From assembly GCA_963775695.1 (NCBI GenBank), contig CAVZJU010000003.1:141050-205049 (forward strand): a stretch of 64,000 bases of DNA, given 5' to 3'. Origin of the DNA: an uncultured Actinomycetes bacterium (GTDB lineage: Bacteria > Actinomycetota > Thermoleophilia > Gaiellales > Gaiellaceae). The translations under genes and the position numbers were made by a program. This document shows, in pieces, positions 1 to 64,000 of the stretch (position 1 is its first letter; each line of letters begins with the position of its first letter). The notes under the pieces were generated by a model, which saw only the letters and a program-made list of their open reading frames with translations, had not been told where the DNA came from and did not search any database.

Positions 1-1453
1 CTCCGGCGACGAGCGACTTTTCGACGAGCCGCGCCAGCACGTCGGCGATCTCGCGGCGATCGACGCCGGCGCCCGCGCACACGGCCTCGACAGCGGACAG
101 GTCGAAGCCTCCGGCGAAGACGGCCAGGCGGCGGAGGAGCATCCGCTCGTCGTCCTCGAGCAGTTCGTGGCTCCATTCGAGCGTCGCCTCGAGCGTCTGC
201 TGGCGCGTCGGCGCGGAGGGGCTGCCCGCACGCAGCAGCCGGAAGCGGTCGTCCAGCCTCTCGGCAATCGCGTCCGCTCCGAGCGCTCCCAGCCGGGCTG
301 CCGCGAGCTCGATCGCCAGCGGCATGCCGTCGAGCCGGTAGCAGATGCGCATCACGTCGCGAGCATTCCGCTCGTCGAGGGCGAAGCCGGGGGCCGCCGC
401 CCCGGCCCGCTCGACGAAGAGGCGAATCGACTCGTAGCCGAGGAGGTCGTCGCGGTCGATCGGTCCCTCCGGATCCGGGAGCGCGAGCGATGGCACCCGG
501 AAGATCGTCTCGCCCTGCACCCGCAGCGGCTCGCGGCTCGTCGCGATGATCGAGACGCCGGGGGCCGATCGAAGCAGCGGATCGGCGACCGCGGCTGCGG
601 CGACGAGGACGTGCTCGCAGTTGTCCAGCACGAGCAGGAGCGACCGCCCGGCCAGGAACTCGGCCACGGCGGCGTCCAGGTCCCGGCCGGGCAGCGCCCG
701 CACGTCGAGCGCTGCGGCGACGGCCTCCCCGACGTGCGCCGGCTCGGCCACGGGCGCGAGCTCGACGAGCACCGCTCCGTCTTCGAACGAAGCCTCGACC
801 CCTCGTGCCAGCTCGAGCGCGAGCCGGGTCTTGCCTGCGCCGCCGGCTCCTGTGAGTGTGAGCAGCCGCGTTCCGGTCAGGAGCGTTTCGAGCTGGTCGA
901 GTTCGCGCTCCCGGCCGACGAAGGAGGTCGCATCGATCGGCAGGCCGCGTACGCCCTCGACCACGCCGAGGTCCCCCAGCTCGTCAGCGAGGGCGGCCGC
1001 GAGCTCGGCGAGCTCCTCGCGGCGGCCCTCTACCCAGTCCTCGTAGCGGTTCTCGGGAAGGAGCTCCCCGCCGTACAGCGCCAGCGCCGCCCGGTACGCG
1101 GCCGGCGTTCCCGCCCGGCGGGCGTCGACGGCCGCCCGCTCGAACTCCTCGACGTCGACGGCGACGTCGGCGGAGAGGTGGAGCAGCTCGTCGCGGAGCT
1201 CGATCGCGTCGGCGCCCAGCGCGCGCCGGGCGACGTGCAGGGCCTGGTGGAGGTTGTTCGCGGCCGCATCCGGGCTCTTCTCGCGCCAGAACGCGTCCAT
1301 CGCCTGCTCGCGATGGAGGCGATGCTGTGGGGCGAGCGCCAGCAGCTTCACCAGCTCGCGCGCCTTCCTCAGCCTCCAGGCCGCGTCCGGGACAGTGTGC
1401 CCGTCGACCACGGCGCTGAAGCCTCCGAGCAGCTCGATCCTTGTTTTCGCCAT
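1..1453 (-). CDS. SARP/AfsR-family regulator (winged-helix + BTAD + NB-ARC-type P-loop ATPase); C-terminus runs off the left edge
   Basis: Absent from the ORF track because it is open at the window edge. Hand translation from ATG 1453: MAKTRIELLGGFSAVVDGHTVPDAAWRLRKARELVKLLALAPQHRLHREQAMDAFW..., then FVGRERELDQLETLLTGTRLLTLTGAGGAGKTRLALELA (Walker A encoded at 821-856). The listed 167..1567(+) ORF is its antisense shadow. Confidence 0.8.
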   Translation of the reverse strand, partial: MAKTRIELLGGFSAVVDGHTVPDAAWRLRKARELVKLLALAPQHRLHREQAMDAFWREKSPDAAANNLHQALHVARRALGADAIELRDELLHLSADVAVDVEEFERAAVDARRAGTPAAYRAALALYGGELLPENRYEDWVEGRREELAELAAALADELGDLGVVEGVRGLPIDATSFVGRERELDQLETLLTGTRLLTLTGAGGAGKTRLALELARGVEASFEDGAVLVELAPVAEPAHVGEAVAAALDVRALPGRDLDAAVAEFLAGRSLLLVLDNCEHVLVAAAAVADPLLRSAPGVSIIATSREPLRVQGETIFRVPSLALPDPEGPIDRDDLLGYESIRLFVERAGAAAPGFALDERNARDVMRICYRLDGMPLAIELAAARLGALGADAIAERLDDRFRLLRAGSPSAPTRQQTLEATLEWSHELLEDDERMLLRRLAVFAGGFDLSAVEAVCAGAGVDRREIADVLARLVEKSLVAG

Positions 1454-1563
1454 GCGGATACAAGGATGACTGACTCGTCACCTTCAACGGTTAAGCGGCG
1501 GCAAACGGCGCGCAAAGAGCGCTCTCCTACCGTGGCAGCGACCCATCGACGAGGAGGACTCAT

Positions 1564-2019
1564 GTGATGTGGAAGCTGAAGGTGGTCGCAACGCTCGCGG
1601 CAGCGCTGGTCGTGGCCGGCGTCGCGTCTGCATCGGGAGAGCCGCCGATCAAGGCCCAGGCCCTGGCTGCGGCCAAGCTCGCGCAACCGATCAGCATCAA
1701 GACGTCGAAGCCCGGCAACGTCGTCTTCGTCCAGGTGAAGGTGATGCCGGGTGGAGACTTCGGCTGGCACCTCCATCGCTCGCCGGTGGTCGCCGCCGTC
1801 ACGGCGGGGACGCTGACTCTCTACGACAGCAGCGACCCGAAGTGCGCTCCGCGGCGCATCACCGCGGGGAATGCCTTCACCGAGGCGGCGAACCACGTCC
1901 ACCTGGCGCGCAACGAGGGCACGACGCCGGTGCGCGTCATGGTCGCGTATCTGGGGGCTCCGAGCGGACAGAAGCCGGACGTCCCGGCAAAGGCGCCGTC
2001 GCAGTGTTCCGTGAAGTAG
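1564..2019 (+). CDS. secreted cupin-domain protein
   Basis: 151-aa ORF with signal peptide (KLKVVATLAAALVVAGVASASG) and a cupin-like core (GWHLH...HVHLARNEG). Alternative starts GTG 1564 / ATG 1567. Confidence 0.7.
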   Translation: MMWKLKVVATLAAALVVAGVASASGEPPIKAQALAAAKLAQPISIKTSKPGNVVFVQVKVMPGGDFGWHLHRSPVVAAVTAGTLTLYDSSDPKCAPRRITAGNAFTEAANHVHLARNEGTTPVRVMVAYLGAPSGQKPDVPAKAPSQCSVK

Positions 2020-2033
2020 GCGCCGCCGAAGAG

Positions 2034-2064
2034 GAGGGTCGGGCCCCGACGGGGTCCGGCCCTC
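2034..2064. terminator. GC-rich hairpin between convergent genes
   Basis: GAGGGT-CGGGCCCC-GAC-GGGGTCCG-GCCCTC lies between stop codons at 2019(+) and 2068(-). No clear U-tract. Confidence 0.45.
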
Positions 2065-2067
2065 CCT

Positions 2068-2775
2068 CTAGCTCGTGAAGGTCAGCGGGATCTCGACCTG
2101 GTGGATGTGCGACCCGTCGGCGGCGGAGCGCTCGTACACGACCAGCTTGCCCGTCCCGCCGGGCGGCCCGAACGGGATGGTCACGTCGTATGTGCCGCGC
2201 GTGCCGCTTCCTGAGGTGGCGGTGGCGAAGTGCCGCGCGAGGGCCTTTCCGGCCGAGTCGAGGAGCTCGTACTCGAAGGTCGCCTCGAACGTGTTCGCGG
2301 TCCCCCGCAGGCGGAGCGGCGCGGAGACCGTGGCGAACGGAAGCGGCGCCTCGACCAGGATCGCGGGGGTCAGGTCTTCGAAGTCGGCGCGGGTGTAGCT
2401 CTTCCCGCCGACGTCGACCGGCTGCCTCGGGTCGAACTGCGAGAGCGTGTACACCTCCTCCGCCTTCCGCTCGGTCGCCTCACCCCGGGTGAACCCGATC
2501 GCCCGCTCGGCGTCCGTCGGTCCGGCGTCGAGCGCCCCGAGCAGCGACGAGCGGTCGGCCGTCTCGAGCTCACGGGCGACGGGGCCGACCTTGCCGTCGC
2601 GCATGAAGTAGACCCGCACCGCCTTCTTCGCGGCCGGAGCGGTCGTGGTCACGGTCCGGGTCACGGTGGCCGTCACCGTGACCCGGACCGTCGAACCGCA
2701 TCCGGCCGCGACCGCGGCAACGACTACCACAGCCGGCAGCGCGGCGTACCTCAGCAGGGCCGTCAGCCCAGCCAT
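2068..2775 (-). CDS. lipoprotein with GerMN and Gmad2 Ig-like domains
   Basis: Internal ATG at 2775 gives MAGLTALLRYAALPAVVVVAAVAAGCGS (lipobox AAGC). VRVYFMRDGKVGPVAREL...LDAGPTDAE is GerMN-like. The C-terminal PLRLRGTANTFEATFEYELLD...GTYDVTIPF is Gmad2-like. Confidence 0.65.
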   Translation of the reverse strand: MAGLTALLRYAALPAVVVVAAVAAGCGSTVRVTVTATVTRTVTTTAPAAKKAVRVYFMRDGKVGPVARELETADRSSLLGALDAGPTDAERAIGFTRGEATERKAEEVYTLSQFDPRQPVDVGGKSYTRADFEDLTPAILVEAPLPFATVSAPLRLRGTANTFEATFEYELLDSAGKALARHFATATSGSGTRGTYDVTIPFGPPGGTGKLVVYERSAADGSHIHQVEIPLTFTS

Positions 2776-2977
2776 GTGATCCCGTACTGCTTCGACGCCT
2801 CGGCGTAGGCGTCCGACCCGAGGGCTCCCGCCTCGTGGGTCGCCGCCGGCCGCCGGAAGGCGCTCTCCCACGTCTGGCTCGAGGGCACAACCGACGACAC
2901 CCGCACCACTCGGAGGATAGATGGACGCCCGACCGACTCGACCCGGCGCTCGGGTCGCGCGTCGCTAGAGTCGGACG

Positions 2978-3967
2978 ATGGCGCCCGACACGAACGGGAT
3001 CGCAGTCGAGGGGCTCGTCCGCCGCTTCAAGGACGTCGTCGCGGTCGACGGCATCGACCTGAGCGTCGCTCCCGGCGAGATCTACGGCTTCCTCGGCCCG
3101 AACGGCGCCGGTAAGTCGACGACCGTCCACATGCTGACCACGCTGCTGCCGCCGACCGCCGGGAAGGCGACGGTCGCAGGCTTCGACGTGGTGAAGAACG
3201 GTCCCGACGTTCGACGGGCGATCGGCGCTGCCCTCCAGGAGGCGGCGCTCGACCCGCTCCTCACCGGGCGGGACCACATGCGTCTCCAGACCGCGCTGCA
3301 CGGGATCCCGCGGCACGAGCGCGCGCGGCGCGGGGACGAGCTGCTCGAGCGCGTCGGCCTCTCACTCGCCGCAGACCGCCGCGTGCGCACCTACTCGGGC
3401 GGGATGAAGCGCCGCCTCGACCTCGCGTTGGCGCTCGTCCATCACCCGCGGATCCTCTTCCTCGACGAGCCGACCACCGGCCTCGATCCGCAGAGCCGCA
3501 CCGCGCTCTGGGGCGAGGTCGGCCGGCTCGCGAAGGAGGAGGGCGTGACCGTCTTCCTGACGACGCAGTACCTGGAGGAGGCCGACGTCCTCGCCGACCG
3601 GGTCGGGATCATCGACCACGGGCACATCGTGGCCGAGGGGACGCCGACCGCCCTGAAGGCCGAGATCGGCCGGCCGACGGTCGAGATCACGCCCGCCGAC
3701 CCCGAGCAGCGGATCCACGTCGCGGAGATCCTGCGCAGCTTCGGCGAGCTCGTCCAGGTCTCGTCGGACAGCGTCGCGGTGCGGTGCGCGCACGGCGACC
3801 TCGACCTCGCCGAGATCATCCGTGCGCTCGACGCGGAGAGCCTGCACATCGCGAACCTCCAGCTCCACGCGCCGTCCCTCGACGACGTCTTCCTGGAGAA
3901 GACCGGCCGGACGCTCGAGGGTGCCGCCGCCGAGGCCGACGCTGAAGCGGAGCCCGCCCGGCGGTGA
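2978..3967 (+). CDS. ABC transporter ATP-binding protein (DrrA/ABC-2 type)
   Basis: Walker A GPNGAGKSTT, signature YSGGMKRRLDLA, Walker B ILFLDEPTTGLD. Confidence 0.9.
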   Translation: MAPDTNGIAVEGLVRRFKDVVAVDGIDLSVAPGEIYGFLGPNGAGKSTTVHMLTTLLPPTAGKATVAGFDVVKNGPDVRRAIGAALQEAALDPLLTGRDHMRLQTALHGIPRHERARRGDELLERVGLSLAADRRVRTYSGGMKRRLDLALALVHHPRILFLDEPTTGLDPQSRTALWGEVGRLAKEEGVTVFLTTQYLEEADVLADRVGIIDHGHIVAEGTPTALKAEIGRPTVEITPADPEQRIHVAEILRSFGELVQVSSDSVAVRCAHGDLDLAEIIRALDAESLHIANLQLHAPSLDDVFLEKTGRTLEGAAAEADAEAEPARR

Positions 3968-4740
3968 GGGACACCGCATTCCACGTCTACCACGTCGCCC
4001 GACGCTCGGTCGTGCGGCAGGCCCGGCAGCCTGCGAATGTGGTCGCACCGGTCGTCTTCCCGCTCGCGCTGCTGGCGGTGAACTCCGGCGGCCTGCAGCG
4101 GGCGACGACGATCCCCGGTTTTCCGGCGAACCGCTTCGTCGCGTTCGCCCTGGCGATCCCGTTCATGCAGGGAGCGCTGTTCGCGACGATGAACGCCGGT
4201 ACCGACCTCGCGCGTGACATCCAGACCGGTTTCCTGAACCGCCTCGCCCTCACCCCGGTGCGCGGCGTCGCCCTGATCCTCGGCCAGCTCGCAGGCGTCG
4301 CCTTCGTCGCGTCGATCCAGGCGGTCGTGTACGTCTCGGTCGGCTACGCGGTCGGCGTCCACCCGGCCTCGGGCCCGGCAGGCGTCGTCGTGCTGCTGGG
4401 GCTGGCGATCGCGATCGCGATCGGATTCGGGGCGGTCGGCGTCTTCCTCGCGCTCCGCACCGGCTCGGGCGAGTCGGTCCAGGGCCTGTTTCCCGTGCTG
4501 TTCGTGTTCCTGATCGTCTCTTCGATGAACTTCCCGCGGAACCTGATCGAGGTGAGCTGGTTCCGGTGGGCTGCCACCGTGAACCCGGTCTCGTACCTGA
4601 TCGAGGGCCTTCGCAGTCTCGTGATCGAAGGGTGGAACGGCGAGGCGCTCGGGCTCGCGTTCGTGATCGCCGCCGTCCTGATCACGATCTCCCTCACCGC
4701 CTGCGGGTTCGCCATGAGCTCGAGGATGACCCGCACGTGA
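3964..4740 (+). CDS. ABC-2 type transporter permease
   Basis: 258-aa polytopic membrane ORF. It overlaps the ATPase stop by 4 nt. Confidence 0.85.
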   Translation: MRDTAFHVYHVARRSVVRQARQPANVVAPVVFPLALLAVNSGGLQRATTIPGFPANRFVAFALAIPFMQGALFATMNAGTDLARDIQTGFLNRLALTPVRGVALILGQLAGVAFVASIQAVVYVSVGYAVGVHPASGPAGVVVLLGLAIAIAIGFGAVGVFLALRTGSGESVQGLFPVLFVFLIVSSMNFPRNLIEVSWFRWAATVNPVSYLIEGLRSLVIEGWNGEALGLAFVIAAVLITISLTACGFAMSSRMTRT

Positions 4741-5510
4741 TCCGCGACTTCCGCAACGTCTCACTCGCGGTCGGCTGGCGGACGCTCCACAACGTCCTGC
4801 ACAACCCGTCGCTGCTGATTCCCGGGATCGTCTTCCCGCTGCTGAATTTCGTCGCGTTCTATGGCGGCCTCTCGCGGCTGCGGCACATTCCCGGCTTCGA
4901 CTATCCGCCGGGCTACGCCGGCTTCCAGTACTGCTTCGTGCTCCTCCAGTCGGCGGCGTTCGGTGGCGTGTTCACCGGGTTCGGGATCGCCCGGGACTTC
5001 GAGCACGGCTTCTCGCGCCGGCTGATGCTCGCCGCGTCACGCCGCAGCGGCGTGATCGCCGGGTACGCGATCGGCGCGCTGATCCGCTGGCTGATCAACG
5101 CGGTGATCCTCACCGGCGTCGCATTCGCCGCCGGCATGCGGATCAAGGGCGGCCCGGCGGACATCGCCGGCATGTTCCTGCTCGCGGTGATGGTCAACGT
5201 CGCGTTCCTCTGCTGGGCCTGCGGGATCGCGATGCGCTTCCAGTCGGTGCAGGCCGGGCCGATCATGCAGACGCCCGTGTTCCTGCTCCTGTTCTTCGCG
5301 CCCGTCTACGTGCCGCTGAAGCTGCTGCAGGGCTGGATCCACGGCGTCGCCACGGCGAATCCGATCACGCAGCTGCTGGAGGCGATCCGCGGCCTCCTGG
5401 CCGGCCAGCCGGCCGAGGTCGCGGTCGCCTACCTGGTCGCCGCCGGGCTGATCTTCTTCTTCGGGATGTGGGCGGTGTTCAACCTGCGCCACGCCGAAGG
5501 TGTCGGCTGA
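4737..5510 (+). CDS. ABC-2 type transporter permease (second subunit)
   Basis: In-frame GTG at 4737 overlaps the preceding stop (GTGA). VIRDFRNVSLAVGWRTLHNVLHNPSLLIPGIVFPLL... is polytopic. The part of ORF 4566..5510 upstream of 4737 is a shadow of the previous gene. Confidence 0.8.
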   Translation: MIRDFRNVSLAVGWRTLHNVLHNPSLLIPGIVFPLLNFVAFYGGLSRLRHIPGFDYPPGYAGFQYCFVLLQSAAFGGVFTGFGIARDFEHGFSRRLMLAASRRSGVIAGYAIGALIRWLINAVILTGVAFAAGMRIKGGPADIAGMFLLAVMVNVAFLCWACGIAMRFQSVQAGPIMQTPVFLLLFFAPVYVPLKLLQGWIHGVATANPITQLLEAIRGLLAGQPAEVAVAYLVAAGLIFFFGMWAVFNLRHAEGVG

Positions 5511-5588
5511 GGCGGCGGAGGAGTAAACGGGTTCCCGCGGCCGAGAACGGCCGAACGTCCTGGCCGGCACGTACGATCGCCGGGTCTC

Positions 5589-5635
5589 GGCGATGAGGCC
5601 CGCCGCCAACCGCCCGTGAGGCTGATGGCTTCTAC
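5589..5635 (+). promoter_or_regulatory. fluoride riboswitch (crcB motif), copy 1
   Basis: GGCGATGAGGCCCGCCGCCAACCGCCCGTGAGGCTGATGGCTTCTAC. Contains P1 (GGCG/CGCC), the AACCGCC block and GGCTGATGGCTTCTAC, with pseudoknot GAGGCC:GGCTTC. Closely resembles the Thermotoga petrophila crystallised aptamer as I recall it (GGCGAUGAGGCCCGCCCAAACUGCCCUGAAAAGGGCUGAUGGCCUCUAC). Confidence 0.85.
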
Positions 5636-5651
5636 GAACCAGGAGGTGCCT

Positions 5652-5888
5652 GTGATGCCGGGACGGGTTCGTGAGCCGAGGTACGACGTATCCCTCGAAC
5701 GCAAGATCGCCTGGGGAGCCGCGACGTTTGTCGCCGTCTCCGTCGTCGGGCTCCGGCTGGAGCCTGGTCTGCGCCTCGTGTGGATAGTGGCGCTGGTCTT
5801 CGGCGCGGGCGCGATCGGCACGATCGTGGGCGGCCGACTCGGCCGACCCACGATTCGGGGGCGGCGGTTGCGGCGCGGCTCGCGCTGA
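5652..5888 (+). CDS. small 2-TM membrane protein (unknown function)
   Basis: AGGAGG at 5641-5646, then GTG 5652 / ATG 5655. Product MPGRVREPRYDVSLERKIAWGAATFVAVSVVGLRLEPGLRLVWIVALVFGAGAIGTIVGG... First ORF after riboswitch 1. Confidence 0.5.
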   Translation: MMPGRVREPRYDVSLERKIAWGAATFVAVSVVGLRLEPGLRLVWIVALVFGAGAIGTIVGGRLGRPTIRGRRLRRGSR

Positions 5889-5898
5889 GCGCGTTTCG

Positions 5899-6363
5899 AT
5901 GAGTCTGCAGATCGAGATTCCTGGCAGGCCACCGCTCTCCCTGGACCATGTCGTCCTCGACGTCAACGGCACGCTCACCGATCGTGGGCGTCTCCTGGAC
6001 GGCGTCGGCGTTGCAGTCGAGCGGCTTCGGAGTCACGTCGGCGTCCTGCTCGTCTCCGCCGACACCTTCGGAACGCTGGAGCAGATCGGCGAGGATCTCG
6101 GCGTCGAGACGCGAACCGTTCGCGGTGGCGTGGACAAACGGCGGCTGGTGGAGGAGTTCGGCCCGGAACGCACGGCGGTGATCGGCAACGGGACGAACGA
6201 CGGTCCGGCGCTTGCGGCGGCGGCCGTCGGCTTGGCAGTGCTCGGACCCGAAGGGACGAGCGGAGATGCCGTGCGTGCCGCGGACGTTCTCTGCCGGTCG
6301 GTGGTGGAGGCAGTCGAGCTCCTTCTCGATCCGAACGCTCTGGCCGCCACCCTTCGGCCCTGA
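5899..6363 (+). CDS. HAD-superfamily protein, soluble P-type-ATPase-like (COG4087-like)
   Basis: LDVNGTLT (DKTGT-like phosphorylation motif) and GNGTNDGPAL (GDGxNDxPAL hinge-like). 154 aa, no TM segment. Confidence 0.8.
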   Translation: MSLQIEIPGRPPLSLDHVVLDVNGTLTDRGRLLDGVGVAVERLRSHVGVLLVSADTFGTLEQIGEDLGVETRTVRGGVDKRRLVEEFGPERTAVIGNGTNDGPALAAAAVGLAVLGPEGTSGDAVRAADVLCRSVVEAVELLLDPNALAATLRP

Positions 6364-6505
6364 GTTCGTGAGCTGGCCGGACAGCCCGAAGGAGTGCACC
6401 CGCTGCCGCTTCTCGCGCCCTTCGAGACGCCGTCGCGCGACGACGCCGGGTACGAGATCGTCGGCTGCTGCCGAAACCCCCGCATCGGCATGGACCTGTT
6501 CGCTT

Positions 6506-7768
6506 TCAGACGTCGCGATCCGGATCTGATGGAGCCCTGCCCGTCCTTTCGTCCCGGGACACCGGATTGACTGCCCCGCCGGAGAGCACCGAAACCGCCA
6601 TCCATCCGGCTGCGTAGAAGAAGGCCGCAGTCGGGGAGACCAGAGTCCACAGCAGACCGACCGCCGCCGACGAGCCGAAGTCGCCGAACGACTGCACCCC
6701 CCCGAGCACTCCGAAGCCGCTCCCTCGCAGTCGGTCCGGGAGGAGTCGCGCGACGAGCGCCGACTCGGCGGTCTCGGCGAGCCCGATCCCGCCGCCTGCG
6801 AGGAAGAACGGCACGACCAGAAACGGCCACGACTCGAGTGGCAGGGCGAACAGCGTGTACGCAACGACGTAGAGGAGGCCGCCCGTTGCGAACACGATCC
6901 TGGGCCCGACGCGGTCGAGCCAGTGGCCTCCTCCGTAGGCGGCGAACGTGGCGACCAGGTTGTGGCCGGCGTAGATCAGGACCGCGATCGAGGTCGCGGC
7001 GGTGAGGGAGCGCTCTCCGTGGTGGAGGAGCGTCGTCGCCCGGAGGATCAGGAGAGTCGTCGCCATGTTGCCGAGCTCGAAGGCGGAGATGGGCAGCAGC
7101 GGGCGCATCAGACCGGCTTCGCGGAGACCCGAGAAGTCGAAGCGGGCGCGGCGCGGGACAGCGTGGTGGGCGCGCCGCGCCTCGGCCGCTGCCACCGTGA
7201 TCGCCGCCGCCGCGAAGAACCCCGGAACGGCGGAGAGGTAGAGCGTCGGTCGGATCCCGATCCAGGCCACGAGCCCGGCGGCCAGGAGCGGACCGGCGAC
7301 GGCACCGAGATTGTCCCCGGCCCGCTCGAGGCCGAAGGCCCGCCCGTAGGTGGACGGCGAGGCGAGTGAGGCGAGCATCGCGTCGCGGGCCGGCGAGCGC
7401 ACACCTCGGGCCAGCCACGCGCCTGCGCGGAGGAGGCCGACCTGCCAGACCGTGCTCGCGAGTCCGAGGGCTCCGGTGGCTGCCGCGGTGACGACGTAGC
7501 CGCCTGTGGCCAGCCGCAGTCGGCGCGACTCGTCGTTCGCGAGCGGGCCGCTGATGAGCTTCGCGACCCCCGTGAGACCGTCGCTGATCCCTTCGATCAG
7601 CCCCAGGGCGCCCGCGGAGGAGCGGAGGACCACGGTCACGAAGCTCGGCAGCACCGAGGTCGCGATCTCGTGGCCGAAGTCGCTGAAGAAGCTCGCGACG
7701 CCGATCCCGGCGACGCCGCGGGTCAGCCACGAGCGGCGACCCTCGGCGGTCGTCTCGGTCGTCGTCAT
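6506..7768 (-). CDS. MFS transporter
   Basis: ATG at 7768 gives MTTTETTAEGRRSWLTRGVAGIGVASFFSDFGHEIATSVLPSFV... About 12 TM. Lies 25 nt downstream of the MutS-like pair on the same strand. Confidence 0.85.
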   Translation of the reverse strand: MTTTETTAEGRRSWLTRGVAGIGVASFFSDFGHEIATSVLPSFVTVVLRSSAGALGLIEGISDGLTGVAKLISGPLANDESRRLRLATGGYVVTAAATGALGLASTVWQVGLLRAGAWLARGVRSPARDAMLASLASPSTYGRAFGLERAGDNLGAVAGPLLAAGLVAWIGIRPTLYLSAVPGFFAAAAITVAAAEARRAHHAVPRRARFDFSGLREAGLMRPLLPISAFELGNMATTLLILRATTLLHHGERSLTAATSIAVLIYAGHNLVATFAAYGGGHWLDRVGPRIVFATGGLLYVVAYTLFALPLESWPFLVVPFFLAGGGIGLAETAESALVARLLPDRLRGSGFGVLGGVQSFGDFGSSAAVGLLWTLVSPTAAFFYAAGWMAVSVLSGGAVNPVSRDERTGRAPSDPDRDV

Positions 7769-7793
7769 CGCCCGAGCGAGCCGTTCCGCGCGA

Positions 7794-9320
7794 TCAGCGG
7801 GCCGTCCGTGCCTCTGCGGCGTTCGACTCGATTCCGAAGACCCTGCGGTAGGAGTCCTCGCCGTAGCTCGTCGGGAGCGGCTCGCCCTTGACGATACGGA
7901 ATGTCCTTCGGCCGCCGCTCCCGCGTTCGGCACGCAGGAACAGGGTGGTGTCGAGGCGCTGCGCGTGCAGGGTGTGCGCAAGGTCGTAGAGGTGGGTGAC
8001 GAAGAAGACCTTCACCCCGGAGTCGAGCATCGCGCGGATCACCTGGCGGGCGATCTCGGAGCCTTCCCGCTCGTTGGTCGCGGCGAACGACTCGTTGCAG
8101 AGCAAGAGGCAGCCCGGGGTGATCTCATCGGCGATCGCGCTCATCCTGGCGAGCTCCTCGTCGAGCTTCCCGCTCTCCATCGATTCGTCCTCCTCGCGCT
8201 TGTAATGGGTGAAGACGCCGCTGACGACGCCGGCCCGGAGGAATGCAGCGGGGGCGAACAGCCCGCACTGCATCATCAGCTGCGCGATGCCCGTGCTCCG
8301 CAGGAACGTCGACTTGCCGCCCTGGTTCGCGCCCGTGATCATCACGAGCGACCTGCCGTCCGCGTCGACGTCGTTTCCGACCACGCGTGGATCGAGGTGC
8401 AACGAGAGCGCCGCGTCGTACAGGTTCTCGGCGCTGAAAGCAGTGGCATTCCGGTCGACCGGTTCGGGGAAGCAGATCGGCTCGCCCTTCTCCGTCAGCC
8501 TCGCGTGCAGGTTCAGCGCCCCGAGGTAGAAGGCGATCTCGGCCCGCAGGACGGTGAAGAAGCTGACGATGTGGTCGGTCGACTGGCCCACGGCGTTGGC
8601 GACCAGGTTGGTGCCCTTGCCGCGCAGGTCGTCGAGCGCCTTGAAACCCGCCTCGTCCCGCGGCGGGATCGTGAAGCTGCGGCTCGGCGGCCCCTGCCCG
8701 GGGATGCGCTCGAGCCAGCCTCGCCGGCGGGGACGGCGCAGAACGTGCCCCACGCCCCTGTTGGCCCTTCCCAGACGCGCGCTCATGAGCTCTCCGCGGT
8801 CGAACTTCAGCTCCTTCAGGTAGCGGCGGAGAACGCCGAGGTACTCGTCGTCGAGCTCGGCCCGGAGCATGCCGAAGAACCGCTCGAACGCGTCGGAACG
8901 GAAGCTCGGCGCTTCCTCGTCGGCGAGCTTACGCAGGCGCTCGAGGACGTCGACGAGCGCCTGCAGCACCTGCACCGAGCTGTGCAGGATCATCCCCGGC
9001 GACGCGTGCCTGAGGCCGAAGAACAGGCTTGCCTTCCGCGGCGCGTTGACGGCCTCGACGGCCAGGTCGTAGATCGCCCTGACGGTCGCTTCGTGGGCCA
9101 GGCAGTCGGCCAGGACCTGTTGCCGGTACCGGATCTCTTCCCGCGTTCGCAGGTTCGCGAGCAGACCCTTGCCGGCGATCCCGCGCAGGAAATCGTCGCC
9201 CGCGGCCATCGCCTCGACCAGGGTCTCCAGCTCGAGGTCCTGGATCAGCGCGTCGGCGTTGGCCGGTGGCTCGCGCTCGACGTCGAAGTCGCGGTCGGCG
9301 TGCATGAGGAAGACCCTCAT
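7794..9320 (-). CDS. MutS-domain-V ATPase (MutS-related, no mismatch-binding domain), paralog B
   Basis: ATG 9320 overlaps the upstream stop (ATGA). Walker A GANQGGKST. Walker-B region LLLCNESFAATNEREG (NE instead of DE). Confidence 0.85.
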   Translation of the reverse strand: MRVFLMHADRDFDVEREPPANADALIQDLELETLVEAMAAGDDFLRGIAGKGLLANLRTREEIRYRQQVLADCLAHEATVRAIYDLAVEAVNAPRKASLFFGLRHASPGMILHSSVQVLQALVDVLERLRKLADEEAPSFRSDAFERFFGMLRAELDDEYLGVLRRYLKELKFDRGELMSARLGRANRGVGHVLRRPRRRGWLERIPGQGPPSRSFTIPPRDEAGFKALDDLRGKGTNLVANAVGQSTDHIVSFFTVLRAEIAFYLGALNLHARLTEKGEPICFPEPVDRNATAFSAENLYDAALSLHLDPRVVGNDVDADGRSLVMITGANQGGKSTFLRSTGIAQLMMQCGLFAPAAFLRAGVVSGVFTHYKREEDESMESGKLDEELARMSAIADEITPGCLLLCNESFAATNEREGSEIARQVIRAMLDSGVKVFFVTHLYDLAHTLHAQRLDTTLFLRAERGSGGRRTFRIVKGEPLPTSYGEDSYRRVFGIESNAAEARTAR

Positions 9321-10870
9321 GACGCGACCCGCTCCCGCAGCCGTTCGTACGTGAGACCGTACTTCTCGGCGATCGCCCAGGCGTAGGCGCGTCCGTCGGC
9401 CGGCCGGCGGACGAGCTTGAAGGTCCGAAGGGCGGGATTCCCCGGAACGACGGTGCTGACCATGCTGACCGTCGCATCGCTGAGCGACGCGAGCTCGTCC
9501 ACGAAGGTGACGTAGACACCGAGCAGGTCCAGGTCGAGCAATGCCCTCAGCACCTCGGTCCCGATGAAGAGCGCGTCGCTCAGCGTCGTCGACCCGAAGC
9601 TCTCGTTCATGACGACCACGCTCTCCGGGGTCGCCTGCTCGAGGATCTCGTGGACGCGGACGAGCTCGTCGTCGAGCTTGCCGCGGAGCGTCTCGATGTC
9701 CTCCTCGCGCTCGAAGTGGGTGAAGATGCGGTCGGGCAGGAAGAGCCGTGCCGCACTCCCGGGGACGGGGAGGCCGAGACTGGCCAGATGGTGGAGCTGT
9801 CCGAACATGCGGGCGAAGGTCGTCTTGCCCCCGTTGTTCGGCCCGGTGACGACGATGCACCGTTCCGTCCCCCGAAGCTCGAGGTCGTTGCAGACCACCG
9901 TTCCCCGCTCGGAGACGAGCTTGAGCGCCAGGGCGAGGTCGAAGGTCTCCGACGCGGTGGTGTCCTTCGAGCGTGCCGAGACGTGCGGGAAGCAGAATCG
10001 CAGGCCGACCCGCTCGAGCGGCTCGATCAGCTCGAGATACGCGACGTAGAACTGAATCTCGCGGTCGAAGCGGACGATCGCCGGCTCCAGGAAGTCCGCG
10101 TGGCGGCTGCAGAAGGCGTCGAGGGCGCCGAACGGGTCCGGGTTCAGCTGCGCGACCAGGGCCAGGATCTGCCCTTCGACGTGGCTCATGTGCGGCCACT
10201 CGCGCAGCTCGAGGAGGTAGCTCTTCGCGGCCCCCTGCTTGAACCGGGCAAATGTCTGCTCGACCTCCGCGCTGTAGTCCGGTTCGCCCGCATACCCGGT
10301 GACGGTGACGCGGGGCCCGTTGATCTGGACGGCGTAGACGACCTCGCCGAGAGCCTCCTCGACCGTACGCCCCTCGGTCTCGAGCGAGGCAAAGGCGTCC
10401 GAGGCCACGTAGCTCTCGAGACAGGCGGCGAGGGACCGGAGGCCGCGGGATGTGACGTCGAGCGAGGAGAGCTCGTCGGCGAGGGTGCGGACGCTTGCGC
10501 AGTAGGTGCCGGCGGCGTCCAGGAACCAGCGCTCCCTCTCGAAGTGGTACCGCCGGTCGCCCGCCTGCGCCAGGTACGTCCGTGTCGTCCGCATCCGATC
10601 GGCGAACCGGCGCACCGAGGCCATCACCTGGTCGTTGCGCAGGTCGCGGACGACCTCGTGCCGGTAGCGGACCGTCTCCACGTCCCGTTGCGCTGCCTGG
10701 AAGAACGGCTCGAGCTCGTACTCCTCGCGCCCGGCGGTCAGCCCCGCCAGCACCTGGTCGAGGTTCAGGTCGGCGAAGGAGTCCGGCTCGGCGGTCGCCT
10801 CGCCAGCTGGCCGCCCCGGAAAGAGGACTGTTCGGAACTTCCCAGCTTCCCGCCCGTTGCGATCCGCCAT
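9317..10870 (-). CDS. MutS-domain-V ATPase (MutS-related), paralog A
   Basis: 517 aa. Walker A GPNNGGKTT. Walker-B region VVVMNESFGSTT. Start codon is 25 nt downstream of riboswitch copy 2. Confidence 0.85.
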   Translation of the reverse strand: MADRNGREAGKFRTVLFPGRPAGEATAEPDSFADLNLDQVLAGLTAGREEYELEPFFQAAQRDVETVRYRHEVVRDLRNDQVMASVRRFADRMRTTRTYLAQAGDRRYHFERERWFLDAAGTYCASVRTLADELSSLDVTSRGLRSLAACLESYVASDAFASLETEGRTVEEALGEVVYAVQINGPRVTVTGYAGEPDYSAEVEQTFARFKQGAAKSYLLELREWPHMSHVEGQILALVAQLNPDPFGALDAFCSRHADFLEPAIVRFDREIQFYVAYLELIEPLERVGLRFCFPHVSARSKDTTASETFDLALALKLVSERGTVVCNDLELRGTERCIVVTGPNNGGKTTFARMFGQLHHLASLGLPVPGSAARLFLPDRIFTHFEREEDIETLRGKLDDELVRVHEILEQATPESVVVMNESFGSTTLSDALFIGTEVLRALLDLDLLGVYVTFVDELASLSDATVSMVSTVVPGNPALRTFKLVRRPADGRAYAWAIAEKYGLTYERLRERVAS

Positions 10871-10894
10871 CCGCTTCCACCACCAGTAGGTTCG

Positions 10895-10941
10895 GTAGAA
10901 GCCATCAGCCGCTCTGGCGGTTTCAGGCGGGCTTCATCGCC
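10895..10941 (-). promoter_or_regulatory. fluoride riboswitch (crcB motif), copy 2
   Basis: Minus-strand sense: GGCGATGAAGCCCGCCTGAAACCGCCAGAGCGGCTGATGGCTTCTAC. Pseudoknot GAAGCC:GGCTTC is fully Watson-Crick. Confidence 0.85.
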
Positions 10942-11015
10942 GCTGACATCCTACCGCTGGCGGCCGTTCCCACGCCGGTCGCGGCCGGTTCTGCGTGCGG
11001 CTGGATTTCGTTGCA

Positions 11016-11064
11016 GCGCGATGAGGCTCCGCGCCCAACCGCCGCTCCGGCTGATGGCCTCTAC
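11016..11064 (+). promoter_or_regulatory. fluoride riboswitch (crcB motif), copy 3
   Basis: GCGCGATGAGGCTCCGCGCCCAACCGCCGCTCCGGCTGATGGCCTCTAC. Pseudoknot GAGGC:GCCTC. Divergent from copy 2. Confidence 0.8.
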
Positions 11065-11090
11065 CGACTGGCCCTCGAGGGGGAGTGGTG

Positions 11091-11210
11091 ATGGAGGTCA
11101 AGGTTCGGGCAATCGTCGTCTGCGGGAACCGGCTGCTGGTCACCCGCGAACGCCGCCGGGCAGCCGAGCACTCCTCGCTGCCGGGAGGTCGCGTCAAGCG
11201 CTGGGAGTAG
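11091..11210 (+). pseudogene. 39-codon NUDIX-hydrolase N-terminal stub
   Basis: Hand-found ATG 11091 to TAG 11210: MEVKVRAIVVCGNRLLVTRERRRAAEHSSLPGGRVKRWE. This reads like a NUDIX N-terminus up to LPGG, but the NUDIX box (GxxxxxExxxxxxxREUxEExGU) is absent. Confidence 0.35.
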
Positions 11211-11488
11211 CGGATGTCACCTGTGCGGTCGTAGTCCGCGAGGAGCGCTCGGACGCGCGCCGGCGTCTCCGACGGACCGGTGCAGGAGAACGCCAGCCTG
11301 GCGTCGCGACTGCTCTTTCCTGCTCGCCAGAACGACGACATCCAGCGCTCTTCGTCTTCGAAGATCGTCCGGCGGAGCGGACAGCCACTGCGAGCGAAGG
11401 GCTCGACGAGGTCGAGGGCCAGGAAATCGGCCACCGGAGAGGCCTCCCTCCCGGCTCCGGCCCGAGCCAGGTCGTCTCGTGCCTCCGC

Positions 11489-12001
11489 TCAGCCGCCGAG
11501 ACGCGCTGCGTACCGAGCCTGTGCCTGCTCGATCTCTCGCTCCGCTGCCTCGCGACCGGCCCAGCCCTCGATCGCCGTCAACCGCTCGGGCTCGAGCTCC
11601 TTGTAGACGGAGAAGAAATGTGCGATTTCGTCGCGGACGCGCGCGGAGACGTCGTCGAGCTCGTAGACGTCCCGCCACTCGGCATCGTGCAGCGGGACGC
11701 AGAGCACCTTGTCGTCGACGCCGGATTCGTCCCGCATCTGGAAGATGCCGATCGGCCTGACGTCGATTCTGCAGCCGGGGAACGTCGGCTCGCTGACCAG
11801 CACGAGCGCGTCGAGCTGCGCATCCATCTCGCGCTGACGCTGGCCGTGGTCGACCAGCGTGTCCTCCAGGAAGCCGTAGTCGGCCGGGAACACGACCGAC
11901 GAGAACAGGTGCCGATCGAGCCTGAAGACGCCCCTGCCCACATCCCACTCGTACTTGTTCTGGCTCCCCTTCGGCACTTCGACGAAGCAGACGAGCTCCA
12001 C
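11489..12001 (-). CDS. ppa: inorganic pyrophosphatase, family I (atypical metal-site region)
   Basis: VEVPKGSQNKYEWD, FPADYGFLEDTL, IRPIGIFQMRDESGVDDKVLCVP, IAHFFSVYKELE. An insertion and substitutions occur at the DxDxxD segment (see findings). Confidence 0.9.
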   Translation of the reverse strand: MELVCFVEVPKGSQNKYEWDVGRGVFRLDRHLFSSVVFPADYGFLEDTLVDHGQRQREMDAQLDALVLVSEPTFPGCRIDVRPIGIFQMRDESGVDDKVLCVPLHDAEWRDVYELDDVSARVRDEIAHFFSVYKELEPERLTAIEGWAGREAAEREIEQAQARYAARLGG

Positions 12002-12032
12002 GGCTACTCCTTGATCTCCTCGATACTCCGGA

Positions 12033-12470
12033 TCAATCCGCCGGCTCCTCCGATACGACCAGAACGGGTACCTCCGCCGAGGCGATCAGGCGCTCGGCCA
12101 CGCCGTGGAGGAGGAAGCGTCCGGGGCGGCGGCTGCGGTGATGGCCGACGATCACCAGGTCGAACCCGTGCTCACGCGCATAGTCGAGCAGGTCCTCCAC
12201 CGGATGGTCGCCTTCGATGATCTCCTGGCGGACGTCGACCCCGGCACGGTCGGCGCGGTCGAGGAAGTGGTCGAAGGTCTCCCTCAGGTACCTGGTCGCC
12301 GCATCGACCGATTCGGCGCGGTCGGCCTCGGTCTCCGCGTGGGCGGGGGAATGCGCGACGGACGCGGCGACGATGTCCGCCTGGTAGCGGCGGGCCAGAT
12401 CCAGCGCGAGGTCGAATGCACGCGCCGCGGGGCGTGAGCCGTCCCAGGCGATGAGGATTTCCTGGAACAT
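12033..12470 (-). CDS. universal stress protein (UspA family)
   Basis: ATG 12470 overlaps the upstream stop by 1 nt (TGATG). MFQEILIAWDGSRPAARAFDLALDLARRY...DLVIVGHHRSRRPGRFLLHGVAERLIASAEVPVLVV. Confidence 0.85.
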   Translation of the reverse strand: MFQEILIAWDGSRPAARAFDLALDLARRYQADIVAASVAHSPAHAETEADRAESVDAATRYLRETFDHFLDRADRAGVDVRQEIIEGDHPVEDLLDYAREHGFDLVIVGHHRSRRPGRFLLHGVAERLIASAEVPVLVVSEEPAD

Positions 12471-14440
12471 CAGTGACGGAGGGCTGGGATCATGGCGAGT
12501 GCTCCTAGCAGGACGAGAAGGACATACAGCAGGTAGAAGCCGAGCCGGCCCGACTGCAACCGGCGGGTGAAGCCGGAGAGCCGAAGGCCGGCGGCGACGA
12601 GCGGCTCGTACAGGTAGTGCTCGAAGGCCGGCACCACGCGCGTGGTGAGCATGAAGCGCTCCGGCTGCCTCCCGCCCCCCTCGGCGTGGATCGTCCTGCG
12701 AAATCCGTAGACACCGGCCAGGACGACGCGGATCGGATTGGTGTAGGCCTCTGGCGTGTATTGGACGACCGCGATGTCGGGTGCGGCGCCGGAGAGCCAC
12801 ACCGGCGCACGACGCACCGACGGCTTCAGGAGCACGCGGACGAGAAGGGCGGCCGCGATCAGGAACGTCGGGATCGCCAGCGCCAGCCACGTCGGCGAGA
12901 GGACCGAGAAGTTTCCGTAGACGGGGCCGAGGACCAGCGGGTGGGTGACGGCCGTGCCGGCCGGGTCGAAGCCGAGGACGCCGCTCAGCCCTTCGCCGAG
13001 CCAGCGGATCTCCCACGGCGCGGCCGCCCCGAGGAACAGCAGGGTGACGCCGAACGCGACGAAGCCGATGCCTCCCCGGCGGGCCTCGGGGGCCGGCTCC
13101 TGCGGGTGACGTGGACGCCCGAGGAAAATTCCACCGAAGAGGCGGGCGAAGGCGAGCAGCGCGATGCCGGCGGTGAGCGCGACCATCGCGCCACCGAGCG
13201 CCATGAACAGCTGCGCGTCCGAGTCCTTCAGACGAAACCCTTGCAGGAGCGCCTCCAGGGTGAACCACTCGCTGACGAATCCGCCGAATGGAGGCATCGC
13301 CGCAAGTGTGAGGACCGCGAGTCCGAAGCCCAGAGCCGTCCCCGGAAGCTTTGCCGCGAGGCCTCCGAGCGGCGCGGTCGTCCGCTCCCCGGTGGCCTCG
13401 GCGACGCTTTCCGCGCCCAGGAACGCCCCCGCCTTCGCGATTCCGTGCATGATCACGTGCAGGGTCGCGGCGAGGAGTCCCGCCGCCGCCAGCTCCGGCT
13501 CGTTGCTGCCCTGCCCGATGAGGGCGACTCCGAAGCCGAGGAGCGCGATGCCCCCGTGCTCGACGCTCGAGAAGCCGAGGAACCGCTTCACGTCGTCCTG
13601 CACCACCGCGTAGAGGATCCCGGCGATGGCACCCAGACCGCCCAGCACGATCAGCAGCTCTCCCCACCAGAGCGGCGCAGGTGCGAGCGTGCCGTAGACG
13701 AGGCGCCAGAGCCCGTAGAAGCCGCCGTTGAAGGCGACGGCGATCGTCGCCGCCGTCGCAGCGGGAGCAGCCTGGTACAGACCCGGGAGCGGCACCTGGA
13801 AGGGAAGCAACCCGATCTTGGTGCCGAAGCCGACGAGCAGGAGGACGAACGCGACGTCGCGGGTCGTGCCGAGGCCGGCCGCGGCGTGCTGCCAGGCGCT
13901 GAACTCGAAGCTTCCGGTCTGCCCGTAGAGCAGCCCGAAGGCGGCGAGGATCGCAGCACCGCCGATCTTGTTCACCGCCGAGGCGAAGTAGCCGGCCGCG
14001 AGCGCAGCCGGACGGTCGCGATCCAGGCTGCCGAGGATGTAGAGGCAGACGCTGAGGGTCTCCCAGGCGAGGAGGAAGACGAACCCCTGATTGGCGCCGA
14101 GGACGGCGGCGAGCGCAAGGATGACGAGGCTGTGGAGGGTCGCGGGCGACCGGCGAGTCGGACGCTCGGCGAGAGCGACGGACACTGCAGCGGCCGTCCC
14201 GCCGACCAGCGCGAGGAAGATGCCGCTGAGCCGGTCGGCGACGAGCGCGGAGGGGCCGAATCCGAGCCACGTCCCGAGACCCACGCGAGCTTCCGACCAC
14301 CCCCCCGCGCTGACGACTCCGACTGCGCAGAGGAGCGCGGATGCGACGGCCGCCGCACCCAGGGCCGGGCGAGGCCGGAGCAGGGCGAGTCCGGCTGCCC
14401 CGCAGAGCACGAGGAGGGCTGCTGCGAAGACGCCGTTCAC
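12470..14440 (-). CDS. HyfB/HycC-like (NuoL-like) antiporter-type membrane subunit
   Basis: 656-aa polytopic protein with proton-antiporter-like blocks (GFGTKIGLLPFQVPLPGLY, FLGFSSVEHGG). Confidence 0.85.
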   Translation of the reverse strand: MNGVFAAALLVLCGAAGLALLRPRPALGAAAVASALLCAVGVVSAGGWSEARVGLGTWLGFGPSALVADRLSGIFLALVGGTAAAVSVALAERPTRRSPATLHSLVILALAAVLGANQGFVFLLAWETLSVCLYILGSLDRDRPAALAAGYFASAVNKIGGAAILAAFGLLYGQTGSFEFSAWQHAAAGLGTTRDVAFVLLLVGFGTKIGLLPFQVPLPGLYQAAPAATAATIAVAFNGGFYGLWRLVYGTLAPAPLWWGELLIVLGGLGAIAGILYAVVQDDVKRFLGFSSVEHGGIALLGFGVALIGQGSNEPELAAAGLLAATLHVIMHGIAKAGAFLGAESVAEATGERTTAPLGGLAAKLPGTALGFGLAVLTLAAMPPFGGFVSEWFTLEALLQGFRLKDSDAQLFMALGGAMVALTAGIALLAFARLFGGIFLGRPRHPQEPAPEARRGGIGFVAFGVTLLFLGAAAPWEIRWLGEGLSGVLGFDPAGTAVTHPLVLGPVYGNFSVLSPTWLALAIPTFLIAAALLVRVLLKPSVRRAPVWLSGAAPDIAVVQYTPEAYTNPIRVVLAGVYGFRRTIHAEGGGRQPERFMLTTRVVPAFEHYLYEPLVAAGLRLSGFTRRLQSGRLGFYLLYVLLVLLGALAMIPALRH

Positions 14441-15207
14441 GCTGCTGCCTCCCGGGTGACGACGCCGGACGCCAGAAGCAGTCCGTGCAGGACCGCGATC
14501 GGGCTCGGCGGAGATCCCGGGACGTAGACGTCGACCGGGAGGACCCTGTCGACGCCGCCGGCCACTTCACCTGTCTGGGCTGCGAGACCGCCGGAGCAGG
14601 CGTCGGTACCGGCGGCGACGACCGCCTTGGGGTGCGGCATGACCTCGAATGCGCGAAGGAGGGGTGCCTCCATCGAGGGGGTGACTCCACCGGTGACGAG
14701 GAGGATGTCGGCGTGCCTCGGAGACAGCGTGAAGAAGAGGCCGAGGCGCTGCATGTCGTAGAAGGGGTTCGTCAGCGCGGCGATCTCCCACTCCTCGGCT
14801 CCGTCCGAGCCGGCGTCGACGTGCCTGACGTGGATCGAGCGGCGGAGCGTGCGCGACTGCTGTCCGAGGCTGCGACGCGGCTCGCCGGTCGCGCCTTCGG
14901 GATCGTTCACGACGAGCGCGCCGCGCCGGCGTGCTGCCGTCTCGTACTCGGGCTCGAATTCGAAGCGGCTCGGATCGGCGGCGACGCAGGCGCCGCAGAG
15001 GATGCAGCGGCCGCGGTCGACGGAGACGCGGCCGCCGCTGCTCCTGATCGCTCCGGTCGGGCAGACCGCTTCCAGACCTGCCGGCGCCGGCGTGTCGCTC
15101 CTGAGACCGACCCGGCCGCGAAAGCCGGGAGGGGCCGCCTCAGGACGCCGCGGGTATCGGGTCGTGACGATGCCGCGATGCAGGCCGCGGGGGATCCACT
15201 CCAGCAT
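14437..15207 (-). CDS. fusion of a HycF-like ferredoxin remnant and a HycG/NuoB-like small subunit; most FeS cysteines missing
   Basis: N-terminal part retains VCPTG...CILCGACVAADP. C-terminal part is NuoB-like (LSPRHADILLVTGGVT...PKAVVAAGTDACSGG...LPVDVYVPGSPPSP). It has GSDGAEEWE and PGSPP where the canonical motifs are GSCxxCE and PGCPP. Confidence 0.75.
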   Translation of the reverse strand: MLEWIPRGLHRGIVTTRYPRRPEAAPPGFRGRVGLRSDTPAPAGLEAVCPTGAIRSSGGRVSVDRGRCILCGACVAADPSRFEFEPEYETAARRRGALVVNDPEGATGEPRRSLGQQSRTLRRSIHVRHVDAGSDGAEEWEIAALTNPFYDMQRLGLFFTLSPRHADILLVTGGVTPSMEAPLLRAFEVMPHPKAVVAAGTDACSGGLAAQTGEVAGGVDRVLPVDVYVPGSPPSPIAVLHGLLLASGVVTREAAA

Positions 15208-16700
15208 CAGCGATCCGCTCCTGCCGGCGAGAGCCCGAAGCTGTGCTCGATGAACGAGAAGTCGGTGAGCACGTCGCCGCGGAAGCTGGCTGCGAAGAGC
15301 GGCCAGTTACGAAGCGACGGCGAGGAGATCCGCACCGTTCGCAGCCGACCCTCGTCCACCTCGACCCAGTAGACGAGCTCGCCCATCGGCGCCTCGGCCC
15401 AGCCGAACGCCGCTCCACTCTCGGCGGGAAGCTCGACCGTCAGCTCGCCGTCGTCCTTCTCGTCGCGCTCGAGCGACTGCCGGATCAGGTGGACACTCAC
15501 GCGGATCTCGTCGAGGCGGACCTCGAGACGGGCCATCGCGTCACACTCCTCGGCCGTGACCATCCGGAAGCCCAACCTCCGGTACGCGCCGTAGGGGCGC
15601 TCGAAGCGCGCATCGGTCGGGATCCCCGATCCGCGCGCGACGGGCCCGACGCCCGCATGGGCGTCGACCGTGGCGGGTTCGAGTGTGCCGCTTCCGATCA
15701 GACGGTCGGTGAACGAGGGTGTCCTCAGCAGGAGCCGTCGATCCCGGCGCACGTCGCGCTCGAGCTCGCTGAGAAACCGTCGTATCTCGCGGATCGGAAG
15801 CTGGGGCCCTCCGGCGACACCGCCGGTGACGATGACGCCTCGTCCGAAGCGACTGCCGCAGAGCCGCGCCCGCAGACGCATGACCTGCTCCTTGAGGATC
15901 CCGAATCGGGCGACCGCCACGGACAGGGCGGCGTCCTCTGCGAGCCGGGTGGCAACGTCGAGATGGTTCGCGATCCGCTCGAGCTCCGCGTGTACGACCC
16001 GCCAAAGCTGCGCCTTCGGCGGCGGTTCGACGCCGAGCGCACGCTCGACCGCGTGCGAGAAGGCGCACGCATGCGCGACCGACGCAATGCCGGCTACGCG
16101 CTCGGCGACCGTCGTCCCGTCCCCGGGGGTGCGACCGTTGAAGCGGCTCTCGAGCCCCCGCCGCTTGAAATACGGCCGGACCTCCAGTGCCAGGACGTCT
16201 TCGCCGCCCGTCTCGATCACGTACTGGATCGACTCGAAGACTCCGGAACGGATCGGCCCGTAGGGGATGACGAACGTCCCCTCGCCCTCCACCCGGCGGC
16301 GAAGGTTGTCCGGATCGGGGCGGACGGCCGGGGCCAGGTCCGGATGCCCGAGAGGAATGAGACCGTGGAGGTCGTGCAACTCCCGCTCCGGGAAGCGAAA
16401 TGCCGGTGACATCAGTGCAAGTGACGGAAACGACGACGTCCGGTCGATCGACGCCAGGAGGGCGACCAGCTGTCCGCGCACCGCGAAGGCGACGGCGAGG
16501 GACCGCTCCGGCTCGTCCGTGACGAACATCGCGACGAGCCGGGCGCGACGTTCGAGCAGGAGCGCCGCCGCCCGGTCGATCACTCCGATCGGCAGTCGTA
16601 GGCGCTGCTCGCCGAGCGGAGCCGGTTCGCCGACTGCGCGAAAGCGACCGTCGAGGAACTCGTGTGCGTCGCCTGCGAGCATTGCGTTCTCGGCGGTCAT
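15207..16700 (-). CDS. HycE/HyfG-like (NuoC-NuoD fusion type) 'large subunit' lacking both NiFe CxxC motifs
   Basis: ATG 16700 overlaps the upstream stop (ATGA). AERVAGIASVAHACAF replaces R-x-C-G-x-C-x-x-x-H. The C-terminus ...SFIEHSFGLSPAGADR replaces D-P-C-x-x-C-x-x-R. Only 3 isolated Cys in 497 aa. Confidence 0.85.
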   Translation of the reverse strand: MTAENAMLAGDAHEFLDGRFRAVGEPAPLGEQRLRLPIGVIDRAAALLLERRARLVAMFVTDEPERSLAVAFAVRGQLVALLASIDRTSSFPSLALMSPAFRFPERELHDLHGLIPLGHPDLAPAVRPDPDNLRRRVEGEGTFVIPYGPIRSGVFESIQYVIETGGEDVLALEVRPYFKRRGLESRFNGRTPGDGTTVAERVAGIASVAHACAFSHAVERALGVEPPPKAQLWRVVHAELERIANHLDVATRLAEDAALSVAVARFGILKEQVMRLRARLCGSRFGRGVIVTGGVAGGPQLPIREIRRFLSELERDVRRDRRLLLRTPSFTDRLIGSGTLEPATVDAHAGVGPVARGSGIPTDARFERPYGAYRRLGFRMVTAEECDAMARLEVRLDEIRVSVHLIRQSLERDEKDDGELTVELPAESGAAFGWAEAPMGELVYWVEVDEGRLRTVRISSPSLRNWPLFAASFRGDVLTDFSFIEHSFGLSPAGADR

Positions 16701-18160
16701 CGGGCGGCGAGCTGGTCGGCGGCGTGTCCGAGGAGCGTCGAGAGTCCGCTCGGAACGTGCAGGCCGAGGCCGACGACGACGACGAGGCAGGCTGCCATCC
16801 CGGCGACCATCGTCCAACTCGCCTCGCCGCGAGGGGCCCCGGGCGCTGCAGGCGAGAACACCATCCTGCCGGCGTGCCAGACGACCCCGAGGAACGCCAC
16901 GTTGACGAAGACGAGCAGCATCGTCACCCAGACGTACCCGGGGGTCGCGAAACCCCCGCTGACGATCTGGAACTCGCTTCGGAAGATGCCCGAGACGGGC
17001 AGACCGCTGAGCGCGAGGACTGCCACGAGAAACATCGGGCCGGAGACCGGCAGGGCTTGGGCCGCACCCTGCACGGAGTCGATCTCCTTGCTCCCGAAGC
17101 GTCTCAGGATCGAACCCGTGCCGAAGAAGGCCATCCCCTTCGCGGCGGCGTGGTTGAGCACGTGCAGGAGTGCGCCGGCGACCGCGATGCGCACGCCGAA
17201 GCCGATGCCGACCGCGATCACGCCCATGTGCTCGATCGTCGAGTAGGCGAGGAGCCGCTTGTAGTTCTCCTGCCGGAGAACGAAGAGCGCCGCCACGAGC
17301 AGCGATGCGGTTCCGAACACGAGCAGGACGTGGCGCGGAAAGTCCTGTCCGACTGCGAGGGCGGTCACCTGGTAGAAGCGGAGGATGGCGTAGAGGGCAT
17401 TCGCGAGCAGCGCCCCGGAGAGGAGCGCCGACACGGGGCTCGGTGCCTCGCTGTGCGCGTCCGGGAGCCAGGCGTGGAGCGGGGCGAAGCCCGCCTTGGT
17501 GCCGAATCCGACCACCGCCAGGAGGAACGCGATCTCGACCTCGGTCGCCGGCAGCTGCCCGCCGACCGAGAGATATCGCGTGAACCGCGGGATGTACGCC
17601 TGGCCGAGTGCGTTCGTTCCCGAGGCGTACAGGATGATCACCGCGAGGAGGGCGATGCCGAGCCCCACGGACGCGATCAGGACGTACTTCCACGCCGCCT
17701 CGAGCGCCGCGTCCGTCCGTTCCAGCGCGACCAGGAGAACCGAGACGATCGTGGTCAGCTCGACCGCCACCCACAGCGTGGCGAAGTCGTTCATCAGTGG
17801 GACGAGCAGCATCGTCCAGCCGAAGAGGTTGAGGTAGCCGAAGTACTTGCGGGCGAACGAGTCACGGCCGTGGTGATGCGCTCCCGCCCGCAGGAATCCG
17901 ATCGAGAAGACGCTCCCCGCCGCATACAGGAAGCTGCTTGCGAGAAGGAACACCGCTCCAAGGGAATCGAGGCGGAGCCACCCGCTGGCGGTCGTCAGAG
18001 GCACGTCATTGCGAACAGAGACAGCGGCGCTGAGCGCGAGTGCAAAGCAGGCACCCCCCGCTGCGGCGGTCGCGAGCTCGGCCGCACGCGGTGAGCCGAG
18101 AAAGGCAACCGCTGAGCCGGCCAGCGGTACGAGGACCAGGGCGATGAGGACGGCGCTCAT
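16697..18160 (-). CDS. HyfF/HyfD-like (NuoM/N-like) antiporter-type membrane subunit
   Basis: 487 aa. GFGTKAGFAPLHAWLPDAHSEAPSPVSALLSG and LAYSTIEHMG are typical of NuoM/N/MrpD-type subunits. Confidence 0.85.
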   Translation of the reverse strand: MSAVLIALVLVPLAGSAVAFLGSPRAAELATAAAGGACFALALSAAVSVRNDVPLTTASGWLRLDSLGAVFLLASSFLYAAGSVFSIGFLRAGAHHHGRDSFARKYFGYLNLFGWTMLLVPLMNDFATLWVAVELTTIVSVLLVALERTDAALEAAWKYVLIASVGLGIALLAVIILYASGTNALGQAYIPRFTRYLSVGGQLPATEVEIAFLLAVVGFGTKAGFAPLHAWLPDAHSEAPSPVSALLSGALLANALYAILRFYQVTALAVGQDFPRHVLLVFGTASLLVAALFVLRQENYKRLLAYSTIEHMGVIAVGIGFGVRIAVAGALLHVLNHAAAKGMAFFGTGSILRRFGSKEIDSVQGAAQALPVSGPMFLVAVLALSGLPVSGIFRSEFQIVSGGFATPGYVWVTMLLVFVNVAFLGVVWHAGRMVFSPAAPGAPRGEASWTMVAGMAACLVVVVGLGLHVPSGLSTLLGHAADQLAAR

Positions 18161-18161
18161 C

Positions 18162-19790
18162 TCAGCCGCGAAGCCGGTTCAGCACGTCAGTCGTGACCGA
18201 GGTGCGCTGGACGCTGAAGTACTGGACGAGGAGGACGAAGACCAGGAGCCCGATGAAGACGTCGAAGAGCAGGAGCAGGGCGAGGATCAGGGGAAGGCTG
18301 GGGGCGATGACCAGGGCCGCGAGGGTGACCCCGTTCTCGAGCACGAGGAAGCCGATCACCTGCGACGGCGCGTAGGGCCGGAGGATCATCAGGAGCAGTG
18401 CGACCAGCACGATCGCAACCGCAATGCCGAGCGCCTCCAGCGGGAGCGCTCCCTGGTGATCGAGATGGAGCCGTGAGAGGGCGATGAAGCTGAAGCTGGA
18501 GAGGACGATGCCGAGCAGCGCTGCGCTCGGCACCCGCACCGTCGACGGGACGCGCATGGACACGTCCAGCCTCGTAATGGTCGCCCCGATCGCGAGCGGG
18601 ATGGCGATCGTCTTGAAGGCGATCGTGATCGCCCCGATCACCCACAGATCGGCGTGGTGGAGCTTCGCCGCCGCTGCGAACGCGACGATTGCGACAGCGG
18701 CGGAACCGAGGCCGTACAGCCGCAGCTGCCCCCGGATGTCCTGCGTGCGTAGGAGTGCGAACTCGAGCAACAGGACGGTGACTGCGACGACGCTCGCGAT
18801 GCCGCCGAACACGGTGAGGTGGACGGTCCCGTACTGTCGCTGGAGCACGAACGTGATCACGGCCAGGACGGCGAAGAGAAAGCCGGCCACGGTGAACTCG
18901 GGGATCTTGTAAAGGCGCAGCTTCGCGAACGACGACTCGATGACGACGATCGCGGCTCCGACGACGAGCGCCTTCCCGAACAGAATCGCGATCGCCAGGA
19001 GGACGCTGTCGAGCCGCCGGTCCCCCGCCAGGCCCCACGGCGCGGTGAGGACGTTGGCGAGGATGACGAAGAGGATCATCTGCTTCATCGACGAGCCCCA
19101 CTTGAGCAGGGCGTAGCCGGGGCCGGAGTGCTCGAGCGTCCGGCCTTCCTCGATCATCCCGAACTCCAGGGTGGCCCCGTGGTTCTCCAGTGGGATCCGC
19201 CCGGTCTCGGAGATGACGACCATGAAGAACGCTGCCGCGGCGAGAAGATGAGCGGGCCGGAAGACCTCGACCGCGGACGACTTGAGCGTCGCGGCGAAGG
19301 CGTAGGGGAGGTCGGTGCCCGTGATGAGCGCGACCGAGAAGATGACGAAGATGATCGTCGGCTCGCCGAGCGCGCCGAACGTGCGGAGCCGGCTCGAGCC
19401 GAGCTGGGTATACGGGCTGCCGCTGTCGATAGCGGCCAGCGAGACGGCATAGCTTGCGAGCCCGAGCACGAAGCCGCCGCCGAGGATGTCCCCCATGTAG
19501 GCCGGTTGGGGCGGGAAGTCCGTCAGCACCGGGATCAGGAGCGGGACAACGCAGTAGCAGGCGAAGGCGACGTAGGGAGCGATCCGGAACACCGGCCCTG
19601 CCCCGTCCGGAAGGACCGTCTCCTTCCGGAAGAACTTGGCGATGTCGTGGTAGGGCTGGAGCAGCCTGGGCCCGTGCCGTCCCTGCACCAGGGCCTCGGC
19701 CCGGGCGATGACACCGGTGACCAGCGGCGAGACGAGCAGGATCGTCCCCAGCTGGAAAGCCTGGATCAGTCCGTCGCTCAGCTGCGGCAT
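18162..19790 (-). CDS. HycD/HyfC-like (NuoH-like) subunit fused to a HyfE-like (NuoK-like) membrane module
   Basis: 542 aa. N-terminal ~300 aa: LVSPLVTGVIARAEALVQGRHGPRLLQPYHDIAKFFRKE...EFGMIEEGRTLEHSGPGYALLKW (HycD-like). C-terminal ~220 aa are multi-TM and HyfE-like. First gene after riboswitch copy 4. Confidence 0.8.
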   Translation of the reverse strand: MPQLSDGLIQAFQLGTILLVSPLVTGVIARAEALVQGRHGPRLLQPYHDIAKFFRKETVLPDGAGPVFRIAPYVAFACYCVVPLLIPVLTDFPPQPAYMGDILGGGFVLGLASYAVSLAAIDSGSPYTQLGSSRLRTFGALGEPTIIFVIFSVALITGTDLPYAFAATLKSSAVEVFRPAHLLAAAAFFMVVISETGRIPLENHGATLEFGMIEEGRTLEHSGPGYALLKWGSSMKQMILFVILANVLTAPWGLAGDRRLDSVLLAIAILFGKALVVGAAIVVIESSFAKLRLYKIPEFTVAGFLFAVLAVITFVLQRQYGTVHLTVFGGIASVVAVTVLLLEFALLRTQDIRGQLRLYGLGSAAVAIVAFAAAAKLHHADLWVIGAITIAFKTIAIPLAIGATITRLDVSMRVPSTVRVPSAALLGIVLSSFSFIALSRLHLDHQGALPLEALGIAVAIVLVALLLMILRPYAPSQVIGFLVLENGVTLAALVIAPSLPLILALLLLFDVFIGLLVFVLLVQYFSVQRTSVTTDVLNRLRG

Positions 19791-19823
19791 CCGTCCCGAC
19801 GTCTCCTTGCCCTCGACTACGAG

Positions 19824-19891
19824 CTAGAAGCCATCAGCCGTCGGAACGGCGGTTCGGAGCGGGGGCCGCTCCCGCCAGAGCTTCATCTGGC
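19824..19891 (-). promoter_or_regulatory. fluoride riboswitch (crcB motif), copy 4, with an extra inserted hairpin
   Basis: Minus-strand sense: GCCAGATGAAGCTCTGGC-GGGAGCGGCCCCCGCTCC-GAACCGCCGTTCCGACGGCTGATGGCTTCTAG. Same core blocks. An 18-nt GC hairpin is inserted between P1 and the AACCGCC block. Confidence 0.8.
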
Positions 19892-20034
19892 GTCGCCAGC
19901 GTAGCGAATCGCCGACGCGGTCCGGACGGTACCGGACACGCAGGACGCAGACCTGGAACCCGAACTCCAGGCGCGCCGCCACCGGCCGAGACGGTTGGAC
20001 CGGCCCTGTTCGGCTAGGCTGATTCCACACCGGT

Positions 20035-20080
20035 CGCGATGAGGCCCGCGCTCAACCGCCTTCGGGCTGATGGCTTCTGT
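20035..20080 (+). promoter_or_regulatory. fluoride riboswitch (crcB motif), copy 5
   Basis: CGCGATGAGGCCCGCGCTCAACCGCCTTCGGGCTGATGGCTTCTGT. Divergent from copy 4. Followed by GGGAGG and ATG 20115. Confidence 0.8.
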
Positions 20081-20114
20081 GTCTTCTTCGGGTTCGCTCC
20101 AGGGAGGCGGACGT

Positions 20115-20540
20115 ATGAGTCATCTCGCGCCGGATTCAGCCGGAAGTGCCCAGGTCGAGATCGACGTCGACCCGGCTGGGCTCGACGAGCTTCGCGGCCG
20201 GGCAGGCGACGCAGCACCGACCGCGGACGAGGACCTGCTCCGATACCTCGTGTACCTGGGCGCCGGCTACCTGGAGACCGAGGCAGTCTCTGCGGCTGCC
20301 CCGAGCGTCCACGAGGCCTATGCGCGCCTCGACCGCATGCATGCTGCCGTGGAGGGGCACTCGTCGGTCCTGAGTTTCCACTACGGCGAGTCGGCGCGAG
20401 AGTTCGCCGAAGAGGAGAGGGCACACGCGGCTCACGAGCGAAGCGCCGGAGCCTACGAGGGGCTTGTCGAGAAGCTCGAGGCGGAGATCGCAGCCCGGGA
20501 AAAGCGAGTCGTCAGGCTGAAACGAGCGCTCGAGCAATGA
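20115..20540 (+). CDS. hypothetical protein (acidic, C-terminal coiled-coil-like), first gene after riboswitch 5
   Basis: ATG 20115 is preceded by GGGAGGCGG. Product MSHLAPDSAGSAQVEIDVDPAGLDELRG...LVEKLEAEIAAREKRVVRLKRALEQ. High GC3. No family recognised. Confidence 0.6.
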   Translation: MSHLAPDSAGSAQVEIDVDPAGLDELRGRAGDAAPTADEDLLRYLVYLGAGYLETEAVSAAAPSVHEAYARLDRMHAAVEGHSSVLSFHYGESAREFAEEERAHAAHERSAGAYEGLVEKLEAEIAAREKRVVRLKRALEQ

Positions 20541-21067
20541 GGACATCGCTTCTGACGGCCGATCTCGACGAGTTCGAGCGGACCGGGGCCGACGTCGGAT
20601 CCGCGTTTGCCCGTGGCGCTCGCTCCCTCGGCTGCCGGCAACTCCACGAGCGCCTGCTTGAACCCTTCAGCACGGAGGCGGGGCTGACCGAGTTGGTCGA
20701 TCTCTATGCCGAGGCCTACGCCCGGATGCATCTGCTGCGGTTCGGCTACATGAGCAAGGCCGAGGCGTATGCCGAATCGAAGGAACGGTACGACGCCGTC
20801 GACGACGTGCTCTTCGACCTACGGCGGCACGTCGTCCCTGCTCTTCGAACCCGTCTGGCGGAGGTCAGGCAGCGTGAGGCGCAGCTCGTGGCGGAGGCCG
20901 AGGCGCGCGGCATCCCGACGGCTGAGATAGGCCCGATCGTCCCCGCGGATCGAGCGCAGGTGACGTCGGTTCGCCCAGGCGAAGGCCCTCCACAGCGCCG
21001 GACGCTTACACCCCTCGCTCCACGGCCTACGCGGCTGCAACGGTTGCGGCAACTGTTGCGTCGATGA
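20537..21067 (+). CDS. hypothetical protein
   Basis: ATG 20537 overlaps the upstream stop (ATGA). Product MRTSLLTADLDEFERTGADVGSAFARG...YMSKAEAYAESKERYDAVDDVLFDLRRHVVPALRTRLAEVRQREAQL. The C-terminal Arg/Pro-rich tail is uncertain. No family recognised. Confidence 0.55.
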   Translation: MRTSLLTADLDEFERTGADVGSAFARGARSLGCRQLHERLLEPFSTEAGLTELVDLYAEAYARMHLLRFGYMSKAEAYAESKERYDAVDDVLFDLRRHVVPALRTRLAEVRQREAQLVAEAEARGIPTAEIGPIVPADRAQVTSVRPGEGPPQRRTLTPLAPRPTRLQRLRQLLRR

Positions 21068-22498
<1,431 letters not shown>

Positions 22499-22499
22499 G

Positions 22500-23549
22500 T
22501 GTAGTTCCTGAACACGTTGGTTCATCCGGGCCTCCTTGGAGGCTGAGGGCTGCCAGGCACTCAGACTCAAGGAGGCATCCGGATGAGGCTTCACGGTAAC
22601 GCGGCTCTCAGTTGGAGCGGTCGGCGGCGGCTGGCCGAGCGCGTTGTTGTTCAGGGCTGGACGGTGAGTGCTGCCGCTGAGGCTGCCGGTGTCAGTGTCG
22701 GTTGCGCTCGCAAGTGGGTGAGCCGCTACCGGCTCGAGGGTGAGACGGGCTTGTGCGACCGTTCCTCGGCCCCTCGCCGAGTCTGGAATCGGACAGCGCC
22801 GGAGCGTGTTGAGGCGGTGATCGCGCTTCGGCGGCTGCGGATGACCGCAGCGGAGATCGCCGAGCTGCTTGGGATGGCGCTCTCGACCGTGTCAGGGATC
22901 CTGGCTCGGTGCGGAATCGGTCGTCTCGGTCGGATCGGGCTCGAAGCAGCTCGCCGATATGAGTACTCGCGGCCCGGTGAGCTCGTGCACATCGACGTGA
23001 AGAGACTCGGTCGAATCGAGGGTGCTGCTGGCAAGCGCATCAGCGGACGGCCCCACTCGCAGTACATGCCGAGGCGCACCGATGCCGCCGGCAGCCGGCG
23101 GAACACGGTCGGCTGGGAGTACGTCCACATCGCCGTCGACGACTACAGTCGCCTTGCCTACGCCGAGGTCCTCAACGACGAGAAAGCCGCTACCGCAGCC
23201 GGCTTCCTGCGTCGCGCTCTCCGCTACTACCGCCGCCACGGAATCCAAGTCGAGCGGATCCTGACCGACAACGGCTCCTGCTACCGCGCCGCGATCCACG
23301 CAGTCGCTTGCAGGGCCCTCGGCATCCGCCACAGCCGAACCCGCCCCTACCGGCCACAAACAAACGGCAAGGCCGAGCGCTTCATCCGCACTCTCCTCCA
23401 CGGGTGGGCCTACGGCGCGATCTACCGCTCAAGCCAAGAACGAACCGCGGCACTTGACGGCTGGCTCAGGCACTACAACCATCGCAGACGACACTCAGCC
23501 CTCGGCCACCAACCCCCGGTCAGCAGAACCAACCTGCTCGGGTCCTACA
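22500..23549 (+). mobile_element. IS481-family insertion sequence, apparently intact, with 6-bp target-site duplication ACTAGG
   Basis: IRL TGTAGTTCCTGAACACGTTGGTT (22500-22522) versus the reverse complement of 23527-23549, TGTAGGACCCGAGCAGGTTGGTT (18/23 identical). Flanks are ACTAGG at 22494-22499 and 23550-23555. Confidence 0.85.
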
Positions 23550-23554
23550 ACTAG
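22583..23554 (+). CDS. IS481-family transposase (DDE, rve domain)
   Basis: 323 aa: HTH N-terminus, HIDVKRLG, WEYVHIAVDDYSRLAY, TDNGSCY, RPYRPQTNGKAERF. The ORF reads through IRR and stops at the TAG within the duplicated CTAG. Confidence 0.9.
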   Translation: MRLHGNAALSWSGRRRLAERVVVQGWTVSAAAEAAGVSVGCARKWVSRYRLEGETGLCDRSSAPRRVWNRTAPERVEAVIALRRLRMTAAEIAELLGMALSTVSGILARCGIGRLGRIGLEAARRYEYSRPGELVHIDVKRLGRIEGAAGKRISGRPHSQYMPRRTDAAGSRRNTVGWEYVHIAVDDYSRLAYAEVLNDEKAATAAGFLRRALRYYRRHGIQVERILTDNGSCYRAAIHAVACRALGIRHSRTRPYRPQTNGKAERFIRTLLHGWAYGAIYRSSQERTAALDGWLRHYNHRRRHSALGHQPPVSRTNLLGSYN

Positions 23555-23564
23555 GCCGCCTGGG

Positions 23565-23954
23565 TCAGGACCCGAACGCCCGGCGCCGCTCCAGGTCGCG
23601 GTCCGGATCGACGAGGTGGCCGTCGCGCTCGACGTACCCGTCCTGGCCGCCGATCACGATCACGACCAGGTCGTCGTCGCCCGCGTTCGAGAACTTCCGC
23701 GGAGTCGTCGACTCGACGTGCACGAGGCTGCCCGGGCCGAGCTCACGTGACTCGCCGTCGACCTCGAACCGGGCGGTTCCCCGGTGGACGAAGTAGAGCT
23801 CGTCCTGGGTGTCGTGGAAGTGGAGGAACCCGTCGAACCCGGGCGGCATCACCAGCGCGTTCGCGCCGAAGGCGGTGACGCCGAGCCCTCGACGGATCTT
23901 GCGGAAGCCGTATCCCTCTCCGAGCTCGTCGAGCGAGCTGAACGCGTGTCCCAT
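23565..23954 (-). CDS. cupin-domain protein
   Basis: ATG 23954 gives MGHAFSSLDELGEGYGFRKIRRGLGVTAFGANALVMPPGFDGFLHFHDTQDELYFVHRGTARFEVDG. Confidence 0.7.
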   Translation of the reverse strand: MGHAFSSLDELGEGYGFRKIRRGLGVTAFGANALVMPPGFDGFLHFHDTQDELYFVHRGTARFEVDGESRELGPGSLVHVESTTPRKFSNAGDDDLVVIVIGGQDGYVERDGHLVDPDRDLERRRAFGS

Positions 23955-24022
23955 CGTGCTCCTTTCCTTTCCGGTGTTTGGGGGTAGCATCAGGTCCCGA
24001 AGTGCCGTACCGCAAGGTCAAG

Positions 24023-24418
24023 ATGCGGCCCGTCCGGACGGAGGACGAGGGTGAGCTCTTCGCAGTCGCGAAGCTCGCCTTCGCGGACTGCGACGAGGGA
24101 CGCACGCTCGCGGCCCTCACGCGGGACACCGTCTTCGTCGCCGAGCTGGCAGGAGAGACCGCCGGCTACGTCGCGATCGAGGAATCCACTGCCAGGCTTC
24201 GGATCGAACAACTCTGTGTGCATCCGGCTCACGAGAAGGAGGGGGTCGGCAGGCAGCTGCTCGAGTGGGCCGAGGGGTACGCGATCTCGAACGGTGCGGG
24301 CCGCCTCGAAGTCGTCGTCGAGCGCGGGAACGACCGCGCCGAGTCCTTCTACCGGGGCCGCGGTTTCGTGCCGGCCGGGCCGGAACTGCTCGAGCTCGTC
24401 CTTCCGCAGGGTCAGTAG
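24023..24418 (+). CDS. GNAT-family N-acetyltransferase
   Basis: MRPVRTEDEGELFAV...LCVHPAHEKEGVGRQLLEWAE...FYRGRGF (acetyl-CoA binding R/Q-x-x-G-x-G/A-like segment). Confidence 0.8.
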   Translation: MRPVRTEDEGELFAVAKLAFADCDEGRTLAALTRDTVFVAELAGETAGYVAIEESTARLRIEQLCVHPAHEKEGVGRQLLEWAEGYAISNGAGRLEVVVERGNDRAESFYRGRGFVPAGPELLELVLPQGQ

Positions 24419-26387
24419 CCTCGTCGTTCTCCTGGCCGCGCTCGCCTTTCCGGCGGCGGCCTCGGCCCACGCACGGCTGGTCGGCTCGAAGCCCGCCGAC
24501 GGCGCGGTGCTGGCGAGTCCGCCGCAGGACGTCAAGCTGCTCTTCGACGACGAGATCCGCACGGCGGGAGGCGACCGAGTGGTCGACGCGCGGGGACGCT
24601 CGGTGCTCGCCGGTCCCGCCCACCGGCTGGCCGGCAACGACCGCGCGCTCGTGCTGCCGCTGCGCGCAGGGCTCGTCCGCGGCGCCTACACCGTCCGGTG
24701 GCGGGTCGTCTCGAACGACGGCCATCTGGTCACCGGCGTCCTTGCGTTCGCCGTAGGCGCCGGCTCGCCGCGGCCCGTGCCGACGCTGTCTGCCGACGGT
24801 GGTGTCTCGACCGCATCCGTCGTCTTCCGCTTTCTGTTCATCGCCGGCGTGCTGGTCGCCGGCGGTGCGGCGCTCACGGGGCGCGTCCTGCTCGAGCCCG
24901 GTCGGCGTCGGCTGGAGACCGCGGTCGTCGGCATCGGCCTGATCCTGATCGCGGCCGGCGGGCTGGGACTGCTGGCGCTCGAGCCGGCCGCCGACGCGAC
25001 CCGGTTCGGACGCGTGACCGAGACCGCCGCGATCGTCGCCCTTGTCGGCTCTGCGGCCGCGCTCGCCTCGCTTGCGGTCCCCGCGACGGCCGTCGTCGCC
25101 TCCGTGGCTGCAGCGCTCGAGCTCGCCGCGCCGACGCTGGCCGGCCACGCCCTCGACCCCAGGAACTACCGTCCGCTGATCGCGCTTGCGGACTTCATCC
25201 ATGTGGCCGCGGCGGCGGTCTGGATCGGCGGTCTCGTCCTGCTCGTCACGAGCGGGAGCGCAAGGGCGCGCCGGCGCTTCCCCACGATCGCGATCGGCGC
25301 GGTCCTCGTACTGGGCGCGGCGTCGATTCCCCGCGCAATCGCGGCGTTCCCCACGTTGGCGTCGGTCGTGCACACGTCGTACGGGCAGACGCTGCTCGTG
25401 AAGACCGGCGTGCTCGTCGCCGTGCTCGCCGTCGCCTGGGCGAACCGGTACCGGATTGCGCGCGCCGGCCTCGGCGCCGAGCTCGCGTTGCTCGCCGGCC
25501 TGGTTGTCGCGCTCGCGGTGCTGACAGAGCTGCCCCCGCCGCCGCGGGCGGCCGCGTCGGCGCGGGCCGCACCCGCCGTTCCCCGGCCGCCGCCCGCGGA
25601 CGCGGTCGTCCTCGGCGGCGAGGACGACGACGTCGCCGTCGGGCTCGCCGCTTCGCCGCGCGGGCGGAATGTCGCGGTACGCGTCACCGCGCTCGGCCAG
25701 GACGGCAAGGGCATCGACGGCCTGACCGTGCGGATCGCAGGATCGGGCGCCCGCCCATGCGGGCCGGGCTGCTACGCGGCAACCATCCCGCTGCCGCCGC
25801 CCCCGCGGGCCGTCGCCGTCGCCCTCTCCGGCGCGGGGGCAAAGCCCGCGACCGTCCGCTTCGTCCTGCCGCGACGCTGGCCGGCTCCGGTCGCGACTGC
25901 GCTGGTCACCCGCGCCGACCGCGTCTTCCGCTCACTGCGCACGCTCGTCATCCACGAGCGGCTGGCCTCGAATGCGCGGAACGCGATCACGACCGTCTAC
26001 CGGGTGGCCGCGCCGGACAAGCTCGCCTACTCGATCGCGAACGGGCCGAAGGCCGTGGTCATCGGCGGCACCCGCTGGGACAAGCTCCCCGGCGGGAAGT
26101 GGGAGCGGTCGCAGACGGAGCGGATCGGGCAGCCGGAGCCGTTCTGGGGCCCGGACCGGCGCACGAACGCCCATCTGCTGGGAACCGGGACGGTCGACGG
26201 CCGCCCGGTCCGGATCGCGTCCTTCTACGACCCGCACCTGCCGGCCTGGTTCGTGCTGTCGATCGAGCCGAGGACGGGCCGGCTGCTCGCGTTGCACATG
26301 ACCGCCCAGGCGCACTTCATGCAGCACCGCTACACCGGCTTCGACGAACCGCTCAGGATCGTCCCGCCGACCGCAACGCAGCCTTAA
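24294..26387 (+). CDS. CopC-CopD fusion copper-resistance membrane protein with C-terminal extracytoplasmic domain; start uncertain
   Basis: Signal peptide plus mature N-terminal His (RRVSSLVVLLAALAFPAAASA/HARLVGSKPADGAVL), CopC fold (YTVRWRVVSNDGHLVTG), then about 8 TM CopD-like. The nearest in-frame canonical start upstream of the signal peptide is GTG 24294, giving a 125-nt overlap with the GNAT gene. Confidence 0.75.
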   Translation: MRAASKSSSSAGTTAPSPSTGAAVSCRPGRNCSSSSFRRVSSLVVLLAALAFPAAASAHARLVGSKPADGAVLASPPQDVKLLFDDEIRTAGGDRVVDARGRSVLAGPAHRLAGNDRALVLPLRAGLVRGAYTVRWRVVSNDGHLVTGVLAFAVGAGSPRPVPTLSADGGVSTASVVFRFLFIAGVLVAGGAALTGRVLLEPGRRRLETAVVGIGLILIAAGGLGLLALEPAADATRFGRVTETAAIVALVGSAAALASLAVPATAVVASVAAALELAAPTLAGHALDPRNYRPLIALADFIHVAAAAVWIGGLVLLVTSGSARARRRFPTIAIGAVLVLGAASIPRAIAAFPTLASVVHTSYGQTLLVKTGVLVAVLAVAWANRYRIARAGLGAELALLAGLVVALAVLTELPPPPRAAASARAAPAVPRPPPADAVVLGGEDDDVAVGLAASPRGRNVAVRVTALGQDGKGIDGLTVRIAGSGARPCGPGCYAATIPLPPPPRAVAVALSGAGAKPATVRFVLPRRWPAPVATALVTRADRVFRSLRTLVIHERLASNARNAITTVYRVAAPDKLAYSIANGPKAVVIGGTRWDKLPGGKWERSQTERIGQPEPFWGPDRRTNAHLLGTGTVDGRPVRIASFYDPHLPAWFVLSIEPRTGRLLALHMTAQAHFMQHRYTGFDEPLRIVPPTATQP

Positions 26388-26434
26388 CGGAGGCGCTACC
26401 GAGCCTCAACACGGCCGGGTCTATAACGGCTCTG

Positions 26435-27634
26435 GTGGGACGCACGCGCTTTCTCGCGGGGGCCGGGCTGCTCGCGGCCGCGCTGCTCGGGGCCGGGCTG
26501 GCGCTCGGCGGAGCCGCCGCGCTCGGAGGTCTCGGCCGGAAGACGACCACCGTCCGCGAGATCCAGGCGTCGGTCTCGGCTGCGGCCTCGTCCTCGTCGC
26601 GCTCGGCCCTCTCCATCAACGACATCTACCGCCGGGCCGCGCCAGGGGTCGTGCAGGTGACCTCGACAACGGTCGTCTCCGTCCCGGCCGACCCCTTCTT
26701 CGGCAACCAGTTCTTCCCCCAACGCCAGGAGGAGCGGTCGCTCGGCTCCGGCTTCGTCGTCGACAAGGCCGGGCATGTGGTCACGAACTACCACGTGATC
26801 ACCGGCGCCAAGCAGGTGCGGATCAGCTTCTCGAACGGCGCGAGCACGAAGGCGACGGTCGAGGGCACCGATGCCTCGAGCGACCTGGCGGTGCTGAAGA
26901 TCGACGCCAGCTCTCGCGCTCTGACGCCGCTGCCGCTGGGCAACTCGGACGCCATGCAGGTCGGCGACCCGGTCGTCGCGATCGGGAACCCGTTCGGGCT
27001 CGATCGCACGGTCACCGCAGGCATCGTCAGCGCGATCCAGCGGGCGATCACCGCTCCGAACGGCTACACGATCGACCACGTCATCCAGACCGACGCGGCG
27101 ATCAACCACGGCAACTCGGGCGGGCCGCTCCTGAACCGGCTCGGCCAGGTGATCGGCGTCAACTCGCAGATCGAGACCGGCAGCTCGAGCGACACCAGCG
27201 GCAACGTCGGCATCGGCTTCGCGATCCCGTCGAACACGGTCAAGACGGTGATCGCCCAGCTGATCCGCGAGGGCCACATCGACCGTGCGTTCCTCGGGAT
27301 CAGCGCCACGCCGATCACCCGCGACCTGGCCCGGGTCTTCAGGCTCCCCGCGGCCCGTGGCCTGCTCATACAGAGCGTGCAACCGGGCAGCGGCGCCGCC
27401 AAGGCGGGTCTCGAGGCGGGAACGACCCAGGTGGTGCTCGCGGGCGAGAGCTACAAGCTCGGCGGCGACATCGTCGTCGCGGCGGCGGGCCAGCCGGTCG
27501 CAAGCCTGGACAAGCTCCGCGACATCGTCGCTGCGAAGAAGCCCGGGGACTCGATCCGCGTCGTCGTCTACCGGGAAGGCAAGAGAAAGACCATCGACGT
27601 GAAGCTCGGACGGCAGCCGGCCACGCCAGGCTAG
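26435..27634 (+). CDS. HtrA/DegP-family trypsin-like serine protease with PDZ domain
   Basis: GTG 26435, then an N-terminal TM anchor. Catalytic triad context TNYHV / DLAVLK / GNSGGPL. C-terminal PDZ (GLLIQSVQPGSGAAKAGL). Confidence 0.9.
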   Translation: MGRTRFLAGAGLLAAALLGAGLALGGAAALGGLGRKTTTVREIQASVSAAASSSSRSALSINDIYRRAAPGVVQVTSTTVVSVPADPFFGNQFFPQRQEERSLGSGFVVDKAGHVVTNYHVITGAKQVRISFSNGASTKATVEGTDASSDLAVLKIDASSRALTPLPLGNSDAMQVGDPVVAIGNPFGLDRTVTAGIVSAIQRAITAPNGYTIDHVIQTDAAINHGNSGGPLLNRLGQVIGVNSQIETGSSSDTSGNVGIGFAIPSNTVKTVIAQLIREGHIDRAFLGISATPITRDLARVFRLPAARGLLIQSVQPGSGAAKAGLEAGTTQVVLAGESYKLGGDIVVAAAGQPVASLDKLRDIVAAKKPGDSIRVVVYREGKRKTIDVKLGRQPATPG

Positions 27635-27647
27635 CCGTCCACGAGGA

Positions 27648-27718
27648 GAAGGCCCCCGACCGCCTGCCCGGGGGCCTTCACAGGACGAAGGCCCCCGATC
27701 GCCTGCCCGGGGGCCTTC
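27648..27718 (+). repeat. tandem pair of near-identical GC hairpins (terminator or REP-like doublet)
   Basis: GAAGGCCCCCG-ACCGCCTGC-CGGGGGCCTTC (27648-27679) and GAAGGCCCCCG-ATCGCCTGC-CGGGGGCCTTC (27687-27718). 39-nt period. The second copy is followed by GCTTTATC. Lies just after the htrA-like stop. Confidence 0.6.
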
Positions 27719-27738
27719 GCTTTATCTAGGGTGATCGC

Positions 27739-28101
27739 ATGGCCAGCGAGGAACCGGGCCGCCTCGAGCTGGCGCTCGAGGACGTCGACTTCCTCGAGGA
27801 AGAGGAGGTCTGGACGGACGACGACCAGGCCGACCATTCCGGGTGGTTCTGCGTTGCCACCAACCCGTTCCCGTGCCCCGCGGCAGGCTGTTCCTTCGTC
27901 GCCGAGTTCATGACCGCCGCCCACCTGATCCTGGTCTGGGAGGAGCGCGACGATCCGAACCTGCTTCGCCACGCGGAGCGTGCCAAGCACGTCGGCCGAA
28001 ACCCGCGGGTGACCTCCTACGAGCCCTCGTTCGGGCCGAGCGCGTCGTACTACGCCTGGGAGGCGGCAGGCCGCCCGGTGCACGCCGTTCGCGGCAAGTG
28101 A
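27739..28101 (+). CDS. hypothetical acidic protein
   Basis: 120-aa ORF with good GC3. Its stop overlaps the next gene's start (GTGA). No family recognised. Confidence 0.5.
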   Translation: MASEEPGRLELALEDVDFLEEEEVWTDDDQADHSGWFCVATNPFPCPAAGCSFVAEFMTAAHLILVWEERDDPNLLRHAERAKHVGRNPRVTSYEPSFGPSASYYAWEAAGRPVHAVRGK

Positions 28102-29180
28102 GAGACGAAGCCCGGTACAAAGCCGACGGCGGGGCCGTCGGCATCGGTGCGACGCGAGGTCGTGACGCCGGAGGGGTCATCGAGCACCGATTCGGCCGGG
28201 CCGAGCCCGGGACGCTGGGCGTCGAGGAGGAGCTCTTCTTCGTCGACCCCGGCACGCTCGATGTCGCCGCCGGTTTCTCACGGGTCGTCGGCGACGGAGA
28301 CGACCGCACCAAGGCCGAGGTCTTCGAGAGCCTGGTCGAGCTCGCGACTCCCGTGGTGCCCGCCGCCGCAGCTGTTCTTGCCGACCTCGCCCGGATGCGG
28401 GCCGAGATCGCCGAACGTGCCGCGGCCACCGGGCTGCGTGTCTACGCGGCCGGGGCGCATCCCCTGGCCTCCGGTGACGACCAGGAGATCGTTCCCCTGC
28501 CCAGGTACGAGCAGATGGCCGCGTCGCTGGGCGACGCTCTCCGCAGGCAGCTGGTCTGCGGGCTGCACGTCCACGTCTCCGTTCCCGACCCGGACACGGC
28601 CCTGCTCGTCTTCGAGGCGGTGGTCCCGTGGCTCCCGGTCCTGCTGGCGCTCTCGGCCAACTCGCCTTTCGCCGACGGCGGTGACACGGGCCGGCGGTCG
28701 GAGCGCGCGGAGCGGCTTCTGTCGATGCCGACCGGAGGAACCCCGCCCGTGCTCCGCAGCTGGGACGCCTGGCAGACCGCCACCGGCCGCGACTCGGCCC
28801 GCCGGCACTGGGACGCCTGGCCGCGGCCCGAGTACGGCACGGTCGAGGTGCGGGTGATGGACATGCAGACCGACGTGCGCAGGTCGGCCGGCTTCGCCGC
28901 GATCGTGCGCGCCCTTGTCTCGACGGTGCCGGGCACTGTCGAGACGTACGACCGAGAGCTCTACGCCCGCCGCCGGGAGGAGGCCTCGCGGCTTCCGCCA
29001 GATCCGGCCGAGGTCGAGGCGCTCGCCGCGCAGGTCGAGCCGGTCCTGCACGGAGAGGAGCTCGAGCTTGCGCGTCTCGTCCTCGACGGCCGTCCCGAAG
29101 CCCAGCGCCAGCTGGAGGTCGCAGCCGCAGGCGGGCTCGAAGCCGTCGTCCGGGACGTGGCCGACCGGACGCTAGGCTAG
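28098..29180 (+). CDS. carboxylate-amine ligase, glutamate-cysteine ligase family 2 (YbdK-like)
   Basis: GTLGVEEELFFVDP...ESLVELATP...CGLHVHVSVPD...LLALSANSPF...WDAWPRPEYGTVEVRVMD. Confidence 0.85.
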   Translation: MRDEARYKADGGAVGIGATRGRDAGGVIEHRFGRAEPGTLGVEEELFFVDPGTLDVAAGFSRVVGDGDDRTKAEVFESLVELATPVVPAAAAVLADLARMRAEIAERAAATGLRVYAAGAHPLASGDDQEIVPLPRYEQMAASLGDALRRQLVCGLHVHVSVPDPDTALLVFEAVVPWLPVLLALSANSPFADGGDTGRRSERAERLLSMPTGGTPPVLRSWDAWQTATGRDSARRHWDAWPRPEYGTVEVRVMDMQTDVRRSAGFAAIVRALVSTVPGTVETYDRELYARRREEASRLPPDPAEVEALAAQVEPVLHGEELELARLVLDGRPEAQRQLEVAAAGGLEAVVRDVADRTLG

Positions 29181-29188
29181 GAGCCGGC

Positions 29189-29407
29189 ATGGCGATCCAG
29201 ACCGAGACGATCCACGTCACCGGCATCCGCTGCGAGCGTTGCGTGATGCGCCTGGGCGCGGCGCTCAGCGACCTCGACGGGCTCGAGGCCGCGAACGCGA
29301 GCCTGGTCGGCGAAGTCACCCTCTCCTGGGACGACGACCGCACCGACCGGGAGGCGATTCTCGGCCGGCTGGCCGAGGGCGGCTTCCACCAGACCCTTCC
29401 GGTCTAG
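29189..29407 (+). CDS. HMA (heavy-metal-associated)-like small protein with variant metal motif
   Basis: 72 aa, ferredoxin-like pattern. IHVTGIRCERCVMRLGAAL has CxxC, but GIRCERC replaces GMTCxxC. RBS AGGAG upstream. Confidence 0.6.
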   Translation: MAIQTETIHVTGIRCERCVMRLGAALSDLDGLEAANASLVGEVTLSWDDDRTDREAILGRLAEGGFHQTLPV

Positions 29408-29892
29408 TAGTCGTTCCGCACCCGGCGCAGGCCGATCCTCCGGTCGCCCAGCAGGGCCGGCGAGCTTGCGTGGTGCTCGTCCGGGAACCCGGGCCGCACG
29501 TGCTTGCGCTGCTCGGCCCGTCGGTGCTCGGTCGCCGGCCGTCCGGCGGCGATCGAGTCCCGGTCGGCCCCCCAGGCAGGATCGTGCGCGAGCGACTCGC
29601 CTTCGCCCTCGGTCGGAGGCTGGAGGTTGGACTCCACGAGGCCGAAGTGCCCGGCCGCAGACGCCTGGTCGAAATTCCCATGTGTGTCCACGCGGGGCGC
29701 GTCCATCAGCACGCGCCTCGGCACCGTCACGAACACCTTCGCCGCCTCGTCCACGGCGTGGACGAACTCCAGCGGAACGGGATGCCGCGACTTCCGAAGC
29801 CGGCCCGACTCGACGATCGGGAAGCCGTTCCGGACGTCGACGACCCGGCCGACGACACGGTCGTCGCTGGTCACAACGTCGTACCCACGCAT
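29404..29892 (-). CDS. PRC-barrel-like domain protein
   Basis: MRGYDVVTSDDRVVGRVVDVRNGFPIVESGRL... is a typical PRC-barrel/DUF2171-like N-terminus. Confidence 0.55.
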   Translation of the reverse strand: MRGYDVVTSDDRVVGRVVDVRNGFPIVESGRLRKSRHPVPLEFVHAVDEAAKVFVTVPRRVLMDAPRVDTHGNFDQASAAGHFGLVESNLQPPTEGEGESLAHDPAWGADRDSIAAGRPATEHRRAEQRKHVRPGFPDEHHASSPALLGDRRIGLRRVRNDY

Positions 29893-30012
29893 CCCTGCCT
29901 CCTTCCGGTGGGCTGTCCGGGTCCTACCCCTCGGCCGGCGGGCTCTAACCGGGAATATCCCCGCTCCGGGGCTCGTTGGAGGTCCTCAGGAACGCGTTGC
30001 TAGGGTGGGCGG

Positions 30013-30597
30013 GTGAGCGAGATCACTCCCACCGAGCCGCAGCGACTGGCAACCGACGCGCGCGATCGCGTGCGGTTCGAGGAGGAAGCTCTTGAACTCT
30101 CGGATCAGGTCTACCGGGTGGCGAGAAGGCTCGTCGGCAGTCGCGAGGAGGCGGAGGACCTGGTGCAAGAGACATATGCGCGCGCGTTCCGCAGCTGGCG
30201 CTCGTACACGCCCGGAACCAACCTTCGCGCCTGGCTGCTGCGTATCCTCACCAACCTCAATATCGACCGCGGCCGCCGCAAGCAGCGCTCTCCCGAGATG
30301 CAACCGCTGGAGGAGGGCGACTACTTCCTCTACAACCGCCTCGAGGAATCATCGCGCGAGCCGCGGTCCGACCAGGAGGCCGTCGTCGACCGGCTGTCGC
30401 AGGACGACGTCGTGGCCGCCTTGTCGGCGGTCCCGCACGACTTCCGCGACGTCATCGTCCTCGTCGACATCGGCGACTTCACCTACCAGGACGCCGCCCA
30501 GATCCTCGACATCCCGATCGGCACCGTGATGTCGCGACTGCACCGCGGACGTCGTATCCTGAAGACCGCACTCGCGGACCAGACTGTCGGAGGCTGA
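30013..30597 (+). CDS. ECF (sigma-70 family) RNA polymerase sigma factor, SigR/SigH-like context
   Basis: Region 2 (EDLVQETYARAFRSW...NLRAWLLRILTNLNIDRGR) and region 4 (FTYQDAAQILDIPIGTVMSRLHRGR). Confidence 0.9.
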   Translation: MSEITPTEPQRLATDARDRVRFEEEALELSDQVYRVARRLVGSREEAEDLVQETYARAFRSWRSYTPGTNLRAWLLRILTNLNIDRGRRKQRSPEMQPLEEGDYFLYNRLEESSREPRSDQEAVVDRLSQDDVVAALSAVPHDFRDVIVLVDIGDFTYQDAAQILDIPIGTVMSRLHRGRRILKTALADQTVGG

Positions 30598-30598
30598 G

Positions 30599-30832
30599 AT
30601 GGAATTCGACGAACTCTGCGACAAGTGCGAGGAGTGGATGCAGCCGTATCTCGACCGCGAGCTCGACGATTCCGAGCGCGCCGAGGCCGAGAAGCACCTC
30701 GACGGCTGCGGGTACTGCCGGAAGCGGTACCGCTTCGAGGAGAGCCTGCGGATCTTCGTCCGCGAGGTCTGCTCGGAGGAGATGCCGCCCGCGCTGAAGC
30801 AGAAGCTCGCCGCGCTTCGAACGCCTCTCTGA
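30599..30832 (+). CDS. zinc-binding anti-sigma factor (ZAS family, RsrA-like)
   Basis: 77 aa, starting 2 nt after the sigma gene. ZAS motif H-x3-C-x2-C = HLDGCGYC, plus upstream Cys (CDKCEEW). Confidence 0.8.
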   Translation: MEFDELCDKCEEWMQPYLDRELDDSERAEAEKHLDGCGYCRKRYRFEESLRIFVREVCSEEMPPALKQKLAALRTPL

Positions 30833-30911
30833 TCTGGTCCGGAGCGCCGCCGGGCGGAGCCCGCCGGCGCGCGACGAGCGGCCGGCCGCGCCCCGCGCGG
30901 GGCACGAGCGG

Positions 30912-31457
30912 CTAACGGAAGCGCTCGGGGAGGTCCTCCGGCCGGTCGACGTCGCCCGGCTCGCCCAGGTCGTCGCACGGGACGAGCACCGGGTCGAGCG
31001 CACGCGCGCCCTCGTCCGGCACCGAGGCCCAGACCGTGCGGTCGAGCACGACGGGATGACCGCGCACCCCTCCGTAGGAGGCCGCCACCACGTCGCCCGC
31101 GCCCTGCTGCCAGGCGGTGACGACGCGATCGACGGCCGCCGGCGCGAGGTCGGGGCCGTCGGCGAGGATCACCGCCGCCGCTGGCGTGTGGTCGGCGAGT
31201 TCGCGTAGTCCGCAACGCAGCGAGGCCCCGGGGCCGAGCGCCCAGTCGTTGCAGCGGACGAGGCGCGCATCCGCCTCGAGCTCGTACGCGCCGACGACGA
31301 CGACGATCTCGCCGATCGCGCCGCTCTGCCCCAGTCGGGCCACCACCTGGTCGAGAAGAAGCGCCTGCTTCGGAGCCCCGAAGCGCGTGGCCGCTCCGGC
31401 CGCGAGCACGACCGCGGCGACGGAGCCCGGTTCAGCGTCTCCTCCCAGGTCACGCAT
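30912..31457 (-). CDS. MobA/MocA-like nucleotidyltransferase (NTP_transf_3)
   Basis: VAAVVLAAGAATRFGAPKQ (LAAGxxxRxG motif); ILADGPDL. Confidence 0.75.
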   Translation of the reverse strand: MRDLGGDAEPGSVAAVVLAAGAATRFGAPKQALLLDQVVARLGQSGAIGEIVVVVGAYELEADARLVRCNDWALGPGASLRCGLRELADHTPAAAVILADGPDLAPAAVDRVVTAWQQGAGDVVAASYGGVRGHPVVLDRTVWASVPDEGARALDPVLVPCDDLGEPGDVDRPEDLPERFR

Positions 31458-31514
31458 CCTACGGACGGCTCACGCTCTCATCGGGCTCTCAGGGAGGGTG
31501 GCTACCGTTGTGTC

Positions 31515-32348
31515 GTGCTTCGTCTTGCCGTAGGCCTCCTGTCACTGTCGGCACTCGCATTCGGCGGGCCTACCGCCGACGCGGCGCCGAGTCGGGTCTT
31601 CGCCCCGCGCACCCTCGGCGAGGGCCAGGTGTCGTCGAACTGGGCCGGGTACGCGCTGACGGGAACGAATGCGTCCGGCGCGGCGACCTCCTACTCGAAC
31701 GTGGTCGGCTCCTGGGTGCAGCCGAAGGTGACCTGCACGGCCGGGCAGCCCTCGTACTCCGCCTTCTGGGTCGGGCTCGGCGGCTTCTCCGCCGACGCCA
31801 AGGCGCTCGAGCAGATCGGCACCGAGTCGAACTGCGACGCGCGCGGGCGTCCCGTCTACGCGGCCTGGTACGAGATCGTCCCCGCGCCGTCGATCCCGAT
31901 CGCGATGAAGATGGCGCCCGGCGACCGGATGACTGCGGCCGTGCTGGTGCAGGGAACGCAGGTGACGCTCCAGCTGACGAACTCCACGCGCCACATTCGC
32001 GTCACCCGCCGCGTGACCGTCCAGCAGCCCGATCTGACTTCGGCCGAATGGATTGCCGAGGCGCCGTCGTCGTGCTCGTCGTCCGGCCGGTGCCAGACCC
32101 TGCCGCTCGCCGACTTCGGGACGGTCTCGTTCACACGCGCTGCGACGACCGGCGACGCGCATGCCGGGACGATCAGCGACCCGGCGTGGCAGCCGACGCC
32201 CCTCGAGTTGGCCGAGCTCGGGCCGGACGGCGTCGACCCGAGCTTCGCCGACGTGCGGCCGTCACCGGCCACGTCCGGTGCGTCCCCGGGGCCGCTGTCG
32301 GCCGACGGGCGCGGCTTCGCCGTCGCCTGGCATCCCGCGTCCGGCTAG
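31515..32348 (+). CDS. secreted peptidase G1 (eqolisin / former A4) family protein
   Basis: Signal peptide, then SSNWAGYAL, SAFWVGLGG, AAWYEIVP, SAEWIAEAP. Confidence 0.75.
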   Translation: MLRLAVGLLSLSALAFGGPTADAAPSRVFAPRTLGEGQVSSNWAGYALTGTNASGAATSYSNVVGSWVQPKVTCTAGQPSYSAFWVGLGGFSADAKALEQIGTESNCDARGRPVYAAWYEIVPAPSIPIAMKMAPGDRMTAAVLVQGTQVTLQLTNSTRHIRVTRRVTVQQPDLTSAEWIAEAPSSCSSSGRCQTLPLADFGTVSFTRAATTGDAHAGTISDPAWQPTPLELAELGPDGVDPSFADVRPSPATSGASPGPLSADGRGFAVAWHPASG

Positions 32349-32355
32349 GAAACGA

Positions 32356-32526
32356 CTCGAGGCTTGATGTGAAATTCGGCTCGCGTCGGGGCCGTTCCAG
32401 ACCAAGACGGAGCCCGCGATCGTCCTCGGCGCGTAACAGCGTTACGTGTCGAGGGGGAGCGTACCGCTCCGGCGCCGTGTCTGGGGCGGCATCCGGCACC
32501 GGCTGAATTTCACATCAAGCCTCTAG
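32356..32526. repeat. 171-bp element bounded by 25-bp terminal inverted repeats (MITE-like or long hairpin)
   Basis: CTCGAGGCTTGATGTGAAATTCGGC (32356-32380) versus the reverse complement of 32502-32526, CTAGAGGCTTGATGTGAAATTCAGC (23/25; 19 nt perfect). AT-rich arms in a GC-rich genome. Fills the gap between two convergent genes. Confidence 0.5.
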
Positions 32527-33086
32527 CTGCGTGCGCCGAAGTCCGCGGTCAGGATCGTGACGTCCTGACCCGCGTAGACTCCCGGCGCCGACGAGGCGTG
32601 CACCGCGGCGATCCCGACCTCCCGCCAGGCGGCCGTGAGCAGGTTCTGCCGGTGCGGCGGGCTGTTCAGCCACAGCTCTAGGGCGCGTCGGGCGCTGAGC
32701 CGCGGCGAGCTCCACACGAGGTTCTCGCCGACGCGCCAGGCTCCGTCAGCGGGTTTCGGATACCGCGTCTCCACGCGCTTCCAGAACGGGGCGCCGCTGA
32801 AGGAGTCATGCCCGAAGAAGCCGTGCTCGGCCATCGAGGAGGTCTGCTCGTGCGCGGCCGCGGCCAGCGCCGGGCTGGCGCGCAGGGGGGCGAGCCCCGC
32901 TGCGCGGCGGAGGTCGTTGATCCGGGTCAATAACCGTGCCTCCAACCCCGGGAGCACGGTCACGCGCTCCGTGCCGCTGGCCGCGTTGTTCCAGCCGGCG
33001 GTGTCGCCGGCGGCGGCGGTGGTCGTACCGAAGACGGCCGCGACGAGCATGGCTGCCGCTGCCACCGCGGGCGACCGGCGAATCAC
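32523..33086 (-). CDS. secreted CAP/SCP (PR-1-like) domain protein
   Basis: GTG 33086 gives VIRRSPAVAAAAMLVAAVFGTTTAAAG (signal peptide). LLTRINDLRRAAGLAPL...HGFFGHDS...GENLVW...WLNSPPHRQNLL. Alternative start GTG 33113. Confidence 0.75.
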   Translation of the reverse strand: MIRRSPAVAAAAMLVAAVFGTTTAAAGDTAGWNNAASGTERVTVLPGLEARLLTRINDLRRAAGLAPLRASPALAAAAHEQTSSMAEHGFFGHDSFSGAPFWKRVETRYPKPADGAWRVGENLVWSSPRLSARRALELWLNSPPHRQNLLTAAWREVGIAAVHASSAPGVYAGQDVTILTADFGARS

Positions 33087-33224
33087 GTCTTTCGGTATCG
33101 GCAGCTTGGCCACGTCGGCAAGTCCGTGGTGACACTTCGATACAGCTTTGCTTGCCCCTACCCCGGGGGGCGACGACTGGACGATGGGGATGCGGCATCT
33201 TAATCGCACACCCGGTCGCCACGC

Positions 33225-35207
33225 GTGACAACCGCATGTTCGCTCGTTTCGAGCGGCGATTGTGCTTCGACCGGATTGCCCTACGCTGTGACGGAGATGG
33301 TCGAAGTCACCGCTGCTCGACCCCGGGTGCCCGCGGTCCGGGAGTCGCTCGCGCGCTCGCTCACGTACGCCGGGATACCGATTGGTCTCGCGGCCTGCGT
33401 GGCCGTCGGCGCGTTCGGCTTCGCGAACGGTGGGTACTTTCCCGTCTCCTGGGGCTGGGGCAGCTTGGCGCTGCTCGTGCTCGTGGCGGTTGCGCTCGCA
33501 GTCGGCGTGACCGTCGAGGCCGACGTCCTTGACGTCGTGTTCCTCGCCGGTTTCGCCGCTTTGACCGGCTGGATCGCGCTCTCGCTGCTGTGGACGACGG
33601 TCGTGCCGGACACCGTGCTCGAGGTCGAGCGCGTGCTCGTCTACCTCGCAGCGGCCGCGGCGGGCGTCCTGCTGCTGAGGCGACGATCGGTGGCGGCGAT
33701 CGTTCTGGGGCTCTGGGGCGCGCTGGTGATCCTCACGACGTATGCCCTGCTGACCCGTCTCTTCCCGGACCAGTTCGGAGCATCCGACCCGTTCTCGGGC
33801 TACCGACTCTCCGACCCGCTCGGCTACTGGAACGCGCTCGGCATCCTCTCCGCCATAGGCTGGCTGCTTGCGCTCGGCCTCGCCGCCCGCAGCGGGCCGC
33901 TCGTCCGCTGCCTCGCGGCCGGCTCGACGGTGATCTTCGCGCTCGCGCTCTACTTCACCTACAGCCGCGCGAGCTGGATCGCGCTCGTCGTCGGACTCGC
34001 GGTCGCGGTCGCGCTCGACACTCGACGCCTCCAGCTGATCACCATCGCCCTCGTGCTCGCGCCCTGGTCGATCACGGCAGTCGCCGTCGCCTCGACGTCA
34101 CCCGCGCTGACGCACCAGAGCGCGGCGGTGAGCGCGGCCAGCCGCGACGGACACGGCCTCGCCGCGATCGCGATCGGGCTCGTGGTCGCGGCCTCGCTCA
34201 CGATCCTGCTCGTCGACTGGCTCGCGTCCACGCTCACGGTGTCGTCTGGTCTCCGGCGGATCTACGCCGGCACGCTGCTGTTCCTGCTCATGGCGTTCCT
34301 GATCGTCGTCTTCGGCCGCTACGGCTTTCCGCCGACGCTCGCGCGCAAGGCCTACGACTCCTTCAACGGGACGCTCGCCACGACGGACGATCTCAATAGC
34401 CGCCTACTCAACCTCTCGAGCAACGGGCGGACCGAGACCTGGCACACGGCCTGGCAGGAGGTGACCGAAAATCCGATCCTCGGCGCGGGAGCGGGCAGCT
34501 ACGCCCAGTTCTGGTTCCAGCATCGGCGCGTCGGCTCTACCGTGCACGACGCCCACAACCTCTATCTCGAGACGCTCGCCGAGCTCGGCCCGGCCGGGCT
34601 CGCCCTGCTCCTGCTGATGCTCCTGGCGCCGTTCGCCGCCGTCCGGCGCGCCCGTTCGTCGCCGCTCGCCGTGGTTGCGTGCGGCGCCTACGTCGCGTTT
34701 CTCCTGCACGCTGCGATCGACTGGGACTGGGAGATGCCCGCGGTCACCCTGACGGGCCTGTTCTGCGCGATCGTGCTGCTCGCCGCCGGCCGGCGCGACC
34801 GGAAGCCGCGTCGGTTGCGCTCGGGCACCAGAATCGGTGGGGCCGTGGCCGCCGTCGGGCTCTTCGCGTTCGCGTTGGTCGCGCTGCTCGGGAACAGCGC
34901 TGTCTCCGCGAGCTCGAAGTCCACCGACGGCGGCCACTATGCGCGGGCGGAGTCTCAGGCCCGGCAGGCGATGTCCTTCGTGCCGTGGTCGGCCGAGCCG
35001 TGGCGGCGGCTGGGAGAAGCTCAGCTGCTCTCCGGAGACTCCGCCGCCGCGCGGGTCAGCTTCCGCCGGGCGATCGAGAAGGACCGCCGCGACTGGACGC
35101 TCTGGTTCGAGCTGGCCGGGGCGAGCCGCGGCGTCGAACGCCGGCAGGCGCTGGCCGAAGCCTCCCGCCTCAACCCGCTCGACGGTCGCCTCCGACCCCA
35201 GGCCTGA
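33225..35207 (+). CDS. O-antigen ligase-like (Wzy_C) polytopic membrane protein with C-terminal TPR-like repeats
   Basis: About 12 TM. YFTYSRASWIALVVGLAV (Wzy_C core). C-terminal soluble AESQARQAMSFVPWSAEPWRRLGEAQLLSGDSAAARVSFRRAIEKD. Exact start uncertain. Confidence 0.8.
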   Translation: MTTACSLVSSGDCASTGLPYAVTEMVEVTAARPRVPAVRESLARSLTYAGIPIGLAACVAVGAFGFANGGYFPVSWGWGSLALLVLVAVALAVGVTVEADVLDVVFLAGFAALTGWIALSLLWTTVVPDTVLEVERVLVYLAAAAAGVLLLRRRSVAAIVLGLWGALVILTTYALLTRLFPDQFGASDPFSGYRLSDPLGYWNALGILSAIGWLLALGLAARSGPLVRCLAAGSTVIFALALYFTYSRASWIALVVGLAVAVALDTRRLQLITIALVLAPWSITAVAVASTSPALTHQSAAVSAASRDGHGLAAIAIGLVVAASLTILLVDWLASTLTVSSGLRRIYAGTLLFLLMAFLIVVFGRYGFPPTLARKAYDSFNGTLATTDDLNSRLLNLSSNGRTETWHTAWQEVTENPILGAGAGSYAQFWFQHRRVGSTVHDAHNLYLETLAELGPAGLALLLLMLLAPFAAVRRARSSPLAVVACGAYVAFLLHAAIDWDWEMPAVTLTGLFCAIVLLAAGRRDRKPRRLRSGTRIGGAVAAVGLFAFALVALLGNSAVSASSKSTDGGHYARAESQARQAMSFVPWSAEPWRRLGEAQLLSGDSAAARVSFRRAIEKDRRDWTLWFELAGASRGVERRQALAEASRLNPLDGRLRPQA

Positions 35208-35728
35208 TGAAGGGCTTTCGCAGAGATCCGCTCGCCGATCCCGAGGATCTGATCCGTCACGTCTACGCGTACGCGGCCTACCGTCTCGGCGACGGCCACG
35301 ACGCCGAGGACGTCACGAGCGAGGTCTTCGAGCGCGCGATCCGGTACCACGGGAGCTACAACCGTTCGAAGGGCGCACCGCTCGCGTGGCTGCTCGGCAT
35401 CGCCCGACGCTGCGCCGACGACGCGCTGGCGAAGCGTCCGCGTGAGGAGCCGGAGCCGGAGGAGATCGCAGCGGTCGGAAGCGTCGAGGAGGACACCGTT
35501 CGTCGCGTGACGCTGGCCGCCGCGGTGGCGCAGCTGAGCGCGCGCGACCAGGAGTTGATCGCGCTTCGCTACGGCGCCGAGCTGACCGCAGCTCAGATCG
35601 CCCAGGTCCTGGACGCGCAGACCAATGCGATCGAGGTGGCGCTCCATCGCGCGCTCGCCCGGCTCCGCCGCATCCTGGAAGCCGAGGAGGCGGAGACGGC
35701 GGGGATGTCCGGCTCCGGCAGGGTGTAA
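35207..35728 (+). CDS. ECF sigma-70 family sigma factor
   Basis: ATG 35207 overlaps the upstream stop (TGATG). DAEDVTSEVFERAIRYHGSY...PLAWLLGIARR and LTAAQIAQVLDAQTNAIEVALHRALARLR. Confidence 0.8.
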   Translation: MKGFRRDPLADPEDLIRHVYAYAAYRLGDGHDAEDVTSEVFERAIRYHGSYNRSKGAPLAWLLGIARRCADDALAKRPREEPEPEEIAAVGSVEEDTVRRVTLAAAVAQLSARDQELIALRYGAELTAAQIAQVLDAQTNAIEVALHRALARLRRILEAEEAETAGMSGSGRV

Positions 35729-35795
35729 GGATCGCGGCCCCCGGCCGGTATTTATCTATGTAGGCACGAAACGGACACTGGGAGAGGGGAGTTAC

Positions 35796-36374
35796 ATGAA
35801 GGACGAAAGATTCGATCTCGAGGGTGAGCTCAACGCGGGCCGTTCCCGGCCACGCGCCGAGTTCGTCACGTCGCTCGCAGGCGACGTGCAGGGGCGCGTG
35901 CGCCGCAGCCGGATCGGTCTGATGCTCGCGCTCTGCGGCCTGATGATCGTCTCCGTCGCGTCGTTCGGGGGCATCGGCTACGCGGCAGGGAACGAGCCTT
36001 CGCAGAGCAACTCGAGCGCGGCGGCGCAGTACGTGCCGTCCCCAACGCCGCCGTTCGTGCCGGAGACGCCGACCACACCGGAGACGCCGACCACACCGGA
36101 GGCGCCGCCCGCGCCGGAGCCGCAGGCGTCCACGCCGCAGCAGGCGGCGACGTTCGTGCCGAAGGTCGTGAAGCCGAAGGTCGTCAAGAAGGCTGCAGTG
36201 AAGGCCGAGGCGACGGCTGCCGCTCCCAAGGCCGCTGCCCCCGCGCACACCTCCTCGCAGCTGCCGTTCACCGGCCTCGCGCTGTGGGTCCCGCTGGCGA
36301 TCGGCCTGCTGCTGATCGCGTCCGGCGTGCTCCTCAGGACGCGGGCCAGGCGGCACGGCTCGAGCACTCACTAG
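35796..36374 (+). CDS. Pro/Thr-rich surface protein with N-terminal TM and C-terminal LPFTG sortase signal
   Basis: ATG 35796. TM IGLMLALCGLMIVSVASFGG, repeats PETPTTPETPTTPEAPPAPEP and PKVVKPKVVKK, then LPFTG + hydrophobic segment + RTRARRHG tail. Confidence 0.65.
   Translation: MKDERFDLEGELNAGRSRPRAEFVTSLAGDVQGRVRRSRIGLMLALCGLMIVSVASFGGIGYAAGNEPSQSNSSAAAQYVPSPTPPFVPETPTTPETPTTPEAPPAPEPQASTPQQAATFVPKVVKPKVVKKAAVKAEATAAAPKAAAPAHTSSQLPFTGLALWVPLAIGLLLIASGVLLRTRARRHGSSTH
36060..36107 (+). repeat. 18-bp in-frame tandem repeat (about 2.7 copies)
   Basis: CCGGAGACGCCGACCACA x2, then CCGGAGGCGCCG. Encodes PETPTT repeats inside the LPFTG protein. Confidence 0.8.
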
Positions 36375-36397
36375 CGAGCGTCGACACCGAGGATCCG

Positions 36398-36422
36398 ACG
36401 GGGGCTGTTCGCAGCCCCCGTC
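36398..36422. terminator. perfect GC hairpin between convergent genes
   Basis: GACGGGGGCTG-TTCG-CAGCCCCCGTC lies between stops at 36374(+) and 36438(-). Confidence 0.6.
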
Positions 36423-36437
36423 GTCGTTCGGCGTCGT

Positions 36438-37679
36438 TCAGTCGGCGCCGGGCGTGACCGTGACGATGTCGGCCAGGTGGATCAGCCGGAACGTGCTGCG
36501 GATGGTGCGCATCCGGTCGCGTTCGTCCTCGATCTCCGGGGCGACCCGCCAGAGGTCACGCGCGCAGAGCAGCAGCTCGCGGATGCGGTCGAGGTCCGGG
36601 CCGGGATGGCCGTTCTCCTCGCAGGCGTTCAGGGCGAGCCCGAGCACGCCGACCGTGTCCGGCTGGCGCGTCCAGAGCAGCGGGCTGGCCATCGACAGGT
36701 ACTGGTGGATGCGCGCCAGCACCATCGGCTGGCTGAAGGTGTCGCTCCCCTTCGCCGGCGTCGGCTCGAGCGGCGGCTGTCCCTCCGCGATCCGCATCGC
36801 ATTGCCGGAGAGCATCCCGCGCACCTGCGCGTCGTCCAGCCCGGACACCCGTGCTGTGCGGAGCGCGATCAAGAGCGACGACGGCTGCTGGCCGTAGGGA
36901 TAGTCCGAGGCGTACAGCACTTGCTCGGGCGAGACCTGGCGGAAGAAGTCGAGCAGGTCGATCGGGCTCCAGGCGGAGGTGTCGAAGAAGACGCCGGGCT
37001 TGCCCGCGAAGTGGCGCATCAGGGCGCCCAGATCGGCGATCCCGGCGTGGGCGATGATCAGCTGCGCGTCGGGATAGGTCTCGACGAGCCGCGCGAGGTC
37101 GTCGGCGATCGGCGGCAGGCCCCGCCCCCCGTGGATCAGGATCGGCACCTTCCGTTCGGCGGCGATCGCGAAGACGGGGGCGAGGCGTTCGTCGTTCAGC
37201 AGGAACTTCTGCGCTCTGGGGTGGAGCTTGATTCCTTTCGCACCGAGGCCGAGGCAGCGCTCGGCCTCTTCGATCGGCCGCTCACCCAGGTCGAGGCGGA
37301 CGAACGGGATGAGCCGTCCCTCGCTGCGGGCCGCGTGCTCGAGCGTCCGGTCGTTCGGAGCCCGGAACGCCGGATGCCGATCGGGCTCGTCCATGCAGAA
37401 CATGAACGCGCGCGCGATCCGGTACCGCTCCATCAAGAGCTGGAGCTCGTCGTAGTCGCCCACCATCCCGTCGATGTCGTGACCCAGGTGGAGGTGGACG
37501 TCGAAGATGTCCGCCCCACCGGCTGCACCGGCGGCGCCGGGAAGTTCCGGCCGGGCGTCGTCGGCCTGGCCGCCGACGCTTTCAGCCCCCGAGAGCTCGC
37601 GGCGCAGCTCCGCGTCCCACTCCTCGATCAACCGCTGCGCGCGCACGACCGCTTCGTCCACGTCTCTGAGTCTAGGCAT
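36438..37679 (-). CDS. amidohydrolase-family (Amidohydro_2/TIM-barrel metal hydrolase) protein
   Basis: DIFDVHLHLGHD (HxH metal motif), GIKLHPRAQKF, PILIHGGRG, IIAHAGIAD, ASDYPYG. Confidence 0.8.
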   Translation of the reverse strand: MPRLRDVDEAVVRAQRLIEEWDAELRRELSGAESVGGQADDARPELPGAAGAAGGADIFDVHLHLGHDIDGMVGDYDELQLLMERYRIARAFMFCMDEPDRHPAFRAPNDRTLEHAARSEGRLIPFVRLDLGERPIEEAERCLGLGAKGIKLHPRAQKFLLNDERLAPVFAIAAERKVPILIHGGRGLPPIADDLARLVETYPDAQLIIAHAGIADLGALMRHFAGKPGVFFDTSAWSPIDLLDFFRQVSPEQVLYASDYPYGQQPSSLLIALRTARVSGLDDAQVRGMLSGNAMRIAEGQPPLEPTPAKGSDTFSQPMVLARIHQYLSMASPLLWTRQPDTVGVLGLALNACEENGHPGPDLDRIRELLLCARDLWRVAPEIEDERDRMRTIRSTFRLIHLADIVTVTPGAD

Positions 37680-37695
37680 TTACGATCCCGATGCC

Positions 37696-38832
37696 GTGCC
37701 GGACGTCCTGATCTACGCCGACACCATCCGCTCGCCGGAGCTCAGGCACGAGCTGCCGCTCGGCATCCCCGACCCCTTCCTCTACGTCGAGCGCAAGGGG
37801 GAGCGCCACGTCGTCCTGACGTCGTTCGAGATCGACCGCGTCCTGGAGGTCGCCGGCGCGCCGGAGCCGCACGCGCACGAGGAGTTCGGCTACGACGACC
37901 TGATCGCGAAGGGGCTGCCGCGCGACGAGGTGCTGCTCGAGGTCGCGGTCAACGCCTGCGAAGCGCTCGGTGTGACCGACGCGCTGGTGCCCTGGACCTT
38001 CCCGGCCAAGTTCGCCGACCGGCTGCGCGAGGCCGGGGTCGAGCTGACCCCGGAGCTCGACTTCTTCCAGGACCGCCGCCGGGTCAAGAGCGAGGCCGAG
38101 CTGGCCGGCATCCGGCGGGCACAGCGCGCGGCCGAAGCGGGGATGGACGCGGCGCGCGCGTTGTTGCGGCGCGCCGAGCCCAACGGAGCCGGTCTCGGCG
38201 TGGACGGTGAGCCGCTCACCTCCGAGCGGATCAAGCGCGCGATCCTGGAGGCGTTCACCGCTCGCGGGACTGTCGCCGACGAGTTCATCGTCGCGCACGG
38301 CCCCCAGAGCGCGGTGGGGCACGACATGGGCTCCGGGCCGATCTCCGCGGGCGAGCCGGTCGTGATCGACCTGTGGCCGCGTGACCTCGAAACGGCGTGC
38401 TACGCAGACATGACCCGAACGTACGTGGTCGGTGAGCCGGCGGAAGAGATCGTGCGCTACCACACGCTCTGCAAGGAGGCGCTCGACCGGTCGCTGGCCG
38501 CCATCCGGGCCGGCGTGCCGGGCGCCGACGTCTTCACGCTCGTGTGCGAGCTCTTCCACGAGGCCGGCCAGCCGACGCAGCTCTCGAAGCGACCGGGCGA
38601 GGTGCTCGAGGACGGCTTCTACCACGGCCTCGGGCACGGAGTGGGGCTCGAGGTGCACGAGGCGCCGTCACTCGGCCGCGCGCCCGGCGCGATGGTCGCC
38701 GGCGACGTCGTCACGGTCGAGCCGGGCCTCTACCGGCACGGCTACGGCGGCGTCCGGCTCGAGGACCTCGTCCTCGTCACCGAGGACGGAGCGGAGAACC
38801 TGACCGAGTACCCCTACGACCTCGAGCCGTGA
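37696..38832 (+). CDS. Xaa-Pro aminopeptidase / M24-family metallopeptidase
   Basis: GTG 37696. HGPQSAVGHD, VVIDLWPRD...YADMTRT, HGLGHGVGLEVHE, VVTVEPGLY...GGVRLED. Confidence 0.85.
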   Translation: MPDVLIYADTIRSPELRHELPLGIPDPFLYVERKGERHVVLTSFEIDRVLEVAGAPEPHAHEEFGYDDLIAKGLPRDEVLLEVAVNACEALGVTDALVPWTFPAKFADRLREAGVELTPELDFFQDRRRVKSEAELAGIRRAQRAAEAGMDAARALLRRAEPNGAGLGVDGEPLTSERIKRAILEAFTARGTVADEFIVAHGPQSAVGHDMGSGPISAGEPVVIDLWPRDLETACYADMTRTYVVGEPAEEIVRYHTLCKEALDRSLAAIRAGVPGADVFTLVCELFHEAGQPTQLSKRPGEVLEDGFYHGLGHGVGLEVHEAPSLGRAPGAMVAGDVVTVEPGLYRHGYGGVRLEDLVLVTEDGAENLTEYPYDLEP

Positions 38833-38839
38833 CCGAGCC

Positions 38840-40786
38840 TTGAGCGACGCGGCGATCGAGACCCTGCTTGCGGAAGAACGCCGTTACCCGCCGCCCGACG
38901 ACTTCGCGGCCCAGGCGAACGCCCAGCCAGATCTCCACGAGCTCTCGTTCGAGGAGCTGTGGGAACGGGAGGGGCGCGAGCGCGTCACCTGGTTCGAACC
39001 GTTCACCGAGCTCTACGAATGGGAGCTGCCCTACGCGAAGTGGTACCTAGGCGGGAAGCTGAACGCGTGCTTCAACTGCGTCGACCGCCACGTCGACGCG
39101 GGGCGCGGCTCGAAGGTCGCGTACTACTGGGAGGGCGAGCCTGACGACGACCGGCGGATCGTCACGTTCGACGATCTCCTGCGCGAGACCACGCGACTGG
39201 CCAACGCGCTGCGGGAGCTGGGCGTCGTCAAGGGAACGCCGGTGGCGATCTACATGGGCATGATCCCGGAGCTACCGATCGCGATGCTCGCCTGCGCGCG
39301 GATCGGCGCCCCGCATACGGTCGTCTTCGGCGGCTTCTCGGCCGAGTCGCTCTCGGCCCGGATGAACGACATGGAGTGCGAGGTGCTGATCACGCAGGAC
39401 GAGGCCTGGCGGCGTGGCACGACCGTGCCGCTGAAGGCGATCGCCGACGAGGCCCTCGCCGAGGTGCCCGGCGCTCGGTCGTGTGTGGTGCTGCGTCGGA
39501 CGGGCGGCGATGTCCCGATGGACGAGGACCGCGACGTCTGGTGGCACGAGGTCGCGGTCTCCGACGAGGCCTGCCCGTGCGAGCCGATGGACTCGGAGGA
39601 CCTGCTGTTCCTGATGTACACGAGCGGGACGACCGCGAAGCCCAAGGGAATCGCGCACACGACCGCCGGCTACCTGGTCGGCAGCGTCTCGACGCACCAC
39701 TACGTCCACGACGTGAAGCCCGACGCCGACGTCTACTGGTGCGCGGCCGACGTCGGCTGGATCACCGGCCACTCGTACATCGTCTACGGGCCGCTGGCGA
39801 ACGGGACGACTGGGGTGCTGTATGAGGGCACGCCCGACTTCCCGGACAAGGACCGGTGGTGGGCGATCGTCGAGCGGTATGGCGTGACGATCCTCTACAC
39901 GGCGCCGACCGCGATCCGCGCGCACATGAAGTGGGGAACGGAGTACGCCGGGCGGCACGACCTCTCGTCGCTGCGGCTGCTCGGCTCGGTCGGCGAGCCG
40001 ATCAACCCCGAGGCCTGGATCTGGTACCGGCGGCACATCGGCGGCGACCGGACGCCGGTCGTCGACACGTGGTGGCAGACGGAGACGGGGATGGCGATGA
40101 TCACGCCGCTGCCGGGCGTGACGACCCTGAAGCCGGGATCGGCGACCAAGCCCTTCCCCGGGATCGACGCCGCCGTGGTCGACGAGTCGGGCCGCGAGGT
40201 CGAACCCGGCGGCGGCGGTTACCTGGTTCTGCGCAAGCCGTGGCCGGCAATGCTGCGCGGCATCTACAAGGATCCCGACCGGTACGCGGAGACGTACTGG
40301 TCGCGCTTCCCGGGCATGTACTTCGCGGGGGACGGCGCGCGGCGCGACCGCGACGGCGACTTCTGGCTCCTCGGGCGCGTGGACGACGTGATGAACGTGT
40401 CAGGGCACCGGATCTCGACGATCGAGGTCGAGTCGGCGCTGGTCGACCACCAGGCGGTGGCCGAAGCGGCCGTGTGCGGCCGGAACGACGCACTGACCGG
40501 GCAGGCGATCGTCGCGTACGTGACCCTGAAGGGTAGCCAGGAGGGGTCGGTGGAGATGATGGACGAGCTCCGCGACCACGTGGCCCATGTGATCGGGCCG
40601 ATTGCGAAGCCGGCCAACGTCGTGTTCACGCCTGAGCTGCCGAAGACACGCTCAGGGAAGATCATGCGCAGGCTGCTGCGGGACGTCGCCGAGAATCGGC
40701 CGCTGGGCGACACGACGACGCTGGCCGACCCGGCGGTCGTTTCGGAGATCAAGGCGCGGGCCGAGGCCGAGCCCGCCGAGGAGTGA
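38840..40786 (+). CDS. acs: acetyl-CoA synthetase (AMP-forming)
   Basis: 648 aa. FWEREGRERVTWFEPF, YTSGTTAKPKGI, WWQTETG, TLPKTRSGKIMRR. Confidence 0.95.
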   Translation: MSDAAIETLLAEERRYPPPDDFAAQANAQPDLHELSFEELWEREGRERVTWFEPFTELYEWELPYAKWYLGGKLNACFNCVDRHVDAGRGSKVAYYWEGEPDDDRRIVTFDDLLRETTRLANALRELGVVKGTPVAIYMGMIPELPIAMLACARIGAPHTVVFGGFSAESLSARMNDMECEVLITQDEAWRRGTTVPLKAIADEALAEVPGARSCVVLRRTGGDVPMDEDRDVWWHEVAVSDEACPCEPMDSEDLLFLMYTSGTTAKPKGIAHTTAGYLVGSVSTHHYVHDVKPDADVYWCAADVGWITGHSYIVYGPLANGTTGVLYEGTPDFPDKDRWWAIVERYGVTILYTAPTAIRAHMKWGTEYAGRHDLSSLRLLGSVGEPINPEAWIWYRRHIGGDRTPVVDTWWQTETGMAMITPLPGVTTLKPGSATKPFPGIDAAVVDESGREVEPGGGGYLVLRKPWPAMLRGIYKDPDRYAETYWSRFPGMYFAGDGARRDRDGDFWLLGRVDDVMNVSGHRISTIEVESALVDHQAVAEAAVCGRNDALTGQAIVAYVTLKGSQEGSVEMMDELRDHVAHVIGPIAKPANVVFTPELPKTRSGKIMRRLLRDVAENRPLGDTTTLADPAVVSEIKARAEAEPAEE

Positions 40787-41224
40787 GCACCGAGTCGCAC
40801 TCGGAGGAGCGGCAGCGGGGCGTCGCACTGTTCAACGGGACGTGGGAGCTGAGCGAGTCGCGTCGTGACGACGATCGCATGCTCCACATGGCGCACGCTT
40901 CGCGGTATCACTGGGGCGAGGCGCCCGAGTGCCGCGCCGGAGAGCCTCGCGCGCGGCGAGTGGCTGATCTCGCGCGTGTACTGCGTGCTGGGCCGGTCTG
41001 ACCCGGCCCTCTGGCACGCGAGGCTGTGCCTGGAGCGAGTCGAGGAGGCGGGGGTCGGCGACCTGGATCTCGCGTACGCCTACGAGGCGCTCGCGCGTGC
41101 GTCCGCGGTCGCGGGGGACCCGGCCGCAGCGGGCGAGTGGCGTGCGCGTGCGCGACAGGCAGGCGATGCGATCGGCGATCCCGAGGACCGGGAGCATTTC
41201 GACGAGGACTTCGCGACGCTCTAG
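40783..41224 (+). pseudogene. conserved-hypothetical gene split over two frames (frameshift near 40921-40950)
   Basis: ORF 40783..41001 (...ALFNGTWELSESRRDDDRMLHMAHASRYHWGEAPE...) and ORF 40865..41224 (...ESLARGEWLISRVYCVLGRSDPALWHARLCLERVEE...) read as one polypeptide if a frame change occurs. GC3 switches frame at the same place. Confidence 0.55.
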
Positions 41225-41664
41225 TAGACGCCGGCGCGGAGCCGGCTGTACGACCAGGGCCAGTCCTCGACCCGATCACAGAGCCCGGCCTTCACCGGAT
41301 TCCAGAGCACGTATCCGCACCGGTCGAAGACGCCGTCCTCGTCGACTGTCCGGCACTGGTAGCGCTCGGCGAAGACGCTGCCGAACCGTCCGTAGCGCCG
41401 GTTGAACTCACGCGCATAGCGCGAATGGAACCACTGCAGCGCCGGCGAGAGGGTCGCGCGGGTCCCGACGACGACGGCGTGGTAGTGCGTGGTCATGACG
41501 CACGCAGCCTCGACCCGGAGCTCGAACCGGGCGGCAGCCTTCATGAGCATCCCGAGCGCGGCGGTCCGATCCTGAGGTGCGGGGAAGGGCGGAATGCCGC
41601 AGACCCCGCGGATCCAGACGTGGAAGCACCCGTCGGGTAGCGAGCTGCGTAGCACGTATCCCAT
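41221..41664 (-). CDS. REP-associated tyrosine transposase (RAYT) / IS200-like Y1 (HUH) transposase
   Basis: 147 aa. HUH motif in MTTHYHAVVVG. C-terminal CGYVLWNPVKAGL (Y-x3-NP). Confidence 0.8.
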   Translation of the reverse strand: MGYVLRSSLPDGCFHVWIRGVCGIPPFPAPQDRTAALGMLMKAAARFELRVEAACVMTTHYHAVVVGTRATLSPALQWFHSRYAREFNRRYGRFGSVFAERYQCRTVDEDGVFDRCGYVLWNPVKAGLCDRVEDWPWSYSRLRAGVY

Positions 41665-41728
41665 ACAGGCGACGCTATCGCCGCCGACCGGTCTCCAGCA
41701 CCCCTGTGGACGAATCGTGACCCAATCG

Positions 41729-41759
41729 TTTCAACCCTGTCTCAGAGACTGGGTTGAAA
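41729..41759. repeat. AT-rich near-perfect palindrome next to the RAYT gene
   Basis: TTTCAACCCTGTCTC-A-GAGACTGGGTTGAAA (14/15 arm pairing). Lies 65 nt upstream of the RAYT start and 123 nt downstream of the M16 peptidase stop. Confidence 0.5.
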
Positions 41760-41881
41760 ACGTCACGAGGTTCGCCATGGCTGCTGGGGACCCGGCCAAC
41801 CCGGGGCGTCGGGACCGATCGACCGGGCCTTCCACGCTTCGAGCGCGCCCTCGTCGGGGTGGGGACGCAGTGGTGCGGGCG

Positions 41882-43147
41882 TTAGCCGAGCAGCTGCTCG
41901 AACCGATCGGCGTCGTCGAACGGGCCGATCACAGCGAGCCGGAGAGCGCCGCCGTCGATCAGGTTGCGCGCCACGCGCTGGACGTCCCCTGCCGTCACGG
42001 CTTCGATTCCGGCCACCACCTCGTCCGGCTCCGGTGCCTGGCCTTCCAGCACTTCCCGCCTTAGGCCGAACATGATCAGCCCGTGCGGGCTCTCGATCTG
42101 GAGGGCGAACCGGCCTTTGGAGAAGCTCTTCGCCTTCAGGAGCTCCGCCTCGGGAACCGCTTCCGCCGCGATCTTGCGCAGCTCGGCCGCGACCGTCTCG
42201 ACTGCGTCGTCGATTCGCTCGATGTCGACACCGGCCTGCGCGTACAGAGAACCCGCGTCGGTGTATGCGTGGTTCGTAGCGAAGACGTAGTAGGCGAGAC
42301 CACGGCGTTCGCGGACCTCCGTGAAGAGCCGCGACGACATTCCGCCGCCCAGCACGGTCGAGAGCACCATCAGCACGTACCGGTCGGGATCGACGATCGG
42401 CCGGCTGCGGACGCCGAGGCAGATATGAGCCTGGTCGGACGCCTTCGTGTGCACCTTGACCCGCGACCCGTTCGGCGCGGCAAGCGCCGGCAGCGGCGCG
42501 CCGCTCGGTGCGTCCTCGAGGTCGCCGAGGAGCCCGGCGACCCGCTCGACCAGGTCGTCGCCGAGTCGTCCGCCGACGCCGACCACCATCCGCGACGGCT
42601 TGTACCAGTGGCCGATGTAGTCGAGGAACGAGTCGCGGGTCGCTCCCTGCACCGTCTCCTTCCGGCCGATGATGTCCCAGCCGAGAGGGTGGTCGCCGTA
42701 GACGAGCTCCTCGTACACGCCGTCGACGAAGTCGCGGGGCGTATCGAAGTACATGTTCATCTCCTCGATGATCACGCCCTTCTCGCGGTCGATCTCGCCG
42801 GCGTCGAATTTCGAGTTGCGGAGCATGTCCACGATCACGTCCAGAGCGATGTCGCGGTGCTCGGCCGCGCACCTGACGTAGTACGCCGTGTACTCCTTGC
42901 CGGTGAACGCGTTGAACTCGCCGCCGATCGAGTCGACCTCGCCGGCGATGTCCCGTGCGGTCGGCCGCCGTTCCGTGCCCTTGAAGAACATGTGCTCGGC
43001 GAAGTGCGCGATCCCGCTCGACTCCCGCGTCTCGTAGCGCGAGCCGGCCGCGAGCATGACGAAGCAGGAGACGGACTGGGCGGCGGGCATCGGCGCTGTC
43101 AGCACGCGCAGCCCGTTGCCCAGGGTGTGGCGCTCGAAGACGGACAT
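41882..43147 (-). CDS. M16-family (pitrilysin/insulinase) zinc peptidase
   Basis: Inverted zinc motif HxxEH in GIAHFAEHMFFKGT. 421 aa. Confidence 0.9.
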   Translation of the reverse strand: MSVFERHTLGNGLRVLTAPMPAAQSVSCFVMLAAGSRYETRESSGIAHFAEHMFFKGTERRPTARDIAGEVDSIGGEFNAFTGKEYTAYYVRCAAEHRDIALDVIVDMLRNSKFDAGEIDREKGVIIEEMNMYFDTPRDFVDGVYEELVYGDHPLGWDIIGRKETVQGATRDSFLDYIGHWYKPSRMVVGVGGRLGDDLVERVAGLLGDLEDAPSGAPLPALAAPNGSRVKVHTKASDQAHICLGVRSRPIVDPDRYVLMVLSTVLGGGMSSRLFTEVRERRGLAYYVFATNHAYTDAGSLYAQAGVDIERIDDAVETVAAELRKIAAEAVPEAELLKAKSFSKGRFALQIESPHGLIMFGLRREVLEGQAPEPDEVVAGIEAVTAGDVQRVARNLIDGGALRLAVIGPFDDADRFEQLLG

Positions 43148-43175
43148 GTCCCGGATCGTAGCCGCGGCCGGCCGC

Positions 43176-45167
43176 TCAGCCGCGGTGGAACTCGAACACG
43201 GTCGTGCCGGCCAGGCCGGTTGGCTTGACCGACAGCGTGCATGTTCCGCCCGCCCGCTCCGGAACCGGCAGGTCGCCGTGCCAGGTCGTCGGCCCCGGGA
43301 ACTCGAGGTGGCGGACGGGCTTGCCGTCGATCGAGATGTCCACGGCCTCCGCCTGCTTGATCAGCAGCGTGACGCTGAACGTCCCCGACTTGCAGTTGAA
43401 GGCGACCAGCCGACCCTCACCTGAGATGTCGCCGTTCGGCTCCAGGCCGGAGATCCACGAACGCAGCCGAAGCGGCTGCTCGAGCTTCCAGAGGACGAGC
43501 CCGGTCTGGTTGAGGCCCTGCTGGGTCACGTCGCCCTTCCGCTCGCCGTGCAGCTTGATCCAGTTCGACACGATCGCGTACCTCGTCCTGGCCAGGTGCG
43601 ACGGCGGTCCCACCACCATCCCGTCCGGGCGAACCGACACGTCGTCCTGCGGCAGCGGCCCGGGCACGGTCGCGACGTTCAGGTCGTAGACGCGGTCGAT
43701 CCTGGCGTTGAAGAACACCGTCTCCCACACGCCCGGCCACGACGGCTCGCCGTCGTAGATGTAGGCGATGCGCGAGCCGCCGGCGTGATCGGCCCACGAC
43801 GGGTCGTCTCCGAGGAACGTGCGCTGCTGGGCCCTCGCCTCGTCGACGACGAAGCGGCTGGAGACGACCGACGCCGCGACCAGCGCCACGATCAGTGCGA
43901 ACGGAACCCACTGCAGCCCGCGTCGTGGCACGAACGCGAACACGGCCGCCGCCGCCACCGCCACCGCCCGGTAGACCCAGGCCATCGTCGAGAGCGACGT
44001 CGACGTCGAGAGCTTGAACATCGGGATCAGCGTCAGCGCGTCGTGCATCCCGTAGATGTCGACGTAGCGGCGGACCGGCAGGAGCAGGAGCACGGCCAGC
44101 GCGCCTGCCGCGACCGCGCCGCGAACCACGTACCCGCCGTCCGGGCCGCGGGCGAGCCACAGTACTAGGCCGATGAACAACACCGGGGCCAGCCCGATCA
44201 GGTTCCGCTCGACGATCCGGTCCGAGTAGCGCGAGGCGAAGGCACCGACCTCGACGACCACCCAGACGCACAGCGAGGCCGTGACCGCCAGATAGGCGCG
44301 CACCCCCTCGTCCTGCTCTCCCCGCCGAAGTCCCTCGACCAGCTTGACGGCGACGGCGGCGAGCGGGAAGAGACCGCAGAGGATCAGCAGCGAGGCGCCG
44401 TGGTAGAGGACGAAGCGGGCTGCCGCGCCGACGCTGTACGAGGTGCTGGCGACCACGTCGTAGCCGCCGAGCGCCCCTTTTCCGGTTGCCAGACGCCAGA
44501 CAACCCACCCGGCCAACAGGACGGCGAGGCCGACCGCAGCGGGCAGCTGGTGCCTGAGGCGCCCCCACGAGCGGGCGAGCCAGGCGTCGAGCAGCGCCGC
44601 CGTGACGAGCGCCGGCACGAGCACGATCGCCTGGATGCGGGTCGCGCAGACTGCGACGAACGCTGCCAGGAGCAGGATGTGGGTGGCGCGGGTCGGGCGC
44701 GCGATCGCCGCCGCCCCCGCCCACGCGGCCGTGACCAGCAGCGGATAGAAGAGCACCTCCGTCATCACCAGACCCGAGTAGGCGAGCACCGGCGTCGCGA
44801 CCGTGAGAGCGGCCGCCGTCAGCGCGCTCCGGCGCGGGACGAGCGTTCGCGCCCAGAGGTAGACCGGCACCGCCGCCAGCGACATCACGAACGCCTGGAG
44901 CCCCTGCAGCAGGTCGTAGCCGGTGCCGAGCCCGAACGCGGCCAGCGGGAAGCCGGCGAGCAGCGGTGTCAGCAGCGAGTAGTACGGCGTCGGGCCGCCG
45001 AGGATCGCCAGCGAACCGTGCAGCCACAGGCTGCGGCCGAGCATCCCGTACACCATCTCGTCCGGGGCGATCCAGGGGACGGGCACCTCGACCGCCGCCC
45101 ACGCCCGGAACGCGGTCGAGAGGAGTACGATCGCGACCAGCGCCGCCCATTCGCTCCGGCGGGTCAC
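43176..45167 (-). CDS. ArnT/PMT-like (GT39/GT83-type) membrane glycosyltransferase with C-terminal extracytoplasmic domain
   Basis: GTG 45167 overlaps the upstream stop (GTGA). VTRRSEWAALVAIVLLSTAFRAWAA...IAPDEMVYGMLGRSLW..., about 12 TM, then a ~230-aa soluble tail. The part of ORF 43176..46100 upstream of 45167 is a shadow. Confidence 0.65.
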   Translation of the reverse strand: MTRRSEWAALVAIVLLSTAFRAWAAVEVPVPWIAPDEMVYGMLGRSLWLHGSLAILGGPTPYYSLLTPLLAGFPLAAFGLGTGYDLLQGLQAFVMSLAAVPVYLWARTLVPRRSALTAAALTVATPVLAYSGLVMTEVLFYPLLVTAAWAGAAAIARPTRATHILLLAAFVAVCATRIQAIVLVPALVTAALLDAWLARSWGRLRHQLPAAVGLAVLLAGWVVWRLATGKGALGGYDVVASTSYSVGAAARFVLYHGASLLILCGLFPLAAVAVKLVEGLRRGEQDEGVRAYLAVTASLCVWVVVEVGAFASRYSDRIVERNLIGLAPVLFIGLVLWLARGPDGGYVVRGAVAAGALAVLLLLPVRRYVDIYGMHDALTLIPMFKLSTSTSLSTMAWVYRAVAVAAAAVFAFVPRRGLQWVPFALIVALVAASVVSSRFVVDEARAQQRTFLGDDPSWADHAGGSRIAYIYDGEPSWPGVWETVFFNARIDRVYDLNVATVPGPLPQDDVSVRPDGMVVGPPSHLARTRYAIVSNWIKLHGERKGDVTQQGLNQTGLVLWKLEQPLRLRSWISGLEPNGDISGEGRLVAFNCKSGTFSVTLLIKQAEAVDISIDGKPVRHLEFPGPTTWHGDLPVPERAGGTCTLSVKPTGLAGTTVFEFHRG

Positions 45168-46342
45168 TCCAGCCGGGCGAGCTCCGCGAGGAGCCGGTCG
45201 ACCTCGTCGGCCGTGTTGTAGTGGACGAAGCCGACCCGGACGGCGCCGCCGTCGTCCTCGAGACCGAGTCGCTTCATCACCTCGAGCGCGTAGTAATTGC
45301 CGTGCCACACGGCAAATCCGCGCTCGCCGAGCCTCGCCGCCGCCTCCTCGGCGGAGATGCCGTCGACCGAGAAGGCGAACGTCGGCACGCGACCGTCCAT
45401 CCCGGGCAGCCCGTGGAGCCTGATCGCAGGCGGAAGGCCGGCCAGGAACCGCTCGCCCAGCACACGCTCCCATGCGGCGATCTCCTTCCAGCCGAGCGAC
45501 TCGACGTATTCGACCGCCGCGACGAAGCCGGCGAGCAGCTCGTACGCCAGCGTGCCGGTCTCGAAGCGCTTGCCCACCGGCTCGACCGGCGCGGGACGCA
45601 CCTTGTACGGGCGCCACGACTCGAGCAGGTCGCGGCGGCCGAAGGCGATCCCCAGATGCGGCCCGAAGAACTTGTACGGCGAGCAGATGAGCACGTCGAC
45701 GCCGAACGCACCGACGTCGATCGGCCCGTGCGGCGCGTAGTGGACGGCGTCGGCCCAGGCGATCGCGCCGGCACCGTGGGCGAGCTCGGCGATGCGGCGG
45801 ACCTCGGTGAGCGTCCCCACCGCGTTGGACGCGACCGGGAAGGCGACCACGCGCGTCCGGTCGGTGAGCCGCCGCTCGAGGTCGTCGAGGTCGAGCGTCG
45901 TGTCGTCGTGGATGTCGACGAAGCGGACGGTCAGGTCGCGGTCGTGCGCGAGCTCGAGCCACGGCGAGACGTTCGCGTCGTGATCGAGCTTCGTGCACAG
46001 GATCTCGTCGCCCGGCCGAAACTCCCGGCCGGCCGTGCGCGAGAGCGCGAAGCTGAGCGTCGTCATGTTCGGGCCGAAGACGGTCTCCTCGGCCGCACAC
46101 CCCAGGAAGCGGGCCGCCGTGGCCCGGGCGCGCTCCTCCAGGGCCCCGGTGCGGCGGCTCGTCTCGTAGGGCCCGCTGACGTTCGCGTTCGACTCGCGCA
46201 GGTAGGTTGCGATCGCGTCGATCACGACGTCCGGCACCTGCGAGCCGCCGGGCGCGTCGAACAGGACGAGATCGCGCCGAAGGGCGCTGAAGCCTGCCCG
46301 CACCCGCTCGATGTCGATTCCGCTCGTACTCACGGCCGCCAA
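45164..46342 (-). CDS. class-V aminotransferase, cysteine desulfurase-like protein
   Basis: 392 aa. FDAPGGSQVP, VAFPVASNAVGT, DAVHYAPHGPIDV, CSPYKFFGPHLG (PLP-Lys context). Confidence 0.85.
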   Translation of the reverse strand: MAAVSTSGIDIERVRAGFSALRRDLVLFDAPGGSQVPDVVIDAIATYLRESNANVSGPYETSRRTGALEERARATAARFLGCAAEETVFGPNMTTLSFALSRTAGREFRPGDEILCTKLDHDANVSPWLELAHDRDLTVRFVDIHDDTTLDLDDLERRLTDRTRVVAFPVASNAVGTLTEVRRIAELAHGAGAIAWADAVHYAPHGPIDVGAFGVDVLICSPYKFFGPHLGIAFGRRDLLESWRPYKVRPAPVEPVGKRFETGTLAYELLAGFVAAVEYVESLGWKEIAAWERVLGERFLAGLPPAIRLHGLPGMDGRVPTFAFSVDGISAEEAAARLGERGFAVWHGNYYALEVMKRLGLEDDGGAVRVGFVHYNTADEVDRLLAELARLE

Positions 46343-46366
46343 CCCTACAACGACCGCGGCCGGGCC

Positions 46367-46567
46367 CTACTCGAGGACGAACGTGATCCTCAGCGTGACG
46401 CGGAAGGCGACGATCTCGCCGTTCTCGACCTCCACCTTCTGCTCCGCCACCCAGGCGCCCTTGATGTCTCGCAGCGTCTCGCCGCTCTTGGCGAGCCCCT
46501 CGCGGATCGCCGCCTCGAAGCTCTCGCTCGAGCTGGCCGTTACCTCGATCACCTTCGCGACCGACAT
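46367..46567 (-). CDS. dodecin-family flavin-binding protein
   Basis: ATG 46567 gives MSVAKVIEVTASSSESFEAAIREGLAKSGETLRDIKGAWVAEQKVEVENGEIVAFRVTLRITFVLE. Confidence 0.75.
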   Translation of the reverse strand: MSVAKVIEVTASSSESFEAAIREGLAKSGETLRDIKGAWVAEQKVEVENGEIVAFRVTLRITFVLE

Positions 46568-46622
46568 CTCGCTCCTTTCGTCGACGGCCACGGATCCTTA
46601 CACGCGAAACGCTCTTCTGCAG

Positions 46623-47660
46623 TCACGCTCCCGCCTTCCCCCAGGCTTCGAGCAGCTCGCGCTCCCGCTCGGCAGAGAGCCCCGCCTTGCCCGTCCACTC
46701 GGGCACGTCGCGGGCGGTCTCGGCGAGCGGGCGGAAGGTCAGGCCGGCCTCGACAGCCCGGTCGACGGGCGCGAGCTGGAAGGCGGCGAAATCGGCATCG
46801 TTCGGCGGGATCCAGCACGGGAGGTCGCTCCAGCCCTCGGCTCCCTGGTCGGCCAGGAACTCCTCGGTCACACGCACGACGTCGACGGCACCGCAGGCCT
46901 CGAGCATCGAGTCGAAGGTGATTGCACGGGGCGGGGAGGTCGCGTTGTACGGGCCCGAGCCGCCGTCCTCGGCGAGCTGGATCATCCAGTCGGCCAGGTC
47001 GCGGACGTCGATCATCTGCACGGGCTGATCGGGAGGGGCGAGGATCGGCCCGCCGCGCTCGGCCCGGCGCGGCCAGTAGGTGAAGCGGTCCGTGGGGTCG
47101 TTCGGGCCGACGATCAGCCCCGGGCGCACCAGGATCGCGCGGTCGCCGAAGGCGCGCTCCGCCTCCTGCTCGCAGAGCGCCTTCAGCGCGCCGTAGTTGG
47201 AGTAGTCCGCGAGCAGGCGGTCGTCCGGCTTGTCCCCGAGCTGCTCCGGCGGGTCGGTCTCGGCCCGCGGCTCCCGGTAGTCGGCGTAGTAGGAGATCGA
47301 GGAGACGAACACGTACCGGTCCGCCGCTTCGGCCAGCAGAGTGGCCGAGTCGTGCACATGCCGCGGGACGTAGCCGGAGGTGTCGAGCACGGCGTCCCAC
47401 GTGCGGCCTTCGAGCGGCGCCAGCCCGCCGTCGCGGTCTCCGTGCAGCTTCTCGAGCTGCGAAAAGAGCCCGGGGTTCGTCTGGCCGCGGTTGAACGTGG
47501 TCACCTCGTGCCCTCTGCTCAGCGCGGCCTCGATCAGCGCATAGCCGACGAACTTCGGGCCGCCGATCAGGAGCAGCTTGAGGCCTCCGGCCTCACGACG
47601 TCGCCTCACACCAAGGCTGACAGCTCCGCTGTCGCCTTTGTGCTCGGCTTCGTCTCTCAC
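46623..47660 (-). CDS. NAD-dependent epimerase/dehydratase (SDR) family protein
   Basis: Rossmann motif LLLIGGPKFVGYAL. GTG 47660 overlaps the OsmC stop (GTGA). Alternative start GTG 47609. Confidence 0.8.
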   Translation of the reverse strand: MRDEAEHKGDSGAVSLGVRRRREAGGLKLLLIGGPKFVGYALIEAALSRGHEVTTFNRGQTNPGLFSQLEKLHGDRDGGLAPLEGRTWDAVLDTSGYVPRHVHDSATLLAEAADRYVFVSSISYYADYREPRAETDPPEQLGDKPDDRLLADYSNYGALKALCEQEAERAFGDRAILVRPGLIVGPNDPTDRFTYWPRRAERGGPILAPPDQPVQMIDVRDLADWMIQLAEDGGSGPYNATSPPRAITFDSMLEACGAVDVVRVTEEFLADQGAEGWSDLPCWIPPNDADFAAFQLAPVDRAVEAGLTFRPLAETARDVPEWTGKAGLSAERERELLEAWGKAGA

Positions 47661-48049
47661 GCGACCTTCCAGACGTAGCGCGGCGGGGCGGTGAGCGATG
47701 CGCCGACGAAACAGTCTCGCTCCGCCTTCTCGAGCAGAAGGCCCTGGTCCGCCGGCGCGGGGTCGAAGCGCACGTCGAGGCGCGCCTCGACGTCGACGAA
47801 TGCGAAGCGGTCGTCCTCCTCACGGCGGGTCACTGTCCCCGACGCCCCGCCGCTCGCCGTCACGGCCACGCCCTCCCGCCGGGCGTGGTGGCGGAGGCTA
47901 GTCAGCGAGCAGTCGAGCAGGGCCGCGAGGACGAGGTGCTCGGGCGACCAGTTCTCGGGCACCTGGACGGTCGTGCCCTCCGCTGTGGCGACGGCGGTCC
48001 CGTCGTAGGCGACCTCGTACTCGAGCACCCTCGCTCTTGGCTCAGCCAT
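47657..48049 (-). CDS. OsmC/Ohr-family protein
   Basis: ATG 48049 gives MAEPRARVLEYEVAYDG...WSPEHLVLAALLDCSLTSL...AERDCFVGASL (two conserved Cys contexts). Confidence 0.8.
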   Translation of the reverse strand: MAEPRARVLEYEVAYDGTAVATAEGTTVQVPENWSPEHLVLAALLDCSLTSLRHHARREGVAVTASGGASGTVTRREEDDRFAFVDVEARLDVRFDPAPADQGLLLEKAERDCFVGASLTAPPRYVWKVA

Positions 48050-48328
48050 GCGGAAGAACCTAGCGGGTCCGTCCGGTCCGGAAGCTACGTTCGGACCGTG
48101 ACGAGGCTCCGGCCCCTGAGCGAGTCCGAGTGCTACACCCGCCTCTACGGTGACCGCGAATCGACGGTCGCGGTGATCAGGGAGTTCGATCCCGAACGCC
48201 CGAGCGGTGGGCTCCTCGGCGAGCAGCTGCTCCGGCTCTTCGAGAAGCATCAGCAGGAGAGCTCGGACGGCGGGCTGACCGAGGTCGAAGCCGCGTAAGG
48301 CACGGGGGAAGCGGCCGGGTCGCGTAGC

Positions 48329-48832
48329 GTGGGCAGCGCGGTTCCCGACGTACTCGCGGGCGACCTGGACTTGATCTTCTGCGGGATCAACCCGGGCCGC
48401 GTGTCCGCGGCGGCGGCGGCCCACTTCGCCAACCCCCGGAACGACTTCTGGCGGCTCCTCCACGACGCGGGGTTCACGCCGCGGCTGGTCGAGCCGCAGG
48501 AGCAGTTCGAGGTGCTGCGCTGGGGGATCGGCCTGACGAACGCCGCTCCGCGCACCACGCCGGGGTCGAGCGACCTGCGCGCGGCCGACTTCGAGGGCGC
48601 CGGCGCGCGGCTCGAGCGGCTGGCGACGGAGCTGCGTCCGCGGGCGATCGGGTTCGTCGGCAAGGAGGCGTACCGTGGCCCGTTCCGGGAGCGGCCGGAC
48701 CACGGACTGCAGAAGCGCAAGCTGGGGGAGACGATGCTGTTCGTGCTTCCGTCGACGTCTCCGGCGAACGCCGCCGTCCCCTACGCCGAGCGGCTGCGCT
48801 GGTTCGTCGCACTGCGGAAGCTGCTCGACTGA
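48329..48832 (+). CDS. mug: G/U mismatch-specific uracil-DNA glycosylase (family 2 UDG)
   Basis: DLIFCGINPG, NPRNDFWRLL, GIGLTN, LPSTSPAN. Confidence 0.85.
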   Translation: MGSAVPDVLAGDLDLIFCGINPGRVSAAAAAHFANPRNDFWRLLHDAGFTPRLVEPQEQFEVLRWGIGLTNAAPRTTPGSSDLRAADFEGAGARLERLATELRPRAIGFVGKEAYRGPFRERPDHGLQKRKLGETMLFVLPSTSPANAAVPYAERLRWFVALRKLLD

Positions 48833-48834
48833 GA

Positions 48835-50508
48835 CTACCGGCCGGCCGCGTAGCCTTGCATGCCGCGCGGGTTGGCTCCCGCCTTGAGCAGGCCGTCCTC
48901 GCGCGCGACGGCGCTGACCCGTCCGAGCGACCACGGATCGGTGACGGTGACGTCGTGGCCGCGCCGGCGGAGCTCGTCGGCAACGTCCTCGCCCCAGCGC
49001 GCCTCCAGCGCCAGCGAGCGCGGCGCGCTCTCGCGCGGGAAGAACGAGGACGGGAAGTGGTCGGTGTGGAACGACGGCGCGTCGATCGCGGCCTGAAGGT
49101 CGTCGCCGAAGACGACGTGGCGGAGGAACGCGTGCAGCGACCACTGGTCCTGCTGGTCGCCGCCGGGCGTCCCGATCGCGAGCGCCGCCCCGCCGTCGCG
49201 CAGCGCGATCGTCGGCGACAGCGTCGTCCGCGGCCTGCGCCCCGGCACGAGCGACGACGGCAGCCCTTCCTCGAGCCAGAACATCTGCGCTCTCGTTCCG
49301 AGCGGCCACCCGAGCGCCGGGATCACCGGCGACGACTGGAGCCAGCCGCCGCTCGGCGTTGCGGAGACGAGGTTGCCGAAGCGGTCGGCGACGTCGAGAT
49401 GAACGGTGTCGCCCCGGGTCGGCTCGCCGACGCCGATCGTCGCAGCCGCCGCGACCGGGCTGGGCAGCCGGCCGCCGTCGCCGGGCCGCAGCTCGTTCGA
49501 CGCCGCGTCGCCCACGAGCCGCCGCCGCTCGTCGGCGTACGCCTGCGACAGGAGCCGGTCGAGCGGGACGTCGGCGTCGCCGTAGAACGCGTCGCGGTCG
49601 GCGAAGGCGAGCTTCGCGCACTCGACCACCAGGTGGACGTACTCGGCATCCGACAGCTCCGGGAGGTCGAAGCCGTCGAGGAGCGCGAGCTGCTGGAGGA
49701 AGACCGGGCCCTGGCCCCACGGGCCTGTCTTGCACACCGTGAACCCGCGGAAGTCGAGCGTCGCGGGCGATTCGAGTGTCGGCTCCCAGACGGCGAGGTC
49801 GGACCCGGTCAGCAACCCGCCCTGCTCGGCGGAGAAGCCGTCGATCTTCTCGGCGACGAAGCCCTCGTAGAACAGGTCGCGCGCACGCTCGAGCTCCTGT
49901 TCGCGCGACCCCCCGCGTGACTCCTCGACGATCCGCCGGTACGTCGCCGCGAGCGCGTGGTTGCAGAAGAGCGTTCCGGGACGCGGGGCGGGGAGGTACA
50001 GCGTCGCCGATCCCTCCCAGGTGCGCAGCAGCTCCTCGGTGCGCTCGATCGTCTGCGTGATCCCGGGCACCACCGGATACCCCTCGTCGGCGTAGCCGAT
50101 CGCGAACGCGAGGACGTCCTCGAGCCGCCAGGTGCCGAACTCGCCGAGCAGCCGCAACCAGCCGCCGAAGGCCCCCGGCACGCAGGCGGCCAGGAGGCCG
50201 GTGCCGGGCACGAGCTCGTGCCCGAGCTGCCGGTAGCGCTCGATCGTCGCGGCGGCGGGCGCGACCCCCTGCGCGCAGAGCACGAGCGGCTCGCCGCGCT
50301 CGGCCGACCAGAAGACGACGGGCAGATCGCCGCCCGGGCCGTTGAGGTGCGGCTCGACCACCTGGAGCGTGAACCCGGTCGCCACCGCCGCGTCGAAGGC
50401 GTTGCCCCCGCGCTCGAGCACGGCCATCCCGGCGGCTGTGCCCAGCCAGTGGGTGGAGGCGACCATCCCGAACGTCCCATGCAGCTCCGGCCTGGTGGTG
50501 AAGGTCAT
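48835..50508 (-). CDS. ggt: gamma-glutamyltransferase family protein
   Basis: 557 aa. GMVASTHWLGTAAGMAVLERGGNAFDAAVA, LNGPGGD, PRTTLSPTIAL, GTPGGDQQ. Confidence 0.9.
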   Translation of the reverse strand: MTFTTRPELHGTFGMVASTHWLGTAAGMAVLERGGNAFDAAVATGFTLQVVEPHLNGPGGDLPVVFWSAERGEPLVLCAQGVAPAAATIERYRQLGHELVPGTGLLAACVPGAFGGWLRLLGEFGTWRLEDVLAFAIGYADEGYPVVPGITQTIERTEELLRTWEGSATLYLPAPRPGTLFCNHALAATYRRIVEESRGGSREQELERARDLFYEGFVAEKIDGFSAEQGGLLTGSDLAVWEPTLESPATLDFRGFTVCKTGPWGQGPVFLQQLALLDGFDLPELSDAEYVHLVVECAKLAFADRDAFYGDADVPLDRLLSQAYADERRRLVGDAASNELRPGDGGRLPSPVAAAATIGVGEPTRGDTVHLDVADRFGNLVSATPSGGWLQSSPVIPALGWPLGTRAQMFWLEEGLPSSLVPGRRPRTTLSPTIALRDGGAALAIGTPGGDQQDQWSLHAFLRHVVFGDDLQAAIDAPSFHTDHFPSSFFPRESAPRSLALEARWGEDVADELRRRGHDVTVTDPWSLGRVSAVAREDGLLKAGANPRGMQGYAAGR

Positions 50509-50714
50509 GCCGGCTCACTGGCGAGGTCGACCAGACCGGACTCGCCGACCGGGCCGACAACTTCGCCCGGGCCGATCGTCAGCGACACGCCGTCGACCGC
50601 CAGCACGATCCTGCCGCCGCCCATGGGCTGCGGGCCGACGTGGAAGTGCTCTACGAGGCCTTCGACCTCGAGAATCGGCGCTGGTGTCGTCATTCGCTCC
50701 CTGGATGGAAGCAC
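50505..50714 (-). pseudogene. N-terminal stub of a peptide-type ABC transporter ATPase
   Basis: PILEVEGLVEHFHVG...VLAVDGVSLTIGPGEVVGPVGESG, then the sequence diverges and stops where the Walker A GSGKST should follow. Overlaps the ggt start by 4 nt. Confidence 0.5.
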
Positions 50715-50781
50715 GCGACGAGGTGGGAGGGCCGCACCTCGCGTAGCTGCGGGACGTCCGAACGCGACCTGACCTAGACCT

Positions 50782-52506
50782 CTAGCCCCGCCAGCGGTTC
50801 GTGATCGGCGTGCGCCGGTCGCGACCGAACGCCTTCGGGCGCAGCTTCACGCCGGGCGGCGCCTGCCGGCGCTTGTACTCCGCCCGGTCGATCATCGCCA
50901 GCGCGCGGTCGACGACCCCCGGATCGAACCCGTCGGCGAGCAGTTCCTCGCGCGAGCGGTCGAGCTCGACATAGGCCTCGAGCACCCGGTCGAGCTCGGG
51001 ATAGGGCGGCAGCGAGTCCTGGTCGAGCTGACCCTCGCGCAGTTCGGCGCTCGGCGGACGCTCGATGATCGACCGGGGGATCAACTCGTGGCCGGCGCGC
51101 TCGTTCAGGTGCGCGGCCAGCCGGAAGACGTCCGTCTTGAAGACGTCCTTGAGCAGCGCGAACCCGCCGGCCATGTCCCCGTAGAGCGTCGCGTAGCCGA
51201 CCGAGAGCTCCGACTTGTTGCCGGTGGCGACGACGAGCCAGCCGAACTTGTTCGACAACGCCATCAGCAGAACGCCGCGGGCCCGGGCCTGGAGGTTCTC
51301 CTCGGTCAGGTCGCGTTCGAGGTCGCCGAAGCTCGGCGCGAGCGACTGCTCGAAGGCGGCGACGATCTCGTCGATCGGCAGCTCGCGGAAGTCGATGCCG
51401 AGGCTCTCCGCGAGCCGCCTCGCATCGCCGCGGGTGTCCTTCGACGAGAACCGGGACGGCATCGAGACGCCGTGCACCCGGTCGGGGCCGAGCGCCTCGA
51501 CGGCCAGCGCCGCGGTCAGCGCCGAGTCGATTCCGCCGGACAGGCCGACGACGACGTCGCGGAACCCGTTCTTCTCCACGTAGTCGCGCAGCCCGAGCCC
51601 GAGCGCGAGCCGCATCTGCTCGAGGTCGTCGCCGAGCGGCGCAACCGCTTCTCCAGCGACGGGCCCCGCCGGGGTCTGTCCCTGCCCATCGCCGAGCACG
51701 ATGGTCTCGACCCGGGGCGGCTCCTCGCGCTCCCGCGCCAGGGCCCGCCGCCTCGTCTCGCTCAGCCGCCGCCCCATCGCCGCGGTCGGGTCGACGTCGA
51801 CGACCAGCAGCGCCTCTTCGAAGCCCGGCGCCCGGGCGAGCACCTCGCCCTCGTCGTCGAGGACGACGGAGTGGCCGTCGAAGATCAGCTCGTCCTGCCC
51901 GCCGACCGCGTTGACGAACGCGACGAAGCTGGACGTGTCCCGCGCGCGCTGCTGGAACATCTCCTCGCGTTCGCGCTCCTTGCCCACGTGGAACGGCGAC
52001 GCCGAGACGTTCACCAGCAGCTGTGCGCCGGCGAGCGCGAGGTCAGTCGCCGGCGGTCCCGGCTGCCACATGTCCTCGCAGATCGTCACGCCGACCAGCG
52101 ACTCGCCCAGGCGGAGGACGACGAGGTCTCGGCCCGACGCGAAGTATCGCTCCTCGTCGAAGACGCCGTAGTTCGGCAGGAACCGCTTCCGGTAGGCGGC
52201 CCGGACGGCACCGTCCGCGCAGACCGCGCACGCGTTGTAGAGGTCGCCGTCGAAAGACGGAAAGCCGACGAGGGCCGCGATTCCGCTCGTCGCCGCCGCG
52301 ATCTCGTCGAGCGAGCGCCGGGCCGCGCGCACGAACGCCGGGCGCAGGAGCAGATCCTCGGGCGGATAGCCGGTGACCGCGAGCTCGGGAAAGAGGACGA
52401 GATCTGCACCCGCCTCGCGCGCCTGCTCGAGGCGCGACAGGATCAGCGACCGGTTCCCGTCCAGGTCGCCGACGACCGTGTTGATCTGCGCGAGCGCGAG
52501 TCTCAT
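50782..52506 (-). CDS. nadE: glutamine-dependent NAD+ synthetase
   Basis: N-terminal nitrilase/CN-hydrolase domain (LVLFPELAVTGYPPEDL, CEDMW) plus C-terminal synthetase (GLSGGIDSALTA, ATGNKSE). Confidence 0.95.
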   Translation of the reverse strand: MRLALAQINTVVGDLDGNRSLILSRLEQAREAGADLVLFPELAVTGYPPEDLLLRPAFVRAARRSLDEIAAATSGIAALVGFPSFDGDLYNACAVCADGAVRAAYRKRFLPNYGVFDEERYFASGRDLVVLRLGESLVGVTICEDMWQPGPPATDLALAGAQLLVNVSASPFHVGKEREREEMFQQRARDTSSFVAFVNAVGGQDELIFDGHSVVLDDEGEVLARAPGFEEALLVVDVDPTAAMGRRLSETRRRALAREREEPPRVETIVLGDGQGQTPAGPVAGEAVAPLGDDLEQMRLALGLGLRDYVEKNGFRDVVVGLSGGIDSALTAALAVEALGPDRVHGVSMPSRFSSKDTRGDARRLAESLGIDFRELPIDEIVAAFEQSLAPSFGDLERDLTEENLQARARGVLLMALSNKFGWLVVATGNKSELSVGYATLYGDMAGGFALLKDVFKTDVFRLAAHLNERAGHELIPRSIIERPPSAELREGQLDQDSLPPYPELDRVLEAYVELDRSREELLADGFDPGVVDRALAMIDRAEYKRRQAPPGVKLRPKAFGRDRRTPITNRWRG

Positions 52507-52523
52507 GGTTTTCGCCTATTAGT

Positions 52524-54398
52524 CTAAAACCCTGGACCGAGCGCCGTCGAGATCGCCTCGAGCGCCTCGGGGTTCTCGACCGACGAGAGATCGCCGGGAT
52601 CGTCCCCGAGCGCGGTCGCCCGCACCGCCCGCCGCACGATCTTGGCCGAGCGCGTCTTCGGCAGCGCGGGCACGAAGACGACGCGGTCGGGTGCGAACGC
52701 CTTGCCCAGGTCGGCGGAGATCAGGTCGGCCACCTCCTCGGCCGAGGCCGACCTGTTCGGTGCGAGCACGCAGAAGACCCACGCCACCTCGCCCTTGATC
52801 TCGTGCGGGACTCCGACGGCGGCCGCCTCGATCACGGCCGGATGCGCGACCGCGGCCGACTCGATCTCGGCCGGCCCGATCCGCTTGCCGGCGATGTTCA
52901 GCGTGTCGTCCGAGCGGCCGTGCAGGAACCAGTAGCCGTCCGCGTCGACGGAGGCCCAGTCTCCGTGGGTCCAGATCCCCGGAAAGCGGCGCCAGTACGT
53001 ATCGAGGTAGCGCTCCGGGTCGCCCCAGAACCCCCGTGTCATCCCCGGGAAGGGCTTGCGGCACACGAGTTCGCCCACCTCGCCCGTCCCGACGAGGGAC
53101 TTCCCGTCTGGATCGACCACGTCCATCGCCATGCCGAGAGCGGGGCCGCCGACGGAGCACGCCTCGATCGGCTCGGCGATGGACGAGCCCAGGAACACCG
53201 CGCCGACCTCGGTGCCGCCGGTGATGTTGACGATGGGGACGCGCGACCCTCCGATGCGCTCGAACAGCCAGTGGTACGGGCCGGGATTCCACGGCTCGCC
53301 CGTGGTCACGAACACGCGCAGCGACGACAGGTCCGCCTCCGGCTCGCCGTGCGGGATCAGCGCACGCACCAGCGTCGGCGAGCACCCGAGGATCGTCACG
53401 CGCTCCTCCTCCACCAGGCGCCACAGCCGGTCGGACGGCCAGTCGGGCGCCCCTTCCGCGAACACGAGGGTCGCGCCCATGGCGCCACAGCCGACCACGG
53501 TCCAGGGACCCATGATCCAGCCCATGTCGGTGGAGAAGTGGACGACGTCGTCGGGTCGCGCGTCCGCCAGGTAGCAGGCCTCGCGCGCGATCGAGATCAG
53601 GAAGCCACCCTGGACGTGGAGCACGCCCTTGGGTTTCCCGGTCGTCCCGGACGTGTACGTGAGGAGGTACGGATGCTCAGCTTCGACCGGGAGCGGCTCG
53701 AGCGTGCCGGGGCAGCCGGCGACCTCCTCGTCCCACGGCGCGACGATCACGTGCTCGAGCGCCGGCGAGTGCCGACGTGCCTCCTCGAGGATCTCGAGCA
53801 TCGGCACGGACCTGCCGCGCCGCAACGACGTCCGGGCGGTGATCGCCGCGCGCGCCCCGGAGTCGACCAGGCGCTGCGCGACCGCCGGCGCCGCGAAGCC
53901 CGAGAAGACCGGCACCTGGACCGCTCCGACGTGCGCGCAGGCGTGCGAGGCGATCGCCGCCTCGGGCGACATCGGCAGGTAGGTCGCGACGCGGTCCCCC
54001 GGCCGGACGCCGAGCTCGACCAGCCGCTCCGCGAGCCGCGTGATCGAGTCCGAGAGCTCGGCGAAGGTCAGCTCGCGCCGCGCCCCGTCCTCGCCGCGGA
54101 AGACGGCCGCTACCCGGTCACTCCGCCAGCGGTGGACGCAGTTCCAGGCGATGTTCAGCTTCGCGCCCTCGAACCAGGTCGCCCACTCGGGGCCGCGCGA
54201 CAGGTCGACGACCTCGGACCAGGGTTCGTACAGCTCGATCCCGGTGTCCTCCACTGCCGCCGGCCAGAACCATTCCGGATCCTCGATCGAGCGGGCGACG
54301 AGCTCGCGGTAGGAGGAGAAGCCGTGCCTGCGCATCAGCCGGACGACGTTCGCGCGCTCGAGCACGTCCTCGGAGGGCGTCCAGACCACCTCTGCCAC
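52524..54398 (-). CDS. AMP-forming acyl-CoA synthetase (acetyl-/acetoacetyl-CoA synthetase-like)
   Basis: 624 aa. EDPEWFWP, TYTSGTTGKPKGV, TGGTE, PKTRSAKIVRR. Confidence 0.9.
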   Translation of the reverse strand: MAEVVWTPSEDVLERANVVRLMRRHGFSSYRELVARSIEDPEWFWPAAVEDTGIELYEPWSEVVDLSRGPEWATWFEGAKLNIAWNCVHRWRSDRVAAVFRGEDGARRELTFAELSDSITRLAERLVELGVRPGDRVATYLPMSPEAAIASHACAHVGAVQVPVFSGFAAPAVAQRLVDSGARAAITARTSLRRGRSVPMLEILEEARRHSPALEHVIVAPWDEEVAGCPGTLEPLPVEAEHPYLLTYTSGTTGKPKGVLHVQGGFLISIAREACYLADARPDDVVHFSTDMGWIMGPWTVVGCGAMGATLVFAEGAPDWPSDRLWRLVEEERVTILGCSPTLVRALIPHGEPEADLSSLRVFVTTGEPWNPGPYHWLFERIGGSRVPIVNITGGTEVGAVFLGSSIAEPIEACSVGGPALGMAMDVVDPDGKSLVGTGEVGELVCRKPFPGMTRGFWGDPERYLDTYWRRFPGIWTHGDWASVDADGYWFLHGRSDDTLNIAGKRIGPAEIESAAVAHPAVIEAAAVGVPHEIKGEVAWVFCVLAPNRSASAEEVADLISADLGKAFAPDRVVFVPALPKTRSAKIVRRAVRATALGDDPGDLSSVENPEALEAISTALGPGF

Positions 54399-54581
54399 GG
54401 GCGCAACCCTAGACGGTCGCCCGGCAATTCAACATCGCTGCGGATGGGGGCCCGCACGGTGCGCATTGCGTCCGCCTCGCCCGGCGCCAAGGCTCACAGC
54501 CTTGCCACCGGTCGAGTCGGACACACTGCTTGGCGCAGACCCTCCCCGCAGCGACGCGAATCACCGGCCGACCGTCACTCT

Positions 54582-54597
54582 GTTAGTATCCACTAAC
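54582..54597. promoter_or_regulatory. candidate TetR operator (6-4-6 perfect inverted repeat) with embedded -10-like TAGTAT
   Basis: GTTAGT-ATCC-ACTAAC ends 2 nt before the GTG start (54599) of the MFS gene that is followed by a TetR gene. It is the only AT-rich palindrome in the 200-nt intergenic region. Confidence 0.5.
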
Positions 54598-54598
54598 C

Positions 54599-56041
54599 GT
54601 GCGCGCGAAGGTTCTCGCCAGCATCGTCGACGAGGAGCACCGGAAGTGGTGGACCCTCGCGGCCGTCTCCTTCGGCCTGTTCATGATCATGCTCGACAAC
54701 ACGATCGTGAACGTGGCGCTCCCGACGATCCAGAGCTCGCTCGACCTGAAGATCTCGGAGCTCGAATGGGTCGTGACGGGGTACGCGCTCACGTTCGGCG
54801 CCTTCATGCTGACCGGCGGCAAGCTGGCCGACCTGCTCGGTCGTCGCCGGGTCTTCGTGATCGGGCTCATCATCTTCACGGTCTCGTCGCTCGCCTGCGG
54901 GCTCGCGGGCGGGGCGACCGTGCTGATTGGCGCGCGAGTCGTCCAGGGTGTCGGCGCCGCCCTGATGAACCCCGCAACGCTCTCGATCATCGTCGCCACC
55001 TTCCCGGCGCGCCAGCGCGGGACGGCGATCGGGGTCTGGGCGGGAGTCTCCGCGCTCGCGCTCGCGATCGGCCCGCTCGTGGGCGGCATCATCACCGAGC
55101 GGATCAGCTGGAACTGGATCTTCTTCATCAACGTCCCGGTCGGCGTGCTCGGCATCTTCGCCGCCTACATCTTCATCGACGAGTCGCGGGACACCTCGCA
55201 CGAGCAACGTCCGGACGTCCCCGGGTTGGTCACGTCCACGGTCGGCCTCTTTGCGCTGATCTACGGCCTGATCGAGGCGAACAACTACGGCTGGACGTCC
55301 ACGCGGATCCTCACCGCGTTCGCCATCGCGGTGGTCGCGCTCGTCGCCTTCCTTCTGCTCGAGCACTTCCAGCGCCTGCCGATGCTCGAGCTCGACCTCT
55401 TTCGCAACAAGGGCTTCTCGGGAGCGAACGCCGTGATGCTGTTGACGGGACTCGCGATGTTCGGCGTCTTCTTCTACGTCTCGCTGTACGTCCAGCAGGT
55501 GCTCGGCTACTCGGCGATCGAGGCCGGTGCCTCGTTCCTGCCCTGGACGGTCCTGATCATCCTGCTCGCGCCGCTGGCCGGCCGCCTGTCCGACCGGATC
55601 GGGGCAAGGCCGCTCGTCGTGGGCGGGATGATCGTGCTCACCGGGTCGCTGATCCTGTTCGCGCGGATGGGCGTGCACGAGACCTTCTGGGATCTCCTCC
55701 CCGCGATGCTGCTCGGCGGCGTCGGCATGTCCGCTGCGATGGCCCCCACCACGGCCGCGGCGATGCAGTCCGTTCGCGCGGACAAGGCTGGCGTCGGCTC
55801 GGCCGTCCTGAACAGCATGCGCCAGGTGGGCGGTTCGCTCGGCATCGCGGTCATGGGTGCGATCGTCGCCGCGTCGGCGACGCCCGGCATTCGGAATCCG
55901 TCGGGGTTCATCAACGGGTTCCACCACGCGCTCCTGACCGCGGCCGGGCTGACCGTCGCCGGCGCCCTGGTCGCCGCCCTGACCCTCGGGGGCAGGACGC
56001 GCCATGAGCCCGAGCGTGCCGTGGCCTTCGAAGCAGGATGA
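54599..56041 (+). CDS. MFS transporter, DHA2 (EmrB/QacA, 14-TMS) family
   Basis: 480 aa. FMIMLDNTIVNVALPTI, GKLADLLGRRRVF, about 14 TM. Confidence 0.9.
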   Translation: MRAKVLASIVDEEHRKWWTLAAVSFGLFMIMLDNTIVNVALPTIQSSLDLKISELEWVVTGYALTFGAFMLTGGKLADLLGRRRVFVIGLIIFTVSSLACGLAGGATVLIGARVVQGVGAALMNPATLSIIVATFPARQRGTAIGVWAGVSALALAIGPLVGGIITERISWNWIFFINVPVGVLGIFAAYIFIDESRDTSHEQRPDVPGLVTSTVGLFALIYGLIEANNYGWTSTRILTAFAIAVVALVAFLLLEHFQRLPMLELDLFRNKGFSGANAVMLLTGLAMFGVFFYVSLYVQQVLGYSAIEAGASFLPWTVLIILLAPLAGRLSDRIGARPLVVGGMIVLTGSLILFARMGVHETFWDLLPAMLLGGVGMSAAMAPTTAAAMQSVRADKAGVGSAVLNSMRQVGGSLGIAVMGAIVAASATPGIRNPSGFINGFHHALLTAAGLTVAGALVAALTLGGRTRHEPERAVAFEAG

Positions 56042-56634
56042 GCGGCGGGCCGAGGCTTCCGGCCGAGGAACGGCGGGCCGCCGTCCTCGACACTGCGTGC
56101 CGAGTCTTCGCGCGCTGCTCGTACCGCGGCGCGACGACGGCCGAGATCGCCCGCGAGGCGGGCGTGACCGAGCCGATCCTCTACCGGCACTTCGCCTCGA
56201 AGCAGGCGCTCTACCTGGCCTGCATCGAGACGGCCTGGCAGCGGGTCCGCGCCGCGTGGGACGAGGCGGTGGCGAACGAGCCCGACCCGCGCGCCTGGAC
56301 GCAGGCGATGGCGGAGGCGTTCTTCGAGTTCAAGGAGCAGCGCTCGGCGGTCGCGCAGCTCTGGCTGCAGGCGCTGACAGAGTCCGGGGAAGACCCGGAG
56401 ATCCGGCGCTACCTGCGTCGCCACCTGCGCGACGTGCACGCGTTCGTCGCCGAGGTCGTGACGCGCTGCCAGGCGGCCGGAGCGATCCCGGCCGAGCGCG
56501 ATCCGCGGGCCGAGGCGTGGATCTTCGTCGCGGTCGGCCTGCTGACCGCGGTCGCAGGCCGCCTCGGCGGCCTGCCGGCGAACGATCTCGAGCGGATCCG
56601 CGCCGCCCGTCGTGCCTGGCTGACCGGCGCGTAG
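56038..56634 (+). CDS. TetR-family transcriptional regulator
   Basis: HTH region YRGATTAEIAREAGVTEPILYRHFASKQALY. Overlaps the MFS stop by 4 nt. Confidence 0.9.
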   Translation: MSGGPRLPAEERRAAVLDTACRVFARCSYRGATTAEIAREAGVTEPILYRHFASKQALYLACIETAWQRVRAAWDEAVANEPDPRAWTQAMAEAFFEFKEQRSAVAQLWLQALTESGEDPEIRRYLRRHLRDVHAFVAEVVTRCQAAGAIPAERDPRAEAWIFVAVGLLTAVAGRLGGLPANDLERIRAARRAWLTGA

Positions 56635-56834
56635 GCGCTGACGCAGCGAGAGCCGAAATCCGCCCAGCCGACGGCGACCAGCCGACCGCCCGCCCGACAG
56701 CGGAGAGATATGGGCGGGCCACGCAGTGCCTCGCAGCAGGGAGAGGCAATAGCCGCGACGCCGCAGGCCCGCCCACTTGCGATTTCCATGCAGGCAACGA
56801 AACTCCTCTGCTTGGACGGACCCCGGAAAGGCCG

Positions 56835-56885
56835 AGAGCCCCGGCTGCGGCCAACGGCGCGTAGTCGGGGCTCTTTTCCTTTGTT
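56835..56885 (+). terminator. possible intrinsic terminator
   Basis: AGAGCCCCG ...22-nt loop... CGGGGCTCT followed by TTTCCTTTGTT. Lies 200 nt after the TetR stop. The large loop lowers confidence. Confidence 0.4.
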
Positions 56886-56939
56886 CGAGAGGGTTCGCGG
56901 GCCGAGGGTGCGCTCGACCGGCCCGAGCTTGACCCTCCT

Positions 56940-57012
56940 GTTTACGCAGGTTCCTGGTGGATTAAGGCGCAGGATCGATGGCTGCGCCCAAATGGGTGCC
57001 TACGCTCGACGC
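56940..57012 (+). repeat. ~70-nt intergenic motif, copy A
   Basis: GTTTACGCAGGTTCCTGGTGGATTAAGGCGCAGGATCGATGGCTGCGCCCAAATGGGTGCC... shares the blocks GTTTACGC/GGTT/GTGGATTA/GGCGC/CGCC/AAATGGGT with copy B. Confidence 0.55.
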
Positions 57013-57095
57013 ACGAAATAGATGATCAGCACGACGAGAAGGATGATCACAAGTAGCCCGATCAGTCCGTACCCGGTTCCAGCGATGGCGAGCAT
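57000..57095 (-). CDS. 31-aa hydrophobic peptide (below ORF-track threshold)
   Basis: Hand-found: GGGAGAG RBS, ATG 57095. Product MLAIAGTGYGLIGLLVIILLVVLIIYFVRRA, then TAG. Single TM plus a basic tail. Confidence 0.3.
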   Translation of the reverse strand: MLAIAGTGYGLIGLLVIILLVVLIIYFVRRA

Positions 57096-57252
57096 TGGCT
57101 CTCTCCCTTTCTTGTGGGACGCGCTGTATATCCAGGCAACTGGAGAGAGAAACTCATGGGAGCGCCCGAGCGCGGCCGCGAAGGCTCGTGTTCACACGTG
57201 GGGTTGCGTTCTTGCAGTTCTTGGACTCAATGGAGGAGGGAGCTGCGGCGAA

Positions 57253-57444
57253 ATGGGCATCGGAATCGGCACGATCGCGATCGCGGACGGAGCGATCCTC
57301 GCCTGGGCGGTGGACGCGTCTGCCGGGCCGAGCGCGCAGACGATCGGGTACGTCCTGCTCGCGCTCGGCGGGATCACCGTCTTGCTCTCGCTCGTCCGGT
57401 CGAGTCTGGCGGGTCGCGGCGAACGCCTCCATCGCCGCTGGTAG
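57253..57444 (+). CDS. small 2-TM membrane protein
   Basis: GGAGGAGGG at 57232-57240, ATG 57253. Product MGIGIGTIAIADGAILAWAVDASAGPSAQTIGYVLLALGGITVLLSLVRSSLAGRG... Confidence 0.45.
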   Translation: MGIGIGTIAIADGAILAWAVDASAGPSAQTIGYVLLALGGITVLLSLVRSSLAGRGERLHRRW

Positions 57445-57555
57445 CAAGCGTCCGTTCGCCCCGGCGGCTCCTCCGGGGCCGGTGTCCTGGCTCCGCGCTG
57501 GACGCGGCTTGCAGCATGATCCGGGTTGTTCCCCGGAGCCAACTTTCACCCGTTC

Positions 57556-57626
57556 GTTTACGCGGGTTAACGTGGATTAGGGCGCGGGTTTCGTGTTCAC
57601 GCCGAAATGGGTCAGAAGGCTGACGC
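57556..57626 (+). repeat. ~70-nt intergenic motif, copy B
   Basis: GTTTACGCGGGTTAACGTGGATTAGGGCGCGGGTTTCGTGTTCACGCCGAAATGGGTCAG... (see copy A). Confidence 0.55.
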
Positions 57627-57772
57627 GCTGAGGGGTTTCTAGAACAGCAACTTCGGGGTCGGCAAGCGGTTTTGGCAAGCGGTGTCCCGCTTGGCGCAGG
57701 GCTCTCCCGCCGCCGACGTTCAGGTCGAGCGGCGGGAAAGCCTAGATGTCAGAGCACTGAGCGAGGGGTCGG

Positions 57773-58051
57773 CTAGAAGCTGACGACGACCTCGCCGGTC
57801 ATCACTTGCGGAGCACCGAACGAAGCATCTGGAAGGTTCTCGGAGATCCAGCCCGCCGCCGCGCTGGTTGACGCCTCAGCGCCCGCCTGGTCACCGAAGA
57901 CGCTGATCGTCGTGGTTCCGTCGGCGGTGCGTACAGCGTGGTAAGAGCGGAAGCCGTCGATCGCCCCGATGACTTCTTTGATCTCGTCCTCACGTGCGGC
58001 GAGGACATCGGCGAGGTCGCCTCCCGAGTAGCTGCGGATGGTCGCGTACAT
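57773..58051 (-). CDS. ABM/Dabb-like (antibiotic biosynthesis monooxygenase fold) small protein
   Basis: AAGGAGG 5 nt upstream of ATG 58051. Product MYATIRSYSGGDLADVLAAREDEIKEVIGAIDGFRSYHAVRTADGTTTISVFGDQAGAE. Confidence 0.6.
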   Translation of the reverse strand: MYATIRSYSGGDLADVLAAREDEIKEVIGAIDGFRSYHAVRTADGTTTISVFGDQAGAEASTSAAAGWISENLPDASFGAPQVMTGEVVVSF

Positions 58052-58244
58052 GTCTGCCTCCTTCATGACCCCTGGCTTGGACAGCGGAGTCTCACAGGTG
58101 CGAAGGTAATACGCGGGCCACTGCTCTTCGACGTCGGTCGTCGCGGGACAGAGACTAAGCGCAGATCGTGAGACACCGCGCCGACGTTCTTCCGCCGAAC
58201 AGCGGGGAAGCGAGTCCTATACCGGCCCTCAAAGATCCGACCGC

Positions 58245-58484
58245 GTGTCTTTACAGCCCCGGGTCCGGATGGCTAACGTCGTGTCCATGACACAGGACAT
58301 GAATTGCGAGCGTTGCGGCGAGCCAATCGCGCCTCCGGACCAGCCGGTGAAGATGGCGAAGCAAGTGGACGTGACCGGCTTCAACGCGGCGGGGACGCGT
58401 GAGTACTTGGACGGTATCCCCTCGATCTTCCACGAGTGGTGCGCTCCGTCCCCGCAAGTGGGGCGCTGGCGACGAGTTGACTAG
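58245..58484 (+). CDS. hypothetical protein with CxxC...HxxC pattern
   Basis: 79-aa ORF, possibly starting at the internal MTQDMNCERCGEP. CERC ... HEWC could form a Zn site. Weak support. Confidence 0.3.
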   Translation: MSLQPRVRMANVVSMTQDMNCERCGEPIAPPDQPVKMAKQVDVTGFNAAGTREYLDGIPSIFHEWCAPSPQVGRWRRVD

Positions 58485-58677
58485 CTCGTCCCTCGGAACC
58501 TACTTCGCGCACGTTCGGGACTGAGCGAAGCCGTCCGCGCCGGGCGAGATTCCCCACCCCTTCAACACCGACGGACTCACGTCCACGCCGTAGGTCGAGA
58601 CTTGACCTGACCCCCTGAATCTGGTCCAGCCGTTGTGAGAGTCACGATCGCCCGGATGGGCGAAGGAGGTGGCTCTT

Positions 58678-58956
58678 GTGAAGGGGAGGAGGCACACGCC
58701 GGAGCAGGTGGTGCGGAAGCTTCGGGAGGCTGATCGGCTGCTCGCTGAGGGGAGCGATCTGCAGGATGTTTGCCGGCAGCTGGAGGTGTCGGTGCAGACG
58801 TATCAGCGGTGGCGGTCGCAGTACAAGGCGATGCGGCCAGAGGACGTGGTGCGGTTGAAGCAGCTGGAGAAGGAGAATGCGCGTTTGAAGCGGCTGCTGG
58901 CGGAGAGGGAACTCGATCTCGACATGCTGCGGGAGGTGGCTCGGGGAAACTGGTGA
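58678..58956 (+). CDS. IS3-family transposase OrfA (HTH)
   Basis: GAAGGAGG RBS then GTG 58678. VKGRRHTPEQVVRKLREADRLLAEG...VSVQTYQRWRSQY...LKQLEKENARLKRLLAE (leucine zipper). Confidence 0.85.
   Translation: MKGRRHTPEQVVRKLREADRLLAEGSDLQDVCRQLEVSVQTYQRWRSQYKAMRPEDVVRLKQLEKENARLKRLLAERELDLDMLREVARGNW
58944..58950 (+). promoter_or_regulatory. candidate -1 programmed frameshift heptamer G_GGA_AAC
   Basis: An X_XXY_YYZ heptamer correctly phased in the orfA frame, 4 nt before the orfA stop. A -1 slip enters the orfB frame (GGG AAA CTG GTG AGC ...). Confidence 0.55.
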
Positions 58957-59801
58957 GCCCGGAGCGGCGGCGCAGGGCGGTCGTGCACCTGCAAAGCCGT
59001 TTCCGGGTATCGGAGCGGAGGGCCTGTCGGGCGGCGAGGCAGCATCGCTCCTCACAGCGCTACGGGCGGAGGTGCCTCGCCGATGAGGCAGTGTTGCGGG
59101 AGCGTCTGCGGCTGCTGGCCAGGCGTCATCCCCGCTACGGCTACCGGCGGATGCACGCGCTGCTACGACGGGAAGGCTGGGCGTGTAACCGCAAGCGGGT
59201 GCAGCGGCTCTGGCGGGACGAGGGCTTGCGCCTGCCGCCCAAGGTGCGTCGGCGCAGACGCAAACGGCGGATGCCCGGCCACGTGACCGCGGCCTGCCCC
59301 GATCAGGTCTGGGCGCTCGACTTCCTCGTCGACCGCACCGCCGATGGTCGGCCAATCAAGATCCTGGCGATCACCGACGAGCACACCCGCGAAGCACTGG
59401 CCATCCCAGCGGCTCGTCGCATCACCTCGGACGACACTGTCGAGGCGCTCGAACGAGTCGTCGAACGGCGGGGCAGCGCCCCCTCCTACATCCGCTGCGA
59501 CAACGGCCCCGAGCTGACCGCCGAGGCGCTGAAGGACTGGTGCCGCTTCAGCGGAATCGCCGTCTCCTACATCGAGCCCGGGGCTCCCTGGCAGAACCCG
59601 TACGTCGAGTCGTTCAACGGGCACCTCCGCAACGAGCTCCTCGACATGGAGTCCTTCAACACCCTGCTCGAGGCCCAGCTCCTCCTCGAAGACTGGCGGC
59701 AGGAGTACAACCACCACCGGCCTCACCAATCACTCAACTACGAAACCCCGGCAGCATTCGCCCGCCAATGGCATGCTGACCACGACCACAGACCCTCATA
59801 A
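58953..59801 (+). CDS. IS3-family transposase OrfB (integrase core, DDE)
   Basis: HPRYGYRRMHALLRREGW, VWALDFLVDRT, RCDNGPELTA, PGAPWQNPYVESFNGHLRNELL, YNHHRPHQSL. Probably expressed as an OrfAB fusion. Confidence 0.85.
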   Translation: MSPERRRRAVVHLQSRFRVSERRACRAARQHRSSQRYGRRCLADEAVLRERLRLLARRHPRYGYRRMHALLRREGWACNRKRVQRLWRDEGLRLPPKVRRRRRKRRMPGHVTAACPDQVWALDFLVDRTADGRPIKILAITDEHTREALAIPAARRITSDDTVEALERVVERRGSAPSYIRCDNGPELTAEALKDWCRFSGIAVSYIEPGAPWQNPYVESFNGHLRNELLDMESFNTLLEAQLLLEDWRQEYNHHRPHQSLNYETPAAFARQWHADHDHRPS

Positions 59802-59833
59802 CAAGTGGACCAGAAAACGGGGTCAGGTCAACG

Positions 59834-60742
59834 GCGCTGGCGACCCTGCACAGTGCGAACCTGAAGTTCTTCTGGATCGCAGGCGCCTGCTTCCTCGCCT
59901 CCCTGATCGCCGGCGCCAACGAATGGAGAACGACGCTCGAAGGGTGCGGCGCACAGCTTGGAACACGGAGCGCATGCGCCCGCTACGGGGTCGGCTCGCT
60001 CGTGAACACGTTCGCGCCGATGCGGCTCGGCGATGCCGTGCGCGTCGCCCTCTTCTCCCGCACCCTTCCACAGGACGAGGGACGGACGCTCACGACCGGC
60101 GGTGCGCTGGGCACGGTCGAGGTTGCGCGCGCGATCGTTCAGGCCCTCCTCCTGGCCACGGCAGCCGCCGCGGGAACGCTGCCGCTGTGGCCGGTCGCGA
60201 TGCTCGGCGGGCTCGCGTCGTTCATGCTGGCAACGGTCTACCCCCTCCGCCGCCGTCACCCCTGGCGACGAATGGAGCACCTTCTCGACGCGTTCCGAGG
60301 ACTCACCCAATCGCCCCGCAGAGCCGCCGCGTTACTCGGCTGGACGGCGGTAGCGTCAGTCGCGCGTGTGATCGCGGCAACGGCGATCGCGAGCTCGCTT
60401 GGAGTGCCGTGGTCGCTCCAAACCGGTCTGATCATCACTGTCGCCATCGACACGGCGACGATCGTCCCGCTCATGCCGGGCAACCTCGGCATCGCGAGCG
60501 GAGCCGTCGCGCTCGCCCTGCACTCGAACGGCGTTCCGCTCTCGACAGCTCTCGCCGCGGGCCTCTCCTTCCAAGCCGTCGAGGCGGCCACCAGCATCGC
60601 GTTCGGAGGCGCGGGCGCGCTCATGCTGGCACGGTTCCCCACTCCCGCAGCCCGGCAACTCGTGCTCGGACTCACCGCCGGGATCTTCGCCACGCTCGTC
60701 ACCGGCGGTCTCGGTTTCTCTGTTCTACCGTCGATCGTTTGA
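59834..60742 (+). pseudogene. flippase-like / lysylphosphatidylglycerol-synthase-TM (UPF0104) family gene, 5' end cut off by the IS3
   Basis: The frame is open from the IS3 right end: ALATLHSANLKFFWIAGACFLASLIAGANEWRTTLEG...GVGSLVNTFAPMRLGDAVRVALF... through 60742. No start codon or first TM helix remains. The listed ORF 60002..60742 is only its internal-Met part. Confidence 0.65.
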
Positions 60743-61126
60743 TCACGCGGCCGGGAACACCCTCGGCTTCTGGACACCGTCGCCGGAGTTGACGTCTGGC
60801 GGAGCCCAGCCGCTGAGCGGCCCGTCACCGTGCCGCGCCACCGTGAGACCCGCGCGCCGCCGATCAGCAGGATCGGGCTCCCCCGTCGTCGCCCACCGAC
60901 GGTACGCGACCAGCGTGTCGCCGACTCTAACGAACGGCCCCGGGTACAGCTGCTGCGCCGGGCGAGAGTCGCCGGCGGTCACGAAGTCGAACGCGATCGC
61001 CGCCAGCGTCAGCGCGACCAGCAATCCCAGCAGCAGGAGCCCGAGGAGGCGCAGCCACCGCCACACGCGTCCTCGCTTCCCCCGACGCTCGAGCTCGTCG
61101 TCGACTGGAGACGCCTCGGCAACCAC
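60743..61126 (-). pseudogene. N-terminal remnant of a membrane-anchored alpha/beta-hydrolase-like gene
   Basis: GTG 61126: ...RVWRWLRLLGLLLLGLLVALTLAAIAFDF (TM), then YPGPFVRVGDTLVAYRRWATTG. The expected P-x-LL-x-G motif appears only in another frame (SPILLIGGA). The reading frame ends against the convergent gene at 60742. Confidence 0.35.
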
Positions 61127-61137
61127 AGCATCCGACT

Positions 61138-62112
61138 CTAGGGATGGACCGATATGACCCCGCCCACCAGGTCGGCAGACTCGCCCACCAGCCAGTGGGC
61201 CTCGATGAACCGCCGGGCACCGTCCGGGAGCCGGCAGCGCGCGGTGAAGCTCACGCTGTGGACCCTCGTCACAGTGCCGGAGCAACGGCTGGCACTCGGC
61301 AGGTACTCCATCTGGAATGCTGTTTTCAGGAGCTTCCGCGGCGCGATCAGGAGGTCGGCGCGGACGAGCACACGCTGTTCGCCGTGCCCTTCTCCAGCCA
61401 TCGACACGATGCCTCGGCTGACGCCGTTGAGTTGCGCGATATGACCGGTGAGCGGCTCGGTGAAGCGTGTGGCGTTCCATGGCTTGGGCCTGAAGTGAAG
61501 CGGTCCGATGCCAAGGCCGACGATCAGGAGCAGGCCGAGAGCAGCGGACAGCCCGGATAATCCCGCTCCATACCGCATGCCCCGCACGCGTGCGAGACGC
61601 CAGACGACGGCGGCTGTCACCGCGGAGGCGCTGAGTGCGTAGAGGCCGATCGCCCAGGGGGCGCTCCGGTCGGTGCCGCTCCCCAGCCCGTGGAGGGTCG
61701 CGGCGCCCCAGACGGCGAAATTGAGATAATGGGCCCGCCGCCAGAAGGAGTACTGCAGTCGGTCGCGGTAGTGGTTTGTGATCGCAAGGGCGACGAGGAG
61801 CTCCATGGCGGCCGCGCCAAGCCCGACCCACAGCGGTCGGTAGCGCGAGACGAAAGGCACGAGGAGGGATTGCAGGGAGAACGGCAGCCAGGAGTCGATC
61901 GCGATCGTGATCACGTGGATTGCAACGAAGCTGCCGACGAGGAGGCCTCCGAAACGGTGTACATCCTCAACGGTGAAGCGAGGGAAGCCGCCGAACGTCC
62001 TCTTCGCCGCCATGGTCAACCCGGCGAGCACGACCCCGGTTAGGAGCAGATAGGCGGTCAGGCCTGCGGCCCGCGCGGCGTACCAGTCGATCGGCGCCGA
62101 GGTCAGGTGCAT
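61138..62112 (-). CDS. ferric-reductase-like transmembrane (MsrQ/YedZ-like, di-heme b) protein with C-terminal soluble extension
   Basis: 324 aa, 6 TM. His pairs in VHRFGG...FVAIHV and RAHYLNFAVWGAATLHG. Confidence 0.75.
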   Translation of the reverse strand: MHLTSAPIDWYAARAAGLTAYLLLTGVVLAGLTMAAKRTFGGFPRFTVEDVHRFGGLLVGSFVAIHVITIAIDSWLPFSLQSLLVPFVSRYRPLWVGLGAAAMELLVALAITNHYRDRLQYSFWRRAHYLNFAVWGAATLHGLGSGTDRSAPWAIGLYALSASAVTAAVVWRLARVRGMRYGAGLSGLSAALGLLLIVGLGIGPLHFRPKPWNATRFTEPLTGHIAQLNGVSRGIVSMAGEGHGEQRVLVRADLLIAPRKLLKTAFQMEYLPSASRCSGTVTRVHSVSFTARCRLPDGARRFIEAHWLVGESADLVGGVISVHP

Positions 62113-62972
62113 ACGACCGAGGCGGTGACCGCGGCCTGCGCCATGCTGGTCTGCCAGGATCGATTCGGGAGAACGTCACCGGCGGTGGTGACGAAGCGGG
62201 CAGGCAGGCCGCGCGTGTCCAGCCAGGCCGGCCCGTGCGCACCGAGTAGAAACGCAGCTTTCGCGGCGATGTCGGCGCCAACGCAGGAGCGGCCGCACAC
62301 GGTCACCTGTTCCCACGGCGACTCGCAAGGCTGACCGGTACGCGGATCGATCAGGTGATGCTGTGGGCGGCCGCCGCGCGACCAGCGCCGCCGGTCGGTC
62401 CCGCTCGTCGCCAGTGCCCCACGCACAAGGGAAACCGTGCCGCCGCCCGGGAGCGCCACCACGACCGGCCCCCGGGCCGCGAGATCGCCGCCTGCCGAGA
62501 CAAACCCGTCGCCGCACATGACCGCAAGCGCATCGTCGACGGTTTGCCCCTTGACGACGCCGTTGAGATCGAGGCGGACGCCCTCGGGGACGATGACCCA
62601 CCTTCCGGAGAGGAACACCGTGCTCTCCTGCAACCCGGCTTCCACGGGTGGCGACGGGTCGTCGTCCAGCGCCGAGAAGTCGCGGTCGTAGCCTGCAGCC
62701 TCGAGCGCCCCTCCCAGAGTCGGGGCGACCAGCCCGTCCGTCTCGCGCTCGGCGTCCATGGCGAGCGCGAGCATGCCGGCGAACGTCGGTGAGACGCGCA
62801 CAGGTCGTCCGGCAGCGGCGTTGACGCGACTGAGCTCGCTCCCGAGCAGGAAGCGGCTGAAGATCCTCTCCCGCAAGGCGAAGAGCTGGTAGATCGCGTG
62901 TCGCTCATGCGCCGACGCGCCTTCGACGACGACCGAACAGCCCATCGACCGGAACTCGTGCGGCTCGGCCAT
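62103..62972 (-). CDS. apbE: FAD:protein FMN transferase (ApbE family)
   Basis: ATG 62972 gives MAEPHEFRSMGCSVVV...SELSRVNAAAG...DGLVAPTLGGALEAAGYD...LDLNGVVKG...ATSGTDRRRW...HHLIDPRTG. Confidence 0.85.
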   Translation of the reverse strand: MAEPHEFRSMGCSVVVEGASAHERHAIYQLFALRERIFSRFLLGSELSRVNAAAGRPVRVSPTFAGMLALAMDAERETDGLVAPTLGGALEAAGYDRDFSALDDDPSPPVEAGLQESTVFLSGRWVIVPEGVRLDLNGVVKGQTVDDALAVMCGDGFVSAGGDLAARGPVVVALPGGGTVSLVRGALATSGTDRRRWSRGGRPQHHLIDPRTGQPCESPWEQVTVCGRSCVGADIAAKAAFLLGAHGPAWLDTRGLPARFVTTAGDVLPNRSWQTSMAQAAVTASVVCT

Positions 62973-62976
62973 CAGC

Positions 62977-63174
62977 TCACGACGTGCTCGTGGAGGCATC
63001 TGGCGGCGCGGTTGCGGGCGCGACGATCCCGGCCTGCAAGAGGTTCCGTCGAACGACCGCGTATAGCGGCGGCGGGATCGCGAGCGGCTCAACCCGATGC
63101 TTCTTGTGCCCGGGGTAGTTGACGCGGGCAAGGCCCATCCAGGCGCCGACGCTCACCACCGCGGCGGCGCCCAC
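62977..63174 (-). CDS. small membrane-anchored protein upstream of apbE; true start uncertain
   Basis: High-GC3 frame ...RRRAAAVKIGVGAAAVVSVGAWMGLARVNYPGHKKHRVEPLAIPPPLY... The stop lies 4 nt before the apbE ATG. The coding-looking frame continues upstream to 63339 without any start codon (see findings). Confidence 0.35.
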   Translation of the reverse strand: MGAAAVVSVGAWMGLARVNYPGHKKHRVEPLAIPPPLYAVVRRNLLQAGIVAPATAPPDASTSTS

Positions 63175-63657
63175 TCCGATCTTGACCGCAGCCGCCCGAC
63201 GCCTCGCGCGAGCAAGGCGCGAAGGCTCGTCTGCCGCCCCAGGCGGCAGCGCCTCCCTGCGGCTCGTTCGCCTTTCCGCGATCTGTCGGCGGGCCTTGGC
63301 GCGGGCCCGCTTCGAGCGGCTCAGCTCGCCCCGCCTTGATCAGTCGGCGTCGCATCTGCGCCGTGCATTCTCGAAGGTGGTATCCGGCACAGATGAGAGC
63401 CGGATGAATGTCCCCGTTGACGTCTACGGAGCGGGGAGATGCTTTCGTCAAGCCAAGTGGGCGCTCTGACGCCAGATGCCGAGACTCAGGAGCAAACAGC
63501 CCAGCGGGATCGAGCCGCCCGGACGGAAGCCCACCCTGCAGCCTCCTCGCCTGCGAGGGTGGCGTCCGGCCTGCGAGGAACTCGTATGCCTCGTCGCCGG
63601 TCAGTGTCTTCTATCGAACTCGGACAGTGGCGCGCATCGCAGTGGCCGCAGACGAAT

Positions 63658-64000
63658 TCAATCCGATGCGAGCAGCGTGAGTCGGGCGAAGCCGGGGCCT
63701 GGCCAGGAGATCGCACGGTCAGCGCCTTCCGTCCGGTCGGCGGGCGAGGCGGGGAGCGCCGCCCCGACCGCGACGCCGGCGAATGCGAGCGCTCGCAGCA
63801 CGCCCAGGACGCCCTCCGGGAGCCGCTCGTGGAAGAGCACCGTCCAGGCGAGGATCGGCAGCGCATTCGTGAAGAGGGTCGACACGCCGGCGGTGGCGAG
63901 CGCGCTCTCGCTGGAAACCGAGCTGGAGGGCGACGAGGGCGAGCCCGTGGCAGGCGAGCACGGCGACGTCGAACGCGAGCGCGAGCCCTCCTCCCACGGC
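63658..64000 (-). pseudogene. 3' end of a DMT/EamA-like transporter gene, apparently split between two frames; runs off the right edge
   Basis: Frame 1 gives GGGLALAFDVAVLACHGLALVALQLGFQRE. Frame 2 continues SALATAGVSTLFTNALPILAWTVLFHERLPEGVLGVLRALAFAGVAVGAAL. Both are EamA-like in composition. Junction near 63895-63905. Confidence 0.3.

Follow-up and report, generated by a model that had tools for sequence, protein, structure and literature searches.

The window, i.e. the whole 64-kb stretch of DNA that was analyzed, carries on its minus strand a six-gene operon encoding, in this order, a NuoH/HyfE-like subunit, an antiporter-like subunit, a large subunit, a small subunit, a second antiporter-like subunit and a universal stress protein (USP), followed by an inorganic pyrophosphatase. 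The individual features were assigned as follows:

19823..19892, minus strand: fluoride-riboswitch aptamer variant, 32 nt upstream of the ATG of the first operon gene
18162..19790, minus strand: NuoH/HycD-like subunit fused to a HyfE/NuoK-like C-terminal half (542 aa; Pfam NADHdh; HycD, 7z0s_D, 4e-40)
16697..18160, minus strand: antiporter-like subunit of the HyfF/NuoN/MrpD type (487 aa; Pfam; alignments to MbsH and MbhH)
15207..16700, minus strand: large-subunit homologue, NuoC-like and HycE/NuoD-like (497 aa; translation, Pfam and alignments)
14437..15207, minus strand: HycF/NuoI-like ferredoxin domain fused to a HycG/NuoB-like small subunit (256 aa; Pfam Oxidored_q6 and Fer4)
12470..14440, minus strand: antiporter-like subunit of the HycC/HyfB/NuoL type (656 aa; Pfam Proton_antipo_M; best PDB match HycC, 7z0s_C, 2e-39)
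12033..12470, minus strand: USP, sixth operon gene (Pfam Usp, 3e-28)
11489..12001, minus strand: inorganic pyrophosphatase, directly downstream of the operon and a recurrent neighbour (Pfam, 4e-46)

The C-terminal half of the 542-aa subunit shares 32% identity with a separate 221-aa subunit of Methanomassiliicoccus luminyensis. Within the 487-aa subunit a Glu (VAVELTT) and two Lys (GFGTKAG and NHAAAKG) are retained, and for the 656-aa subunit the TM5 Glu and the Lys residues were aligned with those of HycC. The membrane subunits, i.e. the NuoH/HyfE-like and both Mrp/Nuo antiporter-like proteins, thus retain the conserved Glu/Lys residues. The USP gene adjoins the complex in 25 of the 30 bacterial loci and also in archaeal clusters of the Ehr (energy-converting hydrogenase-related) type. 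A sigma-70 scan of the operon revealed nothing above chance.

The large-subunit ORF (15207-16700, minus strand) translates into 497 aa plus stop, and the translation contains AERVAGIASVAHACAF, ELERIANHL and the C-terminus FSFIEHSFGLSPAGADR. Pfam analysis assigned Complex1_30kDa to residues 54-129, NiFeSe_Hases, with its N-terminal piece only, to residues 181-246 and Complex1_49kDa to residues 270-415. HycE of E. coli was the best PDB match in HMMER (7z0s_E, E 1.5e-45) and MbhL of P. furiosus matched with 7e-30 (6cfw_L). The original prediction, which ascribed to this protein a NuoC-like N-terminal domain, a conserved ELERIANHL block and the loss of all four NiFe-ligating cysteines, is borne out. 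In the HMMER alignment RVAGIASVAHA faces RVCGICGFAHS of HycE and RMCGICSFSH of MbhL; therefore both cysteines of the L1 motif are replaced by Ala (A203, A206). At the L2 motif GLSPAGADR faces LCYSCLDR of Cys-bearing relatives, with S491 and G494 at the positions in question and the flanking D-R kept, just as had been claimed. An offset of the underlying hand alignment, which had been named as a possible source of error, did not occur: in a MAFFT alignment of the query and 150 representatives, 20 relatives carry Cys in all four ligand columns (e.g. RICGACAASH ... LCYSCLDR), exactly the columns occupied by A, A, S491 and G494 in the query. Likewise, non-Cys residues of the query came to lie in the ligand columns on alignment to HycE, MbhL and Nqo4. 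The protein indeed contains only three scattered cysteines (C212, C281, C386) and no CxxC. Cys is absent from all four columns in 120 of the 120 closest 90%-identity clusters (60-98% identity), within which the C-terminal 22 residues form the most conserved stretch of the large subunit. Overall homology to group-4 large subunits is present, and both the L1 (RxCGxCxxxH) and the L2 (DPCxxCxx(H/R)) cysteines of group 4 [NiFe]-hydrogenases are absent.

The source annotations ("formate hydrogenlyase subunit 5" and "Ni,Fe-hydrogenase III large subunit") and the best PDB match, HycE, would be in line with a genuine [NiFe] hydrogenase or formate hydrogenlyase, whose cysteines merely seem to be missing through misalignment, frameshift or selenocysteine recoding. 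The probability of this explanation is practically negligible: three independent alignments place non-Cys residues in the ligand columns, which read CCCC in 20 true relatives, and the whole subunit has three Cys. Selenocysteine recoding was excluded because the four ligand positions are sense codons, not TGA; frameshift and misalignment were ruled out by the continuous ORF and by the alignments, respectively. Furthermore, the small subunit is missing its proximal cluster (see below), no FdhF, HycB or HyfA partner was found at the operon or at syntenic loci, and the C-terminal extension is absent. The large subunit stops at a D-R which we take to be the D-R preceding the protease-cleaved extension of HycE. 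No hyp-like maturation gene was found among the annotated neighbours, annotation covering part of the 64-kb window. Alignment to Nqo4 of T. thermophilus placed F155 and G204 of the large subunit opposite H38 and Y87, presumably the quinone-binding His (beta1-beta2 loop) and Tyr. As judged from these comparisons, the protein is the homologue of the large subunit in an Ehr-type membrane complex, is unable to ligate a NiFe centre and has also no counterpart of the quinone-binding His and Tyr of complex I.

The small subunit (HycG match, 7.5e-31) has been altered in a similar manner. In the alignment to HycG and MbhJ, D, E, D and S stand where the proximal [4Fe-4S] cluster has its four ligands (CNGC to DGAE, GAC to GTD, PGC to PGS), so that the ligands of cluster N2 of NuoB are absent as well. 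The four ligands are lost in 30 of 30 loci, although the D/E/D/S pattern is not strict, with G and D variants in one locus (L027). A site-by-site contrast with a 47% identical relative that keeps all cysteines (L038) pointed to the same four positions. One four-Cys site remains in the fused ferredoxin domain (C49 and C68xxC71xxC74) and its four cysteines are invariant in the 30-locus alignment. We take this site to correspond to N6b of complex I, which would put it at a distance of about two cluster-hops from the former active site. With the proximal ligands gone and a single four-Cys site left, the complex has no conventional electron wire to the former active site.

The complex might still be a redox enzyme, whose remaining [4Fe-4S] cluster relays electrons, e.g. 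from ferredoxin, to a novel site other than NiFe or to a novel substrate, pumping ions in the manner of Ech, MBH or MBS. The invariance of the four ferredoxin-domain cysteines speaks for such an enzyme, as does the fact that the region replacing L2 is the best-conserved part of the large subunit; in addition, the full three-cluster chain is kept in L038, which has a fluoride riboswitch, and in two archaeal Ehr loci (L033, L034). We nevertheless consider a redox enzyme improbable, with the proximal ligands gone in every locus, the retained cluster presumably distant from the old active site, the quinone ligands absent and neither the operon nor its conserved neighbours yielding a dehydrogenase, ferredoxin or NuoEFG partner. 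Moreover, the residues that replace the active site vary across the wider fluoride-linked clade: the last 22 residues are nearly invariant within Thermoleophilia, where the tail reads EHS...ADR, whereas it reads EAS...VAG in Acidimicrobiia and Pseudonocardiales. The conserved E-H-S...A-D-R tail was also evaluated as a new catalytic site and rejected, the H and the D-R not being kept in the orthologues from the latter two groups. The Ehr literature assumes a redox reaction of unspecified kind (PMC6349859), which would favor the enzyme.

Intact orthologues were identified in 30 genome loci (41-85% identity), inside a conserved six-gene operon, and the operon, its translationally coupled gene overlaps and the riboswitch are kept across three actinobacterial classes. 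In comparison with the closest genome (L001, dS 0.38) dN/dS amounts to 0.22 for the large subunit, and to 0.06-0.17 for its five operon partners, among them the USP gene with 0.10; all six genes are under purifying selection. A decaying remnant without function, as which one might read the loss of cofactor ligands in two subunits and the frameshifts in some related MAG loci (L015, L029, L030), is very improbable in view of an omega of about 0.2 at unsaturated dS, of more than 110 invariant large-subunit residues across 22 diverse members and of the operon structure kept in three classes. The frameshifted loci stem from long-read MAGs with several genes affected at once, which fits assembly error. 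The view of a maintained, repurposed subunit rather than a decaying pseudogene, together with the purifying selection proposed alongside it, is accordingly supported by the intact orthologues, the dN/dS of about 0.2 and the invariant residues.

The aptamer in front of the operon (19823-19892) scores 21.4 bits (E 0.004) against Rfam RF01734, which is below the gathering threshold of 34 bits because an extra, covarying hairpin is inserted between P1 and the AACCGCC linker; the conserved aptamer elements are all present. Our own insertion-tolerant model (R1) gave 87.8 bits for the window aptamer and also matched the held-out loci L008, L013, L018 and L031. About 27 related actinobacterial loci share the same arrangement of aptamer and first gene. 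Canonical RF01734 aptamers above gathering directly precede the orthologous operon in Amycolatopsis (L025, 45.8 bits) and Sciscionella (L026, 45.3 bits), and L038 has one of 43 bits in the same position. In the predicted apo fold the 5' strand of P2 pairs with the sequence just before the AUG and would sequester the pre-AUG region. Four further RF01734 aptamers above gathering were found in the window, and these are listed with their associated genes:

20026..20086, plus strand: fluoride riboswitch (36.4 bits), divergent from the operon, leading to an ORF of no assigned family and enolase
21176..22498, plus strand: enolase, downstream of the preceding riboswitch (Pfam Enolase_N, Enolase_C)
10889..10950, minus strand: fluoride riboswitch (50.2 bits), followed by two MutS-domain-V ATPases and an MFS transporter
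10870-9317 and 9320-7794, minus strand: MutS-domain-V ATPase genes; 7768-6506, minus strand: MFS transporter (Pfam)
11008..11070, plus strand: fluoride riboswitch (38 bits), no intact gene downstream
5580..5641, plus strand: fluoride riboswitch (47.1 bits), followed by a small ORF and a HAD-family hydrolase
5899-6363, plus strand: HAD-family hydrolase (Pfam Hydrolase)

Downstream of the riboswitch at 11008-11070 an interrupted 41-codon ORF with a Nudix-like start was noticed. Enolase recurs next to the operon in three actinobacterial classes, and the MutS-like ATPase/MFS gene set recurs in 10-15 related loci. Pyrophosphatase and enolase are classic targets of fluoride. A six-frame search of the 64-kb window for the CrcB signature GGxTTFSTF, a motif which a divergent copy could escape, gave no hit, while 11 were obtained in relatives. 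In L003, L011, L025, L026, L028 and L036, CrcB genes are part of the cluster or located close to it.

The position of the operon directly behind a riboswitch is compatible with a fluoride-handling device as well. Here, the emptied NiFe/proximal-cluster pocket, or the acidic D/E/D/S site together with Mg2+, would bind F- and the antiporter-like modules would expel it by the pmf, or else the pocket would gate the pump. Small residues (Ala, Ala, Ser, Gly) occupy the metal-ligand positions beside conserved Arg, His, Glu and Ser, the cluster ligands have turned into three carboxylates and a Ser, and the CrcB signature was not found in the window. We judge this device unlikely. The missing CrcB refers to 64 kb of the genome only, and CrcB pairs accompany the operon in six related loci, in one of them (L036) within the same gene string; therefore the complex is no replacement for Fluc. 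Furthermore, the D/E/D/S pattern is not strict, as L027 shows, and to our knowledge anion transport has no precedent in the complex I/hydrogenase superfamily. A related idea, according to which the emptied pocket senses or binds fluoride, perhaps as Mg-F at the carboxylate site, and is coupled to pmf-driven ion movement, with F- expelled or protons pumped on demand, is tentative and rather improbable. If true, a whole complex I/hydrogenase branch would have been converted to a fluoride-defence machine, the Ehr family would gain its first physiological role and a complex-I-type coupling machine would be powered or gated by a bound ligand instead of by electron transfer.

Most likely, with a probability of roughly 55%, the operon encodes a fluoride-induced, redox-independent, Mrp-like ion translocator, a role that we infer from the anatomy of the complex and from its regulon. 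Fluoride would turn the operon on via a translational ON switch, in which the ligand-stabilised P2 and pseudoknot free the sequence beside the Shine-Dalgarno site and the AUG. The redox-free complex may then move protons or cations as a multisubunit Mrp-like translocator and may help to stabilise the pH of the cytoplasm and the membrane potential against HF influx, by which the cell is acidified, at a time when enolase and pyrophosphatase are presumably poisoned by F-. The cap derived from the hydrogenase would then act as a plug, either structural or regulatory, possibly with the co-encoded USP; the strong conservation of the cap subunits, including the last 22 residues, suggests more than a passive plug. 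Besides this conservation, further observations were counted against the ion translocator. A conserved four-Cys site remains in the complex, and the aptamer of the window itself scores below gathering. Typical Mrp antiporters acidify the cytoplasm rather than alkalinise it, so that a benefit under HF stress may not run in the required direction. Finally, L038, with its canonical fluoride riboswitch, keeps all three Fe-S sites, so that redox chemistry may be ancestral to the fluoride-linked group rather than irrelevant; if the riboswitch linkage is older than the Fe-S loss, as L038 suggests, redox independence would be a later simplification.

Ehr complexes are widespread, occurring in Nitrospira, Sulfobacillus, CPR bacteria, Margulisbacteria, methanogen relatives and many soil Actinomycetota, and one large clade found consistently behind fluoride riboswitches offers a concrete and cheap experimental entry point, with Amycolatopsis silviterrae CGMCC 4.7641 and Sciscionella marina DSM 45152 as culturable carriers. 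A complex-I-like assembly whose cap and coupling subunits are under selection and whose electron wire is lost is also a test case for the communication between peripheral arm and membrane arm.

Group-4-like large subunits without NiFe-binding cysteines are an established category, the Ehr complexes (PMC10284858, PMC4378227, PMC6349859, PMC12342949), whose function is stated to be unknown (PMC12342949, PMC10284858), in papers up to 2025. A Cys-less large subunit alone is therefore not new. The complex resembles Ehr in its group-4-type large subunit without L1/L2 cysteines, in the joint encoding of NuoB-like, ferredoxin-like, NuoH-like, HyfE-like and two antiporter-like subunits and, as far as the archaeal examples examined are concerned, in the adjacent USP gene. 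In contrast, these archaeal Ehr complexes (M. luminyensis, Methanoperedens) keep the proximal-cluster cysteines and eight ferredoxin cysteines and have no fluoride riboswitch, whereas the clade of the window is riboswitch-controlled, fuses several subunits and has lost the proximal and one ferredoxin cluster. The established Ehr category, the loss of the small-subunit cluster and the riboswitch control are points beyond the original prediction, and the last of them gives its "repurposing" a concrete physiological context. The loss of the small-subunit cluster and the location of the operon behind a fluoride-sensing RNA switch would set the complex apart from other known Ehr; among the papers open to full-text search, none linking a fluoride riboswitch with a hydrogenase, complex I or Mrp was found. 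Rv0082-Rv0087 of M. tuberculosis have been called a putative [NiFe] hydrogenase (PMC6901956); searching for homologues of P0135 gave Acidimicrobiales MAGs and no mycobacteria.

Regarding solved structures, the best matches (HycE, HycG, HycC and HycD) belong to E. coli formate hydrogenlyase (Hyd-3/Hyd-4, 7Z0S), and the subunit set resembles B, C, E, F, G, H and I of the Hyf core. Unlike Hyd-3/Hyd-4, the complex has neither NiFe ligands, proximal cluster and protease-cleaved extension nor the electron-input module (FdhF, HycB or HyfA), and is unable to make or use H2. crcB/fluoride riboswitches have been linked with "formate hydrogen lyase", mutS, enolase, pyrophosphatase, HAD hydrolases and Na+/H+ antiporters (PMC2864571, PMC11139923), the latter ranking second in frequency among the riboswitch-associated classes and being connected with pH homeostasis (PMC11139923). 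As in this regulon (Weinberg 2010, PMC2864571), we find a fluoride aptamer in the 5' leader and co-clustered genes for enolase, pyrophosphatase, MutS-like proteins, HAD hydrolase, transporters and, in relatives, crcB. From the riboswitch and the make-up of the operon it follows that the complex is the "formate hydrogen lyase" that has long figured in the fluoride regulon. This entry, counted among the most frequent riboswitch-associated genes, has been read as a true FHL signalling a shift to fermentation (PMC11139923), whereas the complex described here is without NiFe and, in the clade of the window, without proximal cluster. In the members examined, the "formate hydrogen lyase" of the regulon is unable to make hydrogen, which changes the modelling of the fluoride stress response.

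The complex I Q-module (NuoCD/NuoB/NuoI) and MBS/MBX of P. furiosus have the same fold and occupy the corresponding place in the complex, and they are precedents for the re-use of a hydrogenase site for another substrate (quinone, polysulfide). These systems keep N2 or the proximal cluster together with the ferredoxin clusters, whereas the complex of the window has lost the proximal and one ferredoxin cluster; the Q-binding His and Tyr of complex I have no counterpart in its large subunit. Mrp (CPA3) comprises non-redox relatives of the membrane arm. It has in common with the complex the subunits of the MrpA/MrpD type, in which the TM5 Glu and the TM7/TM12 Lys are conserved, but, unlike Mrp, the complex possesses a NuoH-like subunit and a peripheral NuoB/C/D/I-like cap and has no MrpB, E, F or G. 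By analogy, the multisubunit cation/proton antiporter Mrp (CPA3) would be the best functional counterpart of the complex.

The large subunit is encoded by an uninterrupted ORF of 497 residues plus stop (translation of 15207-16700, minus strand), which belongs to a compact minus-strand operon in which stop and start codons overlap:

19790-18162, minus strand: NuoH/HycD-like subunit fused to a HyfE/NuoK-like half (HycD, 4e-40)
18160-16697, minus strand: antiporter-like subunit
16700-15207, minus strand: large subunit
15207-14437, minus strand: fusion of a HycF/NuoI-like ferredoxin domain and a HycG/NuoB-like small subunit, 256 aa
14440-12470, minus strand: HycC/NuoL-like antiporter-like subunit (HycC, 2e-39)
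12470-12033, minus strand: universal stress protein (USP)
12001-11489, minus strand: inorganic pyrophosphatase, the next gene on the same strand

The C-terminal half of the 19790-18162 product is 32% identical to a separate 221-aa subunit of Methanomassiliicoccus luminyensis, and the Glu and Lys residues characteristic of functional Mrp/Nuo modules are retained in both antiporter-like subunits. In two related genome loci the main operon is directly preceded by a second, paralogous cluster in divergent orientation (L020 500-4558 and L030 45-4400, minus strand), with 34-37% (large subunit), 42-46% (antiporter-like) and 45-46% (NuoH-like) identity to the window.

Pfam analysis of the large subunit confirmed the NuoC-like N-terminal domain of the original prediction:

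residues 54-129: Complex1_30kDa (NuoC-type)
residues 181-246: first 66 positions of NiFeSe_Hases
residues 270-415: Complex1_49kDa

The translation contains AERVAGIASVAHACAF, the likewise predicted ELERIANHL and the C-terminus FSFIEHSFGLSPAGADR as originally quoted, and a residue count yielded the expected three scattered Cys (C212, C281, C386) and no CxxC. The closest solved structure found with HMMER is E. coli HycE (7z0s_E, E 1.5e-45), followed by P. furiosus MbhL (7e-30) and T. thermophilus Nqo4 (6e-28). Since RVAGIASVAHA aligns opposite RVCGICGFAHS of HycE and RMCGICSFSH of MbhL, both Cys of the N-terminal NiFe-binding motif (L1) are indeed replaced by Ala. To check the C-terminal motif (L2), the protein was aligned with 150 representatives, the best of the 50%-identity clusters that an exhaustive HMMER scan had returned; the window protein carries A203, A206, S491 and G494 in the four ligand columns, corroborating the proposed exchange of the L2 Cys for Ser and Gly. 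Only 20 of the 150 representatives carry Cys in all four columns (e.g. RICGACAASH ... LCYSCLDR) and two more in three, placing the window protein inside a very large Cys-less radiation. As the 20 Cys-bearing relatives fill the very same columns, the earlier hand alignment was not offset and misalignment is refuted as the cause of the missing Cys. Selenocysteine recoding and a frameshift were likewise rejected, the four positions being ordinary sense codons.

Cys is absent from the four ligand columns in all 120 of the closest 90%-identity clusters (60-98% identical; the named members are Gaiellaceae and other Thermoleophilia MAGs), among which the final 22 residues, DVLTDFSFIEHSFGLTPAGADR, form the best-conserved stretch. 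More than 110 positions are invariant in a 22-sequence alignment, and dN/dS against the closest genome locus, L001, is 0.22 at an unsaturated dS of 0.38 (other five operon genes: 0.06, 0.14, 0.17, 0.16 and 0.10). The suggestion of a maintained, repurposed subunit under purifying selection thus holds, and the invariant positions and dN/dS refute a pseudogene. Several operon genes look frameshifted in the long-read MAG loci L015, L029 and L030; because multiple genes are hit at once, this resembles assembly error rather than decay.

The loss extends beyond the NiFe site. Small-subunit ligands were read from the HycG and MbhJ alignments and site by site against L038, a locus whose small subunit is 47% identical and keeps its Cys. 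GSCNACE, GAC and PGCPP of L038 correspond to GSDGAEE, GTD and PGSPP in the window, so that the four proximal-cluster ligands are now Asp, Glu, Asp and Ser. The ferredoxin domain has lost the first CxxCxxC and the final Cys of the second motif; the Cys left, C49 ('CP' of motif 1) and C68xxC71xxC74, would form one [4Fe-4S] site, which we take to be the N6b equivalent by the Nqo9 ligation pattern. Both the proximal-ligand loss and the ferredoxin Cys pattern recur in every related genome locus that could be read (30 of 30). Furthermore, F155 and G204 occupy the positions of Nqo4 His38 and Tyr87, the quinone-binding residues. NiFe site, proximal cluster and quinone site are all gone, leaving one cluster without an electron acceptor; the complex is no hydrogenase, formate hydrogen lyase (FHL) or quinone reductase. 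A residual redox function via the surviving cluster appears unlikely. L038, riboswitch-controlled yet retaining all three clusters, speaks for it; against it stand the gap where the proximal cluster is missing in the window and the absence of a partner dehydrogenase from the operon and its conserved neighbours.

In three actinobacterial classes enolase and pyrophosphatase recur within a few kb of the operon; in the window, two MutS-domain-V ATPase genes also lie just beyond the pyrophosphatase. As this gene set recalls the fluoride-riboswitch regulon, an Rfam scan was performed. It revealed four matches to RF01734 above the gathering score in the window, while the operon leader itself carries a variant:

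5580-5641, plus strand: fluoride riboswitch, 47.1 bits; small ORF and HAD hydrolase (5899-6363) downstream
10889-10950, minus strand: fluoride riboswitch, 50.2 bits; two MutS-like genes and MFS transporter downstream
11008-11070, plus strand: fluoride riboswitch, 38.0 bits; intact downstream gene absent
20026-20086, plus strand: fluoride riboswitch, 36.4 bits; ORF of no assigned function and enolase (21176-22498) downstream
19823-19892, minus strand: fluoride-riboswitch variant with extra hairpin, upstream of the operon

The sole ORF near the 11008-11070 element (11085-11210, plus strand, 41 codons) has a Nudix hydrolase-like start (VRAIVV...LPGGRV) followed by a stop; the element may have led a gene now decayed, or it may be an orphan riboswitch pointing at the pyrophosphatase gene's 3' end. 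A 156-codon ORF lies between enolase and the 20026 riboswitch (20070-20540, plus strand); it matches no Pfam family, is conserved only in L001 (76% identity) and is followed by ~630 unassigned nt up to the enolase start. The tandem MutS-domain-V-only ATPases (7794-10870, minus strand; 517 and 508 aa, overlapping by 4 nt) and the MFS transporter all follow one fluoride riboswitch, and this trio is found in 10-15 related loci (MutS-like pair 15, MFS transporter 10; HAD hydrolase 6). An IS481-family transposase gene (LZ_Tnp_IS481 + rve; 22583-23554, plus strand) comes directly after enolase, at the border of the fluoride gene island, and just outside lies a CopC-CopD fusion ORF (24051-26387, plus strand) beside cupin and GNAT acetyltransferase genes. 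CrcB (Fluc) gene pairs occur near the operon in L003, L011, L025, L026 and L028; L036 has one CRCB gene (139 aa), in one gene string with the operon and downstream of the USP, pyrophosphatase-domain and MFS transporter genes. The attractive idea that the emptied pocket or the Asp/Glu/Asp/Ser site binds or exports fluoride directly is improbable, as no precedent exists for such a role and crcB genes accompany the operon in related loci.

In a permissive scan of the operon upstream region, the leader matched RF01734 below gathering (19818-19885, minus strand, 21.4 bits, E 0.004). All conserved aptamer elements were seen by eye (P1 GCCAG...CUGGC, linker AACCGCC, P2, GGCUGAUGGCUUCUA), with the loop AUGAAGCU pairing with the 3' GGCUUC; between P1 and the linker a hairpin of 18 nt is inserted (16-23 nt across loci, 46 nt in Acidimicrobiales). 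In 21 Thermoleophilia loci the variant precedes the first gene by 27-47 nt, and a copy with the longer insert precedes it in the Acidimicrobiales locus (e.g. L001 4808-4877, L002 4805-4872, L008 4796-4866, L018 4763-4826 and L031 4783-4877). Since it scores 21-32 bits against a gathering score of 34, standard annotation misses it. In the variant alignment 91.5% of cells are paired (slid controls 25-54%), five of six pairs of the inserted hairpin show compensatory changes, and 0 of 500 shuffles reached the observed covariation score. Trained on these sequences, a covariance model gave 87.8 bits for the window copy and matched loci outside the alignment just before the first gene (L013 82, L008 71, L018 62 and L031 40 bits); the archaeal loci scanned with it gave no match. 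A canonical aptamer directly precedes the orthologous operon in Amycolatopsis (L025), Sciscionella (L026), L023 and L038 (43-46 bits in L025, L026 and L038, above gathering). The element in L038 (4603-4662) stands before an operon with a 40% identical, Cys-less large subunit and a 9620-10372 product retaining eight ferredoxin Cys as well as those of the proximal cluster; evidently, fluoride control is not restricted to cluster-less members. In the predicted unliganded fold, the P2 5' strand (CCGUUCCGACG) pairs with CGUCGGGACGG immediately before the AUG, and in other loci the equivalent downstream segment changes in step with P2; the modelled arrangement is that of a translational ON switch. 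A rearranged operon copy at L005 (4074-8300 and 8345-13512) has its own variant riboswitch before each of its two parts (71.8 and 75.7 bits); short H, N and L gene fragments flank an intact large subunit/small subunit/USP unit, after which comes a complete H, N, L set.

We conclude that the complex is a member of the energy-converting hydrogenase-related (Ehr) family that has lost its electron wire and keeps an intact membrane arm under purifying selection, and that its operon carries fluoride-riboswitch leaders within a fluoride-regulon neighbourhood. Fluoride entering as HF would acidify the cytoplasm and release F-, which would block enolase and pyrophosphatase, and the cell would answer by raising production of both enzymes and of the Ehr-type complex. 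The latter might move protons or cations along gradients for pH and membrane-potential homeostasis, and the cap, perhaps together with the USP, might form a structural or regulatory lid. We assign this fluoride-induced, Mrp-like translocator a probability of roughly 0.55, the secure identity and regulation parts included; the transport role taken alone falls somewhat short of even odds. With the redox driver absent, such a role is parsimonious for an assembly of NuoH and two antiporter modules, of which Mrp is the non-redox cousin.

The association of fluoride riboswitches with 'FHL' genes is already known, since the first description of the crcB motif placed it upstream of mutS, ion-transport and 'formate hydrogen lyase' genes (PMC2864571). 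Among riboswitch-associated classes, Na+/H+ antiporters rank second in frequency and are linked to pH homeostasis; the regulon also typically includes enolase, pyrophosphatase and HAD-type phosphatases (PMC11139923). Likewise, a Cys-less large subunit per se is already a named category, Ehr, reported from Sulfobacillus (PMC4378227), Nitrospira (PMC10284858, PMC12342949), Margulisbacteria and relatives (PMC6349859) and CPR bacteria (PMC7304191), with unknown function according to all five reports. A full-text literature search, with Baker et al. 2012 and Marreiros et al. 2013 outside its scope, returned neither a recognition of the riboswitch-linked 'FHL' as a NiFe-incapable Ehr-type complex nor a report of the Fe-S path missing from Actinomycetota 'FHL'. 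What is added here is the loss of a second and a third cofactor, the difference from archaeal Ehr and the consistent fluoride-riboswitch control, which includes the insertion-bearing aptamer variant missed by the Rfam threshold. Taken together, these findings open the function of at least one Ehr clade to direct testing in culturable strains.

A USP adjoins the Ehr-type cluster in the window (12033-12470, Thermoleophilia), L031 (14159-14596, Acidimicrobiales) and L036 (11837-12295), and is not adjacent in L025-L027 and L038. It also adjoins the riboswitch-less archaeal clusters of M. luminyensis (L033 10645-11061) and Methanoperedens (L034 10392-10826), so that the USP link looks older than the fluoride link. 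In M. luminyensis a separate Ech-type cluster, whose small subunit shows the normal Cys pattern, lies directly beside the Ehr cluster (11195-16348). The large subunits of both archaeal complexes are ~36% identical to that of the window and equally Cys-less, within the same subunit set. In contrast to the window, their NuoB-like subunits retain GSCNGCE, GSCA and PGCPP, and their ferredoxin subunit is separate with eight Cys instead of fused with one four-Cys site. Consequently, loss of the Fe-S wire does not characterise Ehr as a whole but is confined to the window's clade, with the same loss in Pseudonocardiales (Amycolatopsis L025, Sciscionella L026), a Propionibacteriales MAG (L027), Acidimicrobiales (L031) and a 50%-identical relative (L036).
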